The notes under the pieces were generated by a model that ran no database searches, had not been told where the DNA came from, and saw nothing but the letters and a program-made list of their open reading frames with translations. Made by a program: the position numbers and the translations under genes. A DNA stretch of 64,000 nucleotides from an uncultured delta proteobacterium (lineage in GTDB: Bacteria > Myxococcota > Myxococcia > Myxococcales > Myxococcaceae): assembly GCA_963776345.1 (NCBI GenBank), contig CAVZMH010000003.1, positions 128,001-192,000 on the forward strand, read 5' to 3'. Positions within the stretch are counted from its first letter, which is position 1. Each line of letters opens with the position of its first letter. This document shows positions 1-64,000 of the stretch, one piece after another.

Positions 1-693
1 CCAGAGCGAGCGGGAGCGGAACTCGCGCGAGACCAGGAGCGCTGCGAGAAGCCCGATGGCGGCTCCGAGACCCACCTGCCCGGCCCAGAGCACGCCCGGG
101 TGCGCGGCCCAGCGAAACCCGGCGGGCGGCTCCAGGGTGAAGAGCGCACCGCACACCAGGAGGGGGCCGAGGTCGTCGGCGTCGGAGATGTCGAGCAGGA
201 GCTCGGTCACTGCACCGCTCGCCTTCGCCCGGTCGGCCACCCAGCGCACCGCGTGCCGGGTGGTCTCGGCGCACGCCGCCCCGATGCCTCCGGCCTGGAT
301 CCAGCTGGCGGTGTCCTGCCACCAGACGACGCCTGTCGGCTGCAGCCGCCGAAACAGGACGAAGGTCGCGCCCGCCACCACGACCATCGTCAGCACGCCG
401 GCCAGCGTTCCGCCGAGGAGGCGCATCGGCGGGATGCGCCGCCGATCCACCCACCCGTAGTCCAGCCCGACGATGAGGGCGAGCCACCCGAGCCCCACCT
501 GTGCGAGCGGGGTGAAGACCTCGAGCAGACCGGGAGTGACGACTCCCAGCACGGTGGGGCCGAGCAGGAAGCCGACCAGTACCGGCTCGGACCCCGAGGC
601 GAGGCCGTGCCGCCGCTGCCCCCGGCGTCCCACCAGCACGCTCCCGACGAACGCCGCGGCGATCAGGCCCATCAGGGCCAAGAGCGTGTTCAT
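1..693 (-). CDS. Cation:proton antiporter / Kef-type membrane protein, truncated by the left edge
   Basis: Not in the ORF track. Manual translation from ATG 693 (ATGA overlap with the mscS stop): MNTLLALMGLIAAAFVGSVL...LVGFLLGPTVLGVVTP...LGWLALIVGLD. Multi-TM with a CPA2-like G-x-L-L-G-P-x-x-L-G motif. Confidence 0.6.
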   Translation of the reverse strand, partial: MNTLLALMGLIAAAFVGSVLVGRRGQRRHGLASGSEPVLVGFLLGPTVLGVVTPGLLEVFTPLAQVGLGWLALIVGLDYGWVDRRRIPPMRLLGGTLAGVLTMVVVAGATFVLFRRLQPTGVVWWQDTASWIQAGGIGAACAETTRHAVRWVADRAKASGAVTELLLDISDADDLGPLLVCGALFTLEPPAGFRWAAHPGVLWAGQVGLGAAIGLLAALLVSREFRSRSLW

Positions 694-2204
694 CCACGGT
701 CCTCGCTCGCCGGCTGACCGAGCGTGATGCGGGCGTCGCGAAGCGCGGTGGCCACGCGCTGCCCCAGGTCGGGGTGGATGCCGGAGACCTTCCAGCGCGC
801 GCCCCCGGCGTCCAGGGACAGGAGCTCGGCCCGGGCCCCGGAGGCGTGGGAGCCCGCCGCCTCGAGCAGCACCGACTCGACCCGGGCCTGGTCCTCCGTG
901 CTGCCCACCACGACCTCCAGCGACCGGCGGGCCACCGCGCCGAGCGCCCGCGCCGGGTGGAGAAAGGCCACCAGATGGGGGATGCGCAGCTCGGCGCCCT
1001 CGGGGTCCTCCAGGTGGACCTCGAGGAGCGTCACCGCGCGGACCTGTCCGCGGCGGCCACCGAGCTCCACCATCTCCCCGGTCCGGAGGGTCCGTCCCAG
1101 CACCGTGGGCAGCCCCACCGCGACCGAGGCGAGGAGGGGAACGGCCCCCAGCGCCAGCGCCAGGAGGACCGCCGTCGCCAGCCACGAGAGGGCGCCCGCG
1201 TCGCCTCCGGTGATGAGCGGAGCGGCGAAGAGGATCGCCAGCACCACCAGGGCGCCGCGCAGGAGCACCCCCACCGGCCGCGCCAGGTCGGCGGAGATCC
1301 AGCGGACGTGCGTCTCACCCCGGGCGATGCTGTCGAAGAAGAGTCGCAGGGTGCGGACCACCAGGGCGACCACCAGGGCGAGCAGGGCCGCCACGGCCAG
1401 CATCGGCAGGGCGGCCCCGATGCGGCCGAGGATCGCCGCTGCCGGATGCAGCACGGATCCGGTGAGCCGGGCGCCGGTCTCGCGCGTGGCGGCGAAGAGC
1501 GAGAGGACGAAGAGTACCCAGACGTAGAGCACGACGAGCTGAAGAACCCGGACCCCGATGCGCAGGCCGAGCCTCAGGGCGCCGCTGACCACCCGGCGGC
1601 TGGCGACCTCCACGCTTCCCACCCGCAGCGCCCGGACGCGCTCCCGGTCGGTGATCAGCGCCGCCACGAGCTGTGCGCCGAGCCGTCCGACCAGCCTCAG
1701 GGCGAGGAAGGCGAGCAGGGTGATGAAGACCGCCAGCGAGACCGAGAAGACCGATTCCTGGATCTGGAGCCTTCGCCGCTCGGCCTTCAGCGCCGCCTCG
1801 ACCCGCTGGCCGGCGGCGGCGGCGTACAGCGCGAGGTCGGACGCGCCATCCTCGCGCGCGTCGTCCGGACCCAGCTCGAGGATGGGCATGGCGCCCACCA
1901 GCAGCGCCACCCCCTGCTCCCGGGGCTCGAGATGCACCGCATCGGGCCCGGGCTGCTCGAGGAGGTGCGCCAGGGCCTCGGTCGCGTCGTGGGCGCGCGC
2001 CTGGGGCGGATGGCCGGAGAGGGGCGCCCGGATCTCGAGGACTGGCCGCTCGCGGATCCGGACCACCCCGGGAGGAGGAGTGTCGGGCTGTTCCTCGGGC
2101 GCCGCGCCCGCCGCCACTCCGGCGACGAGGAGGATCAGCGCCAGGGCGGAGGTGCGGGTGCTCACGGCGGGCTGGAGCGTTCTCGTGACCGGGCGTGGGG
2201 TCAA
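690..2204 (-). CDS. Mechanosensitive ion channel, MscS family, with N-terminal periplasmic domain
   Basis: Signal-like N-terminus, several TM helices, then RTLRTGEMVELGGRRGQVRAVTL...LRIPH resembling the MscS beta domain. Exact start uncertain. Confidence 0.75.
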   Translation of the reverse strand: MTPRPVTRTLQPAVSTRTSALALILLVAGVAAGAAPEEQPDTPPPGVVRIRERPVLEIRAPLSGHPPQARAHDATEALAHLLEQPGPDAVHLEPREQGVALLVGAMPILELGPDDAREDGASDLALYAAAAGQRVEAALKAERRRLQIQESVFSVSLAVFITLLAFLALRLVGRLGAQLVAALITDRERVRALRVGSVEVASRRVVSGALRLGLRIGVRVLQLVVLYVWVLFVLSLFAATRETGARLTGSVLHPAAAILGRIGAALPMLAVAALLALVVALVVRTLRLFFDSIARGETHVRWISADLARPVGVLLRGALVVLAILFAAPLITGGDAGALSWLATAVLLALALGAVPLLASVAVGLPTVLGRTLRTGEMVELGGRRGQVRAVTLLEVHLEDPEGAELRIPHLVAFLHPARALGAVARRSLEVVVGSTEDQARVESVLLEAAGSHASGARAELLSLDAGGARWKVSGIHPDLGQRVATALRDARITLGQPASEDRG

Positions 2205-2354
2205 GCCCCTTCACGCCGGTGGGGAGCCGATCCCGGCCGATGCGGACCGTCCGGCGGATGATCGACGAATGCCGTCGGTTCGCGAACATGCTCCCGCTCG
2301 GGATACCGCGCGCCTTCGCCCCGCCGCCGACGCAGGCCAGCCGAGCTCATCGGC

Positions 2355-4550
2355 TCAGAAGTAGAGCGCCACCGTGGCCCGGAGGTTGATCGGGTTGCCG
2401 GGCGTGAAGTGGATGTCGGTCACTCCCTTGCCCGCGAGGCCCGGATCGTCCCGTCCGGCGACGTACGAGTCGTTCGCGAACTGCGCCTCGCGCCAGCTCG
2501 TGTTCAGCACGTTCTCCAGCACCATTCCGACCTCGAGGAAGCGCCACCGGTAGGCCGCGGTGAGGTCGACGACGAAGTAGCCTTGGGCCTGGAGGCCGTT
2601 CGGGTCCTGGGTCGCGGGGCGGCTCCCGACCCAGCGCGCTCCGAGGCGACCGCGCCAGCCCGCGGGATGGAGGACGCTGAGCCCCGCCTGCCCGGTGAGG
2701 CTCGGCGCCAACGCCACCGCGCTGCCGTTGCCCTGGTCCTTCGTGTACGCCGCATGCGCGAGGGTCAAGTCGAAGTCGGCCCACATCCACGGGAGGATCC
2801 GGAAGCGCGCCTCGAGGTCGACACCGTACCGGTCGGTCGGGTCGGACGCCTCCACCGTGCCGTCGTCGGCCACGAAGACGAACTCGGACTGGAGATGGAT
2901 GACCCAGAGCGCCGCGGCGAGGTCCAGGCGGCGATCGAGCAGTGACAGTCGGGTCCCGATCTCGCCGCCCCAGGCCCGGGGCAGCGCGCCCACGCCGTCC
3001 TGCGCGACGACGGCCCGCGCGTCGTTGCTGTGAAAGCCTCCGCCGGCGTCCAGGTACAGGTCCCAGCCGGTCACCGGGGTGATGACGGTCTGGAGCTTCG
3101 GGTTGACGATCCCCCGCTGCACCACCGAGGTTCCCTGGTTGGGCAGCGCGCTCGGGTTCGGGCTGGTGTTGGTGACGTTCCACTCGAAGAGGTCCCCCCG
3201 CACCCCGAGCACGACGCGCAGCCACCGGGTGAAGCGCACGTCCTCCTGCAGGAAGGCGGCGAGATCGGACTGCACCACGTCGTCGAGGGCGCAGGGATTG
3301 AGCGCGGGCTCGCCCACCGGGGCGCAGTTCGAGAGCCGCACCCGCTGCTTGACGTGCCAGAGGCCGACGCTCGTCGAGTCGAGCCGAGCCTGGGCGCCCA
3401 GGGTGGTCACGGTCCGGATGTCGCCGAGGTCGACCCGCCGCCGGTACGTGGCGTTCAGGCCCGCGTAGACCCGCGCATCGTCCTGCTCGATCTCGTCGAA
3501 GTTCGCCTGGTCACGGAGCTGGAAGGTGAAGTCGTTGAAGAGCGTGAGACGGTAGCGGACCAGGTATGCGGTGATGGCGATCTCGTCGGTGTCGGACGGG
3601 CGGCTCTCGACGGTGAGCGCGAGCATCTGGCGCTGCGTCTGGCCGCCCTCGGTCGGGTCGATCGCCCCGAACCGGTCCAGGTGCCGCGGGTCCGACTCGG
3701 GCAGGTCCACGAACCGGGCCGGGATCTGCCCGCTCGAGCGCCACTGTGAGCCGTAGGCGCTGGCGAGGATGCCGAGCCGCGTCGACGAGGAGATCTGGAG
3801 CGTTGACTTGAGGAGGAGGTTGTAGCGGCGCAGGTCCTCGCCGACCAAGAACGGGCCCTGCGTGCCGTAGACCTCCGCTGCCATCCAGGTCGGGTTGGTG
3901 GCGCTCCCGGTCGTACCGATGCCCAGCACGCGCCAGGTCTCGAACGAGCCGTAGGTCGCCTGCACCGAGCTCTCGGCGAAGCTCCGCCGGGTCCGGAGGT
4001 TCACCGCTCCGGCGGTGGCGAAGTCGCCAACCTCGACGAAGTAGGGGCCCTTCAGGACGTCGACCCGGTCGATGACCTCCGGGATGAGGAAGTGCAGGTC
4101 GGCGTAGCCCTGGCCGTGGGCGTGGGAGGGTAGGTTGACCGGGATGCCGTCGACGGACAGGGCGACGTCCGTCCCGTGGTCGGCGTCGAACCCGCGGAGG
4201 AAGAGCTGGTCCGCCTTTCCACCCCCCTGGTGCTGGGCGATGACTAGGCCCGGGACGACCCGGAGGATGTCCTCCGGGGTCGCGTAGGGGCGGAGGCGGA
4301 GGTCCCGGTCCCGGATGCTCTCCGCCGACGCCGCCGAGGTCGGCGCGGGAGCCTCGATGGTCGTCTCGTACGTGCCCGGCCGCGCCGGGGCGTCGGTGGC
4401 AGCCGGCGTTCCACGAGAGGGTGCCTGCGGGGCGGCTGACTGCAGGGCGGGCTCGGGCAGGTCTGGCGAACGGGTGGCAGGCTGGGCGCGCGCCGCTGCG
4501 CCCAGGAGCAGGAGGGTGAGCCCACAGCTCACCCGGACGGATCGGGGCAT
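2355..4550 (-). CDS. TonB-dependent receptor, probably metal uptake
   Basis: Signal peptide, plug region QHQGGGKADQLFLRGFDADHGTD...HAHGQGYADL...KGPY, C-terminal aromatic (VALYF), SD GAGGGGG upstream. Confidence 0.9.
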   Translation of the reverse strand: MPRSVRVSCGLTLLLLGAAARAQPATRSPDLPEPALQSAAPQAPSRGTPAATDAPARPGTYETTIEAPAPTSAASAESIRDRDLRLRPYATPEDILRVVPGLVIAQHQGGGKADQLFLRGFDADHGTDVALSVDGIPVNLPSHAHGQGYADLHFLIPEVIDRVDVLKGPYFVEVGDFATAGAVNLRTRRSFAESSVQATYGSFETWRVLGIGTTGSATNPTWMAAEVYGTQGPFLVGEDLRRYNLLLKSTLQISSSTRLGILASAYGSQWRSSGQIPARFVDLPESDPRHLDRFGAIDPTEGGQTQRQMLALTVESRPSDTDEIAITAYLVRYRLTLFNDFTFQLRDQANFDEIEQDDARVYAGLNATYRRRVDLGDIRTVTTLGAQARLDSTSVGLWHVKQRVRLSNCAPVGEPALNPCALDDVVQSDLAAFLQEDVRFTRWLRVVLGVRGDLFEWNVTNTSPNPSALPNQGTSVVQRGIVNPKLQTVITPVTGWDLYLDAGGGFHSNDARAVVAQDGVGALPRAWGGEIGTRLSLLDRRLDLAAALWVIHLQSEFVFVADDGTVEASDPTDRYGVDLEARFRILPWMWADFDLTLAHAAYTKDQGNGSAVALAPSLTGQAGLSVLHPAGWRGRLGARWVGSRPATQDPNGLQAQGYFVVDLTAAYRWRFLEVGMVLENVLNTSWREAQFANDSYVAGRDDPGLAGKGVTDIHFTPGNPINLRATVALYF

Positions 4551-4619
4551 CGAGTCCCCCTCGGCGGACGGTGGAACGACCGGCAGACACTGGGCGGCGC
4601 GGGAGGGTCCCGCGCTGCG

Positions 4620-5000
4620 TCACGGTGCCTGCGGCTGTTCCTGCGACCACCAGCGGGGAAGGGAGATCGCGCGCCCCGGGGGCATCAGCGGCGACCGGAG
4701 CGCGAGCACCACCGGCTCGAACACGATCGGCGGCGCCGCCGCGAGCAACGGGAGCTGGAGGTGCTCGGGCGCGCCCGGGGCGTGGTGGTGCTCCGCTGGA
4801 CGCGCCGGCCCGGAGGGCGCGCCATGCCCGTCTCCATGCTGGACCCACGGCTCATCCGCCCCGTGGCGGAGGAACGGCGTCCCGTGCGCGAGCAGTGGGT
4901 GGGCGAGCGGGGCCACGGCCAGCACCCAGCCCGCGAGCACGAGGGCGAGCGGCGCCGCATCGCTCCTGCGCTGTGCGTGCGTGGCTCGGGCTCGGAGCAT
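4620..5000 (-). CDS. His-rich small membrane/secreted leader protein (DUF2946-like uORF) upstream of the TBDR
   Basis: 126 aa: hydrophobic N-terminal segment, His-rich middle (HGDGHG, EHHHAPG), Pro-rich tail ending EQPQAP-stop. Co-directional, 69 bp upstream of the TBDR. Confidence 0.6.
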   Translation of the reverse strand: MLRARATHAQRRSDAAPLALVLAGWVLAVAPLAHPLLAHGTPFLRHGADEPWVQHGDGHGAPSGPARPAEHHHAPGAPEHLQLPLLAAAPPIVFEPVVLALRSPLMPPGRAISLPRWWSQEQPQAP

Positions 5001-5035
5001 GAGTCTGACCAGGAGAACTACGGCAGCCAGCGCCG

Positions 5036-5057
5036 ATCGAATTCAAGCGAAATCGAT
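5036..5057. promoter_or_regulatory. AT-rich imperfect palindrome, candidate metal-regulator operator
   Basis: ATCGAATT-caagcg-AAATCGAT (one mismatch) between the divergent uORF/TBDR and hupE genes. Confidence 0.3.
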
Positions 5058-5099
5058 GCGCCTGCAGCGGCGCTCGGCCAGTAGGGTGGGCCCCACCCG

Positions 5100-6126
5100 A
5101 TGTCCCGGCCGCGACTCCTCGCCCTCCTCTTGCTCGGCGCGCTCGTCCCGGCAGCGGCCCGCGCGCACGCCGTGCGCCTCTCCACCGGGGACGTGGCGGT
5201 CGACGGCCAGGAGGTGCGGGCCACCCTCCAGTTCGCGCGGGCCGAGCTCGACGTGCTCCGGCCGGAGGAGGTGGCGGCGACGGTGCAGGTCTCTGCCGAC
5301 GGGGCGCCGTGCGCGCTCGCCGGCTCGTCGGTCGCGCCCGTCCAGGACGACGGCGTGGCGATCAGCGCGCGCTGGGAGTGCCCGCGACCGCTCGGCCGGC
5401 TGCGGATGGCGCTCGGCTTCCTCGGTCGGCTGCCGGAGGGACACCTGCACGTGGCGCTGCTCCGGCTTCCCGGGCGGCACAGTGCAGCGGACGGCCCGGG
5501 CCAGCGCACCGGTCCTGGAGGCGGAGGCGCAGCCGGGAGCGTGGGCCGGCGCGGGCAGGTTCCTCCGGCTCGGGGCCGAGCACATCTTCCAGGGGAGCGA
5601 CCACATCGCCTTCCTGCTCGGCGTGCTGCTGCTGGGGGGCACCCTCCGACAGCTCCTGGGCATCATCACCGCGTTCACCGCCGCCCACTCGGTGACGCTC
5701 GCCGTGGCGACGCTGGGCTGGCTGGTTCCGCCGCCGCGCCTCATCGAGCCGCTGATCGCCCTGAGCATCGTGGCCGTGGCGGTGGAGAACTTGCTGGCGC
5801 TCCGCGCTCCCCTCTCGACGGCCAGGGTCCGGTCCTCCATCGCCCGCAGGTGGCGCCTCACCCTCGGCTTCGGGCTGGTGCACGGCTTCGGGTTCGCCGG
5901 CGCGCTCCGGGCGCTCGAGCTGGCGAGGGCGCTGCTCGCCCCGAGCCTGCTGACCTTCAACCTCGGCGTCGAGCTGGGGCAGCTGGTCATCGTCGCCCTG
6001 GCGTGGCCGCTGCTTCGCTGGGCGCGGAGCCTGCCCGGAATGTGGCCGGCCGGCATGCGCTGGGCCTCGGTCGCCGTCTCGGCCCTCGGCGCCTTCTGGC
6101 TCGCGCAGCGCGTGTTCTGGCCCTGA
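5100..6126 (+). pseudogene. HupE/UreJ-family nickel transporter, +1 frameshift near 5465 (possibly a sequencing error)
   Basis: Signal peptide ...ARAH in the frame starting at 5100. The C-terminal half is in the next frame: GAEHIFQGSDHIAFLL, TAFTAAHSVTL, FGLVHGFGFA, FNLGVELGQ. Confidence 0.85.
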
Positions 6127-6188
6127 GCCGGTGCAACGGACCGAGCCCGCTTAACCTCGACCGGGTGGAGGGTGTACGCAGGTCATCC

Positions 6189-7466
6189 ATGGCCGATCCC
6201 GACGTGCCCTCTCCCGGCCGCCGCCCCTGGCTCTGGGTGTCCGCGCTTGTCCTCGTGGTGGTGGCCGGCCTGGTGGCCTGGCGGGTGCTGCATCGTCCCG
6301 CGCCGCTGCAGTACCAGACCGCGGCGGTGGCCAGGGGGCCCGTGGTGTCCCGGGTGACCGCCACCGGGGTGCTCTCGGCGGTGGTGACCGTCCAGGTCGG
6401 AAGCCAGGTGAGTGGGCGGATCGCCCGACTGCTCGCCGACTGGAACGACGCGGTGAAGAAGGGGTCGCTGCTCGCGGAGATCGATCCCGCGCTGTTCCAG
6501 GCGAACCTCGAGCAAGCCAGGGCCAACGTCCTCGCTGCAGAGGGCCAGCTGAAGCAGGCCGAGGCCAACGTGCTCGCCGCCCAGCGGACGTACGACCGGG
6601 ACAAGCCGCTCCGGGCCAGCAACCTCATCGCCCAGGCGGATCTCGACATCGCGGAGACCACGCTCCAGGCCGCGCAGGCGGCGGTGGTCGCGGCCCGGGG
6701 GCAGGTGGCGCAGGCCCGCGCCCAGCTCACCCAGTCCCAGGTGAACCTGAACTACACCAAGATCCTCTCGCCCATCGACGGGACGGTCATCTCCAGAAGT
6801 GTGGACGTGGGGCAGACCGTGGCCGCCTCGCTGCAGGCCCCGACCATCTTCACCCTCGCGGGCGATCTCCGTCAGATGCAGGTGGACACCGCCGTCGCCG
6901 AGGCCGACGTGGGGAAGCTCGCGCCGGGGATGGAGGCCACCTTCATCGTGGACGCCTTCCCGGAGGAGCGCTTCCGGGGAACGATTCGCCAGATCCGCAA
7001 TGCGGCGCAGACCCAGCAGAACGTGGTCACCTACGACGCGGTCATCGACGTGAAGAATCCAGACCTCAAGCTCCGGCCGGGAATGACCGCCAACGTGACG
7101 GTCGTCTACGCGGACCGCCAGGACGTGCTCCGGGTTCCCAACGCGGCGCTGCGCTTCCGGCCCCCACCCGAGATGCTGGCGGCGCTCGGACGCCAGGGTG
7201 GCGGTCCCGGACCGGTGGCCGGGCGGGACGGGGGGCGGGTCGGGCCGCCGTCGGCCGCGGCCGGAGGGAGCGGCCGGAGCCTCTGGGTGGTCCGCGACGG
7301 GCGGCCGGCGCCCGCGCAGGTCACGGTCGGAGTGTCGGACGGAACGTTCACCGAGGTCCTCTCCGGTCCGCTCCAGGCGGGCGACGCGGTGGTGACCGGG
7401 GTGGAGAGCTCCGGCGCTCCCGCGACGCCCGCGCCTCCGGGAGGACCGGTGCGCCGGCCGTTCTAG
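6189..7466 (+). CDS. Efflux periplasmic adaptor subunit (MacA/HlyD family)
   Basis: N-terminal TM, VQVGSQVSGRI, coiled coil, ILSPIDGTVISRSVDVGQTVAASLQAP, LRPGMTA. Confidence 0.92.
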   Translation: MADPDVPSPGRRPWLWVSALVLVVVAGLVAWRVLHRPAPLQYQTAAVARGPVVSRVTATGVLSAVVTVQVGSQVSGRIARLLADWNDAVKKGSLLAEIDPALFQANLEQARANVLAAEGQLKQAEANVLAAQRTYDRDKPLRASNLIAQADLDIAETTLQAAQAAVVAARGQVAQARAQLTQSQVNLNYTKILSPIDGTVISRSVDVGQTVAASLQAPTIFTLAGDLRQMQVDTAVAEADVGKLAPGMEATFIVDAFPEERFRGTIRQIRNAAQTQQNVVTYDAVIDVKNPDLKLRPGMTANVTVVYADRQDVLRVPNAALRFRPPPEMLAALGRQGGGPGPVAGRDGGRVGPPSAAAGGSGRSLWVVRDGRPAPAQVTVGVSDGTFTEVLSGPLQAGDAVVTGVESSGAPATPAPPGGPVRRPF

Positions 7467-7468
7467 TC

Positions 7469-7648
7469 GTGCCTCGACCGGGATGTATTGAGCAGAGCGA
7501 GATGGCAGAGACCGAAGCGAGACTGCGCACACGAGGACCGAGCAGCGGAGGCGTGCCTCGTCGCACGTCGAGCAGCGTAGGGCTGAGTCTGCGCGTCGCA
7601 GCGAGAGGATTGGCCATCGCAGCGGTCGATACATCCCGGTCGAGGCAC
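7469..7648. mobile_element. 180-bp MITE-like element with perfect 20-bp terminal inverted repeats
   Basis: GTGCCTCGACCGGGATGTAT (7469-7488) is the exact reverse complement of ATACATCCCGGTCGAGGCAC (7629-7648). No transposase. Lies between two genes that are normally adjacent. Confidence 0.75.
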
Positions 7649-7652
7649 TGAG

Positions 7653-8387
7653 ATGGCCGGTCCCCTGATCGCCGTCCAGGACGTCACCAAGGTCTTCCGG
7701 ATGGGAGACGTGGAGGTGCGCGCGCTCCGGGGCGTGAGCCTGGAGATCGCCGCCGGCGAGTTCGTCGCCATCCGCGGGCCCTCCGGAAGCGGGAAGTCGA
7801 CGCTGATGAACATCCTGGGCTGCCTCGACCGGCCCACCACCGGACGCTACCTGCTCGAGGGGCGGGACGTGGCCCCGCTGGACCGGGACGCCCTGGCCCG
7901 CATCCGGAACCGGATGCTGGGCTTCGTCTTCCAGAGCTTCAACCTCCTCCACCGGACCAGCGCGATCGAGAACGTGGAGCTGCCGCTCCTGTACGCCGGG
8001 GTCGGCCGGGTGGAGCGTCGGCGGCGGGCGGCCGAGGCGCTGGAGCGGGTGGGGCTCGGTGACCGGCTGGACCACACCCCCAATCGCCTGTCGGGCGGGC
8101 AGCAGCAGCGAGTGGCCATCGCCCGCGCGCTGGTCAGCGAGCCGAAGCTCATCCTCGCCGACGAGCCCACCGGAAACCTCGATTCCCGGACCAGCGTCGA
8201 GCTGATGGCCCTGTTCCAGGAGCTGGGCCGGAGCGGGATCACCATCGTGCTGGTCACGCACGAGCCGGACGTCGCCACCTTCGTGGGCCGGGTGGTCGTC
8301 GTCCGTGACGGCCACATCGCCAGCGACCGCCGGCAGGTCCCCGCGCGCGCCGACCCGTCCGCCCTCCCGGAGGAGGAGGCGGGATGA
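7653..8387 (+). CDS. ABC transporter ATP-binding protein (MacB/LolD type)
   Basis: Walker A GPSGSGKST, LSGGQQQRVAIARAL, ILADEPTGNLD, VTH. Confidence 0.95.
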   Translation: MAGPLIAVQDVTKVFRMGDVEVRALRGVSLEIAAGEFVAIRGPSGSGKSTLMNILGCLDRPTTGRYLLEGRDVAPLDRDALARIRNRMLGFVFQSFNLLHRTSAIENVELPLLYAGVGRVERRRRAAEALERVGLGDRLDHTPNRLSGGQQQRVAIARALVSEPKLILADEPTGNLDSRTSVELMALFQELGRSGITIVLVTHEPDVATFVGRVVVVRDGHIASDRRQVPARADPSALPEEEAG

Positions 8388-9604
8388 ACGGCCTCGAGAC
8401 GCTGCGGGTGGCGATCCGCGCGCTGCTCCGGAACAAGCTCCGCTCGTTCCTGACCACCCTGGGGATGATCTTCGGGGTGGGCGCGGTGGTCGCCACGGTG
8501 GCCATCGGCGAGGGGGCGCGGGCTGCGGTCGAGGAGGCCTTCGCCTCGATGGGGACCAATCTGCTGGTCGTGCTCCCGGGCTCGTCGACCACCGGAGGCG
8601 CTCGTGGCGGGTTCGGGTCCCAGCCCACGCTGACCTGGGAAGATCTCCGCGCCGTCCGGACCGAGGTGCCCACGGTGCGCTACGCCGTCCCGTACCTCCG
8701 GAGCTCCTCGCAGGTGCTCAGCGAGGAGCAGAACTGGACGACGCAGGTGGCCGGCACCGAGCCGGACTACTTCGAGATCCGCAGCTGGCCCATGGCGCTC
8801 GGCACGCGCTTCACCGACTCGGACGTGGACACCGGGACCAAGGTGGTGGTGCTGGGGGGGACGGTGGCGGAGAAGCTGTTCGGCCCCAACTCGAACCCGG
8901 TGGGCCAGACGGTGCGGATCCGGAACATCCCCTTCCAGGTGGTGGCGGTGGCCGGCCGGAAGGGACAGACGCCGACCGGCCAGGACTCGGACGACGTGGT
9001 CTTCATCCCCCGCAGCACCTTCCAGGCGAAGATCCAGGGAGGCCTGGGAAAGTTCCTCCAGGGGACCATCTTCATCAGCGCGACCAATGCCGCCACGGCC
9101 CAGCGCGAGGTGGCGGATCTCCTGCGGGACCGACACCGCGTCGGCGGGGCCTCCGAGGACGACTTTCAGATCCGCAACCTGGCCGAGGTGGCGAGCGCGC
9201 AGGAGGAGAGCAGCCGGACGGTGACGCTCTTCCTGGCCATCGTCGCCGCGGTGTCGCTGCTGGTGGGCGGCATCGGGATCATGAACATCATGCTGGTGAG
9301 CGTGACCGAGCGGACCCGGGAGATCGGCACCCGGATGGCGGTCGGCGCCCGGGGGCGCGACATCCTCCGGCAGTTCCTCGGCGAGGCCGTGGTGCTCTCG
9401 GTCGCCGGCGGCCTGCTGGGCATCACCACCGGCGTGGTGATCGCGCGCTGGCTGACCGCGGCCTTCCACTGGCCGGTGGCCTTCCGGTGGGACGTGATGA
9501 TCCTCGCGGTCGTCTTCAGCGGCGCCGTCGGCGTGCTCTTCGGTCTGTACCCGGCCCGCAAGGCGAGCCGCCTCGACCCCATCGAGGCCCTTCGCTACGA
9601 GTGA
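8384..9604 (+). CDS. ABC transporter permease (MacB/FtsX family)
   Basis: LRSFLTTLGMIFGV, GGIGIMNIMLVSVTERTREIG, PARKASRLDPIEALRYE. Confidence 0.95.
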   Translation: MNGLETLRVAIRALLRNKLRSFLTTLGMIFGVGAVVATVAIGEGARAAVEEAFASMGTNLLVVLPGSSTTGGARGGFGSQPTLTWEDLRAVRTEVPTVRYAVPYLRSSSQVLSEEQNWTTQVAGTEPDYFEIRSWPMALGTRFTDSDVDTGTKVVVLGGTVAEKLFGPNSNPVGQTVRIRNIPFQVVAVAGRKGQTPTGQDSDDVVFIPRSTFQAKIQGGLGKFLQGTIFISATNAATAQREVADLLRDRHRVGGASEDDFQIRNLAEVASAQEESSRTVTLFLAIVAAVSLLVGGIGIMNIMLVSVTERTREIGTRMAVGARGRDILRQFLGEAVVLSVAGGLLGITTGVVIARWLTAAFHWPVAFRWDVMILAVVFSGAVGVLFGLYPARKASRLDPIEALRYE

Positions 9605-9704
9605 GCCCGGGGAGCGTCCCCGGAGACGCGAAACGGCCTCCTGCCCCGTCCGGGGGTGGTCCCGGGCCAAGTCCGCGTGTTCACGGGACTTGACTCCGGC
9701 CTCC

Positions 9705-9798
9705 CGCAGTCATTGCGTTGTGCCCCGGCCGGGCGCGCAGTGCATGCGCCCAGAGGACTCCACCGTCGCGGGGGCGGACGGGTGGCTCGACCCTTGCT
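9705..9798 (+). promoter_or_regulatory. Sigma54 promoter of the hyp operon with two upstream CGCA-N5-TGCG boxes
   Basis: Boxes at 9705-9717 and 9736-9748 (the second is GCGCA-gtgca-TGCGC). -24/-12 TGGCTCGACCCTTGCT at 9783-9798. Confidence 0.7.
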
Positions 9799-9836
9799 CC
9801 AGGCGGCGATCGGCTCGGGATCGGAGGTCACCTGGC

Positions 9837-12107
9837 ATGCACCAAGGCCGGCGTATCGAGGTCGTAGGCACGGTTCAAGGTGTCGGCTTCCGCCCGTGGG
9901 TGTACCGCATCGCGAGAGAGCTCGGGATCGGGGGGCAGGTCCGGAACGACGTGGGCGGCGTGACGGTGGAGGCGTTCGGCGAGCCGTCCGCGCTCGATGG
10001 CCTGGTGCAGGCGCTGCGGTCCGATCATCCGCCCGCGGCCGAGATCCGCTCGCTGCAGTGGGAGGAGATTCCCGCTCGCGAGACCGACGAGTTCGTCATC
10101 GCCCCGAGCCTGCCGGGCACCGGACGGCGGGTGTCGATCCCCGCCGATCTCGCCACCTGCCCGGCGTGCGTGGAGGAGATCTTCGATCCCGCCAACCGGC
10201 GGTACCGGTACCCCTTCACCAACTGCACCGACTGCGGCCCGCGCTTCACGATCGCCCGCGACGCCCCCTACGACCGCCCGGTCACCTCCATGGCCGGCTT
10301 CGTCATGTGCGAGGCCTGCCAGCGCGAGTACGACGACCCGGGGGATCGGCGCTTCCACGCCCAGCCGAACGCCTGCCCCCGCTGCGGGCCGCGTCTGCAG
10401 CTCCTCGACTCCACCGGGAAGGACCTCGCCTCGGCCAATCCTCTCGGAGAGGTGGCCGCGGCGCTCCGGGCGGGGAACCTGGTCGCGGTGAAGGGGCTCG
10501 GGGGCTACCACCTCGCGTGCGACGCCACGTCGAGCGAGGCGGTGCGGCTGCTCCGGGAGCGCAAGCGCCGGGACGCCAAGCCGTTCGCGGTGATGGTGCG
10601 GGACCTGAAGGAGGCCCGGAGGCTGGCCACCATCTCCGAGGCCGAGGCCCGCCTGCTCGAGTCGGTGGAGCGGCCCATCGTCCTGGTCCTGCGGAAGCGG
10701 GTGGGGCGGTCGGTGGCGCCCGAGGTCGCGCCGGACAACCCGCTCATCGGCCTGATGCTGCCGTACACGCCACTCCACCACCTCCTGCTGGCGGAGGTGG
10801 ACCGGCCGCTGGTGATGACCTCGGGCAATCTCTCGGACGAGCCCATCGTCTTCGAGGAGGCCGAGGCGCTGAAGAAGCTCCGTGAGGTCGCGGACCTCTT
10901 CCTGACCCACGACCGTCCGATCGTCACCCGCTGCGACGACTCGGTGACCCGGGTGGTGGCGGGCGCGCCGGTCCTTCTCCGGCGCTCGCGCGGCTATGCG
11001 CCCCGGCCCATCCCGCTCGCCCATCCAGTGGCCCGCCCGGTGCTGGCCTGCGGCGCTCAGATGAAGAACACGTTCTGCCTCGCCGCCGGGGACATCGCGG
11101 TGCTCGGGCCCCACGTGGGCGACCTCGATCAGCTCGAGGTCCATCGGTCCTACGAGGAGTCCATCGACCGGATGCAGCGGTTCCTCGGCTGCCGGCCCGA
11201 GGTCATCGCCTACGACCTGCACCCCGACTACGCCTCGACGCGCTACGCGCTGGATCGGCCCGAGACGGTCAAGGTGGCGGTGCAGCACCACCACGCGCAC
11301 GTGGCCAGCGCCATCGCCGAGCACGGCCTGGAGGGTCCGGTCATCGGCGTGGCCTTCGACGGCACGGGCTACGGCACCGACGGCAGCGCCTGGGGAGGGG
11401 AGATCCTCGTCGCCTCGGTGAGCGGGTTCCAGCGCCTCGCCACCCTGCACCCCGTGGCGCTGGCCGGCGGCGAGCGCGCCATCCGCGAGCCGTGGCGAAT
11501 CGGGCTGGCGCTCCTGCTGGACGCCTACGACGGCGATCCGCCCGGGTTGTGGAACTTCCCCGCCATCCCCGAGGACGCCGGGGTGCATGTCCGGCAGGCG
11601 CTGATCCTGGGCATCAACGCCCCGAAGGCGCACGGGATGGGTCGGCTCTTCGACGGCATCGGCGCCCTGGTCCTCGGGCTCGGGAAGGCCCGCTACGAGG
11701 GCGAGGTGGCGCTGGCCTGGAACCTGGCGGCGGACCCCGGGGCGCACGGACGGTATCCGTTCGGCATCGACACCCGCGGATCGGTCCTGGAGCTGGACCT
11801 CCGGCCCATGGTGCGCGCCCTGGTGGAGGAGCACCTGGTGGGCGTGCCGGCCCCCCGGCTCGCGGCGAAGTTCCACGACACCCTCGCCCACGCCACCGCC
11901 ACGCTGGTGGGGCTGGTCCGCGACCGCGCAGGAGACCTCCCGGTCGTCCTGACCGGCGGCTGCTTTCAGAACGCGCGTCTGGCCGAGGGGCTGGCCGCGG
12001 CGCTCGAACCGGAGTGCGAGGTGCACCTCCACCGGCAGGTCCCGCCGGGAGATGGAGGAATCGCGCTGGGTCAGGTGATGGTGGCCGACGCGACCACCCG
12101 CGGTTGA
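9837..12107 (+). CDS. hypF: Carbamoyltransferase HypF
   Basis: GTVQGVGFRP acylphosphatase-like domain, two CxxC-x18-CxxC zinc fingers, VKGLGGYHLACDA, QHHHAH, GDGGIALGQ. SD GGAGGT before ATG 9837. Confidence 0.97.
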   Translation: MHQGRRIEVVGTVQGVGFRPWVYRIARELGIGGQVRNDVGGVTVEAFGEPSALDGLVQALRSDHPPAAEIRSLQWEEIPARETDEFVIAPSLPGTGRRVSIPADLATCPACVEEIFDPANRRYRYPFTNCTDCGPRFTIARDAPYDRPVTSMAGFVMCEACQREYDDPGDRRFHAQPNACPRCGPRLQLLDSTGKDLASANPLGEVAAALRAGNLVAVKGLGGYHLACDATSSEAVRLLRERKRRDAKPFAVMVRDLKEARRLATISEAEARLLESVERPIVLVLRKRVGRSVAPEVAPDNPLIGLMLPYTPLHHLLLAEVDRPLVMTSGNLSDEPIVFEEAEALKKLREVADLFLTHDRPIVTRCDDSVTRVVAGAPVLLRRSRGYAPRPIPLAHPVARPVLACGAQMKNTFCLAAGDIAVLGPHVGDLDQLEVHRSYEESIDRMQRFLGCRPEVIAYDLHPDYASTRYALDRPETVKVAVQHHHAHVASAIAEHGLEGPVIGVAFDGTGYGTDGSAWGGEILVASVSGFQRLATLHPVALAGGERAIREPWRIGLALLLDAYDGDPPGLWNFPAIPEDAGVHVRQALILGINAPKAHGMGRLFDGIGALVLGLGKARYEGEVALAWNLAADPGAHGRYPFGIDTRGSVLELDLRPMVRALVEEHLVGVPAPRLAAKFHDTLAHATATLVGLVRDRAGDLPVVLTGGCFQNARLAEGLAAALEPECEVHLHRQVPPGDGGIALGQVMVADATTRG

Positions 12108-12118
12108 CAGGAGAAGCC

Positions 12119-12406
12119 ATGTGCCTCGGCGTTCCGGGAAGGGTGGTGGAGGTCGACGGGCTCGTCGCCACGGTCGACTTCTGGGGCCTGAGGAAGCAGG
12201 TCCGGCTCGACGTGGTGGACGCTCCCGTGGCGCCCGGTGACTACGTGCTGAACCACGTGGGCTTCGCCATCCGGCGCATCCCGGCCAGCGAGGCCGAGGA
12301 CACGCTCGCCCTGTACTCCGAGCTCCTGGCCAAGGAGGCCCCGGAGGACCTCATGGCCGCGGACGTCCGGGGCGAGCTGGACGCCGCGGACCGGGGCAAG
12401 CGATGA
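12119..12406 (+). CDS. hypC: Hydrogenase maturation chaperone HypC
   Basis: MCLGVPG N-terminus, GDYVLNHVGFAI, SD AGGAG. Confidence 0.95.
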   Translation: MCLGVPGRVVEVDGLVATVDFWGLRKQVRLDVVDAPVAPGDYVLNHVGFAIRRIPASEAEDTLALYSELLAKEAPEDLMAADVRGELDAADRGKR

Positions 12407-13557
12407 GCGGCGTGGCGACCGAGGCGGCCCAGCTCAAGTTTCGCGATCCCGCCGCGGCCCGGGCGCTCGGGGCGGCGCTCGAAAAGGTGACCCGGGAGAT
12501 CGGCCGCGACCCGGTGGCGGTGATGCACGTGTGCGGAAGCCACGAGCAGGCCATCGCCCGGTTCGGGCTGCGGGCGGCGTTCCCGCCGGCGCTGGACGTG
12601 ATCATGGGCCCGGGCTGCCCGGTGTGCATCACCGACGTGCCCGAGGTGGACGAGGGCGTCGCCCTGGCCCGCCAGGGCGTCCGGGTGGCCACCTACGGCG
12701 ACATGCTCCGGGTGCCGGGATCGGCGGGCTCTCTGGCCGACGCCCGTGCCGCGGGGGCGAAGGTGGACATCGTCTACGGAGTCTCCCAGGCGGTGGAGCT
12801 CGCCCGGCAGACCAACGAGGAGGTGGTCTTCTTCGCCACCGGCTTCGAGACCACGGCGGTGGCCACCGCGGCGGAGATCCTCCGCGGGCCGCCGAAGAAC
12901 TTCTCGGTCCTCTCGGCCCACAAGTACATCCCGCCGGTGATGGAGATCGTCGCCGAGATGCCCGGGAGCCGGGTGGAGGGGTTCCTCGCCGCCGGCCATG
13001 CGGCGACCATCACCGGTTTCGCGGTCTTCGAGCCCTTCGTCGAGCGGCACCGGCTGCCGGTGGTGGTGGCGGGGTTCGAGCCGCTGGACATCCTCGCCGG
13101 CCTGCTGCGGCTGGTGGAGCTGATCCGCGACGGCACCCCGAGGGTGGAGAACCTCTACCCCCGCTGCGTGACGCGGGAGGGGAACCTCGCGGCGCAGGAG
13201 CAGCTATGGAAGGTGTTCCGTCCCCTGGGCGGGCGCTGGCGCGGCATCGCCCACGTGCCCAACGGGAACCTCCGCCTTCAAGATTCCTGGGCGCACCTCG
13301 ACGCCCGGCGCCGCTTCGACATCGACGTCAAGGCGCTGTGGGACTTCGCCCCGCCGGCGCTGGTCCAGCGCTGCATCTGTGGCGAGATCATGTCCGGCAT
13401 GCAGTCGCCCACCGCCTGCCCCATGTTCGGCAAGGAGTGCCAGCCGGAGACGCCGGTGGGGGCGTGCATGGTGAGCAGCGAGGGCACCTGCCGCATCTGG
13501 CACCAGTACGGCGGACACCCGCAGCTCGGCCGCGTGGCCGTGGGAGGCACCCCGTGA
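12403..13557 (+). CDS. hypD: Hydrogenase maturation factor HypD
   Basis: HVCGSHE, GPGCPVC, GFETT, C-terminal CICG...CPMFGKEC...GACMVSSEGTC. Confidence 0.97.
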   Translation: MSGVATEAAQLKFRDPAAARALGAALEKVTREIGRDPVAVMHVCGSHEQAIARFGLRAAFPPALDVIMGPGCPVCITDVPEVDEGVALARQGVRVATYGDMLRVPGSAGSLADARAAGAKVDIVYGVSQAVELARQTNEEVVFFATGFETTAVATAAEILRGPPKNFSVLSAHKYIPPVMEIVAEMPGSRVEGFLAAGHAATITGFAVFEPFVERHRLPVVVAGFEPLDILAGLLRLVELIRDGTPRVENLYPRCVTREGNLAAQEQLWKVFRPLGGRWRGIAHVPNGNLRLQDSWAHLDARRRFDIDVKALWDFAPPALVQRCICGEIMSGMQSPTACPMFGKECQPETPVGACMVSSEGTCRIWHQYGGHPQLGRVAVGGTP

Positions 13558-14588
13558 GACCGCAGCTCCCGCTGGGGACGACGGTGAGCCTGAAGCACGG
13601 CGCGGGCGGCCGGGCGATGCGCGCGCTCATCGAGCAGCTCTTCGCCGAGGGCGCCCAGCAGCCCCCCGGCTCGGTGGGCCTCGCCGAGATGGACGACGGC
13701 GCCGCCTTCCCGCTCAAGGACGGCTGGCTGGTGCTCACCACCGACTCGCACATCGTCGCCCCGCGCTTCTTCCCCGGCGGGGACGTGGGACGGCTGTCCA
13801 TCTCCGGAACGGTGAACGACCTGTCGATGATGGGCGCCACCGAGGTCCTCGGGCTGACCTGTGCGGTGGTCATCGAGGACGGCTTCCCCATCCAGGAGCT
13901 GGAGCGCATCCACGCCTCGATGCGGGACACCTCGCGCGAGGCGAATGCCCCCGTCGTCACCGGCGACACCAAGGTGATGGGGCGGGGCGAGCTGGACGGG
14001 CTGGTCCTCAACACCACCGGCGTGGCGTTCACCGACCGGCTGGTGCGCGACAACGGGCTCCGCCCCGGAGACCGCATCGTGGTGACCGGCACCATGGGGG
14101 ACCATGGCTTCGCGGTGCTTGCCGCGCGGCAGAAGCTGGAGCTCCAGGGGAATCTGAAATCCGACGTCGCCCCGCTCAACGGGCTCGTCCGGGAGGTGCT
14201 CCGGGCCGCCGGCGACGGCGTGGTGGCGATGAAGGACCCGACGCGCGGAGGGCTCTCCAGCGCCCTCCACGAGATGGCGGAGAAGAGCGGGGTGGGCATC
14301 CTCCTCGAGGAGCAGGCGGTGCCGCTCTCCGACGAGGTGCGCGCCGCCTCGGAGATCCTCGGCATCGACCCGCTGCACGTGGCCAACGAGGGGAAGGCGG
14401 TGCTCGGCGTCCGCCCCGAGGCGCTGGACCGGGTGATGGCCGCCTTGGACCGGCACCCCCTCGGCCGGCGCGCCGCGGTGGTGGGCACCTGCATCGCCGA
14501 GCAGAAGGGGCGCATCGTGCTCGACACCGGCCTCGGACGGCGGCTCCTCGCCGAGCCCGAGGGCGAGCCGATGCCGCGGATCTGCTGA
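13554..14588 (+). CDS. hypE: Carbamoyl dehydratase HypE
   Basis: HGAGG, TTDSH, GTVNDL, TGDTKV, KDPTRGG, ANEGK, C-terminal PRIC. GTG start overlaps the hypD stop. Confidence 0.97.
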   Translation: MRPQLPLGTTVSLKHGAGGRAMRALIEQLFAEGAQQPPGSVGLAEMDDGAAFPLKDGWLVLTTDSHIVAPRFFPGGDVGRLSISGTVNDLSMMGATEVLGLTCAVVIEDGFPIQELERIHASMRDTSREANAPVVTGDTKVMGRGELDGLVLNTTGVAFTDRLVRDNGLRPGDRIVVTGTMGDHGFAVLAARQKLELQGNLKSDVAPLNGLVREVLRAAGDGVVAMKDPTRGGLSSALHEMAEKSGVGILLEEQAVPLSDEVRAASEILGIDPLHVANEGKAVLGVRPEALDRVMAALDRHPLGRRAAVVGTCIAEQKGRIVLDTGLGRRLLAEPEGEPMPRIC

Positions 14589-14595
14589 GGGGCCC

Positions 14596-15441
14596 GTGGC
14601 CGCGCCGACTCACATCCGGACCGCCGTCGACCGTGGCGTCGGAACCCTCACCATCGACCGGCCGCAGCGCTTCAACTCGCTCGACGTCTCGACCGCGCGT
14701 GACCTCCGGAAGGCCGGCCTGCAGCTGGCGCGCGACCCGGCGGTCCGGGTGGTGGTGCTCCGCGGCGCGCCCGGCATCTTCTGCAGCGGCGCGGACCTCA
14801 AGTACATCCGCGCCGGCGGCGATCCGGCGGAGCTCGGCTACCTGACGCCTGGCGCCCGCCCGGTCCCGCTGGGCCCGGGGGAGATCTTCAAGCAGATCCT
14901 CGAGTACCTCCACGCCACCATCTCGGAGATCCGCCGGGCGCCCAAGCCGTTCATCGCCGCGGTGGACGGGGCGTGCGCCGCCGGAGGGCTCGGGCTCGCG
15001 ATGTCCTGCGACCTGGTCCTCGCCTCCGAGCGGGCCACCTTCGAGTGGGCGTACGCCAAGACGGGCCTCAGCGGCGCCGAGAGCTCGACCTTCTTCGTGC
15101 CCCGGCTGGCGGGGCTGCGCTTCGCCGCCGAGATGCTGCTCCTGAACCCCCGGCTCGATGCGGCAGCGGCGCGGAGCGCAGGCCTGGTGAACCGCGTCTT
15201 TCCGGTCCTGGCCTTCGACGCCGAGGTGGAAGCCGTGGCCCGGGGTGTCGCCGCGGGTCCCGCCGGAGCGTTCGCCGCCGCCAAGCAGCTGTTCAACGAC
15301 GCCGTGGGGGTGGACCGGCTGGACGTGCACCTCGACCGGGAGCTGGAGGCGCTGGTCCGGAGCGCGGACTCGCCGGAGTTCGCCGAGGGCATCGAGGCCT
15401 TCTTCGCCAGGCGGCCTCCGCGCTTTCCGGGAGCGGAGTGA
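14596..15441 (+). CDS. Stand-alone enoyl-CoA hydratase/isomerase (crotonase) fold protein, last gene of the hyp operon; HypX C-domain-like
   Basis: LTIDRPQRFNSL, FCSGADL, PKPFIAAVDGACAAGG, YAKTGLSGAESSTFFVPR. Starts 7 bp after hypE. Confidence 0.9.
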   Translation: MAAPTHIRTAVDRGVGTLTIDRPQRFNSLDVSTARDLRKAGLQLARDPAVRVVVLRGAPGIFCSGADLKYIRAGGDPAELGYLTPGARPVPLGPGEIFKQILEYLHATISEIRRAPKPFIAAVDGACAAGGLGLAMSCDLVLASERATFEWAYAKTGLSGAESSTFFVPRLAGLRFAAEMLLLNPRLDAAAARSAGLVNRVFPVLAFDAEVEAVARGVAAGPAGAFAAAKQLFNDAVGVDRLDVHLDRELEALVRSADSPEFAEGIEAFFARRPPRFPGAE

Positions 15442-15544
15442 CGGGTCGCGCGCGCTGTCCGCCCGGCCGATCGAGACCCGGCAGCAGTGCAGCGCGGCAT
15501 CACCTGAACTGATGCGATGGGTCCGCCCGGAAGTATCCATTCCG

Positions 15545-15636
15545 CGCAAGGGTTGCGTCCCTCCGGGACACTCACGCAGGTCCTGCCCCGCCTCCGCCTG
15601 GCTGTGCTCCGAGACCGACGAGGCTTGTCTCTTGCA
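15545..15636 (+). promoter_or_regulatory. Sigma54 promoter of the hydrogenase structural operon with two CGCA-N5-TGC(G/C) boxes
   Basis: Boxes at 15545-15557 and 15575-15587. -24/-12 AGGCTTGTCTCTTGCA at 15621-15636. Confidence 0.7.
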
Positions 15637-15707
15637 CGCCCCACCGGCGCCGCGGCGTCGAGCCTTCGAGATGAACGCTGGCCGTACGCCCGAGACGGAG
15701 GGCTGTC

Positions 15708-16844
15708 ATGGGGAGTCGCGAAGGCTGGCTGGCCGGAGAGCTCCGGCGCCGCGGAGTCAGTCGCCGGGAGTTGCTCTTGTTCTGCGCCGGGGTGGCGGGC
15801 ACGTTCGGGTTACCTGCCTCCGCTGCGACGCAGATCGCCAACGCGCTCACCAAGGCCAAGAAGCCCATCCTGGTGTGGCTCGAGTTCCAGGACTGCTGCG
15901 GCAACACCGAGTCGTTCCTGCGCTCGAGCGCGCCGACGGTGGCGGAGATCGTCCTCGACCTCCTCAGCGTGGACTACCACGAGACGATCATGGCCGCGGC
16001 GGGCTTCCAGGCCGAGGAGGCGCTGAAGGGCGTGGTGAAGGACAACGCCGGTCAGTTCATCGCGGTGGTGGAGGGGAGCATTCCCACCGGCGCTGACGGC
16101 GCGTACTGCACCATCGGCGGGCGCTCGGCGCTGGACATCGCCCGGGACGTCTGCGGCAAGGCGGCGGCCACCATCGCCGCCGGGACCTGCGCCACGTACG
16201 GCGGGCTCCCGGCCGCGTCGCCGAACCCCACCGGCGCGCTGGGTGTCGCCGACGCGGTCCCCGGGGTGAAGAACCTGATCAACCTCTCGGCCTGTCCGAT
16301 GAACGCCGCGAACCTGACGGCGCTGCTCACCTACTACCTGACCTACAAGCGCTGGCCGCCGCTCGACGGCTTCCGGCGGCCGCTGTTCGCCTACGGGAAG
16401 ACCATCCACGACAACTGCGAGCGCCGGGCGCACTTCGACGCCGGGCAGTACGTGGAGATGTGGGGGGACGACGCGCACCGGTCCGGCGCCTGCCTCTACA
16501 AGATGGGCTGCAAGGGGCCGGTGACCTTCCAGAACTGCCCCACCGTCCGCTGGAACGATGGGACCAACTGGCCCATCGGCTGCGGTCACCCGTGCATCGG
16601 CTGCGCCGAGCCGGACTTCTGGGACAAGATGACGCCTTTCTACAAGCACCTGCCCGCCGTGGCCGGGTTCGGCGCCGGCACGGGCGTAGACACCGTCGGC
16701 GCCTGGCTCACCGTGGGCACCGCGGCGGCGTACGCCGGGCACGGGGTGATCAAAGGCATCCAGAACGCCGGGAAGAAGAAGGAAAACGGCGCCGGTCCTC
16801 CCGGTGACAACGCCCCGGCCGGCAAGGCAGGGGGCGCGTCATGA
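15708..16844 (+). CDS. hyaA: Group 1 [NiFe]-hydrogenase small subunit, Tat-exported
   Basis: Tat motif SRRELL; FeS ligands DCCGN, GTCA, SACP, HDNC, CLYKMGCKGP, NCP, HPCIGC; C-terminal TM anchor. Confidence 0.95.
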   Translation: MGSREGWLAGELRRRGVSRRELLLFCAGVAGTFGLPASAATQIANALTKAKKPILVWLEFQDCCGNTESFLRSSAPTVAEIVLDLLSVDYHETIMAAAGFQAEEALKGVVKDNAGQFIAVVEGSIPTGADGAYCTIGGRSALDIARDVCGKAAATIAAGTCATYGGLPAASPNPTGALGVADAVPGVKNLINLSACPMNAANLTALLTYYLTYKRWPPLDGFRRPLFAYGKTIHDNCERRAHFDAGQYVEMWGDDAHRSGACLYKMGCKGPVTFQNCPTVRWNDGTNWPIGCGHPCIGCAEPDFWDKMTPFYKHLPAVAGFGAGTGVDTVGAWLTVGTAAAYAGHGVIKGIQNAGKKKENGAGPPGDNAPAGKAGGAS

Positions 16845-18538
16845 GTCACGTGGTGGTGGATCCGGTCACCCGGATCGAAGGACATCTCCGGATCGAGGCA
16901 GAGGTCGATGGCGGTCAGGTGCAGGACGCCTGGTCGTCGAGCACGATGTTCAGAGGACTCGAGCTCATCCTCAAGGGTCGCGATCCACGCGACGCCTGGG
17001 CCTTCGCCCAGCGCATCTGCGGGGTGTGCACCACGGTGCACGCCATCGCTTCGATCCGAGCGGTGGAGAACGCGATCGGGGCCAAGCCTCCGCCCAATGC
17101 ACGGGTGCTTCGCAACCTCATCATGGCCTCGCAGTGCATCCAGGACCACGTCATCCACTTCTACCATCTGCACGCGCTGGACTGGGTGGATGTGGTCTCG
17201 GCGCTCAAGGCCGATCCGGAGAAGACCTCGGCACTGGCCCAGTCCATCTCCGACTGGCCGCTCTCCAGCACCAAGTACTTCACCGGGGTGAAGGGCCGGC
17301 TCAAGGACTTCGTGGACCGCGGCCAGCTCGGCCCCTTCGCCAACGCCTACTGGGGACACCCCGCCTACAAGCTGCCGCCGGAGGCCAACCTCATGGCGGT
17401 GGCCCACTACCTCGAGGCCCTGGAGTGGCAGCGCGACTTCATCAAGATGCACGCCTACCTCGGCGGCAAGAACCCCCACCTCCAGTCGTTCCTGGTGGGC
17501 GGCATGGCCACGCCGGTGGATCCCGACAAGCAGGCCTCGATCAACATGGGAACGGTGGCCCACCTCAAGGGGCTCACCGCCAGGGCGCGCGAGTTCGTCT
17601 CCAAGGTCTACCTCCCGGACGTGCTCGCGGTGGCCAGCTTCTACAAGGACTGGGCGGCGGTGGGCGGCGGAGTCGGCAACTACATGGTCTACGGCGAGTA
17701 CCCGGAGAGCGACGACGACAAGCCGACGCTCTTCCTGCCCTCCGGCGTCATCCGCAACAAGAACCTGGGCAAGGTCGAGCCGCTCGACGCGAGCAAGATC
17801 ACCGAGTCGGTGAAGCACAGCTGGTACGAGGACAGCGCGCAGCCGCTCCATCCCCGCGATGGCGAGACCCGGCCCAAGTACACCGGGCCCAAGCCTCCGT
17901 ACGAGCGGCTGGAGACGGCGGCCAAGTACAGCTGGCTGAAGTCGCCCCGCTACGGCGGCGAGCCGATGGAGGTCGGACCGCTCTCGCGGATGCTGGTGGC
18001 CTACGGCTCCGGCCACAAGCGGGTCCAGGAGCTGGTGGGCACGGTGCTCAAGTCGCTGGGGGTCGGCCCGGAGGCGCTCTTCTCGACGCTGGGGCGCATC
18101 GCCGCCCGCTGCGTGGAGACGGTGCTCCTGACGGAGAAGATCGACACCTGGATCGACGCCCTCGCGGCGAACATGGAGAAGGGCGACCTCCGGATCCACG
18201 ACACCGGGAAGTGGGACCCCTCGTCCTGGCCGAAGGAGGCCTTCGGCGCCGGGTTCCACGAGGCGCCCCGCGGCGCGCTCGGCCACTGGGTGCACATCAA
18301 GGACGGGGTCATCGCCAACTACCAGTGCATCGTGCCCAGCACCTGGAACGCCGGACCGCGCGACGGGGCGGAGAAGCGTGGACCCTACGAGGCAGCGCTG
18401 CTCAAGACCCCGGTGTTCGATCCAAAGCAGCCGCTGGAGATCCTCCGAACCGTCCACTCCTTCGACCCCTGCATGGCCTGCGGAGTCCACGTGGTGGACG
18501 TGGAACGGAGGGAACTGGCGAGCGTGAGGACGCCATGA
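16841..18538 (+). CDS. hyaB: Group 1 [NiFe]-hydrogenase large subunit
   Basis: DPVTRIEGHL, L1 motif QRICGVCTTVH, L2 motif SFDPCMACGVH followed by a cleavable tail. Confidence 0.97.
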   Translation: MSHVVVDPVTRIEGHLRIEAEVDGGQVQDAWSSSTMFRGLELILKGRDPRDAWAFAQRICGVCTTVHAIASIRAVENAIGAKPPPNARVLRNLIMASQCIQDHVIHFYHLHALDWVDVVSALKADPEKTSALAQSISDWPLSSTKYFTGVKGRLKDFVDRGQLGPFANAYWGHPAYKLPPEANLMAVAHYLEALEWQRDFIKMHAYLGGKNPHLQSFLVGGMATPVDPDKQASINMGTVAHLKGLTARAREFVSKVYLPDVLAVASFYKDWAAVGGGVGNYMVYGEYPESDDDKPTLFLPSGVIRNKNLGKVEPLDASKITESVKHSWYEDSAQPLHPRDGETRPKYTGPKPPYERLETAAKYSWLKSPRYGGEPMEVGPLSRMLVAYGSGHKRVQELVGTVLKSLGVGPEALFSTLGRIAARCVETVLLTEKIDTWIDALAANMEKGDLRIHDTGKWDPSSWPKEAFGAGFHEAPRGALGHWVHIKDGVIANYQCIVPSTWNAGPRDGAEKRGPYEAALLKTPVFDPKQPLEILRTVHSFDPCMACGVHVVDVERRELASVRTP

Positions 18539-19302
18539 GAGCCATGGCCGCGCATCCGCCGGGGGAGCTCCATCCGGCGGTCAAGGGCACGCGCACCCGG
18601 GTCTACGTCTGGGACCTGGTGGTGCGGAACACACACTGGTTCATCGTCCTGAGCATGGCGATTCTCATCGCCACCGGCCTGTACATCGCCCATCCCTTCG
18701 GTTTCCCCGGGGGGACACCCAGCCCGCACTTCATGATGGGCTGGATACGGGTGGTGCACTTCTACGCCGCCATCTTCTTCACCCTGGCGGTGGTGGTGCG
18801 GATCATCTGGCTCTTCGTCTCGCCGGTGCTCTACGCCCGGTGGACCCAGTTCCTGCCCTGGCCCCGTTACCGGCGGCGCGAGCTGCTCACCACCCTCAAG
18901 TTCTACACCTTCTTCCGCGCCCGGCCGCCCGACGTCATCGGCCACAATCCGCTGGCCGGGCTCGCCTACACCGCGGTGTTCTGTCTCTACCTCCTGATGA
19001 TCGCCACGGGCCTGGCGCTGTACGCGGGCGAGGCCATCCCCGGCGCGTACATGAAGAGCTTCCAGTTCCTCCTCCCCTGGTTCGGAGGCCTGCAGACCGC
19101 CCGGTTCATCCACCACCTGGTGATGTGGGTGCTGATCCTCTTCGTGACGCTGCACCTGTACACCGGCGCGCTCACCTCGGCGCTGGAGGAGAACGGCGAG
19201 GTGGACTCGATCTTCTCCGGTTACAAGTTCGTGCACCACGCCGACGTGGAGAAGGAGCTCGCCGACGAGGCGGCCGAGCACGCGGGACGGCGCCGTGCCT
19301 GA
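18535..19302 (+). CDS. hyaC: Ni/Fe-hydrogenase b-type cytochrome subunit
   Basis: VYVWDLVVRNTHW, RVVHFY, GHNPLA, FIHHLVMW...LHLY, SIFSGYK. Confidence 0.93.
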   Translation: MRAMAAHPPGELHPAVKGTRTRVYVWDLVVRNTHWFIVLSMAILIATGLYIAHPFGFPGGTPSPHFMMGWIRVVHFYAAIFFTLAVVVRIIWLFVSPVLYARWTQFLPWPRYRRRELLTTLKFYTFFRARPPDVIGHNPLAGLAYTAVFCLYLLMIATGLALYAGEAIPGAYMKSFQFLLPWFGGLQTARFIHHLVMWVLILFVTLHLYTGALTSALEENGEVDSIFSGYKFVHHADVEKELADEAAEHAGRRRA

Positions 19303-19849
19303 TCGGCTGCTGGTGCTCGGCCTCGGCAACCCGCTCTGTCAGGACGACGGGGTGGGAGTGATGGCGGTGACGCGTCTGCTGGAAAGCTGGAGCCCAGGGC
19401 CCGGCGTGAGGGTGATGGAGGGAGGCACGCTCGGGCTCTGGTTGCTCCCGCTGCTCGAGTCCTACCGGACGGTGCTCCTGGTGGACGCCATCCGCGCCGA
19501 GGGCGAGCCGGGGACGCTGGTGCGCATCGAGGGCGAGGAGGTGGCCCGCGCCGCTGCCCATCGGCTCTCCGTGCACCAGGTGGGCGTGGGCGACCTGATG
19601 GACGCCGCGCAGCTCCGCGGGACCCTGCCGCCGAAGCTGACGCTCCTCGGGGTGGTGCCGGAGGCGGTCTCGCTGGGGCTCGGGCTCACGCCGCGCGTGG
19701 AGCGGGCGCTTCCGCTCCTGATGGACCGGGTGCTCGAGGCCTGCGCCGAGCTCGGACATCCGCTCCGGCCGAGGTCGGACGATGAAATCCTGGTGGGCGC
19801 TGACGATGGCCTGCGCCGGGTCCTGGGCATGCCCGTCGAGGTGCGCTGA
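19295..19849 (+). CDS. hyaD: Hydrogenase maturation endopeptidase
   Basis: LVLGLGNPLCQDDGVG, EGGTLG, LLVDA, SVHQ. Confidence 0.92.
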   Translation: MPDRLLVLGLGNPLCQDDGVGVMAVTRLLESWSPGPGVRVMEGGTLGLWLLPLLESYRTVLLVDAIRAEGEPGTLVRIEGEEVARAAAHRLSVHQVGVGDLMDAAQLRGTLPPKLTLLGVVPEAVSLGLGLTPRVERALPLLMDRVLEACAELGHPLRPRSDDEILVGADDGLRRVLGMPVEVR

Positions 19850-20195
19850 GGACGGCAGGACCGAGGACGTCCCGTACCAGCGGCTCCGGACGGCCGCGGT
19901 GCGGGCGAGGGGAGAGCAGCTCTACCGGGAGAACTGTGTCCTCTGCCACGGGGAGAAGGCCGACGGGCGGGGGGCGCGCAGCATGGGCCTCGACCGCACG
20001 CCCGCCAACTTCACCGACCCGGTGTGGAGCCAGCCCGAGAGCGCCTCGAGGGCATTCCAGGCGATCACCAGCGGAGTGCCCGGCTCGCCGATGCCCGCCT
20101 GGGGCACCGCGCTGAGCCCCGAGGACCGGTGGGCGCTGGTGGCCTACCTCATCTCGGTGAGCGAACGCACCGCTGGGGCGCCGCCCGGACGCTGA
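19782..20195 (+). CDS. Mono-heme c-type cytochrome
   Basis: GEQLYRENCVLCHG (CxxCH), distal Met in GSPMPAW. The N-terminus overlaps the hyaD 3' end, so the start is uncertain. Confidence 0.8.
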   Translation: MKSWWALTMACAGSWACPSRCAEDGRTEDVPYQRLRTAAVRARGEQLYRENCVLCHGEKADGRGARSMGLDRTPANFTDPVWSQPESASRAFQAITSGVPGSPMPAWGTALSPEDRWALVAYLISVSERTAGAPPGR

Positions 20196-20282
20196 TCTCC
20201 CAGTGCGCGGCGCGTCCAGGCTCAGCCCCCCGCACCAGGGGGACGCCTGTGGAGCGGCGCGGGGGCGCCGCGTCGATGAGGC

Positions 20283-21197
20283 TCAGCCCCGGAGCTGCGC
20301 CAGCACGTCGGGGAGCCGGAGCTGCCCCGCGAGCGACTGGATCTGCCCCTGCACTTGAGGCAGCAGCGCCTGTGCCTCGCCCTGGAACCGGGTGAAGAGC
20401 GCACGCAGGTCCTCGGTGGAGAGCTTGCGCCCCTGGGCGTAGTACTGCCTGGCCGCGTGGCCGAGCGCGTAGGTCGAGGCGAAGGTCACCGCCGCGCCGG
20501 CGGCGAGCCCGGTCGCGCCGCCGAGCATCCCTCCAAGCAGCCCCGAGGCCACCCCCCCCAGCACCTTGCGCACCATCCCCTCGACCAGCTGCGCCGCCGC
20601 GCCGAGCCCGAAGGTGCCGGCCAGGTCCTTCACCTGGTTCGCGTCCAGCTGCTGGCCGTACCGCTGGCCCACCTCGTAGACCAGCCGCAGCTGCAGCGGG
20701 AGGATGGCCACGTTCGCCAGCCGCTCGGGGAGGAGCTCCAGCGCCGCGGTGACCATCGCCTGCTGGAGGATGCGCTGGTCGAGCACCGCGTCGGTGGTGC
20801 CGCTGGCCGGCGGGAGCGCGCCGGCGACCGGGGCCGCGGCGAGGAGCCGGAGCTGGTTCTCGAACTCGTGCGTCGCCGCCGGCGCGAGCCCGAGCGCCCC
20901 GTGCAGCGCGCTGAGGAAGGTCTGCTCGGCCCCGCTGGGCGCTCCGTCCACGCTGCACACCGCCAGGGCGACCTCGTAGGCCGTGCGCCGGGCCTCGGCG
21001 TCCGAGAGCGACGCCGCCAGCACCCCGATGCCCTGGCGCGCCGCCTGCGGTTGCTCGAGCGCCGTCGTCGCGGAGGGGACACCGAGCCGGGTGGCCACCG
21101 AAGCCAGCTCCCGTTGCTCGTCCGGGGAGATCTCTCCGTCCGCCATCGCTGCCATGAGCGCGAGCTGGGCGATGCGAGAAGCGTCGTCGGCATTCAT
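20283..21197 (-). CDS. TerB-like N-terminal domain plus DUF697/YcjF-like C-terminal domain protein
   Basis: AAMADGEISPDEQ and VCSVDGAPSGAEQ (TerB-like acidic motifs); Gly-rich C-terminal helices, FASTYALG. Confidence 0.65.
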   Translation of the reverse strand: MNADDASRIAQLALMAAMADGEISPDEQRELASVATRLGVPSATTALEQPQAARQGIGVLAASLSDAEARRTAYEVALAVCSVDGAPSGAEQTFLSALHGALGLAPAATHEFENQLRLLAAAPVAGALPPASGTTDAVLDQRILQQAMVTAALELLPERLANVAILPLQLRLVYEVGQRYGQQLDANQVKDLAGTFGLGAAAQLVEGMVRKVLGGVASGLLGGMLGGATGLAAGAAVTFASTYALGHAARQYYAQGRKLSTEDLRALFTRFQGEAQALLPQVQGQIQSLAGQLRLPDVLAQLRG

Positions 21198-21224
21198 GAA
21201 ATGTCTTGTACCGGAACCCGGGCG

Positions 21225-21327
21225 CGCAGGGGATGGGGCGAGCGGCCATCCTCTCCGGAGGTCGACGCAGCCGGTGCGCGCTCCCCCCGGCGGGCGCCGG
21301 GGGGCGGAAGTCGGCCCCCGTCTTGCA
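21225..21327 (+). promoter_or_regulatory. Sigma54 promoter with CGCA-N5-TG(C/G)G boxes upstream of gerW-pcm-DUF302
   Basis: Boxes at 21225-21237 (imperfect) and 21266-21278. -24/-12 CGGCCCCCGTCTTGCA at 21312-21327. Confidence 0.65.
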
Positions 21328-21360
21328 CCCTTCGGAGCGTAACGGGCGTGGAGGTGTCCA

Positions 21361-21753
21361 ATGGGCGCGATGGAGACGGTTCACCCGGTGAATGGCCCGG
21401 CGGGCTGGCTGGAGCGGCTGGCCTGGGCGGTGGGGGGGTCGGTCCAGGCGCAGGCGGTGTACGGGCAGCCGGTCGAGCGGGAGGGCATCACGATCGTCCC
21501 CGTGGCCCGCGTGGCCTACGGATTCGGCGGCGGGGGAGGACGGAACGCGCCGGCCGGCGCCGAGCACGATGAGGGCGGCGGCGGAGGTGCGCAGGTCCGG
21601 CCGGTCGGCTTCATCAGCCTGCGGGACGGCTCGGCCGAGTTCCGGAGCATTCCGGATCCGGCCGCCGAGGCACGCCGGATCTTCGCCCTGCTCGCCGGCA
21701 CGGGGCTCGGGGCCTGGTTGGTCTTCCGGGGAATCCGCAGCCTCTTCCGGTGA
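21361..21753 (+). CDS. GerW/YtfJ-family protein
   Basis: VYGQPVEREGITIVPVARVAYGFGGGGG...GGGGGAQVRPVGFI, C-terminal TM, SD GGAGGT. Confidence 0.8.
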   Translation: MGAMETVHPVNGPAGWLERLAWAVGGSVQAQAVYGQPVEREGITIVPVARVAYGFGGGGGRNAPAGAEHDEGGGGGAQVRPVGFISLRDGSAEFRSIPDPAAEARRIFALLAGTGLGAWLVFRGIRSLFR

Positions 21754-23717
21754 CCGCCGTGGACGGCCTGGACTCCGCCCGGGAGCGCCTGGTCAACACG
21801 CTCGCCGCGCGCGGCATCGTCGATCCGGAGGTCCTCCGGGCCTTCGGGGAGGTGCCACGGCATCGATTCCTCCCGGCGGCGATGGCCGAGTTCGCCTACC
21901 AGGACGTCCCGCTCCCCATCGCCGAGGGGCAGACCATCTCCCAGCCGTACGTGGTGGCCTGGATGACCGAGGCCGCCGGGGTGAAGCCGGGGAAGCGGGT
22001 GCTCGAGATCGGCACCGGCTCGGGGTACGCCGCCGCGGTGGCCTCGCGCATCGCCGCGGAGGTCTTCTCCGTCGAGCGCCACGGGGCCCTCGCCGAGGGC
22101 GCCCGCGCGCTGATCGCCGATCTGGGCTACCGGAACGTCCAGGTGCTGCACGCGGACGGAACCCGGGGCTGGCCGGAGCACGCGCCCTACGACGCCATCC
22201 TCGTCGCGGCCGGTGGGCCCTCGGTCCCGTCGGCCCTCCTGGACCAGCTCGCCCCGGGCGGCGCCCTGGTGATGCCGGTGGGCAGCGCCGACGCGCAGAC
22301 GCTGGTGCGGGTCCGACGGGGCCAGGACGGCGTGCTGGAGCGCGAGGATCTGGGCGACGTCCGCTTCGTTCCCCTGGTGGGCGAGCACGGCTGGGCGCCC
22401 GTGTCCCGGGCCTCGGAGCGGGGCGTGGTGACGCTGCTGGGCGAGTGCGCCGAGCCGCTCGAGGACGTGGAGTCGGTGGAGCTGGAGGGGCTGCTGGAGC
22501 GCATCGGCTCGGCGCGGGTGGTCCTCCTGGGCGAGGCCACCCACGGCACGCACGAGTTCTACCGGATGCGCGCCCGCATCAGCCGCGCCCTCGTCGAGCG
22601 GCATGGATTCCGGGCGATCGCCGTCGAGGCAGACTGGCCCGACGCCGCGCGGGTGGACCGCTACGCCCGCCACCTCCCTCCGGCCTCGGTGCCCTGGAAG
22701 GCGTTCTCGCGTTTCCCCACCTGGATGTGGCGGAACGAGGAGGTGCGGCGGTTCGCCGAGTGGCTCCGGGCGCACAACGGACGGGTGGAGCCGGAGCGCC
22801 GGGCAGGCTTCTACGGGCTCGACCTGTACAGCCTCTTCACCTCGGCGGACGCGGTGCTGCGCTACCTCGACCAGGTGGACCCCGAGGCGGCGCGGGTGGC
22901 CAGGGCCCGCTACGGATTGCTCACCCCGTGGCAGACCGACCCGGTCGCCTACGGACGGGCGGTGGTGACCGGGCGCTTCGAGAGCTGCGAGGCCGAGGTG
23001 GTGCAGGTGCTGGTCGATCTCCTGACCCGGAGGCTGGAGTACGAGGCGCGCGACGGCGAGCGCTTCTTCGATGCGGCGGAGAACGCCCGCGTGGTGGCGG
23101 ACGCCGAGGGCTACTACCGCGCGATGTACCGCGGCAACGTGGCCTCCTGGAACCTCCGGGATCGGCACATGGCCGACACGCTCTCGGCGCTGCTCGCCCA
23201 CCTCGGCCCCGACGCGCGGGTGGTGGTCTGGGCCCACAACTCGCACGTGGGCGACGCCACGGCCACCGACATGGGCGCGCAGGGGGAGCACACGCTCGGG
23301 CAGCTCTGCCGGGAGCGCCTGGGCCCGGAGATTCGCCTGGTCGGGTTCGGGACCGACCACGGGACGGTGGTCGCGGCCTCCAACTGGGGCGAGCCGCACG
23401 AGGTGAAGCGGGTGCGTCCGGCCAATCCGCGGAGCTACGAGGCGCTCTGCCACCAGGCGCAGATGCCCGGCTTCTTTCTGTCGCTCCGCCACCCGCGGCG
23501 CGAGGTGCTCCGGGACGAGCTGATGGCGCCCCGGCTCGAGCGGGCCATCGGCGTCATCTACCGGCCCGAGACCGAGCTGCAGAGCCACTACTTCCGCGCC
23601 AGCCTCCCCCGCCAGTTCGACGAGTGGATCTGGTTCGACCGGACGACGGCCCTGCAGCCGCTGGGCGGTGGTCCGCTGGAGCCGGGCCTGCCGGAGACGT
23701 ACCCTTTCGGCCTCTGA
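21750..23717 (+). CDS. pcm: Protein-L-isoaspartate O-methyltransferase fused to an erythromycin-esterase-family domain
   Basis: GQTISQPY, VLEIGTGSGY, APYDAI, VRFVPL; then LLGEATHGTHEFY, VEADWPDA, WNLRD, WAHNSH, TYPFGL. Confidence 0.9.
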   Translation: MTAVDGLDSARERLVNTLAARGIVDPEVLRAFGEVPRHRFLPAAMAEFAYQDVPLPIAEGQTISQPYVVAWMTEAAGVKPGKRVLEIGTGSGYAAAVASRIAAEVFSVERHGALAEGARALIADLGYRNVQVLHADGTRGWPEHAPYDAILVAAGGPSVPSALLDQLAPGGALVMPVGSADAQTLVRVRRGQDGVLEREDLGDVRFVPLVGEHGWAPVSRASERGVVTLLGECAEPLEDVESVELEGLLERIGSARVVLLGEATHGTHEFYRMRARISRALVERHGFRAIAVEADWPDAARVDRYARHLPPASVPWKAFSRFPTWMWRNEEVRRFAEWLRAHNGRVEPERRAGFYGLDLYSLFTSADAVLRYLDQVDPEAARVARARYGLLTPWQTDPVAYGRAVVTGRFESCEAEVVQVLVDLLTRRLEYEARDGERFFDAAENARVVADAEGYYRAMYRGNVASWNLRDRHMADTLSALLAHLGPDARVVVWAHNSHVGDATATDMGAQGEHTLGQLCRERLGPEIRLVGFGTDHGTVVAASNWGEPHEVKRVRPANPRSYEALCHQAQMPGFFLSLRHPRREVLRDELMAPRLERAIGVIYRPETELQSHYFRASLPRQFDEWIWFDRTTALQPLGGGPLEPGLPETYPFGL

Positions 23718-23772
23718 GCGGCTCTACCGCGAGACGAGCCCCGGCGCAGGCCCGCCGGGAAGGAGTAGACAG

Positions 23773-24180
23773 ATGGGCACCGAGGTCAGCTACGGATACA
23801 CCCGCACCCTCCCGGGGGTCGGATACGACGAGGCGGTGACGCGGGTCACCGAGGCCCTGAAGAAGGAGGGCTTCGGGGTCCTCACCAGCATCGACGTGAA
23901 GGAGACGCTGAAGCAGAAGCTGGGCGTGGACTTCCAGCGCTACGTCATCCTCGGCGCCTGCAACCCCCAGCTCGCGCATCGCGCGCTCACCATCGAGCCC
24001 GGGGTGGGGCTGCTCCTGCCCTGCAACGTGGTCGTCTCCGAGAGCCCCGAGGGCGCCGTGGTGCAGATGGTGAAGCCGGAGGCCATGCTCGGGGTGGTGG
24101 CTCGCAAGGACATCCTGCCCATCGCCCAGGAGGCCGACGCGCGCCTCCGCCGCGCCATGGAGCATCTGACCTCCCGCTGA
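23773..24180 (+). CDS. DUF302 domain protein
   Basis: ALKKEGFGVLTSID, YVILGACNP, GLLLPCNVVV; SD AGGAG. Confidence 0.85.
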   Translation: MGTEVSYGYTRTLPGVGYDEAVTRVTEALKKEGFGVLTSIDVKETLKQKLGVDFQRYVILGACNPQLAHRALTIEPGVGLLLPCNVVVSESPEGAVVQMVKPEAMLGVVARKDILPIAQEADARLRRAMEHLTSR

Positions 24181-24187
24181 GCGTCGC

Positions 24188-25312
24188 TCAGAGGAGGCGG
24201 CGCCCCAGATTCGGTCGCCCCTCGGCGATGCGTTCTGGCCGCAGCGAATGGACGTCGAGGGCCGGCGTGCGCCCGGCGAGCATCTCGGCCGCGAGCTGAC
24301 CGAGCGCGGGCGCGTGCATCACCCCGTGCCCGGACGAGCCATTCACCAGGAACAGGCGCTCGAGGCCCGGGGCAGGGCCGAGCAGCGCATGCTCGTCGGG
24401 GGACATCTCGTAGAGACCCGCATACGTGGACTCGATCGGAACGCCGGCCAGCGATGGGACCCGCTCCGCCGCCGCCGCGACGACCCGCCGGGTCCACTCC
24501 GGGTCGACCGAGACGTCGAACGGGTCCGCGGGTCCGTCATCGGGCCAGAGGAGGAGCACCCGCCCGTCCCGGACCCGGAGGTGGAAACCGTCCGGGAAGA
24601 TGATCATCGGCATCGACGCGGGGAGCATGTCGGTGGGGGCCGTCACCGCGACCTGGCGACGGAGCGGGTGGACCGGGACCTCGACGCCGGCCATCGCCCC
24701 GAGCCGCGCGGCCCAGGCCCCCGCGGCGTTGACCACCACCCCGGCCTCGTGCACCCCGGCCGACGTCTCGACGCGCAGCCCGTGCTTCGTCCGCCGGAGC
24801 GCGGTCACCTCGGCGCCGAGGCGCTCCACCCCGGCGCGCAGGGCAGACTCCATGTACCCCCGCCGGATCTCCAGCGGACGGATGAAGCCGTCCTTCGGCG
24901 AGAACGCCCCGGCCACCACGCCGTGCGGACGGACCCACGGAGCGAGGCGGTGGAGGTCGTCGGGGCCCACCAGCGCCGCGTCGTCGCAGCCGGCCGAGCG
25001 CTGCACCTCGATCGCCAGGGACAGCTGCCGCCGCTGCGCCTCGCTCCCGGCGAGGAAGAGGTACCCGGCCTGCCGGTAGCCCGGGTCGACGCCCGTCTCT
25101 TCCTGGAACGCGAGCAGCTTCCGCCGCGAGAGGAGCGAGAGCCGGACGTTCACCTCGGTGCCGAACTGCGCGCGGAAGCCCCCGGTGGCGCGCTCGGTGC
25201 TCCCGCCGCCGCGGTCGACCACCAGGATGCGCCCGGCCCCGCCCCGGGCCAGGTGGTGGGCCACGCTCCAGCCCACCACGCCGCCGCCGGCGACGAGGAC
25301 GTCCCAGCTCAC
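24188..25312 (-). CDS. FAD-dependent oxidoreductase (DAO / sarcosine oxidase beta family)
   Basis: DVLVAGGGVVG, VVNAAGAWA, AGLYEMSPD, GSSGHGVMHAP. GTG start overlaps the upstream stop. Confidence 0.88.
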   Translation of the reverse strand: MSWDVLVAGGGVVGWSVAHHLARGGAGRILVVDRGGGSTERATGGFRAQFGTEVNVRLSLLSRRKLLAFQEETGVDPGYRQAGYLFLAGSEAQRRQLSLAIEVQRSAGCDDAALVGPDDLHRLAPWVRPHGVVAGAFSPKDGFIRPLEIRRGYMESALRAGVERLGAEVTALRRTKHGLRVETSAGVHEAGVVVNAAGAWAARLGAMAGVEVPVHPLRRQVAVTAPTDMLPASMPMIIFPDGFHLRVRDGRVLLLWPDDGPADPFDVSVDPEWTRRVVAAAAERVPSLAGVPIESTYAGLYEMSPDEHALLGPAPGLERLFLVNGSSGHGVMHAPALGQLAAEMLAGRTPALDVHSLRPERIAEGRPNLGRRLL

Positions 25313-25725
25313 CGCGCGTAGACCGCGTCGGGGTTCCGGAACGTCTTCAGCTCCAGCGCATTCCCGCTCGGGTCCAGGAGGAACATGGTGGCCTGCTCCT
25401 CCGGCTTGCCCCGGTACCGCACCGATGGCGGGACGACGAACCGCACCCCGGCGGATTCGAGCCGGCGGGCGAGCGCGTCGAAGTCGTCCCACGGGAGCAG
25501 CGCGCCGGCATGGGGGATGGGGACCTCGACGCCGTCCACGTGCCCGAACGCGCCCGGGGGCGATGGCTTACCGAGGTGGGCGGAGATCTGGTTGCCGAAG
25601 AAGTCGAAGTCCACCCAGGTCTCCGTCGAGCGGCCCTCGGTGCAGCCGAGCAGCCCCCCGTAGAAGGCGCGGGTGGAGGCGAGGTCCTTCACCGGAAAGG
25701 CAAAGTGAAAGGGCAGGTGGCTCAC
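25309..25725 (-). CDS. VOC/glyoxalase (extradiol dioxygenase-like) family protein
   Basis: PFHFAFPVKDL, WVDFDFFGNQISAH, VDGVEVPIPH, TMFLLDPSGNALELK. Confidence 0.85.
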   Translation of the reverse strand: MSHLPFHFAFPVKDLASTRAFYGGLLGCTEGRSTETWVDFDFFGNQISAHLGKPSPPGAFGHVDGVEVPIPHAGALLPWDDFDALARRLESAGVRFVVPPSVRYRGKPEEQATMFLLDPSGNALELKTFRNPDAVYAR

Positions 25726-25846
25726 CGGACCTCGAGCAAAGCGCTGCCCCCCGCCGCGCGCAATCCCGGCCCCCGGGGCACGCGGTCGCCCGGGGCCGGC
25801 GGCGCTCGAAAGGAGGAGCAGGTCCAGCCCGGGGGAGAGCGCCCCG

Positions 25847-26482
25847 TCAGCTCCCGTCGGCGGGCTCACGGCGGGCGAGGAGCCCCAGCCGGACGTGCTC
25901 CTCGCGCTCCCGCTCGTCGAGCGCCGAGCGGACGCGCGCCGCCTGACGCCGCAGGCCGGGCGCGACCCGGCGCTCCAGACGGTTCACCTGGCGGGTCGTC
26001 TGGGCGAGCGCCTCCCCGAGCCGCCGGAGCAGCATCTCGCGAGGCGCGGCGCGGACCAAGAGGTCGGTGAGCCGCTCGAATGCCTCGGCCGCCTCCACCG
26101 CCGCCGGCACCGGCCCCGGGGGGAGCCCGCGCGCGGCGAGGGTGCGGACGATGGGCCCGGCGGCCTCGAGGTCCGCCACCGGCACCCCCCAGACCACCCG
26201 CGCCGTCACCCGCACCGCCAGCTCACGCGAGGGCCAGGCCAGGCCGGTCAGCGCCCCGGCGCCCTCGGCGGCCAGCGCATCGAGGTACACCGGCCACGCC
26301 GCGCGGGCCTGGGCGTCGATCTGCTCGCGGGTGTCCAGCGCCGAGCGCGCCAGCGAGAACAGCTCGGCCACCAGCGCCTCGCGCTTCCTGCGGAGGAGCG
26401 ACGTGCCTCGATCCAGGCGCTCGAGCCGCCGCTGCGCCCGGAGGAGCCCGAGCCGCGTCGCCGGCAGCCGGACCTCGCTCAC
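25847..26482 (-). CDS. ntpD: A/V-type ATP synthase subunit D
   Basis: PATRLGLL...GTSLLRRKREAL, VWGVPV, TTRQVNRLE; last gene of the operon. Confidence 0.9.
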   Translation of the reverse strand: MSEVRLPATRLGLLRAQRRLERLDRGTSLLRRKREALVAELFSLARSALDTREQIDAQARAAWPVYLDALAAEGAGALTGLAWPSRELAVRVTARVVWGVPVADLEAAGPIVRTLAARGLPPGPVPAAVEAAEAFERLTDLLVRAAPREMLLRRLGEALAQTTRQVNRLERRVAPGLRRQAARVRSALDEREREEHVRLGLLARREPADGS

Positions 26483-27861
26483 CGCCGCGCTCCTCCGCCG
26501 AAGCGGCGCTCCCACGTGGCCTCGCGGATGCGCACCAGGTCCTCGCGGGGGAACCCCTCCATCAGCGACCAGCCCACCTCCAGCGTCTCGGACAAGGTGC
26601 GACGGGCGCGGCCCTGGCCGACCAGCGTGTGCTCGAACCGGTCCACGAAGGCCAGCGCCCGGCGGTCCGCGGGGAGCAGCCCGGTCTCGCCGACGATGGT
26701 GGCCATCAGCCGCGCCTCGGTGCCCCTGGCGTACAGCGCGTAGAGCTGGTCCGCCCACTCGCGGTGCTCCGGCGCGCTCCGGCCCTCGCCGATCCCGGCG
26801 TTCATCAGCCGCGACAGCGAGGGCAGCACGTCGATGGGCGGAAAGACGCCCCGGCGGTGGAGGTCGCGGCCCAGCACCACCTGGCCCTCGGTGATGTAGC
26901 CGGTGAGGTCGGGGATGGGGTGGGTGAGGTCGTCGTCCGGCATGGTGAGCACCGGGAGCTGGGTCACCGAGCCGCTCCGCCCACGGACCAGCCCTGCGCG
27001 CTCGAAGAGCGAGGCCAGGTCGGTGTACATGTAGCCCGGATAGCCGCGCCGGCCCGGAATCTCCTGCCGCGCGGTGGCCAGCTCCCGCAGCGCCTCGCAG
27101 TAGCTGGTGATGTCGGCCATCACCACCAGCACGTGCAGCCCGTGCTCGTAGGCCAGGAACTCGGCCTCGGCCAGCGCCACTCGCGGCGCGAGCAGCCGCT
27201 CGATGGTCGGGTCACGGGCCTCGTTGAGGAACACCACGCTGCGCTCCAGCGCGCCGCTGGACTCGAACCGCTCCAGGAACTCGCCCGCCTCGCGCGAGGT
27301 GATGCCGATCCCGACGAAGACCACCGCGAAGGGCTCGCCCTTGGGCGCGCGGGCCCACTCCACGATGCGCGCCGCCAGCTCCAGCGCCGGCAGCCCCGGG
27401 CCGGAGAAGATGGGCAGCTTCTGCCCGCGGACCAGGGTGTTCATCCCGTCGATGGCCGAGACGCCGGTCTCGATGAGCTCCTTGGGCGGCAGCCGCGCGG
27501 CGGGGTTCAAGGGAGCGCCCCCGAGCGGCCGGAGCGCCTCGCCCACCGGCGGCGGCAGCCCGTCGAGCGGAGCTCCGAGCCCGCTGAACACCCGGCCCAG
27601 GAGCTCGCGGCCCACCACCGCCCGCGCCACGTCCCCCTTGAAGTCGAGCCGGGCGCGCCCGGGCACGAGCCCCAGGCCTTCCTCGAGCAGCTGGAGCACC
27701 GTGTGCCGCTCGCCGGCGTCGATGACCTGAGCCTGCCAGCGGCGGCCCTCGAGCACGATCTCCACCTGCTCGCTGAGCGCGACGCGCCGGACGTGCTCCA
27801 CGAAGATCAGCGGCCCGCGGATGCCGGTGGCGCCGGCCACGGTGCGCGGGAGCGCGCTCAT
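26479..27861 (-). CDS. ntpB: A/V-type ATP synthase subunit B
   Basis: [63 protein letters not shown]. Confidence 0.96.
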
Positions 27862-29608
27862 CGCGAGGTCTCTCCTGGTGGCGAGAGCCGGTCCAGCGCG
27901 GCCGCGGCCTCGGCGGCCCTGGCGGAAAGCTCGTCCGGCCCGCCGTCGCGGAGGGCGACCAGCGCGCGGCGGAGCGGGCCCAGGTCCAGCTCGGAGAGCG
28001 CGGTTCCGGCCTGCAGGCGCGGGAGCACCCGGTCCGCGACGCCGCAGGCCAGCGACGCCAGCTGGAAGGTCTTCTGGGGCGTCGAGCGCGCGTCGTTGGG
28101 ATGGTAAGCGCTCTGGCCGAGCACCACCTCGCGGAGGAGCTGGGCCACCGCGAGCACCAGCCGGTCCGGGTCCTGGAGCGCCTCGGGGCCGATGAGGCCG
28201 GCGATCTCCCGGAGCTCCCGGTCGCGCTGGAGCAGCTCGAGGGTCCGCGCGCGGACCGCCGCCCAGCGGCCGTCCACCGCCTCGGCGAACCACGGCGTGG
28301 TGTGCTCGGCGTGCAGGCTGTAGCTGGTGGCCCAGTCCACGGCCGGGAACTGGCGCTGGTGGGCCAGCTCGGCGTCGAGCGCCCAGAGCGTGCCTGCGAC
28401 CCGCAGCTGGCCTGGCTCACCGGCTCGGAGAGGTCCCCGCCCGGGGGGGACACCGCGCTGATGAGCGTCAGCGCCCCCTCGCGCTCGGGCCGTCCGGCCG
28501 GCTTCACCCGTCCGGCGCGCTCGTAGAACTTCGCCAGGCGGCTCGCGAGGTAGGTGGGGTAGCCCTCCTCGCCGGGCATCTCCTGCAACCGGGCGCCGAT
28601 CTCCCGGAGCGCCTCCGCCCAGCGGGAGAGGCTGTCCGCCATCAGCGCGACGCGCAGCCCGAGGTCCCGGAAGTACTCGGCGATGGTGACACCCAGGTAC
28701 ACCGAGGCCTCGCGGGCGGCGACCGGCATGTTGGAGGTGTTCACCACCATCACCGTGCGGTCCATGATCGACCGGCCGGTGCGCGGGTCGCTCAGCCTCG
28801 GGAACTCGGAGAGCACCTCGGCCATCTCGTTCCCGCGCTCGCCGCACCCGACGTAGACCACCACGTCGGCGTCGCCGTGCTTGGCCAGCGACTGCTCGAT
28901 GACCGTCTTCCCCGTGCCGAAGCCGCCTGGAACGGCCACCGTCCCGCCCTCGGCGACGGGGAAGAGGAGGTCGAGGATGCGCTGGCCGGTCAGGAACGGC
29001 CGCCCGAGCGGCAGCCGCCCGCCGACCGGACGGGGTCGGCGCACGGGCCAGGGGTGCGAGAGGCGGAGCGGCGTGCCGTCCTCGAGCGTTCCGAACGGCT
29101 GGTCCACGGTGAAGTCGCCGCCTCCCAGCGAGCGGACGGTGCCTTCGACTCCGGGCGGCACGAGGATGCGGTGCGCGAAGCCGGGGCGCTCCTCCACGGA
29201 GCCGAGCACGTCGCCGCCCCGGACCCGGGCGCCCGCCTCGACCGCCGGGACGAAGCGCCAGCTCCTCGCCGGGTCGAGCATGCGCAGCTCACGGCCGGGG
29301 GGGACGAAGGGCCCGGTCTCGGCGGCGAGCACGTCCAGGGGGCGCCCGAGCCCATCGAGGATGGACCCGAGCAGCCCGGGACCAAGCTCGGCCTGCAGGG
29401 TGCCCCCGGTCGTGGTCACCGGCTCTCCCACCGCCAGCCCGGTCGTGTCCTCGTAGACCTGGAGGACCGCGACCTCGCCCGCGAGGCCAATCACCTCGGC
29501 GAGGAGCCTGGCCTCGCCCACGTGGGCCAGCTCGTACAGCGCCACCCCGGACGCCGGCGCGGCCTCGACCAGCGAGCCGTTCACCCTCAGGACGCGCAGG
29601 GGACTCAT
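27858..29608 (-). pseudogene. ntpA: A/V-type ATP synthase subunit A, frameshift near 28406
   Basis: [45 protein letters not shown]; continues in another frame as [25 protein letters not shown]. Confidence 0.93.
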
Positions 29609-29934
29609 CGCAGCCGCACCTGGTAGCCGATGGCCCGGCGGAGGAGCTCCACGATGACCTGGTCCGCGGCAGCGTGCTCGACCCAGCTCGGCGCGGGGAC
29701 CGGCACCACCAGCGGGACGGGCCGGGCGGACAGGCGCCGCTGCAGCTCGGGGTCGAGGCCGTCGTACAGAGGCCCCTCGATGAGCACCAGGCCGACCCGG
29801 GCGTCGGACAGGAGCGCCGTCAACCGCCGGCCCGCATCCTGGGCGTCCGCCACCGCCAGCGGACGGAAGCCCGCCAGGGCGAAGGCCGGCGCCACCTCGG
29901 GCCGGCTGATGAGCGCCACCCGGAGCTCGCTCAT
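29605..29934 (-). CDS. ntpF: A/V-type ATP synthase subunit F
   Basis: [24 protein letters not shown]; positioned between C and A. Confidence 0.85.
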
Positions 29935-30936
29935 CTCGGCCCCCGTCGCGCCGGTGGGGGCGCTCCCAGCGCCACCGCCCAGACGAGCCGCTGGAGCGCC
30001 TGGACCTCGTCGCGGACCCCGAGCACGTAGGCGATGAGCGGCGCCGAGCTCAGCGGCGCGGTGCGAGCGCGGGCCCGCGCGATGCCCAGCGCCGCCGCCC
30101 AGGCGCGCGCCCGTGCGAGCGCGGCCCCTCCCGCGCCGGAGAAGGCGCGCTCGAACGGCGAGCCGGCGAAGCCCTCGCGGGCCAGCGCCAGCGCCGCCGC
30201 GACCGAGCCCGCAGCGGCGATGGTCTTCCACCGCGCGAGCGGGAACCGCACCCCGCCGGGGACGGGCTCGAGCTCCGGGCGGTCGCCGGTGCTGCCGGCC
30301 AGCATCACCGCGGTGAGCGTGTTCTCGAGGTCGATGGTCGCGGCGACGTACCGGCGGAGCTCGGCATCCACCCGGCCGGCTGCCGCGGTGGCGCGCGACG
30401 CCCAGGAGCGGGTGAGCGCCGAGTCCAGCGCGAGCAGATCCGGTGGTCCGGGCGCCCGGGGGGTGGCGAGCGCGTCGGCGTCGGGGTGACGCCAGGCGGC
30501 GAGAAGTGCCGCCATCGCCGGGACCGTGGTCTGGGCCGCCAGGGTGGCCAGGGCGCCGGTGGGCAGGGTCGGGGTGGGCAGCGTCCCCCGGAGGCGGTCC
30601 GCCGGCGCGGCGCCCTCGACCACGCCGTGGAGCAACAGCCGCAGGTCGCGCCGGTCCTCCTCTCCGAGCAGCACGGTGAGGACGTCCGGCAGCGTCCGCG
30701 CACCAGCGGGCGAGCGCCAGGAGCCGCGCTCCGGCCCGGCGGCGGATGGCGGCCTCCAGCGCCTCGGCGGTGGGAGCGCCTGGACCGGCCAGGACGAGCG
30801 GGTCTGGCCCCGTGCGGAGCCGCTCGGCCACCACGGCGAGGTCCGGCGCGGCCCGCAGCTCGTCCCAGGCGGCGGGCAGGAGCAGGTGCGTGGACAGCCC
30901 GCGCGCACGGGCGATGCCGGCGTCCAGGGCGCTCAT
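29931..30936 (-). pseudogene. ntpC: A/V-type ATP synthase subunit C (d/AC39), frameshift near 30697
   Basis: ARARGL N-terminus, then [29 protein letters not shown] in another frame; operon position. Confidence 0.75.
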
Positions 30937-31514
30937 CCCGTCGCCTCCAGCGCCGGCCCGAGCGCGATGGCCAGCGCGGGTCGCTCCAGCGCCAGCCGGA
31001 CCGGGAGGGTGAGGTCGACCGTGAGCCGGCCCTCGTCGGCAGTGCAGTGCAGGCCTGCCACCACCTCGGGCGAGGGGACCACGGTCAGCGCCGAGCCAGA
31101 GGTCCAGCCGCGCACCCGGTCCGCATCGTCCGGCGCGCAGCGCAGCGTGCCGGGGTCGGCTCCCAGCAACTCGCGGAGACGCCCGATGGTGGTCTCCAGC
31201 GCCTGCGCGTACTCGGGCCAGCCCAGGACTCCGGGAGCGCGCGCCCGCGCGGCCTCGAACACCCGGTCGAGGAGCGCCGCCCGTGCACGCAGCAGACGCG
31301 CGGCGGCCTCGCGCCGCAGCGCCACCCGCCTCCGCTCCGAGGCCTGACGGAGCCGGGCGCGCTCGCCATCGAGGATGCGCCTGAGCTTCTCGTCGGCCTC
31401 GGCGCGCGCGGTGGAGCGGATGGCCTCCGCCTCGCCGCGGGCGGCGGACAGCAGCCCGGCGACCTCCTCCTCGTTCGAGCGCTCCAGCGCCTCGAGCAGG
31501 TCCGGCAGGGGCAA
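30933..31514 (-). CDS. ntpE: A/V-type ATP synthase subunit E
   Basis: Charged coiled-coil N-terminus, VAGL...GRLTVDLTLPVRL; positioned between K and C. Confidence 0.78.
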   Translation of the reverse strand: MPLPDLLEALERSNEEEVAGLLSAARGEAEAIRSTARAEADEKLRRILDGERARLRQASERRRVALRREAAARLLRARAALLDRVFEAARARAPGVLGWPEYAQALETTIGRLRELLGADPGTLRCAPDDADRVRGWTSGSALTVVPSPEVVAGLHCTADEGRLTVDLTLPVRLALERPALAIALGPALEATG

Positions 31515-31516
31515 GA

Positions 31517-31738
31517 TCAGCCCCCGGCGCGGAGCATGATGAACATCGCCACCACGAAGCCGAGGATGGACATCGTCTCCGGGATGGCGAGCATCACGAT
31601 GACCGTGGTGCTCAGCTCGGGCTTCTCCGCGAGGCTCGCCGCGGCCGCCGGACCGATGCGCGACTGTGCCCAGGCGGTTGCCAGGGCGGGGACGGCGATG
31701 GCCGCCGCGGCGCTGAGGGTGATCCAGAAGATCTGCAT
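31517..31738 (-). CDS. ntpK: A/V-type ATP synthase proteolipid subunit K/c (single hairpin)
   Basis: 73 aa, AWAQSRIG...AEKPE...AIPETMSILGFVV with the ion-binding Glu. Confidence 0.92.
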   Translation of the reverse strand: MQIFWITLSAAAAIAVPALATAWAQSRIGPAAAASLAEKPELSTTVIVMLAIPETMSILGFVVAMFIMLRAGG

Positions 31739-33619
31739 CAGTGCGTCCTCCAGTGGGTGAATGGGCGGTACCGCACCCCTCCCGGGCTGTAGAAGCGCCC
31801 GAAGAACTCGACGTAGTGCAGACGGAGCGCGTGGACGGTGGGGCTGAAGAGCCCGAGCGCGAAGTTCACCAGGTGGAAGAGCAGGGCGAAGATGGCGCCC
31901 ACCACCACGCTGCCCATCGCCCCGGCGAGCCGGTTGGCGATGACGGCCAGCATCACCGACGCGGTCCCCAGGGCCATGATGCGGGCGTAGGAGAGGATGT
32001 TGCCCATCGTCGCCAGCAGCTCCACCGGCGCCACGATGCCCTCGGCGATGACCAGCACCGGGAACGCCACCAGGAGCGCCACCACCGCCGGGGTGAGGAG
32101 CTGGGCGGGCAGGCGGTCCAGCGCGGCCAGCAGCGCGACGATCACCAGGAGGATCATCACCGCCGACAGCCCGCGCCCGAGCGCCTGCCGCTTGTGCGCG
32201 TGGAAGGCGTTGATGACGCCGAGCACCAGCCCCAGGAGCACGTGCACCCCGCCGATGCCGACGCACAGCACCAGGAAGGAGACGATGTCCTTCGGCTCCT
32301 CGCGGTCCAGCAGCAGCGGGTGGAGCCCGAACACACCTGCGCCCCGCGTCGCCGAAGAACTCGCCGAAGAGGACGCCGAAGATGATGGTGAAGACCGCGC
32401 AGACCAGGGCGATCTGCGCGACCGCATGGAGCGGCGTCCCCGGCCGCGAGCGCCGATGCAGGAAGACCCCCAGCCCGAGCATCGCCAGCCCGTAGCCGAT
32501 GTCGCCGAGCATCAGGCCGAAGAACACCGGGAAGAACACCGCCACGAAGGGCGTCGGGTCGATGCTCCCGTATGTCGGGAGCGGGAGCATCTCCACCAGC
32601 AGCTGGAACGGACGGAAGAGCCGCGGGTTCTGGAGCACCACCGGGGCGCCGACGTCCGGGGCGGCCGGGAGCTCCTCCACGGTGATCTCCGGGCCGATCC
32701 GCTCGCGCAGCGCCTCGCCGAGCGCCGGCAGGTCCGGCGCGGGCACCCACCCCTCGAGGACGAACGCGGTGCGAGTCGAGGCGGCGAGCCCCACCGCCTC
32801 CAGGCGAGAGATGGCGTCCTGCGCAGTGGCGAGCATCAGTGGGAGCACCTCGGCCGCTGCGGCGGCCTGGGCCTTCCTCTCCGACTCGACCTCGTCGAGC
32901 AGCGCCGGCAGCGCCTCGAGCCGCACCCGCATCCTCGGAAGGGCCTCGACCGCCGTGGCACGCTCGTAGCCGGCGGGCAGCGGGACCTCCTGCACGCCGC
33001 TCTCGGTGAGGAGCCGCTCCACCCGGCCCGTTCGCGGCAGCGGGACCAGGAGGAGCAACGCGGTGTCCCCGGCCGAGAGGGTGCGGGTGCGCAGCTCGAA
33101 CGCAGAGTCGAGCACCTCGGCGAGCGCCTGGCGGAGCGGCTCCACCACTGCGGCCTGCCCCGGCCGGAGGACGACGTGGTACGCGCGCACCGCCGCCGGG
33201 ATGCCGTCCGCCGCGAACAGCCCGGCGAAGGCGTTCAGCATCTCGCGGTACTTGCCGAGCAGCGCCTGCTCCTCCTCGAGGCGCTGCCGGCGGTCCCGGA
33301 GCTGCTCCGCGCTCTGACGCAGCCGGCGCGCCTGGCGGGCCCAGCTGGCCCACGGCGCCGGGTCGGGCGCGGCCTGGGTCGCCACCGCCGGCGCGAGCGG
33401 GAGCGCGAGGAGCGACCGCGCGGTCTCGGCGTCCGCGACCAGCGTCCGGAGCTGCCGGACCAGGCGCTGCTCGCGTCGGGTGGTGGGAGACGGGTTGAGC
33501 GCCGGCAAGCGCGGCGGCGTGCCGAGGTGCATCGACCCCAGGTCCTGCAGGACACGCAGCGTGCGCTCCAGCTCGCGCCGCGGCCCCATCACCCGGACGC
33601 GGCGCATGGTGCGGATCAC
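31738..33619 (-). pseudogene. ntpI: A/V-type ATP synthase subunit I (a), frameshift near 32340
   Basis: LEGWVP, PTYGSIDPT, FFGLMLGDIGYG, GEFFG; then GNILSYARIMALG and HALRLHYVEFF in another frame. Confidence 0.93.
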
Positions 33620-33936
33620 GTCCGGCCTCCCGAGAGCAGGGTCCGGAGGACCTGGTCGGCGAGCGCCGCGACGCGGGCGCCGCCCACGGCGGACAGCCGC
33701 TCCACCTGGGCGGCGGTCTCGGCCTCGAGGCGGGCCAGCTCCGTCGCCTGCGCCCGCTCCTCCTCCTCGGCAAGGGCCTGCCGCGCCCGCGTCAGCTCCG
33801 CGGCCGAATCGCTGGCCTGGGCCTGGGCGTCAACCCGGGCCGCCTCCACGAGCGCACGGGCCTCACGCCGCGCAGCGTCGACGCGCGCGGTGAACGCCTG
33901 CTCCGCCTCGAGGAGCCGTCCGAGGTCCGCTCCCAT
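33616..33936 (-). CDS. A/V-type ATP synthase subunit G/H (peripheral stalk)
   Basis: 106-aa Ala/Glu/Arg coiled coil, first gene of the operon, stop overlaps the ntpI start. Confidence 0.65.
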   Translation of the reverse strand: MGADLGRLLEAEQAFTARVDAARREARALVEAARVDAQAQASDSAAELTRARQALAEEEERAQATELARLEAETAAQVERLSAVGGARVAALADQVLRTLLSGGRT

Positions 33937-33948
33937 GCTCCACGGGAG

Positions 33949-34050
33949 TGCAACGGCTGGACCCTTGCATTGCGAGAGGGCGCTTTCCCAGCGCCTGGTC
34001 CTCGGCCCCGCAGTGGATGCGTGCCCCGGGGGGTGCGCGCAATTCCTGCA
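33949..34050 (-). promoter_or_regulatory. Candidate sigma54 promoter of the V-ATPase operon with two CGCA-N5-TGC(G/A) boxes
   Basis: Boxes at 34009-34021 and 34038-34050. Minus-strand GGGTCCAGCCGTTGCA (GG 33963-62, GC 33951-50) overlaps a plus-strand CGGCTGGACCCTTGCA. Confidence 0.5.
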
Positions 34051-34370
34051 CTTGCGGGCCCGCCGGACCGGCCGGCGCGGTCCTCATCGAGGGTGACTCG
34101 CCGCGCCGGTCGGTCATGGATCGGGCGCTCAGCGCGACGAGGTCAGCGTGACGCCGAAGGAGCCGAGCTCGTCTCGAGGCCCGGACCCATCACGCCCGGC
34201 CCCGGCCCCGGAGCGGCCCTTCGCGAGGGGGAGCGTCGGTCCCGCGTCGTCTGGATCCGGTGACGGATACGCAACCAGCTCGCAAGTACATCGTCGAACC
34301 CCCGGTTGGCGCCGAGGCGCCGGTCGGGGTGGGTGTCTCACGATATCTGACAACGTAAACGAGGGTCGCA

Positions 34371-34595
34371 TTGAGCACCGGATCGATCGAACGAAGCTCC
34401 CACCTGACGAAGGTGGTTCCTTTCCCCCGCCGCCGGCGCCTGCTGCCGAGGGCGGTGCTGCTCCTGCTCGGCTATGCCGGCGGGGTCTGGCTGCTGGTCC
34501 GCGACTACGTGGTCCAGAGCCGATCCGCCGAGGTGAGTCTGGCCGCGGGCCAGACCTCGCCGGAGGCGTCGCAAGAGCTGGCTGTCGAGCCCTGA
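34371..34595 (+). CDS. Small single-TM hypothetical protein
   Basis: 74 aa: basic patch (VVPFPRRRR) followed by a hydrophobic helix; GAGGG upstream; followed by a GC hairpin. Confidence 0.45.
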   Translation: MSTGSIERSSHLTKVVPFPRRRRLLPRAVLLLLGYAGGVWLLVRDYVVQSRSAEVSLAAGQTSPEASQELAVEP

Positions 34596-34618
34596 GTCCG
34601 CGAGTCGGCCGACGCTGT

Positions 34619-34653
34619 CCCCTCGCGGGCCCTTCCCCGGGGACCGCGAGGGG
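34619..34653. terminator. GC-rich hairpin, possible terminator
   Basis: CCCCTCGCGG...CCGCGAGGGG stem after the 34595 stop; no clear U-tract. Confidence 0.35.
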
Positions 34654-34730
34654 TGGGTCCTGCACCTGGTGACATCGTCGCAGACCGCTTGCCTGACGAG
34701 CCCGGCGTTGAGTATCAGCCCCGGTTCTCC

Positions 34731-35664
34731 ATGCCTGGCCTGGCGATCGAGGTGGAGCGGCTGGTCAAGCGCTTCGGCGACCTGGTCGCCGTGGACGGCA
34801 TCGACCTCTCGGTGCCGGCCGGGACCTGCCTCGGTCTGCTCGGGCCGAACGGGGCGGGGAAGACCACCACGGTGGAGATCCTCGAGGGCCTCCAGCGGCC
34901 CACCTCCGGGACCGTTCGGGTCCTCGGACGCTCGTGGGACGACGACCCGGACGCCATCCGGGCTCGCATCGGGGTGAGCCTTCAAGAGACGCGCTTCCAC
35001 GAGAAGCTCACCGTGGAGGAGACCCTCACCCTGTTCCGCAGCTTCTACCCGCGCGGGCTGGCGGTGGAGGCGGCGCTCGGCCCAGGTGGCGCTGGAGGAC
35101 AAGCGCCGGGCGCGGGTGGGCACGCTCTCCGGCGGCCAGAAGCAGCGGCTGGCGCTCGCCGTGGGCCTGGTCGGCGACCCCGAGCTGCTCTTCCTCGACG
35201 AGCCCACCACCGGGCTCGACCCGGTGAGCCGCCGGGGGCTGTGGACCATCATCGAGGGGCTCAAGGGCCGCGGCCGCACCGTGGTGCTGACCACGCACTA
35301 CATGGAGGAGGCCGCCGTGCTCTGCGACGACATCGTCATCGTGGACCACGGGAGGGTCGTGGCCCGCGGCAGCCCCGAGGCGCTGGTGCACTCGCTGGGG
35401 GGCGAGCAGCTGATCGAGTTCGTGGCCCGGCCGTCGCTCCCTCCCGAGGCGCTCGAGCGGGTGCCCGGGCTCAGCGGCCGGCGGCAGCGGGGCGAGACGG
35501 TGTCGCTCTCGGTCCAGGCGCTGCACGAGGCCGTTCCGGCGCTGCTGCGCCTCGCCGACGAGCAGCGGAGCGAGCTGGTCCGGCTGTCCACGCGCGCGGC
35601 CACGCTCGACGACGTCTTCCTCGCGCTCACCGGGCGGACGCTGGCCGAGGCGGAGGAAGCATGA
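34731..35664 (+). pseudogene. ABC-2 exporter ATP-binding protein, frameshift near 35080
   Basis: GPNGAGKTT in the first frame; LSGGQKQRL, LFLDEPTTGLD, TTHYMEEA in the next frame. Confidence 0.9.
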
Positions 35665-36707
35665 CCGGCGCGGCCGGGTGGCTGAACCCACGGTGGCAGC
35701 TGTTCCTGATGCGGCTGCGGACGTTCACTCGCGAGCCCTCGGCCACCTTCTGGGTCTTCGGCTTCCCCTTGCTGATGTCCGTCGCGCTCGGGCTCGCCTT
35801 CCGGAACCAGGGGGCGACCCGGCTCTCGGTCGCGGTGGCCGAGGGGCCGGAGCGGTCGGCGGTGCTCTCCGCGCTCGGGGCGAGCGAGGGGCTGAGCGCC
35901 TCGGCGATGACGCTCGAGGAGGCGCGCGAGGCGCTCCGGCGCGGCCGGGTGGCGCTGGTGGTCGTCCCCGCCGCGACGCCCCGGCTCCTGCTCGACCCCA
36001 CGCAGCCCGATGCCCGCACCGCGCGGCTGCTCGCGGTGGACGCGATCCAGCGGGCGGCCGGGAGGAGCGATCCGCGCGCGCTCGCCGAGGAGCAGGTGAC
36101 GGTGCCGGGAACCCGGTACATCGACTTCCTCGTCCCCGGGCTGCTCGGGTTCGGGCTCATGTCGTCCAGCATCTGGGGCCTGGGGTGGGTGGTGGTGCAG
36201 ATGCGGATGGGGAAGCTCCTTCGCCGCCTCGCCGCCACCCCGATGCGCCGGCTCGACTTCCTGCTGGCCTTCGCCGCGGGAAGGCTCCTGCTCGCGCTGC
36301 TCGAGGTGCTCTTCTTCCTCGGCTTCGCCCGCCTGATCTTCGACGTGCGGGTGGCCGGAAGCGCGGTGACCTTCGTGGTCTGGGCGCTGGCCGGAGCCCT
36401 GTCCTTCGCCGGCCTCTCGGCGCTGGTGGCCAGCCGGGCGGAGAGCTCCGAGACCGCCGGCGGGCTGATGAACCTGGTCACCCTGCCGATGACCGTGCTG
36501 TCCGGCGTCTTCTTCTCCGCCAGCCACTTCCCCGCGTGGCTCCAGCCGGTGCTCCGGGCGCTCCCGCTCACCGCGCTCATCGACGGGCTCCGGGCCATCT
36601 CCATCGACGGCGCCGGGGCGGCGGCGCTCGCGTGCCCGGACTGGTGCTGCTGGCCTGGGGCGCGGGGAGCTTCGCCCTCGCGCTCCGACTCTTTCGCTGG
36701 AGCCTGA
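35661..36707 (+). CDS. ABC-2 exporter permease
   Basis: REPSATFWVFGFP, RYIDFLVPGL, LSGVFF, LPLTALIDGLR. The last TM (VPGLVLLAWGAGSFALALRLFRW) reads in a shifted frame from ~36631, suggesting compensating indels. Confidence 0.88.
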   Translation: MTGAAGWLNPRWQLFLMRLRTFTREPSATFWVFGFPLLMSVALGLAFRNQGATRLSVAVAEGPERSAVLSALGASEGLSASAMTLEEAREALRRGRVALVVVPAATPRLLLDPTQPDARTARLLAVDAIQRAAGRSDPRALAEEQVTVPGTRYIDFLVPGLLGFGLMSSSIWGLGWVVVQMRMGKLLRRLAATPMRRLDFLLAFAAGRLLLALLEVLFFLGFARLIFDVRVAGSAVTFVVWALAGALSFAGLSALVASRAESSETAGGLMNLVTLPMTVLSGVFFSASHFPAWLQPVLRALPLTALIDGLRAISIDGAGAAALACPDWCCWPGARGASPSRSDSFAGA

Positions 36708-38369
36708 GCGCGCGGAGCCGGGCAGCGGCCACGAGGACGCCGGGCGCGTGCTCATCTCCTCCAGCCACTGCGCCTCGCCGAGCCGGGCGATGGCGGCCTG
36801 CTGCCGGCCGAGCTGCTCCTCGCAATAGGGGAGGAGCGCCTCGAAGTGGAGGTAGAGGACCGAGAGCGTGGCGAAGGCCTCGAGGCCTGACGGGTTGCGG
36901 GACACCACCCGGGCGAGCGCCCTCCAGAAGGGCCCGCGGAGTCTCCGGGTCCGGGTGGCGGTCCAGCAGAGCCGGAAGAAGGTCCTGACGTTTCGAAGGA
37001 AGAGCCGGAACCCGGGGACGAGGTTGGGGAGGGTGTTCAGCCGGACGACCGCCTCGGCGCATCGCGCGAAGTAGTGTGACGGCTCGAAGGAGTGCCGCAG
37101 GACGCGCAGCAGGTCGTCCAGCACCTGCGATGGCGGCCGTCGGGTCCGGAACTGGATGCCCGCCGAGATCTGGTCCCGGATCGCCTCGTCGTCGAAGTTC
37201 CGTGCGGCCGGAAAGAGCCGGCCTTCGGCGTCCAGCCGCCGGGCCAGCTGCGTGCCGGGCAGCGGATAGACCACGCCCGCCATCACCCAGGGGATGGAGG
37301 TGGCGTCGATGCACTGGATGATCCGCTCGCCGATGTCGGCCGCCTCGTCGTCCAGGCCGAGCAGGAACCCCGAGTGGACGGTGGCGCCGGCCTGGCGGTA
37401 GATCCGATCGACCGCCTCGGGGATGGAGAAGCCGGTGTTCTGCGGCTTGAGCGCGGTGCGCAGGGCCTCGGGGTCCGGGGTCTCGATCCCCACCAGGAAG
37501 TACTTGAAGCGCGCGGCGCGAAAGAGCGCCAGGAGCTCCTCGTCCTGCGCGACGTTGAGGGTGACGCTGGTCGAGAACTGGAAAGGTTGCCCGTGGCTCT
37601 CCAGCCAGCCGGCGAGCTCGCGGAGCAGGGCCTTGGCCTTCGGGACGTGGCCCACCAGGTTGTCGTCGAAGAAGTCGACCTGTCCTCGGTAGCCGAGCCG
37701 GTACAGCGCCTCGATCTCGGCGAGGACCTGCGCCGGGCTCTTGGTGCGGTAGCGGTGGTCGAACAGGTCGATGACGTTGCAGAATTCGCAGTGGTGGGGG
37801 CACCCCCGCGAGAACTGGACCGCCATGTAGAGGTAGTCCCGGTGGTCCACCAGATCGAACCGGGGGACGGGCGTCCCGGCGAGGTCCGCGGTGCCCCCCG
37901 GCTCGTAGACCCCGGAGGTGATTCCCCGGGCGAGATCGGCGAGAAACCTGGGGAGGGTGAGCTCGGCCTCGCCCAGGCAGAGGGCCAGGGGACCCACGCT
38001 CCGGTACAGCGCGGGGTGCAGCGTGGGGTCCGGTCCTCCGACCACCACCACCTTCTTCAGCGCCACCGCCTGGCGGATGACCGCCAGAGCCCGTTGCCGG
38101 TGGACGATCTTGCACCCCACCAGGACCAGATCCGCCCAGTGGAGGTCCGCGTCCTCCAGAGGACGCACGTTCTCGTCCACCAGCCGGAGCTCCCAGTCGG
38201 GCGGGAGGAGTGCGGCCACGGTGAGCAGCCCGAGCGGTGGGGTCATGTACTTCACCCCCACCAGCTGGCAGACCCGCTCGAAGTTCCAGAAGGAGAAGCT
38301 GCCGAACTTGGGCCAGACCAGCAGTGCGCGTCGCCGTGGGCCGCTGCCGTCCTGTGGGGGTCCCCTCAT
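36705..38369 (-). CDS. B12-binding radical SAM protein (DUF4070-type); true stop unresolved, ORF track runs on to 35298
   Basis: PPLGLLTVAALLP, VVGGPDPT, QFSRGCPHHCEFC (CxxxCxxC), FFDDNL, VGIETPD, PLPGTQL. Protein-like sequence fades near 36750. Confidence 0.85.
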
Positions 38370-38403
38370 CTCGGGGACCTTGGTGCAGCCCAGGTGAATG
38401 CGT

Positions 38404-38419
38404 CTTGACCGTGGTCAAG
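38404..38419. promoter_or_regulatory. Perfect palindrome, FNR/CRP-family-like box
   Basis: CTTGAC-cgtg-GTCAAG between the divergent rSAM and NifA-like genes; resembles TTGAT-N4-ATCAA. Confidence 0.45.
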
Positions 38420-38463
38420 CCGGCTTGCGGCCCTCCCGGCGCCCCTGGTACGGCTTATGGCTC

Positions 38464-40053
38464 GTGCCCAGGCGCGCCAACCTTGCACGGGATGATCAGC
38501 GGGCGCTCGCCGTGCTCGCCGAGATCGGGCGGGCGCTGGCCCGCGCCGGCGAGCCCCGCTCTGCCCTGGAGCGTGCGCTCGAGCTGCTCGAGGGGGCGAT
38601 GGGGATCGTCCGCGGGGCGGTCTTCCTCTTCCACGAGGACTCCGGGGCGCTCCAGGTCGACGCCGCGGTGGGCATCACCGACGAGGGCCTCGGGGCGCGC
38701 TACCGGCCGGGGGAGGGCATCATCGGCCGGGTCTTACAGTCGGGCCGCCCGGTGGTGGTGCCCGCCAGCGCCCGCGAGCCCCTGCTCCTGAACCGCGCGT
38801 TCCAGCGGCGGCGCACCGGCGCCCCCGAGGTCAGCGTCCTCTGCGTGCCCATCGCCTTCGACCGGCAGCCGGCCGGAGTCCTGGTGGTGGACGTGCCCTT
38901 CCGCGAGGGGCGGGACTTCCAGTCCGAGATGCAGTTCCTCGGCGTGGTGGCGGCGATGATGGCGCAGGCGCTCCGGGCGCAGCGGGCCATCGAGGACGAG
39001 CGCAGCCGGCTCGTGGCGGAGAACAAGAACCTCCGCTCCGAGCTGGAGGAGCGTTACGACCTGTCCAACATCGTCGGCACCAGCGGGCCGATGAAGCAGG
39101 TCTACGAGCAGATTGCCCAGGTGGCGCAGACCACCACCACCGTCCTCATCCGCGGCGAGTCCGGCACCGGCAAGGAGCTCATCGCCCACGCCATCCACTA
39201 CAACTCCCCGCGCGCCCAGAAGCCCTTCGTCAAGGTGAGCTGCGCCGCGCTCCCGGACACGCTGATCGAGTCCGAGCTCTTCGGCTACGAGAAGGGGGCC
39301 TTCACCGGGGCGCAGGCCAGGAAGCGTGGCCGCTTCGAGCTGGCGCACGGCGGGACGCTGTTCCTCGACGAGGTGGGCGAGCTCAACCTCGCCACCCAGG
39401 TGAAGCTCCTCCGCGTGCTGCAAGAAGGCGAGTTCGAGCGGCTGGGCGGCACCGAGACCATCAAGGCCGACTTCCGTCTCGTCGCCGCCACCAACCGGGA
39501 CCTGGAAGCGGCGATGGCCGAGAAGCAGTTCCGCGAGGACCTGTACTACCGGCTGAACGTCTTCTCCATCTTCGTCCCGCCGCTCCGCGACCGGAAACCG
39601 GACATCATGCTCCTGGCCGATCACTTCCTCATCAAGTACGCGCGGCGGCACAACAAGAGCATCAAGCGCATCGCCACTCCGGCCATCGACATGCTGATGA
39701 GCTACCACTGGCCGGGGAACGTCCGCGAGCTGGAGAACACCCTCGAGCGCGCGGTGCTCACCTGCGACGGGCAGGTCATCCACGGGCACCATCTGCCGCC
39801 CACGCTCCAGACCGCCGAGGCCTCTGGCACCACCGTGCAGTCCTCGCTCTCCGACGCCATCGAGCAGTACGAGAAGGACCTCATCCTCGATGCGCTGAAG
39901 AGCGCACGGGGCAACCGGGCCAAGGCGGCGCGGCTGCTCGGGACCACCGAGCGGATCATCGGCTACAAGATCCGCAAGTACGAGATCGAGGTGTCCCGGT
40001 TCCGCGGCGCGCCGTCGCCGGCGGCGGTGCGGCGGAGGACCGGGACCCGCTAA
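38464..40053 (+). CDS. NifA/AnfA-like sigma54 enhancer-binding protein (GAF-AAA-HTH)
   Basis: GAF (YRPGEGIIGRV, LCVPI), GESGTGKE, ESELFG, GAFTGA, LFLDEVGE, WPGNVRELEN, GNRAKAARLLG HTH. Start at GTG 38464 or ATG 38398. Confidence 0.93.
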   Translation: MPRRANLARDDQRALAVLAEIGRALARAGEPRSALERALELLEGAMGIVRGAVFLFHEDSGALQVDAAVGITDEGLGARYRPGEGIIGRVLQSGRPVVVPASAREPLLLNRAFQRRRTGAPEVSVLCVPIAFDRQPAGVLVVDVPFREGRDFQSEMQFLGVVAAMMAQALRAQRAIEDERSRLVAENKNLRSELEERYDLSNIVGTSGPMKQVYEQIAQVAQTTTTVLIRGESGTGKELIAHAIHYNSPRAQKPFVKVSCAALPDTLIESELFGYEKGAFTGAQARKRGRFELAHGGTLFLDEVGELNLATQVKLLRVLQEGEFERLGGTETIKADFRLVAATNRDLEAAMAEKQFREDLYYRLNVFSIFVPPLRDRKPDIMLLADHFLIKYARRHNKSIKRIATPAIDMLMSYHWPGNVRELENTLERAVLTCDGQVIHGHHLPPTLQTAEASGTTVQSSLSDAIEQYEKDLILDALKSARGNRAKAARLLGTTERIIGYKIRKYEIEVSRFRGAPSPAAVRRRTGTR

Positions 40054-40136
40054 GCTGACTGCGGCCGCCCGGATCTCGCCAACTGCAGCCCGCCTGACGT
40101 CACCCTGACCCGGACCTCGACCGCGGCCGCCCTGAC

Positions 40137-40829
40137 CTAGAGCGGCTTCCCGGCGGCGCGGAGCACGTGGGCGGCGATCTCCTCCACGCCCACCCCGTGC
40201 GTCACCTGGGCGAAGACCGTCGGCCCGGCGCCCCGCATCCTCCGGGCGTCGCGGTCCATCACCGCCAGGTCTGCGCCCACGTGCGGCGCGAGGTCGGTCT
40301 TGTTGATCACCAGCAGATCCGACTGGGTGATGCCCGGGCCGCCCTTGCGCGGCACCTTGTCCCCGCCGGCCACGTCGATGACGTAGATGGTGAAGTCCGC
40401 CAGCTCGCGGCTGTACTGGGCGGCCAGGTTGTCGCCCCCGCTCTCCACGAAGAGCAGCTCGGGCGCGGGGCGGACCTCCTTCATCAGCCGCTCGAGCGAC
40501 AGGAGGTTGTGGCTGATGTCCTCGCGGATGGCGGCGTGGGGACAGCCGCCGGTCTCCACCGCCCGGATGCGCTCGGTGGGGAGCGCCTGGTTGCGCACCA
40601 GAAACTCGGCGTCCTCGCGGGTGAAGATGTCGTTGGTGACGACCCCGAGGCTCAGGCGGTCGCGCAGGAGCCGGCACAGCGCGAGGACCAGCGCCGTCTT
40701 CCCGCTCCCCACCGGGCCGCCGACGCCCACGGTGAAGGCCCGCTCCCCGGTGTCGCGCCGGAGGGGGCGCTCGCGATGGTGGTAGTGGCCGGGGTGGTCG
40801 GCGTGGGTGTGGTCGCCTTCGTGGCCCAT
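40137..40829 (-). CDS. ureG: Urease accessory GTPase UreG with His-rich N-terminus
   Basis: [28 protein letters not shown]-terminus [18 protein letters not shown]. Confidence 0.97.
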
Positions 40830-40844
40830 CGTCTTTCGAGCTCC

Positions 40845-41480
40845 TCAGGATTGGAACAGCCGCGAGTGGAGGCGGTCGTGCGTGCCCTGGAGCAGGTCCA
40901 GGAGCGGCGCCGGCTGTGCCAGGTCGTCGACCCCGAGCGTGGCGCACCGGCCGGCCACCTCGTCGAGCGCGGGGGCGAGGTCGACCAGCAGCCGCTGGGC
41001 CTCGTAGGTGCCGGCGAGACCCAGGCGCACGCCAGCGGAGAGGACGCCTCGCCCGGTGCTCCAGAGGAGCAGCCGGAGCGTCTCGTCGAGCGACATGCCC
41101 AGGGCGCGGAACACCGTGCCCCAGAGCGGGGCCAGGTGCATGCACAGCCCGTCGGGGACCGGGGGCGCCTCTCCCGGGAAGACCCGGCTGCAGGTCGCGA
41201 AGAACGCGCCGCCCTGCGTCCGGCTGGCGCGGTTGGCCACGTGGCTGGCGAGGAAGGCGTCGGCCCGGGCGTCGAGCCGGGCGAGCGCCGCGGGGTCGAG
41301 CCAGGCCTCGCGGGCCAGCGGGAGCGCCCCGAACCCCGCCTGCCAGAGCGCCAGCCGGGTGAAGGCGGCGAGGTCGGTCGCCTCGCCGGCCTGCGCCGCC
41401 GCCTCGAGCCCCGCCGAGTGGGCGAAGCCCCCGGTGGGAAACGCCGAGTCGGCGAGCTGGAGGAATCGCCAGGAGGACAA
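40845..41480 (-). CDS. ureF: Urease accessory protein UreF
   Basis: LQLADSAFPTGGFAHSAGLE, C-terminal HDRLHSRLFQS. Confidence 0.93.
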   Translation of the reverse strand: MSSWRFLQLADSAFPTGGFAHSAGLEAAAQAGEATDLAAFTRLALWQAGFGALPLAREAWLDPAALARLDARADAFLASHVANRASRTQGGAFFATCSRVFPGEAPPVPDGLCMHLAPLWGTVFRALGMSLDETLRLLLWSTGRGVLSAGVRLGLAGTYEAQRLLVDLAPALDEVAGRCATLGVDDLAQPAPLLDLLQGTHDRLHSRLFQS

Positions 41481-41487
41481 GGGGGGC

Positions 41488-43197
41488 CTAGAAGAGCGAG
41501 TACCGCTGGGCGAGGGGGAGGGTGCGCGCCGGCTCGCAGCGGAGCAGCACGCCGTCGGCGCGAACCTCGTACGACTCGGGGTCCACCTCGAGCTTTGGAA
41601 GCGCGTCGTTGAGCTTCATGTCCTTCTTCCCGAGGCCCCGGCAGCCGCGCACCGCCGACAGGCGCTTCTTGAGCCCGAGCCTCGCCACCGTCCCCTCGGC
41701 CAGCGCACGCGGCGAGACCAGCGCGAGGCTGGTCGCTCCCGGCGACCGCGCGCCGAACATCGGCCGCATCAGGAGCGGCTGCGGGGTGGGGATGGACGCG
41801 CCGGCGTCTCCCATCTGCGCCCAGGCGATGAAGCCGCCCTTGATGACCAGCTCGGGCCGCACGCCAAAGAAGCCCGGCTTCCACAGGACGAGGTCGGCGA
41901 GCTTGCCCACCTCGACCGAGCCCGCCTCGTGGGCGAAGCCGTGGGCGATGGCCGGGTTGATGGTGTACTTCGCGACGTAGCGGCGGATGCGAAGGTTGTC
42001 GTTGTCCCCGCGCTCCTCGGGCAACCGGCCGCGCTGCTCGCGCATCTTGTGGGCCGTCTGCCAGGTGCGGGTGATGACCTCGCCCACCCTGCCCATGGCC
42101 TGGCTGTCGCTGGACATCATGCTGATCGCCCCGAGGTCGTGGAGGATGTCCTCGGCGGCGATGGTCTCGGCACGAATGCGGCTCTCGGCAAAGGCCACGT
42201 CCTCGGGTATTTCCCGATCCAGGTGGTGGCAGACCATGAGCATGTCCAGGTGCTCGTCCAGCGTGTTCACCGTGAACGGCCGGGTGGGGTTGGTGGACGA
42301 TGGGAGCACGTGCGGCACGCCGCAGACCCGGAGGATGTCCGGGGCGTGGCCGCCGCCCGCGCCCTCCGAGTGGTAGGTGTGGATGGTCCGGCCCCCGAAG
42401 GCGGCGATGGAGTCGTCCACGAAGCCCGACTCGTTCAGGGTGTCGGTGTGGATGGTGACCTGCACGTCCTCGCCCTCGGCCACGCCGAGGCAGCAGTCGA
42501 TGGTGGCCGGCGTCGTTCCCCAGTCCTCGTGCAGCTTGAGGCCGATGGCGCCCGCGCGGATCTGGTCCAGCAAGCCCTCGGGCCGGGAAGTGTTGCCCTT
42601 CCCGGTGAAGCCCACGTTCAGGGGCAGGTCGTCGACGGCCTCGAGCATGCGGGCCAGGTTCCAGACGCCCGGGGTGCAGGTGGTGGCGTTGGTCCCGGTC
42701 GCCGGGCCGGTGCCGCCGCCGATCCACGAGGTGATGCCGCTGGCCAGCGCCTCGTCGGCCTGCTGGGGGCTGATGAAGTGGATGTGGCTGTCGATGCCCC
42801 CGGCGGTGAGGAGCAGGCCCTCGCCGGCGATGGCCTCGGTGGTGACGCCCACGGTCATCCCCGGCGTGACGCCGGCCATGATGTCCGGGTTTCCTGCCTT
42901 GCCGATGCCGGCGATGCGCCCGTCCTTGAGGCCCACGTCCGCCTTGTAGACGCCGGTGTGGTCGAGGATCAGCGCGTTGGTGATGACCACGTCGAGCGCG
43001 TCCCGGTCCGCGGCGCCGGCCTTCTGCCCCTGGCCGTCGCGCAGCACCTTCCCGCCGCCGAACTTGCATTCGTCGCCGTAGGTCGTGAGGTCGCGCTCCA
43101 CCTCGGCGACGAGCGCCGTGTCGCCCAGGCGCACGCGGTCTCCCGTGGTGGGCCCGTAGAGGTCGGCGTAGTGACGCCGGTCGAGACGGCGGCTCAT
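41488..43197 (-). CDS. ureC: Urease subunit alpha
   Basis: [46 protein letters not shown]. Confidence 0.98.
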
Positions 43198-43949
43198 GGC
43201 TGCCCCCGGTGGTGGAAGCCCCGCTTCTGTGCTTCGCCGAGGAACCGGGCCCGCCCGGCCTCGGTCACCTCTCCGTCTCCGAGCGCGTTCCCCCCGTGCA
43301 CCACCCGCGCGCCGGCGAAGGCGACCAGCTGCACCGTCCTGCTCTCCCCCGGCTCGAAGCGGACGGCCGTCCCGGCGGGAATGTCGAGCCGCATCCCGTA
43401 GGCGCGGGCCCGGTCGAACTCCAGCGCCCGGTTGGTCTCGGCGAAGGGGTAGTGGCTGCCCACCTGGATGGGCCGGTCGCCGCGGTTGAGCACCGCGAGG
43501 CTCACCGTCTCGCGGCCGGCGTTCAGCTCGATGTCGCCCTGCGCGGCCATCACCTCGCCCGGCGTCGGGATCTCGCCGGCGGGGGGGAAGGCCTTGGGCA
43601 CGGGGAGGAAGCTGCCGTGGAGCGCGAGCCCGAGGTCTCCCTGCTCGACGGCGATCGGGTGGTGCACGGTGACCAGCTTGGTGCCGTCCGGGAAGGTGCC
43701 CTCCACCTGCACCTCGGCGATGAGCTCGGCGACGCCGGGGAGCACCTGCGCCCGGCCGAGCATCCGGCGGCCCAGGTCCATGAGCTCGGCCACGCTCCGC
43801 CCCTCGCGGATGAACTCCAGGATCTGCGCGGAGATCAGCGCCACCGCCTCCGGATAGTTGAGGCGGAGCCCGCGGGCGAGGCGCTTCTGGGCGAGGGCTC
43901 CCGCGCCGTGAAGGATGAGCTTGTCGATGTCACGCGGCGACAGATGCAT
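43194..43949 (-). CDS. ureAB: Fused urease gamma/beta subunit
   Basis: Gamma part [10 protein letters not shown]...[14 protein letters not shown], linker [15 protein letters not shown], beta part [15 protein letters not shown]...[15 protein letters not shown]. Confidence 0.96.
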
Positions 43950-44718
43950 CGAGCCTCCAGGGGTCGTCCCCGAGCAGCGAGGGAAGGGTGGCGAGGTGGC
44001 TGCGCAGCCGGTTCACCAGCTGCTGGACGGAGCCGGCGGCGAGCCGGAGCACCAGCGCTCCGTCCCGGAGCGGGCTCGCCGACTCGACGAGCGGTGCGCC
44101 GGGGAGCGCCGGACCGGCGTCCACCCGCGCGCGGACCGCCTCGGCCATCCCGCCGAAGAGGGGCCCGGCGAGGAGCAGGGTGCCGAGGGCCCCGAAGCGG
44201 CCCATCCGCACGTCGAGTGGACCGTGCGCGGGGTCGAGGAGCCAGGTCTCGTCCAGGAACGGCAGGACGCGGAGCGTGCTCCTGACCTCGGTGAAGCCCC
44301 AGCGCTCGCGGCCGGCGGAGAGCACCTCCCAGAGCGCCAGCGACGCTCCCGGCCCGAGCGTGACCTCGGTGCGCTGGAGATGGCGCGCGCCCGCGAAGCA
44401 GGCCGTGGGGTCGGGCGCGAGCACCAGCGCTGCGCCCTCAGCCACCCGGGCCACGGTCTCCGACGCGCAGCCCCGGGCGGAGCGGAAGACCCGGGTCGGT
44501 CCCTGCGAGGAGACGAAGGCGCACGCGCCGGGGCCCACCGCGATGTCCAGCTGGAGCCGGTCGCCGTCCACCAGCCCGCCTCCGAGCGTGCTGGTGTAGG
44601 CCCAGGCCGCGGTGCCGTGGTTTCCCGGGGTGAGCAGCCGAAGCGGGCTCTCGGCGTAGGCGCTCTCCACCGCCGTCCGCGTCCCGGCCTGCCGGAAGGC
44701 AAGGTGGCCCCGAGCCAT
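43930..44718 (-). CDS. ureD: Urease accessory protein UreD
   Basis: [33 protein letters not shown]; directly upstream of ureAB. Confidence 0.88.
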
Positions 44719-44739
44719 GGGAGTGCCTTGTAGCGCGGA

Positions 44740-45429
44740 TCACACCGCGAGGTGCTTGCGGACCTGCGCCGGATCCAGGTCGGCGATGCGCCCGCGGAGC
44801 ACGATCTCTCCCCGGGACAGGACGGCGCAGTGCTCGGCCAGCTCCAGGGCGAAGTCCAGGTACTGCTCCACCAGGACGATGGTGATCTTCCGCTCCAGCA
44901 GCGTCCGGAGCACCCGGCCGATCTCCTTGATGGTCGAGGGCTGGATTCCCTCCGTCGGCTCGTCGAGCAGGAGCAGCCGGGGCCGCGAGACGAGGGCCCG
45001 GGCGATGGCCAGCTGCTGCTGCTGGCCGCCCGAGAGGTCGCCGCCGCGCCGGTTCCGCATGGTGCGGAGGATGGGGAAGAGCTCCTCCAGCTCCGAGCGT
45101 GGGACGGTGCTCCCCTGGGCCGCCGACTCGCCGACGCTCAGGTTCTCGGCCACCGTGAGCCGGGAGAAGATGTCCCGGCCCTGCGGCACGTAGCTCATCC
45201 CGCGGCGGGCGCGCTGGTAGGACGGCAGCCGGGTCACGTCCTCGCCGCCGAGCTGCACGCTCCCGGACCTCACCGGCAGCTCGCCGATCAGGCAGCGGAG
45301 GAGCGTGGTCTTTCCCACGCCGTTCCGCCCGAGCAGCGCGGTGCAGGTCCCGGCCGGGACGTCGAGGTCGATGCCCCGGAGGGTGTGGCTCCCGCCGTAG
45401 TACTGGTCGAGTCCGTGCACGCTCAGCAT
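44740..45429 (-). CDS. urtE: Urea ABC transporter ATP-binding subunit
   Basis: DQYYGGSHTLR, GRNGVGKTT, YVPQGRDIF, LSGGQQQQL, DEPTEGIQPS. Confidence 0.93.
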   Translation of the reverse strand: MLSVHGLDQYYGGSHTLRGIDLDVPAGTCTALLGRNGVGKTTLLRCLIGELPVRSGSVQLGGEDVTRLPSYQRARRGMSYVPQGRDIFSRLTVAENLSVGESAAQGSTVPRSELEELFPILRTMRNRRGGDLSGGQQQQLAIARALVSRPRLLLLDEPTEGIQPSTIKEIGRVLRTLLERKITIVLVEQYLDFALELAEHCAVLSRGEIVLRGRIADLDPAQVRKHLAV

Positions 45430-46184
45430 CAGCGCCCCAGGTAGACGTCGATGACTCTTGGATCCTCGCGGATGGCCTCCATGGTTCCCTCCGCCAGCAC
45501 CCGCCCCTCGTGGAGCACGGTGACCTTCCTGGCGATGCTGTCGACGAAGTGCATGTCGTGCTCCACCACCACCAGCGAGTGCTTGCCGGCCAGCGACTCC
45601 AGCAATTCCCCGGTCCGCGCCGTCTCCTCGTCGCTCATCCCGGCCACCGGCTCGTCGAGCAGGAGCAGCCCCGGGTCCTGCACCAGGAGCATCCCGATCT
45701 CCAGCCACTGCTTCTCGCCGTGGGAGAGGAGGTCGGCGCGGATGCCGCCCTTGCTCCGCAGCCCGATGAGCCCCAGCACCTCGTCGATGCGCGCGTCCTG
45801 CTCAGGGGTCCGGCGGGCGCGGAGCGTGGGGAAGACCCGCTTGTCGGTCTTCAGCGACAGCTCGAGGTTCTCGAGCACGGTATGGGCGCGGAAGATGGTG
45901 GGCTTCTGGAACTTCCGGCCGATGCCGGCATGGACGATCTCCGCCTCGGAGAGGCGGGTGAGGTCGTGGGCCTCGCCGTACTGCACGTCGCCGGTGTCCG
46001 GGCGGGTGCGGCCGGTGATGACGTCCATCAGGGTGGTCTTCCCGGCGCCGTTGGGCCCGATGATGCAGCGGAGCTCGCCGGGCTCCACCAGGAGGCTGAG
46101 CGAGTCGAGCGCCTTGAAGCCGTCGAAGCTCACGGTGACGCCGCTCAGGTAGAGGACCGGTCCGGCCGGGGTGTCCAGGTTCAC
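45429..46184 (-). CDS. urtD: Urea ABC transporter ATP-binding subunit
   Basis: VSFDGFKAL, IIGPNGAGKTT, GIGRKFQKP, LSHGEKQWLEIGM. Confidence 0.93.
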   Translation of the reverse strand: MNLDTPAGPVLYLSGVTVSFDGFKALDSLSLLVEPGELRCIIGPNGAGKTTLMDVITGRTRPDTGDVQYGEAHDLTRLSEAEIVHAGIGRKFQKPTIFRAHTVLENLELSLKTDKRVFPTLRARRTPEQDARIDEVLGLIGLRSKGGIRADLLSHGEKQWLEIGMLLVQDPGLLLLDEPVAGMSDEETARTGELLESLAGKHSLVVVEHDMHFVDSIARKVTVLHEGRVLAEGTMEAIREDPRVIDVYLGR

Positions 46185-47311
46185 GATCCCCCCTCGCGCC
46201 AGAGGAGCCCGAGCACCCCGCGCGGGAGCCAGCGGGTCACCACGATGAAGGCGAGCCCGAGCACGAAGAGCCACAGCTCGGGGACGGCGACGGTGAGGAC
46301 GCTCTTCGCCCCGTTGACCAGCGCCGCGCCGAGGATCGGCCCGAGCAGCGTGCCCCGTCCGCCCACCGCCACCGCGATGGCGATCTCCACCGAGTTGGCG
46401 GGGGACATCTCGCCCGGGTTGATGATGCCCACCTGGGGCACGTAGAGCGCGCCGGCGATGCCGCAGATGGCGGCGGAGAGCGTCCAGACGAAGAGCTTGA
46501 ACGCGACCGGGTCGTAGCCGCAGAAGCGCACGCGGTCCTCCGCGTCCCGGATGGCGGTGAGCACCCGGCCCAGCTTGGAGAGCACCAGGGCGCGGCAGAG
46601 GACCACCGCGCCCAGGAGGAGGGTGGCCGAGAGCATCAGCAGCACCACCCGGGTGCGCGGGCTGGTGAGCGAGAAGCCCAGGATGCGCTTGAAGTCGGTG
46701 AAGCCGTTGTTCCCGCCGAACCCGGTCTGGTTCCGGAAGAAGAGCAGCATCGCGGCGTAGGTGAGCGCCTGGGTGATGATGGAGAAGTAGACGCCGCGGA
46801 TGCGCGAGCGGAAGGCGAACCAGCCGAAGACGAAGGCCAGGAGCGCCGGTGCCAGCACCACCAGCAGCGCCTGCTGGAGGAAGTGGTCCGAGCCGAGCCA
46901 GTACCAGGGCAGCTCCTTCCAGTCGAGGAACACCATGAAGTCGGGCAGGAGGGGATCGCCGTACACGCCCTCCCGGCCGATGGCCCGCATCAGGTACATG
47001 CCCATCGCGTAGCCGCCGAGGGCGAAGAACAGCCCGTGGCCCAGCGAGAGGATGCCGGTGTAGCCCCAGACCAGATCCATCGCCAGGGCCACCGTGGCGT
47101 AGCAGAGGATCTTCCCCACCAGGGTGACCGTGTAGTCCGAGAGGTGGAGCGCCGAGCTGGCCGGCACCGCGAGGTGGAGCAGGGGCACCGCGACCACCAG
47201 CACGCCGTAGACGGCGAGGATGACCGCCCAGACCCTGCGCGGGTAGAGCGGCCGGCCGGGCCTGGCGGGCGCGACGACCGAGGGCGGGAAGGCGACGGTG
47301 GCCGTGCTCAC
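46181..47311 (-). CDS. urtC: Urea ABC transporter permease
   Basis: DLVWGYTGILSLGHG, LPDFM, RIRGVYFSIITQA, GGNNGFTDFK. Confidence 0.93.
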   Translation of the reverse strand: MSTATVAFPPSVVAPARPGRPLYPRRVWAVILAVYGVLVVAVPLLHLAVPASSALHLSDYTVTLVGKILCYATVALAMDLVWGYTGILSLGHGLFFALGGYAMGMYLMRAIGREGVYGDPLLPDFMVFLDWKELPWYWLGSDHFLQQALLVVLAPALLAFVFGWFAFRSRIRGVYFSIITQALTYAAMLLFFRNQTGFGGNNGFTDFKRILGFSLTSPRTRVVLLMLSATLLLGAVVLCRALVLSKLGRVLTAIRDAEDRVRFCGYDPVAFKLFVWTLSAAICGIAGALYVPQVGIINPGEMSPANSVEIAIAVAVGGRGTLLGPILGAALVNGAKSVLTVAVPELWLFVLGLAFIVVTRWLPRGVLGLLWREGGS

Positions 47312-48921
47312 CCCTCCTCCAGCGCCCGTCCGCGCAGCGCAAAGAGCCCCTGCGGGCGGCGCTGGATGAAGAGGATGACGAACGCCAGGACGACGATCTT
47401 CGCCATCACTGCGCCCGCCCACGGCTCGAGCAGCTTGTTCACCACCCCCAGGCTGCCGGCGGCGATGGTGGTGCCCGCGAGCTGGCCCACTCCTCCCAGC
47501 ACCACCACCATGAAGCAGTCGACGATGAAGCCCTGGCCCAGCTCGGGGCCCACGTTGCCGATCTGCGAGAGCGCGCAGCCGCCGAGCCCGGCGATGCCCG
47601 AGCCGACGGCGAAGGCGAGCAGGTCGATGCGCGGCGTGGGCACGCCCAGGCCCGCCGCCCGCTGCCGGTCCTGGGTGACGGCGCGGACCAGGAGCCCCAG
47701 CCGGGTGCGGGTGAGCAGGGCCCAGACGCCGAGCAGCACCCCGGCGGAGAAGAGGAGGATGACGATCCGGTTCCAGGGCAGGACCAGGTCCGGGAGCAGG
47801 GTGACGCCGCCGGACATCCAGCTCGGGTTCGAGACCTCGACGTTCTGGGCGCCGAAGGCCACGCGCACCGTCTGGATGATGAGGAGGCTCGCGCCCCAGG
47901 TGGCGAGCAGCGTCTCCAGCGGACGTCCGTAGAGCTTCCGGACCACCGTCACCTCGAGCAGCGCGCCCACCAGCGCGGCGGCGAGGAACGAGGCGGGGAG
48001 GGCGGCGAGCAGGTACCAGTCGAAGGCCCGCGAGCCCCGGAACGCGGTCTGCACCAGCCAGGTGGCGTAGGCGCCCACCATCAGGAGCTCGCCGTGGGCC
48101 ATGTTGATGACCCCCATCAAGCCAAAGGTGATTGCCAGCCCCAGCGCCGCGAGCAGGAGGATGCTCCCCAGGCTGAGCCCGGAGAAGGCCAGCCCCACCA
48201 TCGCCGCGCGCTGGAGCGCCAGGTCCACGCCTCGGATGGCGTCCTTGAGAACGGCGAGCACCTCGGGGTCCTGCTCCACCTCCAGCCGCTGCATCAGCTG
48301 CCGCTTGGCGTGTGCCTTGCGCAGCTCGTCGATCGCTGCCAGTCGCTGGGCCGGGTCGGCACTGGCCAGGGCGAGCATCGCCGCGGTGGCGCGGAGGGCC
48401 TCCTTGACCTGGGGGTCCCTCTCCCGGGCGAGCGCCTTCTGGACCGCGGGGAGGACCTCGGGGGCGGGGTTCTCTTGCAGCACGCGGGCGGCGGCGAGCC
48501 GCTCGGCGGCCGTGCCGGAGAAGAGCCCCAGCGCGGCCACGGCCCGCTCCAGCGTCCGCCGGAGCCGGTTGTTGATGGTCACCTGCTCCAGCTGGTCCCG
48601 ATCGACCGACGCTGGCGTCCCGGTGAGCGCGTCCTGCAGCGTGCCCTGGTGGTCGACCAGGACCGTCTGGCCGACGTAGAGGTTCCCCTCGAGGAGCGCG
48701 CGAAGGACGGGCAGAGCCTGCACGTCGGTCGCCTCCACCAGGGCGGCGATGGTGTCGTCGCGCGACTCGGGCTTGACCAGCCTGTCCAGGGTGGCGGCAT
48801 CGAGCGTGAGCGTGGGGGCGCGCTCCGGCGGCGGCGGCGCCGCAGCGCGGGTCGCCACCGCCGTGAGCACGGTCAGGAGGAGCAGGGGACGGCGCAGGTC
48901 AGCGCTCGGCACGCTTCTCAT
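47308..48921 (-). CDS. urtB: Urea ABC transporter permease with N-terminal periplasmic domain
   Basis: INNRLR, GLAITFGLMGVINMAHGE, LYGRPLETLLATWG, RPQGLF. Confidence 0.93.
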   Translation of the reverse strand: MRSVPSADLRRPLLLLTVLTAVATRAAAPPPPERAPTLTLDAATLDRLVKPESRDDTIAALVEATDVQALPVLRALLEGNLYVGQTVLVDHQGTLQDALTGTPASVDRDQLEQVTINNRLRRTLERAVAALGLFSGTAAERLAAARVLQENPAPEVLPAVQKALARERDPQVKEALRATAAMLALASADPAQRLAAIDELRKAHAKRQLMQRLEVEQDPEVLAVLKDAIRGVDLALQRAAMVGLAFSGLSLGSILLLAALGLAITFGLMGVINMAHGELLMVGAYATWLVQTAFRGSRAFDWYLLAALPASFLAAALVGALLEVTVVRKLYGRPLETLLATWGASLLIIQTVRVAFGAQNVEVSNPSWMSGGVTLLPDLVLPWNRIVILLFSAGVLLGVWALLTRTRLGLLVRAVTQDRQRAAGLGVPTPRIDLLAFAVGSGIAGLGGCALSQIGNVGPELGQGFIVDCFMVVVLGGVGQLAGTTIAAGSLGVVNKLLEPWAGAVMAKIVVLAFVILFIQRRPQGLFALRGRALEEG

Positions 48922-50140
48922 TGCCGGGGATGAACGGGCTCCAGGGCTGGGCGCGGACGGGCTTGGTGGTCTTCCACACCACGGAGAACTGCCCGTTGCC
49001 CTGCACCTCGCCGATCATCACCGGCTTCCACAGGTGATGGTTGGTCTCGTCCATCTTCAGCGTGAAGCCCGAGGGCGCGGGGAAGGTCTGCCCGCTCATC
49101 GCCGTGCGCACCGCGTCCACCTTGGTCGTCCCGGCCTTCTTCACCGCCTGGGCCCACATGTGGATGCCGACGTAGGTGGCCTCCATCGGGTCGTTGGTGA
49201 CGCGCCCGTCGCCGCCCGGCAGGCCGGTCTTCTTCACGTAGGCCTTCCACTGGTTGATGAAGGCGGTGTTCACCGGGTTCTTCACCGACATGAAGTAGTT
49301 CCAGGCGGCCAGGTGACCCACCAGCGGCTTGGTGTCGATGCCCCGCAGCTCCTCCTCGCCGACCGAGAAGGCCACCACCGGGATGTCGGTCGCCTTCAGG
49401 CCCTGGTTGCCCAGCTCCTTGTAGAAGGGGACGTTCGAGTCGCCGTTGATGGTGGAGACGACCGCGGTGTGGCCGCCCGCGCCGAACGCTTTGATCTGCG
49501 CGACGATGGTCTGGTAGTCGCTGTGACCGAAGGGCGTGTACGTCTCCTGGATGTCCTTGTCGGTGATTCCCTTGGAGTGCAGGAAGGCCCGGAGGATCTT
49601 GTTGGTGGTCCGGGGGTAGACGTAGTCGGTTCCGAGGAGGAAGAAGCGGGTCGCGCCGCCGCCCTCCTTGGACATGAGGTATTCCACCGCGGGGATGGCC
49701 TGCTGGTTCGGCGCCGCGCCGGTGTAGAAGACGTTCTTGCTCAGCTCCTCACCCTCGTACTGCACCGGGTAGTAGAGCAGGCCGTTCAGCTCCTCGAAGA
49801 CCGGGAGCACCGACTTCCGCGAGACCGAGGTCCAGCAGCCGAAGACCGCCGCGACCTTGTCCTTGGTGAGCAGCTGGCGGGCCTTCTCCGCGAAGAGCGG
49901 CCAGTTGGAGGCGGGGTCCACCACCACGGGCTCGATCTTCTTCCCCAGCACGCCGCCCTTGGCGTTGATCTCCTCGATGGTCATCAGCGCGACGTCCTTC
50001 AGGGAGGTCTCGCTGATCGCCATCGTCCCCGAGAGCGAGTGGAGGATGCCGACCTTGATGGTCTCCTCGGCGCGGGTCTGGGCCGCCGACAAGAGGGTGA
50101 GAGTGAACGCCAGCGCAGCGAGCCTGAGGCTCTTGATCAT
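48899..50140 (-). CDS. urtA: Urea ABC transporter substrate-binding protein
   Basis: Signal peptide, GILHSLSGTMAISE, DPASNWPLFAEKA, FGCWTSVSRK, YPVQYEG, GTDYVYPR; SD GGAG. Confidence 0.96.
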   Translation of the reverse strand: MIKSLRLAALAFTLTLLSAAQTRAEETIKVGILHSLSGTMAISETSLKDVALMTIEEINAKGGVLGKKIEPVVVDPASNWPLFAEKARQLLTKDKVAAVFGCWTSVSRKSVLPVFEELNGLLYYPVQYEGEELSKNVFYTGAAPNQQAIPAVEYLMSKEGGGATRFFLLGTDYVYPRTTNKILRAFLHSKGITDKDIQETYTPFGHSDYQTIVAQIKAFGAGGHTAVVSTINGDSNVPFYKELGNQGLKATDIPVVAFSVGEEELRGIDTKPLVGHLAAWNYFMSVKNPVNTAFINQWKAYVKKTGLPGGDGRVTNDPMEATYVGIHMWAQAVKKAGTTKVDAVRTAMSGQTFPAPSGFTLKMDETNHHLWKPVMIGEVQGNGQFSVVWKTTKPVRAQPWSPFIPGNEKRAER

Positions 50141-50179
50141 TCCGGTCTCCTTCGGCCTGCATGGGCCGACACCGGAGGT

Positions 50180-50294
50180 TGCAAGCGCCGGACCACGCAC
50201 ACCCGGGCCCGCTTTCCCTGTGGAGCGCGTTCGGCTGACATCCGGGCCGAACGACAAAAGCGTAGGAACTGCCTCAAAAGCTGACGAAGCTGTC
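50180..50294 (-). promoter_or_regulatory. Sigma54 promoter of the urt-ure operon with paired GAC-N6-GT(C/A) upstream sites
   Basis: Minus-strand TGGTCCGGCGCTTGCA at 50195-50180; sites at 50253-50264 and 50283-50294. Confidence 0.7.
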
Positions 50295-50499
50295 TGGAGC
50301 CTGCCGACCGGTCGGAAATCGACGCCGGGGGCGCCGGCCAGCCGTTCCGGGCCTTGACGCGGCTCGCCAGACGGAATTGTCGGATCACACGATCAGGTGA
50401 CGATTTTGTCACCGCGCCACGACGGTCGGGTCGGGGCGCGCGTGTCACCGGGAGACGTGGTAACCGGCGGCCGACCCGCCTCGGCGACACTTGGCCGTG

Positions 50500-50710
50500 C
50501 GGACGCTGGCCTCCTGGAAGGCAACGGCCCCGAAATTGTCGCTGCCGGTGAAGAGCTCGAGCATGCGGGAGGCCGCGCCGCTGGCGGTCGCGTGGCCCGA
50601 CGGGTAGCCCGGAAACGGCGGGGTGACGAACGTCGCCGGAGAGTAGGGGCGCCAGTCCGCGGCCGGGATCAGGCGGGTGCCCAGGCCCGGAGTAGAGCTG
50701 CGCCCACCAT
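50500..50710 (-). pseudogene. Internal fragment of a vanadium-dependent haloperoxidase / PAP2-family gene
   Basis: GLGTRLIPAADWRPYSPATFVTPPFPGYPSGHATASGAASRMLELFTGSDNFG, flanked by non-homologous sequence. Confidence 0.75.
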
Positions 50711-50760
50711 TGGAGGCACAAGCCGCCGATTGAGCCTCGGCCCTGTCGCAGAGGTAGGCT

Positions 50761-51525
50761 GTGCATCCCCTCGAGGAGCAACTGCGTCCGTTGAAACAGG
50801 CCCTTGTCACCGGAGCGAGTCGAGGTATCGGGGCTGCCGCCGCGATCGCCCTCGCTCAGCATGGCTTCCGAGTGTGGCTGCACTACCGGGCTCGCGAAGA
50901 CGCTGCCCGACAGGTGGCCCGAAGCATCGTCGAGAGGGGAGGACCAGAGCCCATCCTCGCGCGTTTCGACCTCGCGGATCGGAAGGCCGCGAGTGAGGCC
51001 GTACACGCTTTGACCGAACAGCAGGGAGCCGCGGACGCGCTGGTCCTCGCTGCCGGGGTCACGCACAACGCGCTCTTCGCCCTCACCCCCGACAAGGAAT
51101 GGGATGACGTCATCGCGACGAATCTGGGTGGACTGCTCGCCGTCGGGCGGCCGATCGTCAAGTCGATGCTCCGTGTTCGTGCCGGTCGGATCGTCGTGGT
51201 CTCCTCGGTGGTCGCGCACATCGGAAACGCCGGACAGGTCGCCTATGCGGCCACGAAGGGCGGACTGAGCTCGGCAGCCCTCTCTCTGGCCAGAGAACTT
51301 GCGCCTCGGGGCATCACGGTCAACGTGGTCGCGCCAGGGCTGGTGGACACGGAGATGGTTCAAGGAGCTCCGATCGAGCGGCTGCTGGCCGGCGTTCCCG
51401 CAGGCAGGCTCGGTCGACCGTCGGAGGTGGCCCACGTCATCCGGTACCTGTGTAGCGAGGAGTCGGGCTGCCTGACCGGCCAGGTCTTTCACGTCGACGG
51501 CGGGATGTCCCTCCAGTCCTCATGA
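50761..51525 (+). CDS. fabG: 3-oxoacyl-ACP reductase
   Basis: TGASRGIG, GNAGQVAYAATKGG (YxxxK), VAPGLVDTEM. Confidence 0.9.
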   Translation: MHPLEEQLRPLKQALVTGASRGIGAAAAIALAQHGFRVWLHYRAREDAARQVARSIVERGGPEPILARFDLADRKAASEAVHALTEQQGAADALVLAAGVTHNALFALTPDKEWDDVIATNLGGLLAVGRPIVKSMLRVRAGRIVVVSSVVAHIGNAGQVAYAATKGGLSSAALSLARELAPRGITVNVVAPGLVDTEMVQGAPIERLLAGVPAGRLGRPSEVAHVIRYLCSEESGCLTGQVFHVDGGMSLQSS

Positions 51526-51986
51526 CCGAACGTCCGGGTGCGTTTCCGCCGGTCTCCAGCGTCCTTCCCCACCGGGCACCGTTCCTGTTCATCGAGCGGG
51601 TCGTTGAGCTCACCGAGGACAGGGTGGTCGCGGTTCGGACCTTCCGCCCCGATGAGCCATTCTTCGTCGGGCACTTTCCTGGTCGCCCCGTGGTACCGGG
51701 AGTGGTGCTCATTGAAGGCCTCGCCCAGGCGATGGCCTATCACTCGCTGTCTCATCATCCGTCCCGGGAAATCTTCCTGGTGGGGATCGACCACGCCCGC
51801 TTTCGGTCTCCCGTCGGGTTCGGAGTCGAAGTGAGATTCGACATCCACGTGGGGGAGCAGCGGTTTGGATTGACGAAAGGGGAGGGGGAAGTCAGGACCG
51901 CCACCCAGCAGGTCGCCCGTGCAACGCTGCTTGGTTACACCGCAGACCCCCGCGCGCCCCCCCCCAACGCTGGAGGTTCGCCGTGA
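51522..51986 (+). CDS. fabZ: 3-hydroxyacyl-ACP dehydratase (FabZ/FabA family)
   Basis: LPHRAPFLFIERV, FFVGHFPGRPVVPGVVLIEGLAQ. Confidence 0.9.
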   Translation: MTERPGAFPPVSSVLPHRAPFLFIERVVELTEDRVVAVRTFRPDEPFFVGHFPGRPVVPGVVLIEGLAQAMAYHSLSHHPSREIFLVGIDHARFRSPVGFGVEVRFDIHVGEQRFGLTKGEGEVRTATQQVARATLLGYTADPRAPPPNAGGSP

Positions 51987-52003
51987 AGTGCTCCGGACCT
52001 TGA

Positions 52004-52696
52004 TCACTGTCCGAGCTCGAGCAGCTCGTCGGGTACCGCGAATCCAGGCTGGTAGTCGGTGACGGCGAGCTCGAGGCTGAACCCTCGAGCGTCGGTCAGA
52101 ATGACCCGGCGGGCGATGAGCTGGCCGTGGATGACCTGCCGCTCGTCGTAGAGGATCTCCAGCACCATCTGGCCCTTGCGGAAGAAGCGCTTCCGGAAGA
52201 CCGCGAGGTCGTCGAGGCGATGCCAGACCTCGACGGCATCCACGTCCTCCTCGGCCAGAGATCCTCGATTCACCCAAGCTCCGTCCGAGAACGTTGGCGG
52301 GCCTCGTCCCTCGACGAAGTAGATGCGTTCGACCGAGCGGCCGATCTCCAGCGGGTCGACTCGCGAGGCAACGTCCGGCAGGTAGATCTTCGATTGCCAG
52401 TGACCGGAAAGCTTCGCGATGTCGAAGAGCTTCGGCCCCAACGGCAGGTTCGCCGACACGCGGAACGAGCCATCACGACGTCCCAGGAGGTACCCGGTCA
52501 TCGGGAAGCTCCGGCCCTGGTACCGGGCGACCACCTGGTGGAGCATCCTGAACGTCTCCGGCTCGGCCGCCGCCCGCCGGTTCAACTCCAGGGACGCGGC
52601 TTCCGCCGAAGGAGGAGGGGCGGGCGCGCTGGAGGTGGTCGCGCAGCCCGCGACAGCGACAAGCGTGCAGAGCATCAAGGAGTGATGCGCTCTCAT
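52004..52696 (-). CDS. Lipoprotein (DUF3261-like, aryl-polyene-cluster associated)
   Basis: Lipobox VAGC; beta-rich body; operonic with LolA-like and MMPL genes. Confidence 0.6.
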   Translation of the reverse strand: MRAHHSLMLCTLVAVAGCATTSSAPAPPPSAEAASLELNRRAAAEPETFRMLHQVVARYQGRSFPMTGYLLGRRDGSFRVSANLPLGPKLFDIAKLSGHWQSKIYLPDVASRVDPLEIGRSVERIYFVEGRGPPTFSDGAWVNRGSLAEEDVDAVEVWHRLDDLAVFRKRFFRKGQMVLEILYDERQVIHGQLIARRVILTDARGFSLELAVTDYQPGFAVPDELLELGQ

Positions 52697-55122
52697 CCGG
52701 CCGTGCTTTCCGATGCTCGCCCGGACGACCGGAGGTGGGGAATGAGAAATAGCGCGACGAGGGCACTGATGCCGATGCCGAGGCCCACCGCGAGACCCAT
52801 CGTCTGAATGGCTCGATACGAGGCGAGCGAGAGTGTGCCGAATCCGGCCAGAGTCGTGCTCGAGGTCAGCAGCACTCCAGTGAACTCGACGCTGGAGGTC
52901 CTGGTCGGGTTGGTCAGTCCCTGCACCGAAAAGATTCCGTAGTCGACGCCGCAGCCCAGGATCAACACCAGCGCGCTGGCGGATACGAGGTTCAAGGGAA
53001 TGTGCGTCAGAGACAGAATGGTGAGCGTCCCCAGCAACCCGAGTGCCCCCGGAGCGCAGGCGAGCAGGGCCAATCTCGCAGAGCGAAAGGCGAACACCAG
53101 CAGCACCAGATTCGCCAGCAAACCGACGCCGCTGAGCAGAGCCATTTGCTTCGGGATCGCGGCAACCGTCTCCGCGGCCAGTGCCCCTCCGTCGATGACC
53201 GTGACCTCGGGAGGGAGGCGGCTCTTGAGCTCGGGAATGACCGAGGGGCGGGCTGGATCGAAAGGGGTGACGGCGATGCAGCCCGAGCTGGAGCAGCGCA
53301 GCAGCCGGCGAACCAGGGAGTCCAGTGAGGTCTGGGCCAGATCTCCCGGCTCGAGAGGAGAGGTCTCGCCCGAACGAACGGCCTCGACACCACGCCAGAA
53401 CGGTTCGAATGCGTGCTCGGTGAAACCGAACCTCCCGGCGGCGTCGTCCAGCGCCGTTGCGGCGGCGGAGACGTCCAAGCCTTGAAGACGCCCCTGCCGC
53501 TCCTTCTGAGTTCTCAAGGAAGGCAGGAAGGAGCTCAAGCTCAGGACGTGCGACACGTCGCCGTCGCGCTGGGCTCGATGGAGGACTCTTCCGACCGCAT
53601 CCGAAAGGCGGAGTGCATCCTCCACCGTCCCCGCGCGGGCCACCACGAGCGAGTCGGAACCCTGCAGCCCGAAACGCTTCCGCACCTCCTCGTACTCGGC
53701 GAGCGTCTCTGGCCGCTGTGCGTCGAGGTGGCGAAGCTCACCGTCGAACCGAAGTCGCGGCAACGACACTGCCGAGACGGCGACCACCAGGATGACGATG
53801 CTCCAGGCCAGAAGGGGTGGGAGCCGCAGCAGCTGAAGGTCGAGCATCCAGCGAGGAATCGGCGAGGAATCCCGGAGCCCCCAGCGGGCACCGAGCGCCA
53901 CGACCAGGGTCAGTGTGGCAGCGAACGCGAAAGCGATGCCCGTTCCTGCAAACAGTGCGAGCTCACGAAGCCCTGGGAAGCGCGAGAAGAGCATCAGGGC
54001 GAACGCCATCATCGTGGTGATGAACCCGAGCCAGAGTGAACGGCGGCTCTCCCTCAGTCCGGCCGCAAGGCGCTGGAGTGGTGAGCCGGCGTGCACGGAG
54101 GCCGCGTTGAGCAGGTACATCGGGAAATCGATCGCAATCCCGATCAGCACCGATCCAAAAGCGAAGGTCAGGGGGTGGATTCGACCCTGGATCGAAGCGA
54201 CCGATAGCAGTCCACCCACCATTCCGAAAACCAAGGTGACAGACGCCAGCACGATCAAGCGCAGGCTTCGGAACCGGAGCATGAAGATCGTCATCAGCGC
54301 GACGACCGAGGTGAACATCGTCACCATGATGTCTTGCTTGACGGTTGCGGCGCTCTCGGATGCGAAACGTGGGCCCCCGACCACCTGCAGCCTGGCCACC
54401 CGCCCCGCGTCCAGTGGAAGCTTGGTCGCTTCGCCTTCGAGTCGAGCCAGGAGTGATGCCGAGGCCTCGGTCTCCAGAGCCGATGCCTTCGTGACCCCGA
54501 TCAGCAACAGATGCTTCTGGTCGGTAGAGAGGAGCTGACCGGCATAGGATTTCACACTGACCGCACCGCTCAACCCCGAGAGGACCTCTCCGTCCAGATC
54601 GAGCGGGTCCTGGAGCAGGTCCTTCTTCGTGACGATCGCCTGAGGGGCGGAGAGCTTGGCCTTGAGGGTGGCCAGCAACCCGGGGAGCCGGGAGGGGGAC
54701 AGGCGGTCCTCGATCGCGGCGCGTGGATCCTCGAGTAGATAAAAACGACGGGGGAAGAGGACTCGCCCCACCTTCATCATCTCCTCGGTGGTCTGTCCGG
54801 CGACGATCTCGGAGAACGCTCCGGAGGACCGAAGACGGGTTGCGAGCGCCTCACCCGCCCGGGCGAGTTCCGCCGGGCTCGCACCGGGGATCTCCAGATC
54901 CAGGAGCAGCACATTGAGGGCACCAAATTCCTCCAGAAGCTTTGCCGCCTCGCGCGGGGAGCCAGGTCCCTCCGGAAGCATGGCCCCGATGTCCTGCTCG
55001 ACGACCGTGCTCCTCGCCAGCCAGAGGCCGGCGGCCAGGAAACAGAGAGAGAGTGCCAGGGAGAGGGCGAGATGCGAGGTCAGCCAGATTTGAAGCCGTG
55101 TCAGACCCGGCTGGCCCTGCAT
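52693..55122 (-). CDS. MMPL/RND-family exporter
   Basis: Two TM bundles, each with a G-x-x-x-D motif (GIAIDF, GCGVDY); large extracytoplasmic loops. Confidence 0.88.
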   Translation of the reverse strand: MQGQPGLTRLQIWLTSHLALSLALSLCFLAAGLWLARSTVVEQDIGAMLPEGPGSPREAAKLLEEFGALNVLLLDLEIPGASPAELARAGEALATRLRSSGAFSEIVAGQTTEEMMKVGRVLFPRRFYLLEDPRAAIEDRLSPSRLPGLLATLKAKLSAPQAIVTKKDLLQDPLDLDGEVLSGLSGAVSVKSYAGQLLSTDQKHLLLIGVTKASALETEASASLLARLEGEATKLPLDAGRVARLQVVGGPRFASESAATVKQDIMVTMFTSVVALMTIFMLRFRSLRLIVLASVTLVFGMVGGLLSVASIQGRIHPLTFAFGSVLIGIAIDFPMYLLNAASVHAGSPLQRLAAGLRESRRSLWLGFITTMMAFALMLFSRFPGLRELALFAGTGIAFAFAATLTLVVALGARWGLRDSSPIPRWMLDLQLLRLPPLLAWSIVILVVAVSAVSLPRLRFDGELRHLDAQRPETLAEYEEVRKRFGLQGSDSLVVARAGTVEDALRLSDAVGRVLHRAQRDGDVSHVLSLSSFLPSLRTQKERQGRLQGLDVSAAATALDDAAGRFGFTEHAFEPFWRGVEAVRSGETSPLEPGDLAQTSLDSLVRRLLRCSSSGCIAVTPFDPARPSVIPELKSRLPPEVTVIDGGALAAETVAAIPKQMALLSGVGLLANLVLLVFAFRSARLALLACAPGALGLLGTLTILSLTHIPLNLVSASALVLILGCGVDYGIFSVQGLTNPTRTSSVEFTGVLLTSSTTLAGFGTLSLASYRAIQTMGLAVGLGIGISALVALFLIPHLRSSGRASESTAG

Positions 55123-55123
55123 C

Positions 55124-55714
55124 TCAGCGCCTGGCTTTTTCGATGACGTGGTCACGAAAGGCGATGTCCGTCCGATCGCCATCGGGTTCCTGGAGGGAAA
55201 CGCGCCGCAAGCGGTACTCCGGATCGAACTCCAGATCGATCGCCTGGACCGAGTGGGAAAGCGCTTCGGAACGCGGCTTCAGAGAGACCCTGAGTGGCCG
55301 GGCTCGGTCGATTCGGAGCTCGAACAGAGGCAGGAGACGTTCGAGGTCCGCTTCGAGCACCGCGCGGAGGGTCTCGAAGACCTTCCCCATCCCGGGCTCG
55401 GACGTGAGGTCGAAGCTCTGGGGAGACGACATGCCGGACATGGTCAGTGTCGCCGTCGTCCCCTCGAGGACGAGCTCACTTTCGCTCGGTGGGTCGGTGT
55501 GCCAGACGAGTCGACCGCCGCGGTGGTAGCTGATTCGCCCGGTGCTCACCAGCGTGTCTCGGAGTGCCTTGAGGTGCTTCGTTTGCTCGAAGCGCGCCGA
55601 GAGCGACAGGGTACGCTGCAGGGACTCGCGAAGCGGAGCCAGCTCCGGAGGCACGCCTTTCGGTGCGGGGCTGGCACAGAGGACCACCGGCAGGAGCACG
55701 GCAAGCAGGTCCAT
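55124..55714 (-). CDS. Outer-membrane lipoprotein carrier LolA-like protein
   Basis: ARFEQTKHL, STGRISY, LVWHTDPP, GDRTDIAF. Confidence 0.8.
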   Translation of the reverse strand: MDLLAVLLPVVLCASPAPKGVPPELAPLRESLQRTLSLSARFEQTKHLKALRDTLVSTGRISYHRGGRLVWHTDPPSESELVLEGTTATLTMSGMSSPQSFDLTSEPGMGKVFETLRAVLEADLERLLPLFELRIDRARPLRVSLKPRSEALSHSVQAIDLEFDPEYRLRRVSLQEPDGDRTDIAFRDHVIEKARR

Positions 55715-55811
55715 CGGAGCGTGAGGCTATCACGCTGCCCCAGGAGCATCGGGGTCCAGCTGCTGGACTTGCCGTTCCCGGACATGGGAAGAACGGTGCT
55801 CGGGGAATCAC

Positions 55812-56975
55812 GTGCCTGCAGTCATCACCTCCGTGGGCGCCGTCACCGGCCACGGGATCGGATGCGCCAAGCTCTTCTCGGCGCTGCTTCGCGGCGACAC
55901 GGCGATCCGCTCGGTCTCTCGTTTCCCCGTCGACGGCCTGTGCAGCACCCTGGCTGCCGAGGCCCCCGCGGACGAGGATCTGGAGGCAGCCTCCTCGGGA
56001 CTTCACCGGGGGCCATCGGAAGACCGGGCCACCCGCCTTCTCCTGGCGGCCGCCGCCGAGGCCCTGGAAGGGCGAGAGCTCGAGCCGTCGCCGCGCCGTG
56101 GGGTGATCGTCGGAACCACCAAGGGAGCGTTCGAGCGTCTCGGGCGCCGGACAGGAGCCGATGACCTCCTCGGCGCTCCCGCCCGCGCACTGGCTTGCGC
56201 AGCCCACGCGCATGGCCCGACCTTTGGCATCAGCGCTGCGTGCACGTCGGGCGCAGCGGCGCTCGGTGAGGCGCTGGCTCTGATCGATGCCGGGGTCTGT
56301 GACGAGATCCTCGTGGGTGGGACCGAGGCACTCCATGCCTTCGTCTACCGCGGCTTTCACGCGCTGCGTGCCCTCTCGCCACGACCCGCGATGCCTTTCG
56401 ACGCCGCGCGCAACGGGCTCTCGCTCGGCGAGGGTGCGGGGGTCCTGGTCATCGAGTCGATTGTTCATGCGAGACGACACGGGCGTAGACCGATCGCAGT
56501 GCTGGAAGGGTTCGGGGCGAGCAGTGATGCGCATGACCAGGTCGCACCTGAGCCCGGCGGACGTGGGTTGCTCGCTGCCAGCCGGATGGCCCTCGCCAAT
56601 GCGGGCGTCACGACAAGCGACGTCGATGGCTACCACGCACACGGCACGGGTACGGTCCAGAACGACCGGATGGAGGCCACGGTCTTCGCCGGGCTATTCT
56701 CCGGCCGCGAAGTGACCGTCTCGGCGATCAAGGGCTCCCTGGGGCACACGCTCGGCGCAGCAGGTGCGCTCGATACGCTCGTCTGCGCACTGATGCTGCA
56801 GGCCCGGACCGTACCGCCAGTCACCAATCTGAGGACGCTGGATCCGCTCGCGCGCGTCCCTGCAGCCATCGGAAGACCGAAACCGCTCACCGGGAACCGG
56901 ATCCTCGTGGCCAGCGCAGGCTTCGGCGGCATCAACGCCGCTCTCGTTCTCCGTGCTGCCGTGGGGAGCGCATGA
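55812..56975 (+). CDS. Beta-ketoacyl-ACP synthase (intact C-H-H triad)
   Basis: AACTSG, HAHGTGT, KGSLGHTLGA, GFGG. Confidence 0.92.
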   Translation: MPAVITSVGAVTGHGIGCAKLFSALLRGDTAIRSVSRFPVDGLCSTLAAEAPADEDLEAASSGLHRGPSEDRATRLLLAAAAEALEGRELEPSPRRGVIVGTTKGAFERLGRRTGADDLLGAPARALACAAHAHGPTFGISAACTSGAAALGEALALIDAGVCDEILVGGTEALHAFVYRGFHALRALSPRPAMPFDAARNGLSLGEGAGVLVIESIVHARRHGRRPIAVLEGFGASSDAHDQVAPEPGGRGLLAASRMALANAGVTTSDVDGYHAHGTGTVQNDRMEATVFAGLFSGREVTVSAIKGSLGHTLGAAGALDTLVCALMLQARTVPPVTNLRTLDPLARVPAAIGRPKPLTGNRILVASAGFGGINAALVLRAAVGSA

Positions 56976-57776
56976 CGTCGGAGGTCGGGGTCACCTCCTG
57001 GGCGATCTGGAATGCCGGTGGCGTCTCCATCAACGAGGAGCCCGTCCCCGGGACCGGCGCCGGGCTGGGCCTCTGGTCGGGTCGTCCGCCTCCGACACCT
57101 GGTGCCCGCGGACGGGCCCGTTCCCGCGAACGCTTCTGCGCTCGTTCAGCTCGCCCAGCAGGTCCTGGCCGCTCGTCGGGTGGTCCCCCTCCCCGAATTG
57201 CCGCCGGTGATCGGCGTGCGGCTTGGAACGATGAACGGGTCCAGAGAGAACGATCTGGCCTTTCTCCAGAGCCTGGCCGAGCGCGGCGAGTCCCTGGGCT
57301 CGCCGTCGCTGTTCGTTCACACCCTCTCGACCGCGGCCGTTGCTGAGGTCTCGCTCGCCCTGGGCTGTCGGGGGGCCGTCTCCACGGTGAGCAGCGGTGA
57401 GGCCAGTGGCCTGCTCGCCGTGGCGCTCGGAGCGGGAGAGCTCGCCGCCGGTCGTTCTGCCGCCTGTCTCTGCGGGGCGATGGACGTTTGCGGTTTGGAT
57501 TCGGACGTCATCGCCCTGTTCCTGCTGGAGCACGCCCGGTCAGACATCGCGGTCCCTCGGCTGTCGGGCTGGGAACTCACCTTCGACGCCGCGAGCCCTC
57601 GGAGCCCCAGTTCGTTGCGGTCGAGCATGGAACGGCTGGTCTTCGCGCTCAGCAGCAACGAGGGCGGGCCGGTCAGCGCCTCGTCTGGGACCGGCGAGTC
57701 CGTCCGCCTCTCCGTCGCTCCGGCGGGCCGGAGTGCCGGGCGCAGGGAACGCGTTGGTCGCGTGGAGCGGGCGTGA
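56972..57776 (+). pseudogene. Ketosynthase N-terminal / chain-length-factor-like protein, apparent frameshift near 57060-57100
   Basis: The ATG 56972 frame drifts; the KS-like body (SPSLFVHTLST, EVSLALGCRG) lies in the 57012-57776 frame. No catalytic Cys. Confidence 0.65.
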
Positions 57777-58340
57777 TTGGCGCCGGGACGGAAAGCGGTG
57801 GTGCTGGGCGAAGTGAATGATCTACAGCGGGCCATCGCCGAGCGCCTCGCCGGCGCCGGGCACAGGGTCACCCAGCTGGAGGCGGGCGCTGCCGCGGCCG
57901 AGCTCGACGCCGAGATCCTCGTCCACCTGGATCCGAGCCTCGCCCGTTCTCCGGGGCTCGTCGACCCGGACCACCCCTTCCTCGAGGCACGGGCGATGTT
58001 CAAGCTCATCGAGCGCGCCGCTCGGTCCATGGAGCTCCTGGGGTTCGGTCGAATCGTTCATCTCCGAGCGGGTCCGGCCACGATCGAGTCCTTCTCGGCT
58101 GCCGCGGCGATGGCGACCTTCGAGCTGGCCGGGACGCTCGGGGTGCTCCAGGAGACGGCGCGCCGCCTGGCTCCTCTGGGCATCACGCTCAACGTAGTCA
58201 CTCTAATGACATCATCCGGGGTGCCCACGCAGCGGAAGGCGACGTGCTCCGAAGTTGCGGCCCTGGTGGAGATGCTGTGCCACGACCAGGCCGGCTTCGT
58301 GACCGCCCAGTCCTTTTCAATGGTGATCGGGCTGGGTTAG
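57777..58340 (+). CDS. Degenerate SDR (FabG-like) protein
   Basis: AIAERLAGAG, FGRIVH, LAPLGITLNVV, AGFVTAQ; lacks TGxxxGxG and YxxxK. Confidence 0.6.
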   Translation: MAPGRKAVVLGEVNDLQRAIAERLAGAGHRVTQLEAGAAAAELDAEILVHLDPSLARSPGLVDPDHPFLEARAMFKLIERAARSMELLGFGRIVHLRAGPATIESFSAAAAMATFELAGTLGVLQETARRLAPLGITLNVVTLMTSSGVPTQRKATCSEVAALVEMLCHDQAGFVTAQSFSMVIGLG

Positions 58341-58348
58341 ATCGCCCC

Positions 58349-58651
58349 GTGCCCGCGCCCGCCCCCACCGACCCCTCGATCGAAGACGCGCTGCGGACGC
58401 TTCGTGAGGAGCTCAAGCAGCTCCTGGTGACGACCCTTCGATTGGAGAACGTCCGTCCCGAGGACATCGGTGACACCGAACCTCTGTTCTCTCCCGAGGC
58501 TCGGCTGGGTCTCGATTCCTTGGCCGCGCTCGAGCTGCTCTCGGCAATCGAGTTCACCTACAAGGTTCGTTTCGGGGACGATGGCTCGGCACGGGAACAC
58601 TTCGAGTCCATCTCCACGCTCGCCACGTTCGTCGCGTCCGCTCGGGCCTGA
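58349..58651 (+). CDS. Acyl carrier protein
   Basis: ELKQLLVTTLRLENVRPEDI...LGLDSLAALEL (phosphopantetheine Ser). Confidence 0.9.
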   Translation: MPAPAPTDPSIEDALRTLREELKQLLVTTLRLENVRPEDIGDTEPLFSPEARLGLDSLAALELLSAIEFTYKVRFGDDGSAREHFESISTLATFVASARA

Positions 58652-58654
58652 GCC

Positions 58655-59821
58655 GTGCGTGGGGTTGCGATCACCGGCGTTGGCATCGTCTCGGCGCTGG
58701 GTTCTGGATTCGCCGCTCACCTTGCGGGACTCCGGGAGGGAAGGTCGGGCCTGCGACCCCTCACGCTGTTTCCTGCCGCGGATCTGGGAGGGCTCCCGGT
58801 CGGCGAGGTCGCCGCCGGGCTTGTCCCGAGGAGCCGCGGTCCTCGCTGCATCCGTCTGGCCCTGCTTGCGGCTCGTCAGGCGCTGGCTGGGCGCAGGCTC
58901 GAGGGCGAGGGTGTGCTCTCCATCGGCACGACCACCGGAGGCATCTTCGAGTCGGAGGCTCATTACTTGAAGCACCGGGGAGGCGTGGGTGCGGAAGACC
59001 GGGAACTCCTTCTTCACCACCCGATCGGCGCAGTGACGGATGTCTTGAGCCGGGCCCTGCGTCTTTCCGCTTCGCAGCACACGTTCTCCACCGCCTGTTC
59101 ATCCAGCGCCAATGCCATCGGCTTCGGGGCGTCGATGGTGGAGCGGGAGGGCAAGTGGGCCCTCGTGGGCGGGGTGGATTCGCTCTCTCGCATCACCTAT
59201 GGCGGGTTCCACGCGCTCAGGCTGCTGGCGAGCACGCCCTGCCGCCCGTTCGACCTGAACCGCCGCGGTGTGTCGCTGGGCGAGGGTGCCGCATTTCTCT
59301 TGCTCGAACCGGAGGAAGAGGCGCGCCAGAGGGGGACGCCCGTCCTCGGCTTCGTGAGAGGATGGGGCTGCACCTCCGACGCCCACCACCCAACCGCCCC
59401 GCACCCCCGGGGTGAGGGTGCCGCGGCGGCCTCGCTTTCTGCTCTGGCCGACGCCGGACTGGCCCCGGCGCAGGTGGATTACGTGAACGCTCATGGGACC
59501 GCGACACCGGCCAACGATCTCGCGGAAGGACTGGCCCTGGAACGGGTGTTCGGAGCAAAGCCTCCCCTGACCAGCTCGACCAAGGGGCTGACCGGGCACA
59601 CCCTCGGCGCTGCCGGTGCGATCGAGGCGGTGCTGAGCCTGGCGGCGCTCTCCAGCGGTTTCGTCCCGGCCACGACCGGACTGGAACAGCCGGACCCGGA
59701 GATTCACATCCGGCACGTTCCCCCGGGAGGAGTGAACCAGCCTCTATCGGTCGTGGTCTCCAACTCCTTCGGATTCGGGGGAAACAACGCGGTCCTTGTC
59801 CTTTCTCGGGCGGCTGCATGA
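58655..59821 (+). CDS. Beta-ketoacyl-ACP synthase (intact C-H-H triad)
   Basis: TACSSS, NAHGTAT, TKGLTGHTLGA, SNSFGFGG. Confidence 0.93.
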   Translation: MRGVAITGVGIVSALGSGFAAHLAGLREGRSGLRPLTLFPAADLGGLPVGEVAAGLVPRSRGPRCIRLALLAARQALAGRRLEGEGVLSIGTTTGGIFESEAHYLKHRGGVGAEDRELLLHHPIGAVTDVLSRALRLSASQHTFSTACSSSANAIGFGASMVEREGKWALVGGVDSLSRITYGGFHALRLLASTPCRPFDLNRRGVSLGEGAAFLLLEPEEEARQRGTPVLGFVRGWGCTSDAHHPTAPHPRGEGAAAASLSALADAGLAPAQVDYVNAHGTATPANDLAEGLALERVFGAKPPLTSSTKGLTGHTLGAAGAIEAVLSLAALSSGFVPATTGLEQPDPEIHIRHVPPGGVNQPLSVVVSNSFGFGGNNAVLVLSRAAA

Positions 59822-60696
59822 AGCCAACTGTCCACGGCCTGGGCACGGCGGACGCGCCCAAGACGGACATGGATCCACGGGTCAACCGACTTCCGCGTCT
59901 GGAGCGCATGGCTTTCGCCGCGGTGCGAGAGGCCCTCGGTGGACGATCCCTTCCCGACTCACTCGCCCTCGTCTTCGGGACCGGCTACGGAGGGTTGGCA
60001 GCCACGGAGGCCTTCCTCCAGAGCGTCGCATCTCGGGGGATGGCCTACGGGAGCGCGGCGGCATTTCACCAGTCCGTCCATCACTCCCCGGCCGGACAGC
60101 TCTCTCTCGTGCTCGGGATCCGCGGTCCGGTCCTCACCGTCTCCCAGAGGGAACTCTCTGGCGAAGTAGCGCTGCGGGTCGGACTCACGCTGCTGGACCG
60201 CTTCGAGTTCGTTCTGGTCGTTGCTGCCGATGAGAAGACCGCGGTGCTCGAGGCGGCATACCGCGCGTTCGGCGGGGTGTTCCAGGCTGGAGAAGGGGCG
60301 AGTGCGATCCTGCTCGGCCGCGGCGAAGGGCCGCTCTGGATCGAGCGATGCGAGTTGTTCTCACATCCCAGCTCGGTACGCCGCTTTGCCTCCCCGATCC
60401 GCTTCGGACCTCGGCTCGCCGCGGCGATCACCAGCTCGCGCAGCCGGGCGGTCTCGGTCGCCGCTCCCACGGGCGATGTCGAGCGTCACGAACGGGCAGT
60501 GGTCGGTCGCAAAGTTCAGATCCTGCAGGACCAGGCCGCTCTGGGCCAGGTGAGCTTTCATCCCTCTGCGGGTCTGGTGCGCGGTGTCCTGGCGGCGCGT
60601 TACCTACAAACGACCCCTGGCGAGTCGGCGTGCGTCCTGCACGGGCTCGCCCTGGGCGGTGCTCAGTCCATCACGGTCTTGCGGCGTGACTCCTGA
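59818..60696 (+). CDS. Beta-ketoacyl synthase chain-length factor
   Basis: RLPRLERMA, VFGTGYG, AFHQSVHHSPAGQLS, VVAADE; no catalytic residues. Confidence 0.8.
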   Translation: MKPTVHGLGTADAPKTDMDPRVNRLPRLERMAFAAVREALGGRSLPDSLALVFGTGYGGLAATEAFLQSVASRGMAYGSAAAFHQSVHHSPAGQLSLVLGIRGPVLTVSQRELSGEVALRVGLTLLDRFEFVLVVAADEKTAVLEAAYRAFGGVFQAGEGASAILLGRGEGPLWIERCELFSHPSSVRRFASPIRFGPRLAAAITSSRSRAVSVAAPTGDVERHERAVVGRKVQILQDQAALGQVSFHPSAGLVRGVLAARYLQTTPGESACVLHGLALGGAQSITVLRRDS

Positions 60697-61411
60697 GGCC
60701 TTCGTCGGCAGTGGCTTGCTCGCTCTGGGGGGACTGGCGGCGCTGACCGGCACGTGGGCAGTGTTTCACCCTCGATCGACCGTGTTCGGCCCGGTGGTGT
60801 GGCGAGGCCCTCGAGATCGGCCGCGGGCGGCCCTGACGTTCGATGACGGTCCGCATCCGGAGTACACTGAACGGATCGGCGAGATTCTGGCCAGGGAGGG
60901 GGTGCCGGCGACCTTCTTCTGCGTGGGACGGTGCATCGAGCGACATCCACGCATCGCCCGTGAGCTCCACCGGGCCGGCCACGCGCTGCAGAACCACAGC
61001 TTCTCGCACGGCACCGGACGCCACCTCTTTCATACCGACCTGCTCCGTGCCGACCTGCAGCGGTGTCAGGACGCGCTCGTCGGCATCGGCTCGGATCCCC
61101 CGCGCTACTACCGACCGGCGGTGGGGATCCGAAACCCCGTCGTTCACCGTGCGGCACGCGAGGTGGGACTCGAGGTCGTCACCTGGACCCATTCTGCCCG
61201 CGACGGCCTCTTTGCCCTGAACGGAAGAAGGGCCGAGCGGCTCGCTGCTCGGGCGGAGCCGGGGAGCATCCTGGCCTTGCACGATGGGGCGCTCTCCGCT
61301 CGCTTGACGCTTCGGGAGCAAACGGTGCGGCACCTTCCCGAGCTGCTCCGCACGTTGAAGCAGCGGGGGCTCGAGCTCGTGCGGCTCGACCAGCTGCTCA
61401 CACCAGCTTGA
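60686..61411 (+). CDS. Polysaccharide deacetylase (NodB family)
   Basis: ALTFDDGP, ATFFCVG, NHSFSH, YRPAVG, ILALHD; N-terminal TM. Confidence 0.9.
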   Translation: MTPEAFVGSGLLALGGLAALTGTWAVFHPRSTVFGPVVWRGPRDRPRAALTFDDGPHPEYTERIGEILAREGVPATFFCVGRCIERHPRIARELHRAGHALQNHSFSHGTGRHLFHTDLLRADLQRCQDALVGIGSDPPRYYRPAVGIRNPVVHRAAREVGLEVVTWTHSARDGLFALNGRRAERLAARAEPGSILALHDGALSARLTLREQTVRHLPELLRTLKQRGLELVRLDQLLTPA

Positions 61412-62609
61412 CGAGTGCAGCGAGTGTCTTCTCGGGCTCCCGGACGAAAGGGTTGCCCTGGTCGGTCACGTATCCGCCCAGCACCGCTGTGATGGCCCGT
61501 TTGATCTCGGCGTTCCTGTTCGGACCGAACAGGAGACGCGGCAGCTCTCCTGCGTACCAGCTCCGGACGAACGCCTTGAAGACGCCAACGGCTCGACCGA
61601 CCGGACCGTCGTAGTCGGCGTTCCAGTCGACCGACTCTCCGGAGAGCGACCGATCAATCAGTGACGCCGCAATGCTGGAGGACTCGAGCGCGAGCGTGAC
61701 GCCGGAGGAAAAGACCGGGTCCAGAAACTCGGAGGCGTTGCCAGCCACCGCCCAGCGTGGCCCATGGAACCGTGTCACGGCTGCCGCCCACCCCGAGAGC
61801 TTGCCAGTCCTCAGCACCGGGGTGGCGCTCCGCAGCCTTCGGTGGGCGTTCGGGTCTTCATGAAGCAAAGCAAAGAGGCGTTCGCGGTCGCATCCGCCAA
61901 CGCTCTGGTAATCACCTTGCGGCATCACCAGGCCCACCGACGTGCGCCCGTTGGAGAACGGAATGATCCAGGCCCAGGACCCGCGAGGATGGATGCAGAT
62001 CCAGATATCCCCCTCCAGGTCTCCAGACGGGCGGTCGTCCCCCTCGATCCAGGTGAAGAGCGCCATTCTCGGGGGTACTTCGGAGGGCTTCTCCAGCGAG
62101 AGGAGACGGGGCAGGACGCGACCGTAGCCGCTGCAATCCAGCAGGAAGGAGGCCCGCAACTCGAGCCGGCGTTCGGCCTCCACGTCCAGGACGGTCAAGG
62201 AGACCGAGTCAGGACGAAGATCGACCGCTTCGACCCGGTGATTGTAGCGAACCTCCACGCCCTGGCTCCGGGCCGCGGTGGAGAGGGTCTGATCGAAGTC
62301 GTCCCGCGGAACCTGGTAGGTCTGGGAGGCTTGCCCGGGGAAGGCGTCGGCGAAGCAGAAGCGCTCGTGGCGCTCGCCCGCGAGGAAGAGAGCCCCTCTC
62401 TTGGGCTGGTACCCTCGAGCGACCACCGCGTCGAGCAGCCCCGCCGCGGCAAGGAGGTCGTTGCATCGAGGAAGCAGCGACTCGCCGATCTGAAACCGGG
62501 GCAAGGTGCCCGCCTCGAGGGTGATGACGCGCCGGCCCTTCCGGGCGAGCAGCGCGCCGGCAACACTCCCGGCCGGACCCGCTCCGATGATGAGGACGTC
62601 GGCATCCAT
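61398..62609 (-). CDS. Flavin-dependent halogenase-family oxidoreductase
   Basis: IIGAGPAG, RFQIGESLLP, YQPKRG, WAWIIP (WxWxIP), FLDPVFSSGV. Confidence 0.88.
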   Translation of the reverse strand: MDADVLIIGAGPAGSVAGALLARKGRRVITLEAGTLPRFQIGESLLPRCNDLLAAAGLLDAVVARGYQPKRGALFLAGERHERFCFADAFPGQASQTYQVPRDDFDQTLSTAARSQGVEVRYNHRVEAVDLRPDSVSLTVLDVEAERRLELRASFLLDCSGYGRVLPRLLSLEKPSEVPPRMALFTWIEGDDRPSGDLEGDIWICIHPRGSWAWIIPFSNGRTSVGLVMPQGDYQSVGGCDRERLFALLHEDPNAHRRLRSATPVLRTGKLSGWAAAVTRFHGPRWAVAGNASEFLDPVFSSGVTLALESSSIAASLIDRSLSGESVDWNADYDGPVGRAVGVFKAFVRSWYAGELPRLLFGPNRNAEIKRAITAVLGGYVTDQGNPFVREPEKTLAALVKLV

Positions 62610-62658
62610 CGCTAGGCCAGTCGGGCCCGTGGACGCTCGTACCATCTCGTCCGAGGAG

Positions 62659-63186
62659 TCACCCGGGAGCGGGTGCCCGACGCCATCGGCGAATCACGAA
62701 GGTCGTCGCGAGTCCCGCCACGACGGCCAGGACGGCGCCGAGGATTGCGCCACCGAGCACCAGCACGCCGAGGAGGTCGGCGACCTCTCTGAAGCTCCGG
62801 ACTGCGCGCATCGCCTCCACGGACAGTGGAAGCCACTGGCCTCGGAGCGACAGGGCGCCCACCTGGGCATCGGCGAAGAGCACGAACGGAGCGAGGGGCG
62901 GCAAGGAGATCTGGAGCCCGAGCAGCATGGCCACGCGGTTGAGCCGGAGGATCCACGCGAGCCCGAGCCCCACCAAGGTCTGGACCCCGAAGAAAGGGCT
63001 GCAGCCAATCAAGACCCCGAGGCCCACCGCCACTCCCAGCCGGACGGGGTCCGTGTGCTCGTGGATGAGGCGACGCGTCGAGGCTCGCAGCGCGGCGGCC
63101 AGCGCGCGGGCACGCTCCGTGACCTGCGACCACGGAGCAAACCGAGATGCGGTCGCCCCAGACCCAGCTGGTTGACGTCCGGGCAT
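62659..63186 (-). CDS. DUF2062-family membrane protein
   Basis: PVRLGVAVGLGVLIGCSPFFGVQT, LRLNR, ISLPPLAPF. Start uncertain (63186 or 63219). Confidence 0.8.
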   Translation of the reverse strand: MPGRQPAGSGATASRFAPWSQVTERARALAAALRASTRRLIHEHTDPVRLGVAVGLGVLIGCSPFFGVQTLVGLGLAWILRLNRVAMLLGLQISLPPLAPFVLFADAQVGALSLRGQWLPLSVEAMRAVRSFREVADLLGVLVLGGAILGAVLAVVAGLATTFVIRRWRRAPAPG

Positions 63187-63206
63187 CGTTTCGGCATCAC
63201 GCAAGC

Positions 63207-64000
63207 GTGGTCGAGCCACCTATTCCACTCCTGTGCGACGAAGCACGGGCTTGCGTCATCATCCCAGTCTACAACAATGCCTCCACCGTCGGTGACGTGG
63301 TGCGGGGCGTGCACGGCCACTGCTCCACGGTGCTGGTCTGCGACGACGGCTCGACGGACGGCTCGGGGGACGTTGCCGGGGCGGCGGGGGCGATGGTCCT
63401 CCGGCATCCGCGAAACGAAGGCAAGGGTGTCGCGCTGCGGACCCTGCTGGCAGAGGCGCACCGGCAAGGGTTCCGTCATGCGATCTCCATGGACGCCGAT
63501 GGCCAGCACTTCCCCGGCGACCTTCCGCTCTTCGCGGCCGCGCTGATCGACGAACCCGGCTCGATGGTGCTGGGAGTGAGAGACCTGATCGCTGCCGGCG
63601 CCCCACCCTCGAGCGAATTCGGTCGGCGCTGCTCGAACTGGTGGATCTGGTTCGAAACGGGACTTCGCCTGCCCGACACCCAGTCCGGATTCCGCGGATA
63701 CCCGGTCCCGGAGGTGAGCGAGCTCGGGGCAGGACACCGCCGCTACGAATTCGAGACCGACGTGCTGCTCCGGGCGGCGTGGGCTGGCATCCCCATCCGC
63801 TCCCGGCCGATCAAGGTTCTGTACCCGGCGAACCGGATCTCACATTTCCGGCTGGTCCTCGACAACGTCCGGATCGTGGCCTTGAACACGGTTGCCGTCC
63901 TCCGGCATCCGCTGCCGCTCCCGCTCGGGAAGTCGTTGTTCCGCGTTCCACGCCGCCCCGGATGGTCTCTGTTCGAGATCCGGAGGTGGGCCTGGCTGGG
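63207..64000 (+). CDS. Glycosyltransferase family 2, truncated by the right edge
   Basis: Not in the ORF track. Manual translation: VIIPVYNN, VCDDGSTDGS, NEGKGVAL, SMDADGQH, DTQSGFRGYP, RYEFET. Confidence 0.9.
   Translation, partial: MVEPPIPLLCDEARACVIIPVYNNASTVGDVVRGVHGHCSTVLVCDDGSTDGSGDVAGAAGAMVLRHPRNEGKGVALRTLLAEAHRQGFRHAISMDADGQHFPGDLPLFAAALIDEPGSMVLGVRDLIAAGAPPSSEFGRRCSNWWIWFETGLRLPDTQSGFRGYPVPEVSELGAGHRRYEFETDVLLRAAWAGIPIRSRPIKVLYPANRISHFRLVLDNVRIVALNTVAVLRHPLPLPLGKSLFRVPRRPGWSLFEIRRWAWL

Follow-up and report, generated by a model that had tools for sequence, protein, structure and literature searches.

What is a gene for a lone crotonase doing at the end of a hydrogenase maturation operon, and could its product supply the CO ligand of the hydrogenase encoded beside it? 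The window analyzed here, 64,000 nt in length (positions 128,001 to 192,000 of contig CAVZMH010000003.1, forward strand, assembly GCA_963776345.1), comes from an uncultured delta proteobacterium that GTDB places in the Myxococcota, family Myxococcaceae. Its plus strand carries hypF (open frame 9690..12107, with the true start probably near 9840), hypC (12119..12406), hypD (12403..13557), and hypE (13554..14588), with HypF, HypD, and HypE scoring above the cut-offs of TIGR00143, TIGR00075, and TIGR02124, respectively. These are followed by a gene with a GTG start (14596..15441, +) encoding a stand-alone crotonase-fold protein of 281 aa, a putative formyl-CoA decarbonylase and CO donor for HypCD. 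As originally predicted, the gap after hypE is 7 bp (GGGGCCC, between the stop codon at 14586-14588 and the start at 14596), and the protein lacks a formyltransferase domain, its Pfam matches being ECH_1/ECH_2 only. The crotonase-superfamily fold and the oxyanion-hole segments SGAD and AAGG are present. The closest named relatives, at 86-95%, come from Myxococcaceae and “delta proteobacterium” MAGs.

The hydrogenase genes begin 266 bp downstream of the crotonase gene, also on the plus strand, and encode a small subunit with a Tat signal (15708..16844), a large subunit of the group 1 type (16841..18538), a cytochrome b subunit (18535..19302), and a maturation protease (19295..19849). The enzyme presumably resembles group 1f. 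Upstream of these structural genes lies a sigma54-like GG-N10-GC site (15621..15636, +; a loose pattern, without a shuffle control), and a similar site, by the same loose pattern, is present in all nine close loci examined, the window counted among them. No sigma70 promoter or terminator was found between 15380 and 15760. The sigma54-like site suggests that the crotonase gene is the final gene of the hyp unit in the window. The claim that it ends the hypFCDE unit stands for this locus but not generally, since hypA comes directly after the crotonase gene in 66 of the best 80 of 158 loci. A gene for a GAF-sigma54 activator is located at 38398-40053 of the window. In RNA runs, of which small shares were searched, short scattered contigs of relatives were found in four, and one, of 228 bases, falls on the gene.

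Tyr153 (TAC, 15052..15054, +) and Glu162 (GAG, 15079..15081, +), whose codons lie where the original prediction put them, align with Tyr439 and Glu449, the essential residues of C. necator HypX (Tyr416 and Glu426 in A. aeolicus). BLASTP, MAFFT, and hhalign all give this pairing at the sequence level, with a one-residue gap, the Tyr-to-Glu spacing being 9 in the window crotonase versus 10 in HypX. Ala129 (14980..14982, +) aligns with Ala392 of A. aeolicus HypX, a neck residue close to the CoA cysteamine. The HypX C-domain motif, which had been given correctly, is HYKNMGNLYGSEYWT; 120 sequences were scanned, and 99 of the 111 HypX matches have the motif in this form. Both canonical crotonase Glu residues are lost, as had been claimed: Gly133 and Tyr153 occupy what we take to be the columns of the catalytic Glu pair in canonical enoyl-CoA hydratases, and the host genome's own canonical crotonases have Glu at both columns. 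The PaaG-type PD is likewise gone, with Ala161 in the Asp position.

Within the crotonase family, the Y/E motif is not due to chance, and the Glu loop is conserved, with E150, Y153, A161, and E162 kept in every one of the best 80 of 158 loci. Among the 109 nearest non-family crotonases, Tyr is present at position 153 in 83 and Glu at position 162 in none. The Tyr is therefore a weak marker, and Glu162 is diagnostic together with Ala129 and Gly160; on the present alignments, these three are the residues specifically common to the family and HypX. Of the proposed HypX-type Y/E motif, then, both residues align with HypX, but only the Glu is specific.

The crotonase gene is strictly linked to the hyp genes. 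It lies downstream of hypE in all of the best 80 of 158 confirmed loci from a GTDB survey, at a distance of at most 94 bp in 63, with one gene between in 16, and with an insertion-sequence-like open reading frame (ORF) between in 1. A transposase/integrase-like ORF occupies the hypE-crotonase slot at L016:6205-7476. A survey of 301 host-phylum genomes found the crotonase family in 26, HypD in 135, and HypX in 5; every one of the 26 carriers has HypD, and in each of the 28 matched loci the crotonase gene is next to hypE, bearing out the expected linkage. Full-length HypX was found neither in these 26 genomes nor in the host genome, again as anticipated. The lack of overlap between crotonase and HypX is weak evidence, since only about one shared genome would be expected by chance. 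The phylum of G301 (251 genomes) contains 8 true members, along with 2 borderline matches that are PD-G-type proteins without hyp neighbors. One member, of the P0392 cluster (P0398 and P0400; 279 aa), is very acidic, which suggests a halophilic host outside the sampled phyla.

The nearest sequences to the family are PaaG (TIGR02280) and the alternative type of oxepin-CoA hydrolase (NF046063), which form a clade marked by AY..GL.PDG and share with the family Tyr at 153 and the absence of the canonical hydratase Glu pair. If the operon had simply taken in a typical PaaG-like isomerase or hydratase with no part in hydrogenase biology, that would account for these matches, for the JGI annotation (PaaG), and for best NCBIfam and PDB matches to oxepin-CoA hydrolase/PaaG, all below cut-off. 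However, the window crotonase scores 138.3 against a cut-off of 345.15 for TIGR02280 and 166.4 against 300 for NF046063, and all of the NCBIfam matches shown for it fall under their cut-offs. The catalytic Asp of PaaG is replaced by Ala161 in all of the best 80 of 158 loci, with a new Glu one position on, whereas Asp is found there in 102 and an acid in 104 of the 109 neighbor crotonases. Between positions 70 and 95, the family also has some 20 inserted residues that the PaaG-like proteins lack, and every member found in the 80 best of 158 loci and in the 301 and 251 genomes of the two phyla lies with hyp genes. True PaaG-like neighbors (G479 and G553), in contrast, show no hyp gene in the surrounding 5 kb or so. 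A captured PaaG is thus very improbable.

The single gene found between hypE and the crotonase gene in 16 of the best 80 of 158 loci encodes a PurN-like formyltransferase, and this partner is almost always accompanied by the crotonase (60 of 62). Transferase and crotonase together are a two-gene counterpart of HypX. The partner differs from PurN GAR transformylase (TIGR00639) in its score (66-71 bits; cut-off, 150), in an N-terminal loop reading S.R.PG in place of the GAR-binding SG.G.N, and in an additional C-terminal AYAHxEWM helix. Both partner-bearing genomes that were checked have a separate match at the level of housekeeping PurN/PurU. The partner is absent from the other 64 of these 80 loci and from the host genome, and no dedicated transferase was found in any of the 26 Myxococcota genomes with the stand-alone form, where the best matches have E values of 1e-14 to 1e-22, as expected of housekeeping enzymes, whereas those of true members are 1e-69 or better. 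A weak search for a natural transferase-crotonase fusion gave no credible case, and the six longer matches look frameshifted or mis-started. Separately, a formyltransferase without the catalytic Asn and Asp is encoded at L117:5001-5684 and L207:6705-7385 (G383), and the cluster with this degenerate formyltransferase lacks hypD, hypE, and the crotonase gene.

Several rearranged operons bear on the Hyp protein served by this module. In three genomes (G310, G328, and G396; loci L254, L255, and L253), the order is hypC-hypD-transferase-crotonase, followed by hypE-hypA-hypB-hypF of a distant lineage; HypC and HypD are 67-70% identical to those of the window, and HypE and HypF only 41-51%. At L249 (G281:C22), hypD directly follows the crotonase gene, and in G359 the transferase gene adjoins a lone hypC. 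In G164 (L243, G164:C1:1932000-1951000, at 7925-12101), a second, divergent hypD comes directly after the crotonase gene, so that two hypD genes flank hypE-crotonase, providing a natural test of partner specificity. From these few loci, we infer that the module stays with HypCD rather than with hypEF. HypCD receives the CO and binds HypX in vitro. A first HypD tree placed the crotonase-bearing HypDs in one clade (32/32; support, 98); in a quick tree with more rows, crotonase-less HypDs are nested inside and the transferase-plus-crotonase operons are deepest. The order in which gains and losses occurred reverses when the HypD tree is rooted differently.

Judged from sequence and gene context, the crotonase is probably a formyl-CoA decarbonylase that feeds CO to HypCD. 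Formyl-CoA would bind at the crotonase CoA site, Glu162 would act as the base, aided by Tyr153 or water, CO and CoA would be released, and the CO would pass to the iron carried by the HypC-HypD scaffold. The formyl group would derive, in many Acidobacteriota, from N10-formyl-THF through the separate PurN-like transferase encoded next door. The linkage data would fit any role coupled to HypCD, including another task in hyp maturation, either as a CoA-thioester hydrolase or isomerase (for by-product removal, such as formyl-CoA to formate) or as a noncatalytic HypCD binder shielding Fe-CO from oxygen. Such a role would also suit the approximately 30 family-invariant residues that are absent from HypX (e.g., E150, E103, Y104, R241, and H245) and the fact that most carriers are without a formyl donor gene. 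However, it leaves unexplained both the Ala, Gly, and Glu residues common with HypX and why the sole partner gene encodes an N10-formyl-THF transferase, recreating the two-domain pairing of HypX, and we regard it as rather unlikely.

If the crotonase is a decarbonylase, the absence of the partner transferase from the host genome means that formyl-CoA must come from elsewhere. The genome encodes PurN, PurU, Fmt, one class III CoA-transferase, and, at C16:667206-668837, a HACL/Oxc-like enzyme whose best PDB matches are 2-hydroxyacyl-CoA lyases (E value, 2e-88). HACL/Oxc-type lyases yield formyl-CoA. The HACL/Oxc-like enzyme, PurN, and PurU are candidate sources in the host; across it and the 26 Myxococcota genomes, formyl-CoA could be delivered by a HACL/Oxc-type lyase, by a CoA-transferase, or by a side activity of PurN/PurU. 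The HACL/Oxc-like gene was rejected as an obligate donor: it is present in 19 of the 26 carriers (absent from 7) and in 93 of 275 other genomes, making it a candidate rather than a specific partner. None of these genes scores above the oxc cut-off, and they are common in close kin without the crotonase. In ORF clustering at the best 80 of 158 loci, with 20 cluster representatives scanned, no linked formyl-CoA source was found, and the clusters contain only hyp, hydrogenase, and lineage-specific genes. A passage of PMC12134894 names Oxc and Frc as possible formyl-CoA sources and states that in HypX formyl-CoA remains enzyme bound. The source of formyl-CoA is the weakest link in the proposal because the HypX intermediate stays bound.

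This bears on a further alternative, in which the CO ligand is made by the crotonase but, in the stand-alone lineages, from another acyl-CoA (e.g., oxalyl-, glyoxylyl-, or other 2-oxo-acyl-CoA). The stand-alone form predominates (64 of the best 80 of 158 loci), its motif is fully conserved, and no formyl-CoA source tracks it. Nevertheless, the motif is the same with and without the transferase, and the two types are mixed on the HypD tree, which makes one substrate the simpler assumption; a literature search turned up no precedent, and we consider this alternative improbable. Under the favored reading, decarbonylation of formyl-CoA, the family may tentatively be seen as a third route to the CO ligand: a decarbonylase independent of HypX, consisting of a PaaG-like crotonase and an optional PurN-like transferase with their own HypCD lineage, the Myxococcota relying on formyl-CoA that diffuses in the cell and stems from HACL/Oxc or from a side reaction of PurN/PurU.

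The crotonase had also been called a half-HypX. As with HypX/HoxX, its gene follows hypE within the hyp cluster, but the crotonase is a separate 281-aa gene product, whereas HypX/HoxX (C. necator H16 pHG1, WP_011153943.1; A. aeolicus, PDB 6J0P) is a fusion of about 590 aa, with 21-27% identity to the window crotonase. By sequence and by fold, the window crotonase best matches PaaG-like or uncharacterized crotonases, and 6J0P is not among the top Foldseek matches listed. In trees, HypX, on a very long branch, groups with the family (SH-aLRT, 96; without the motif columns, 88). The tree without these columns and the AU test were run with 20 of 63 rows left out; in the AU test, a position of HypX outside the family is not rejected (P value, 0.68), and the constrained tree scored higher. 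The family partner is PurN-like, and the transferase part of HypX is Fmt/FDH-like, which makes convergence as plausible as fission. The functional side of the half-HypX idea is upheld by the hyp linkage, the lack of a genomic HypX, the Y/E alignment, and the formyltransferase partner elsewhere; descent from HypX is not, given the closer PaaG-like relatives, the PurN-like partner, and the AU result. The term should be read as a working analogy, i.e., a protein that may work like HypX.

If the third-route reading is true, no CO-producing enzyme of this kind would be smaller than the crotonase, which would have converged on the chemistry of HypX. The family would explain hydrogenase maturation without HypX in many uncultured members of the Myxococcota, Acidobacteriota, Binatota, and Methylomirabilota, and a single small gene, now misannotated as PaaG, would let decarbonylation be tested apart from formyl transfer. 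In a literature search that most subscription journals lay outside, we found no description of a stand-alone or split HypX. Aerobic production of hydrogenases in heterologous hosts could also profit from the protein as a compact tool.

A need for the crotonase under oxygen may be supposed. Of 49 candidates, 20 loci were selected: 15 are close operons with hypE abutting hypA, 1 has the crotonase gene, and 4 are of distant types; the 15 closely related operons without the gene indicate that some hosts can dispense with it. An oxygen link via the anaerobic marker NrdD (0 of 26 carriers versus 8 of 49 hand-picked crotonase-less genomes) was set aside as weak, the direction fitting but the kin not independent and at least 4 of the 49 genomes having distant HypD types. 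The host genome, 98.4% complete, has three COX1 genes.

The sole hypA/hypB pair of the host genome is on another contig (G000:C17, L251:3830-4983), and yet another (G000:C10:6851-7990, L218) holds a second [NiFe] large-subunit-like gene, which is more distant. Several nickel-related genes share one region of the window: genes for a TonB-dependent receptor and HupE/UreJ lie upstream (2355-6126), and those for urease and a branched-chain-type ABC transporter lie downstream (41488-50257). A protein-L-isoaspartate methyltransferase domain fused to an erythromycin-esterase-family domain is encoded at 21750-23717, and an A/V-type ATP synthase cluster lies close to the hydrogenase genes (27212-33619, minus strand).
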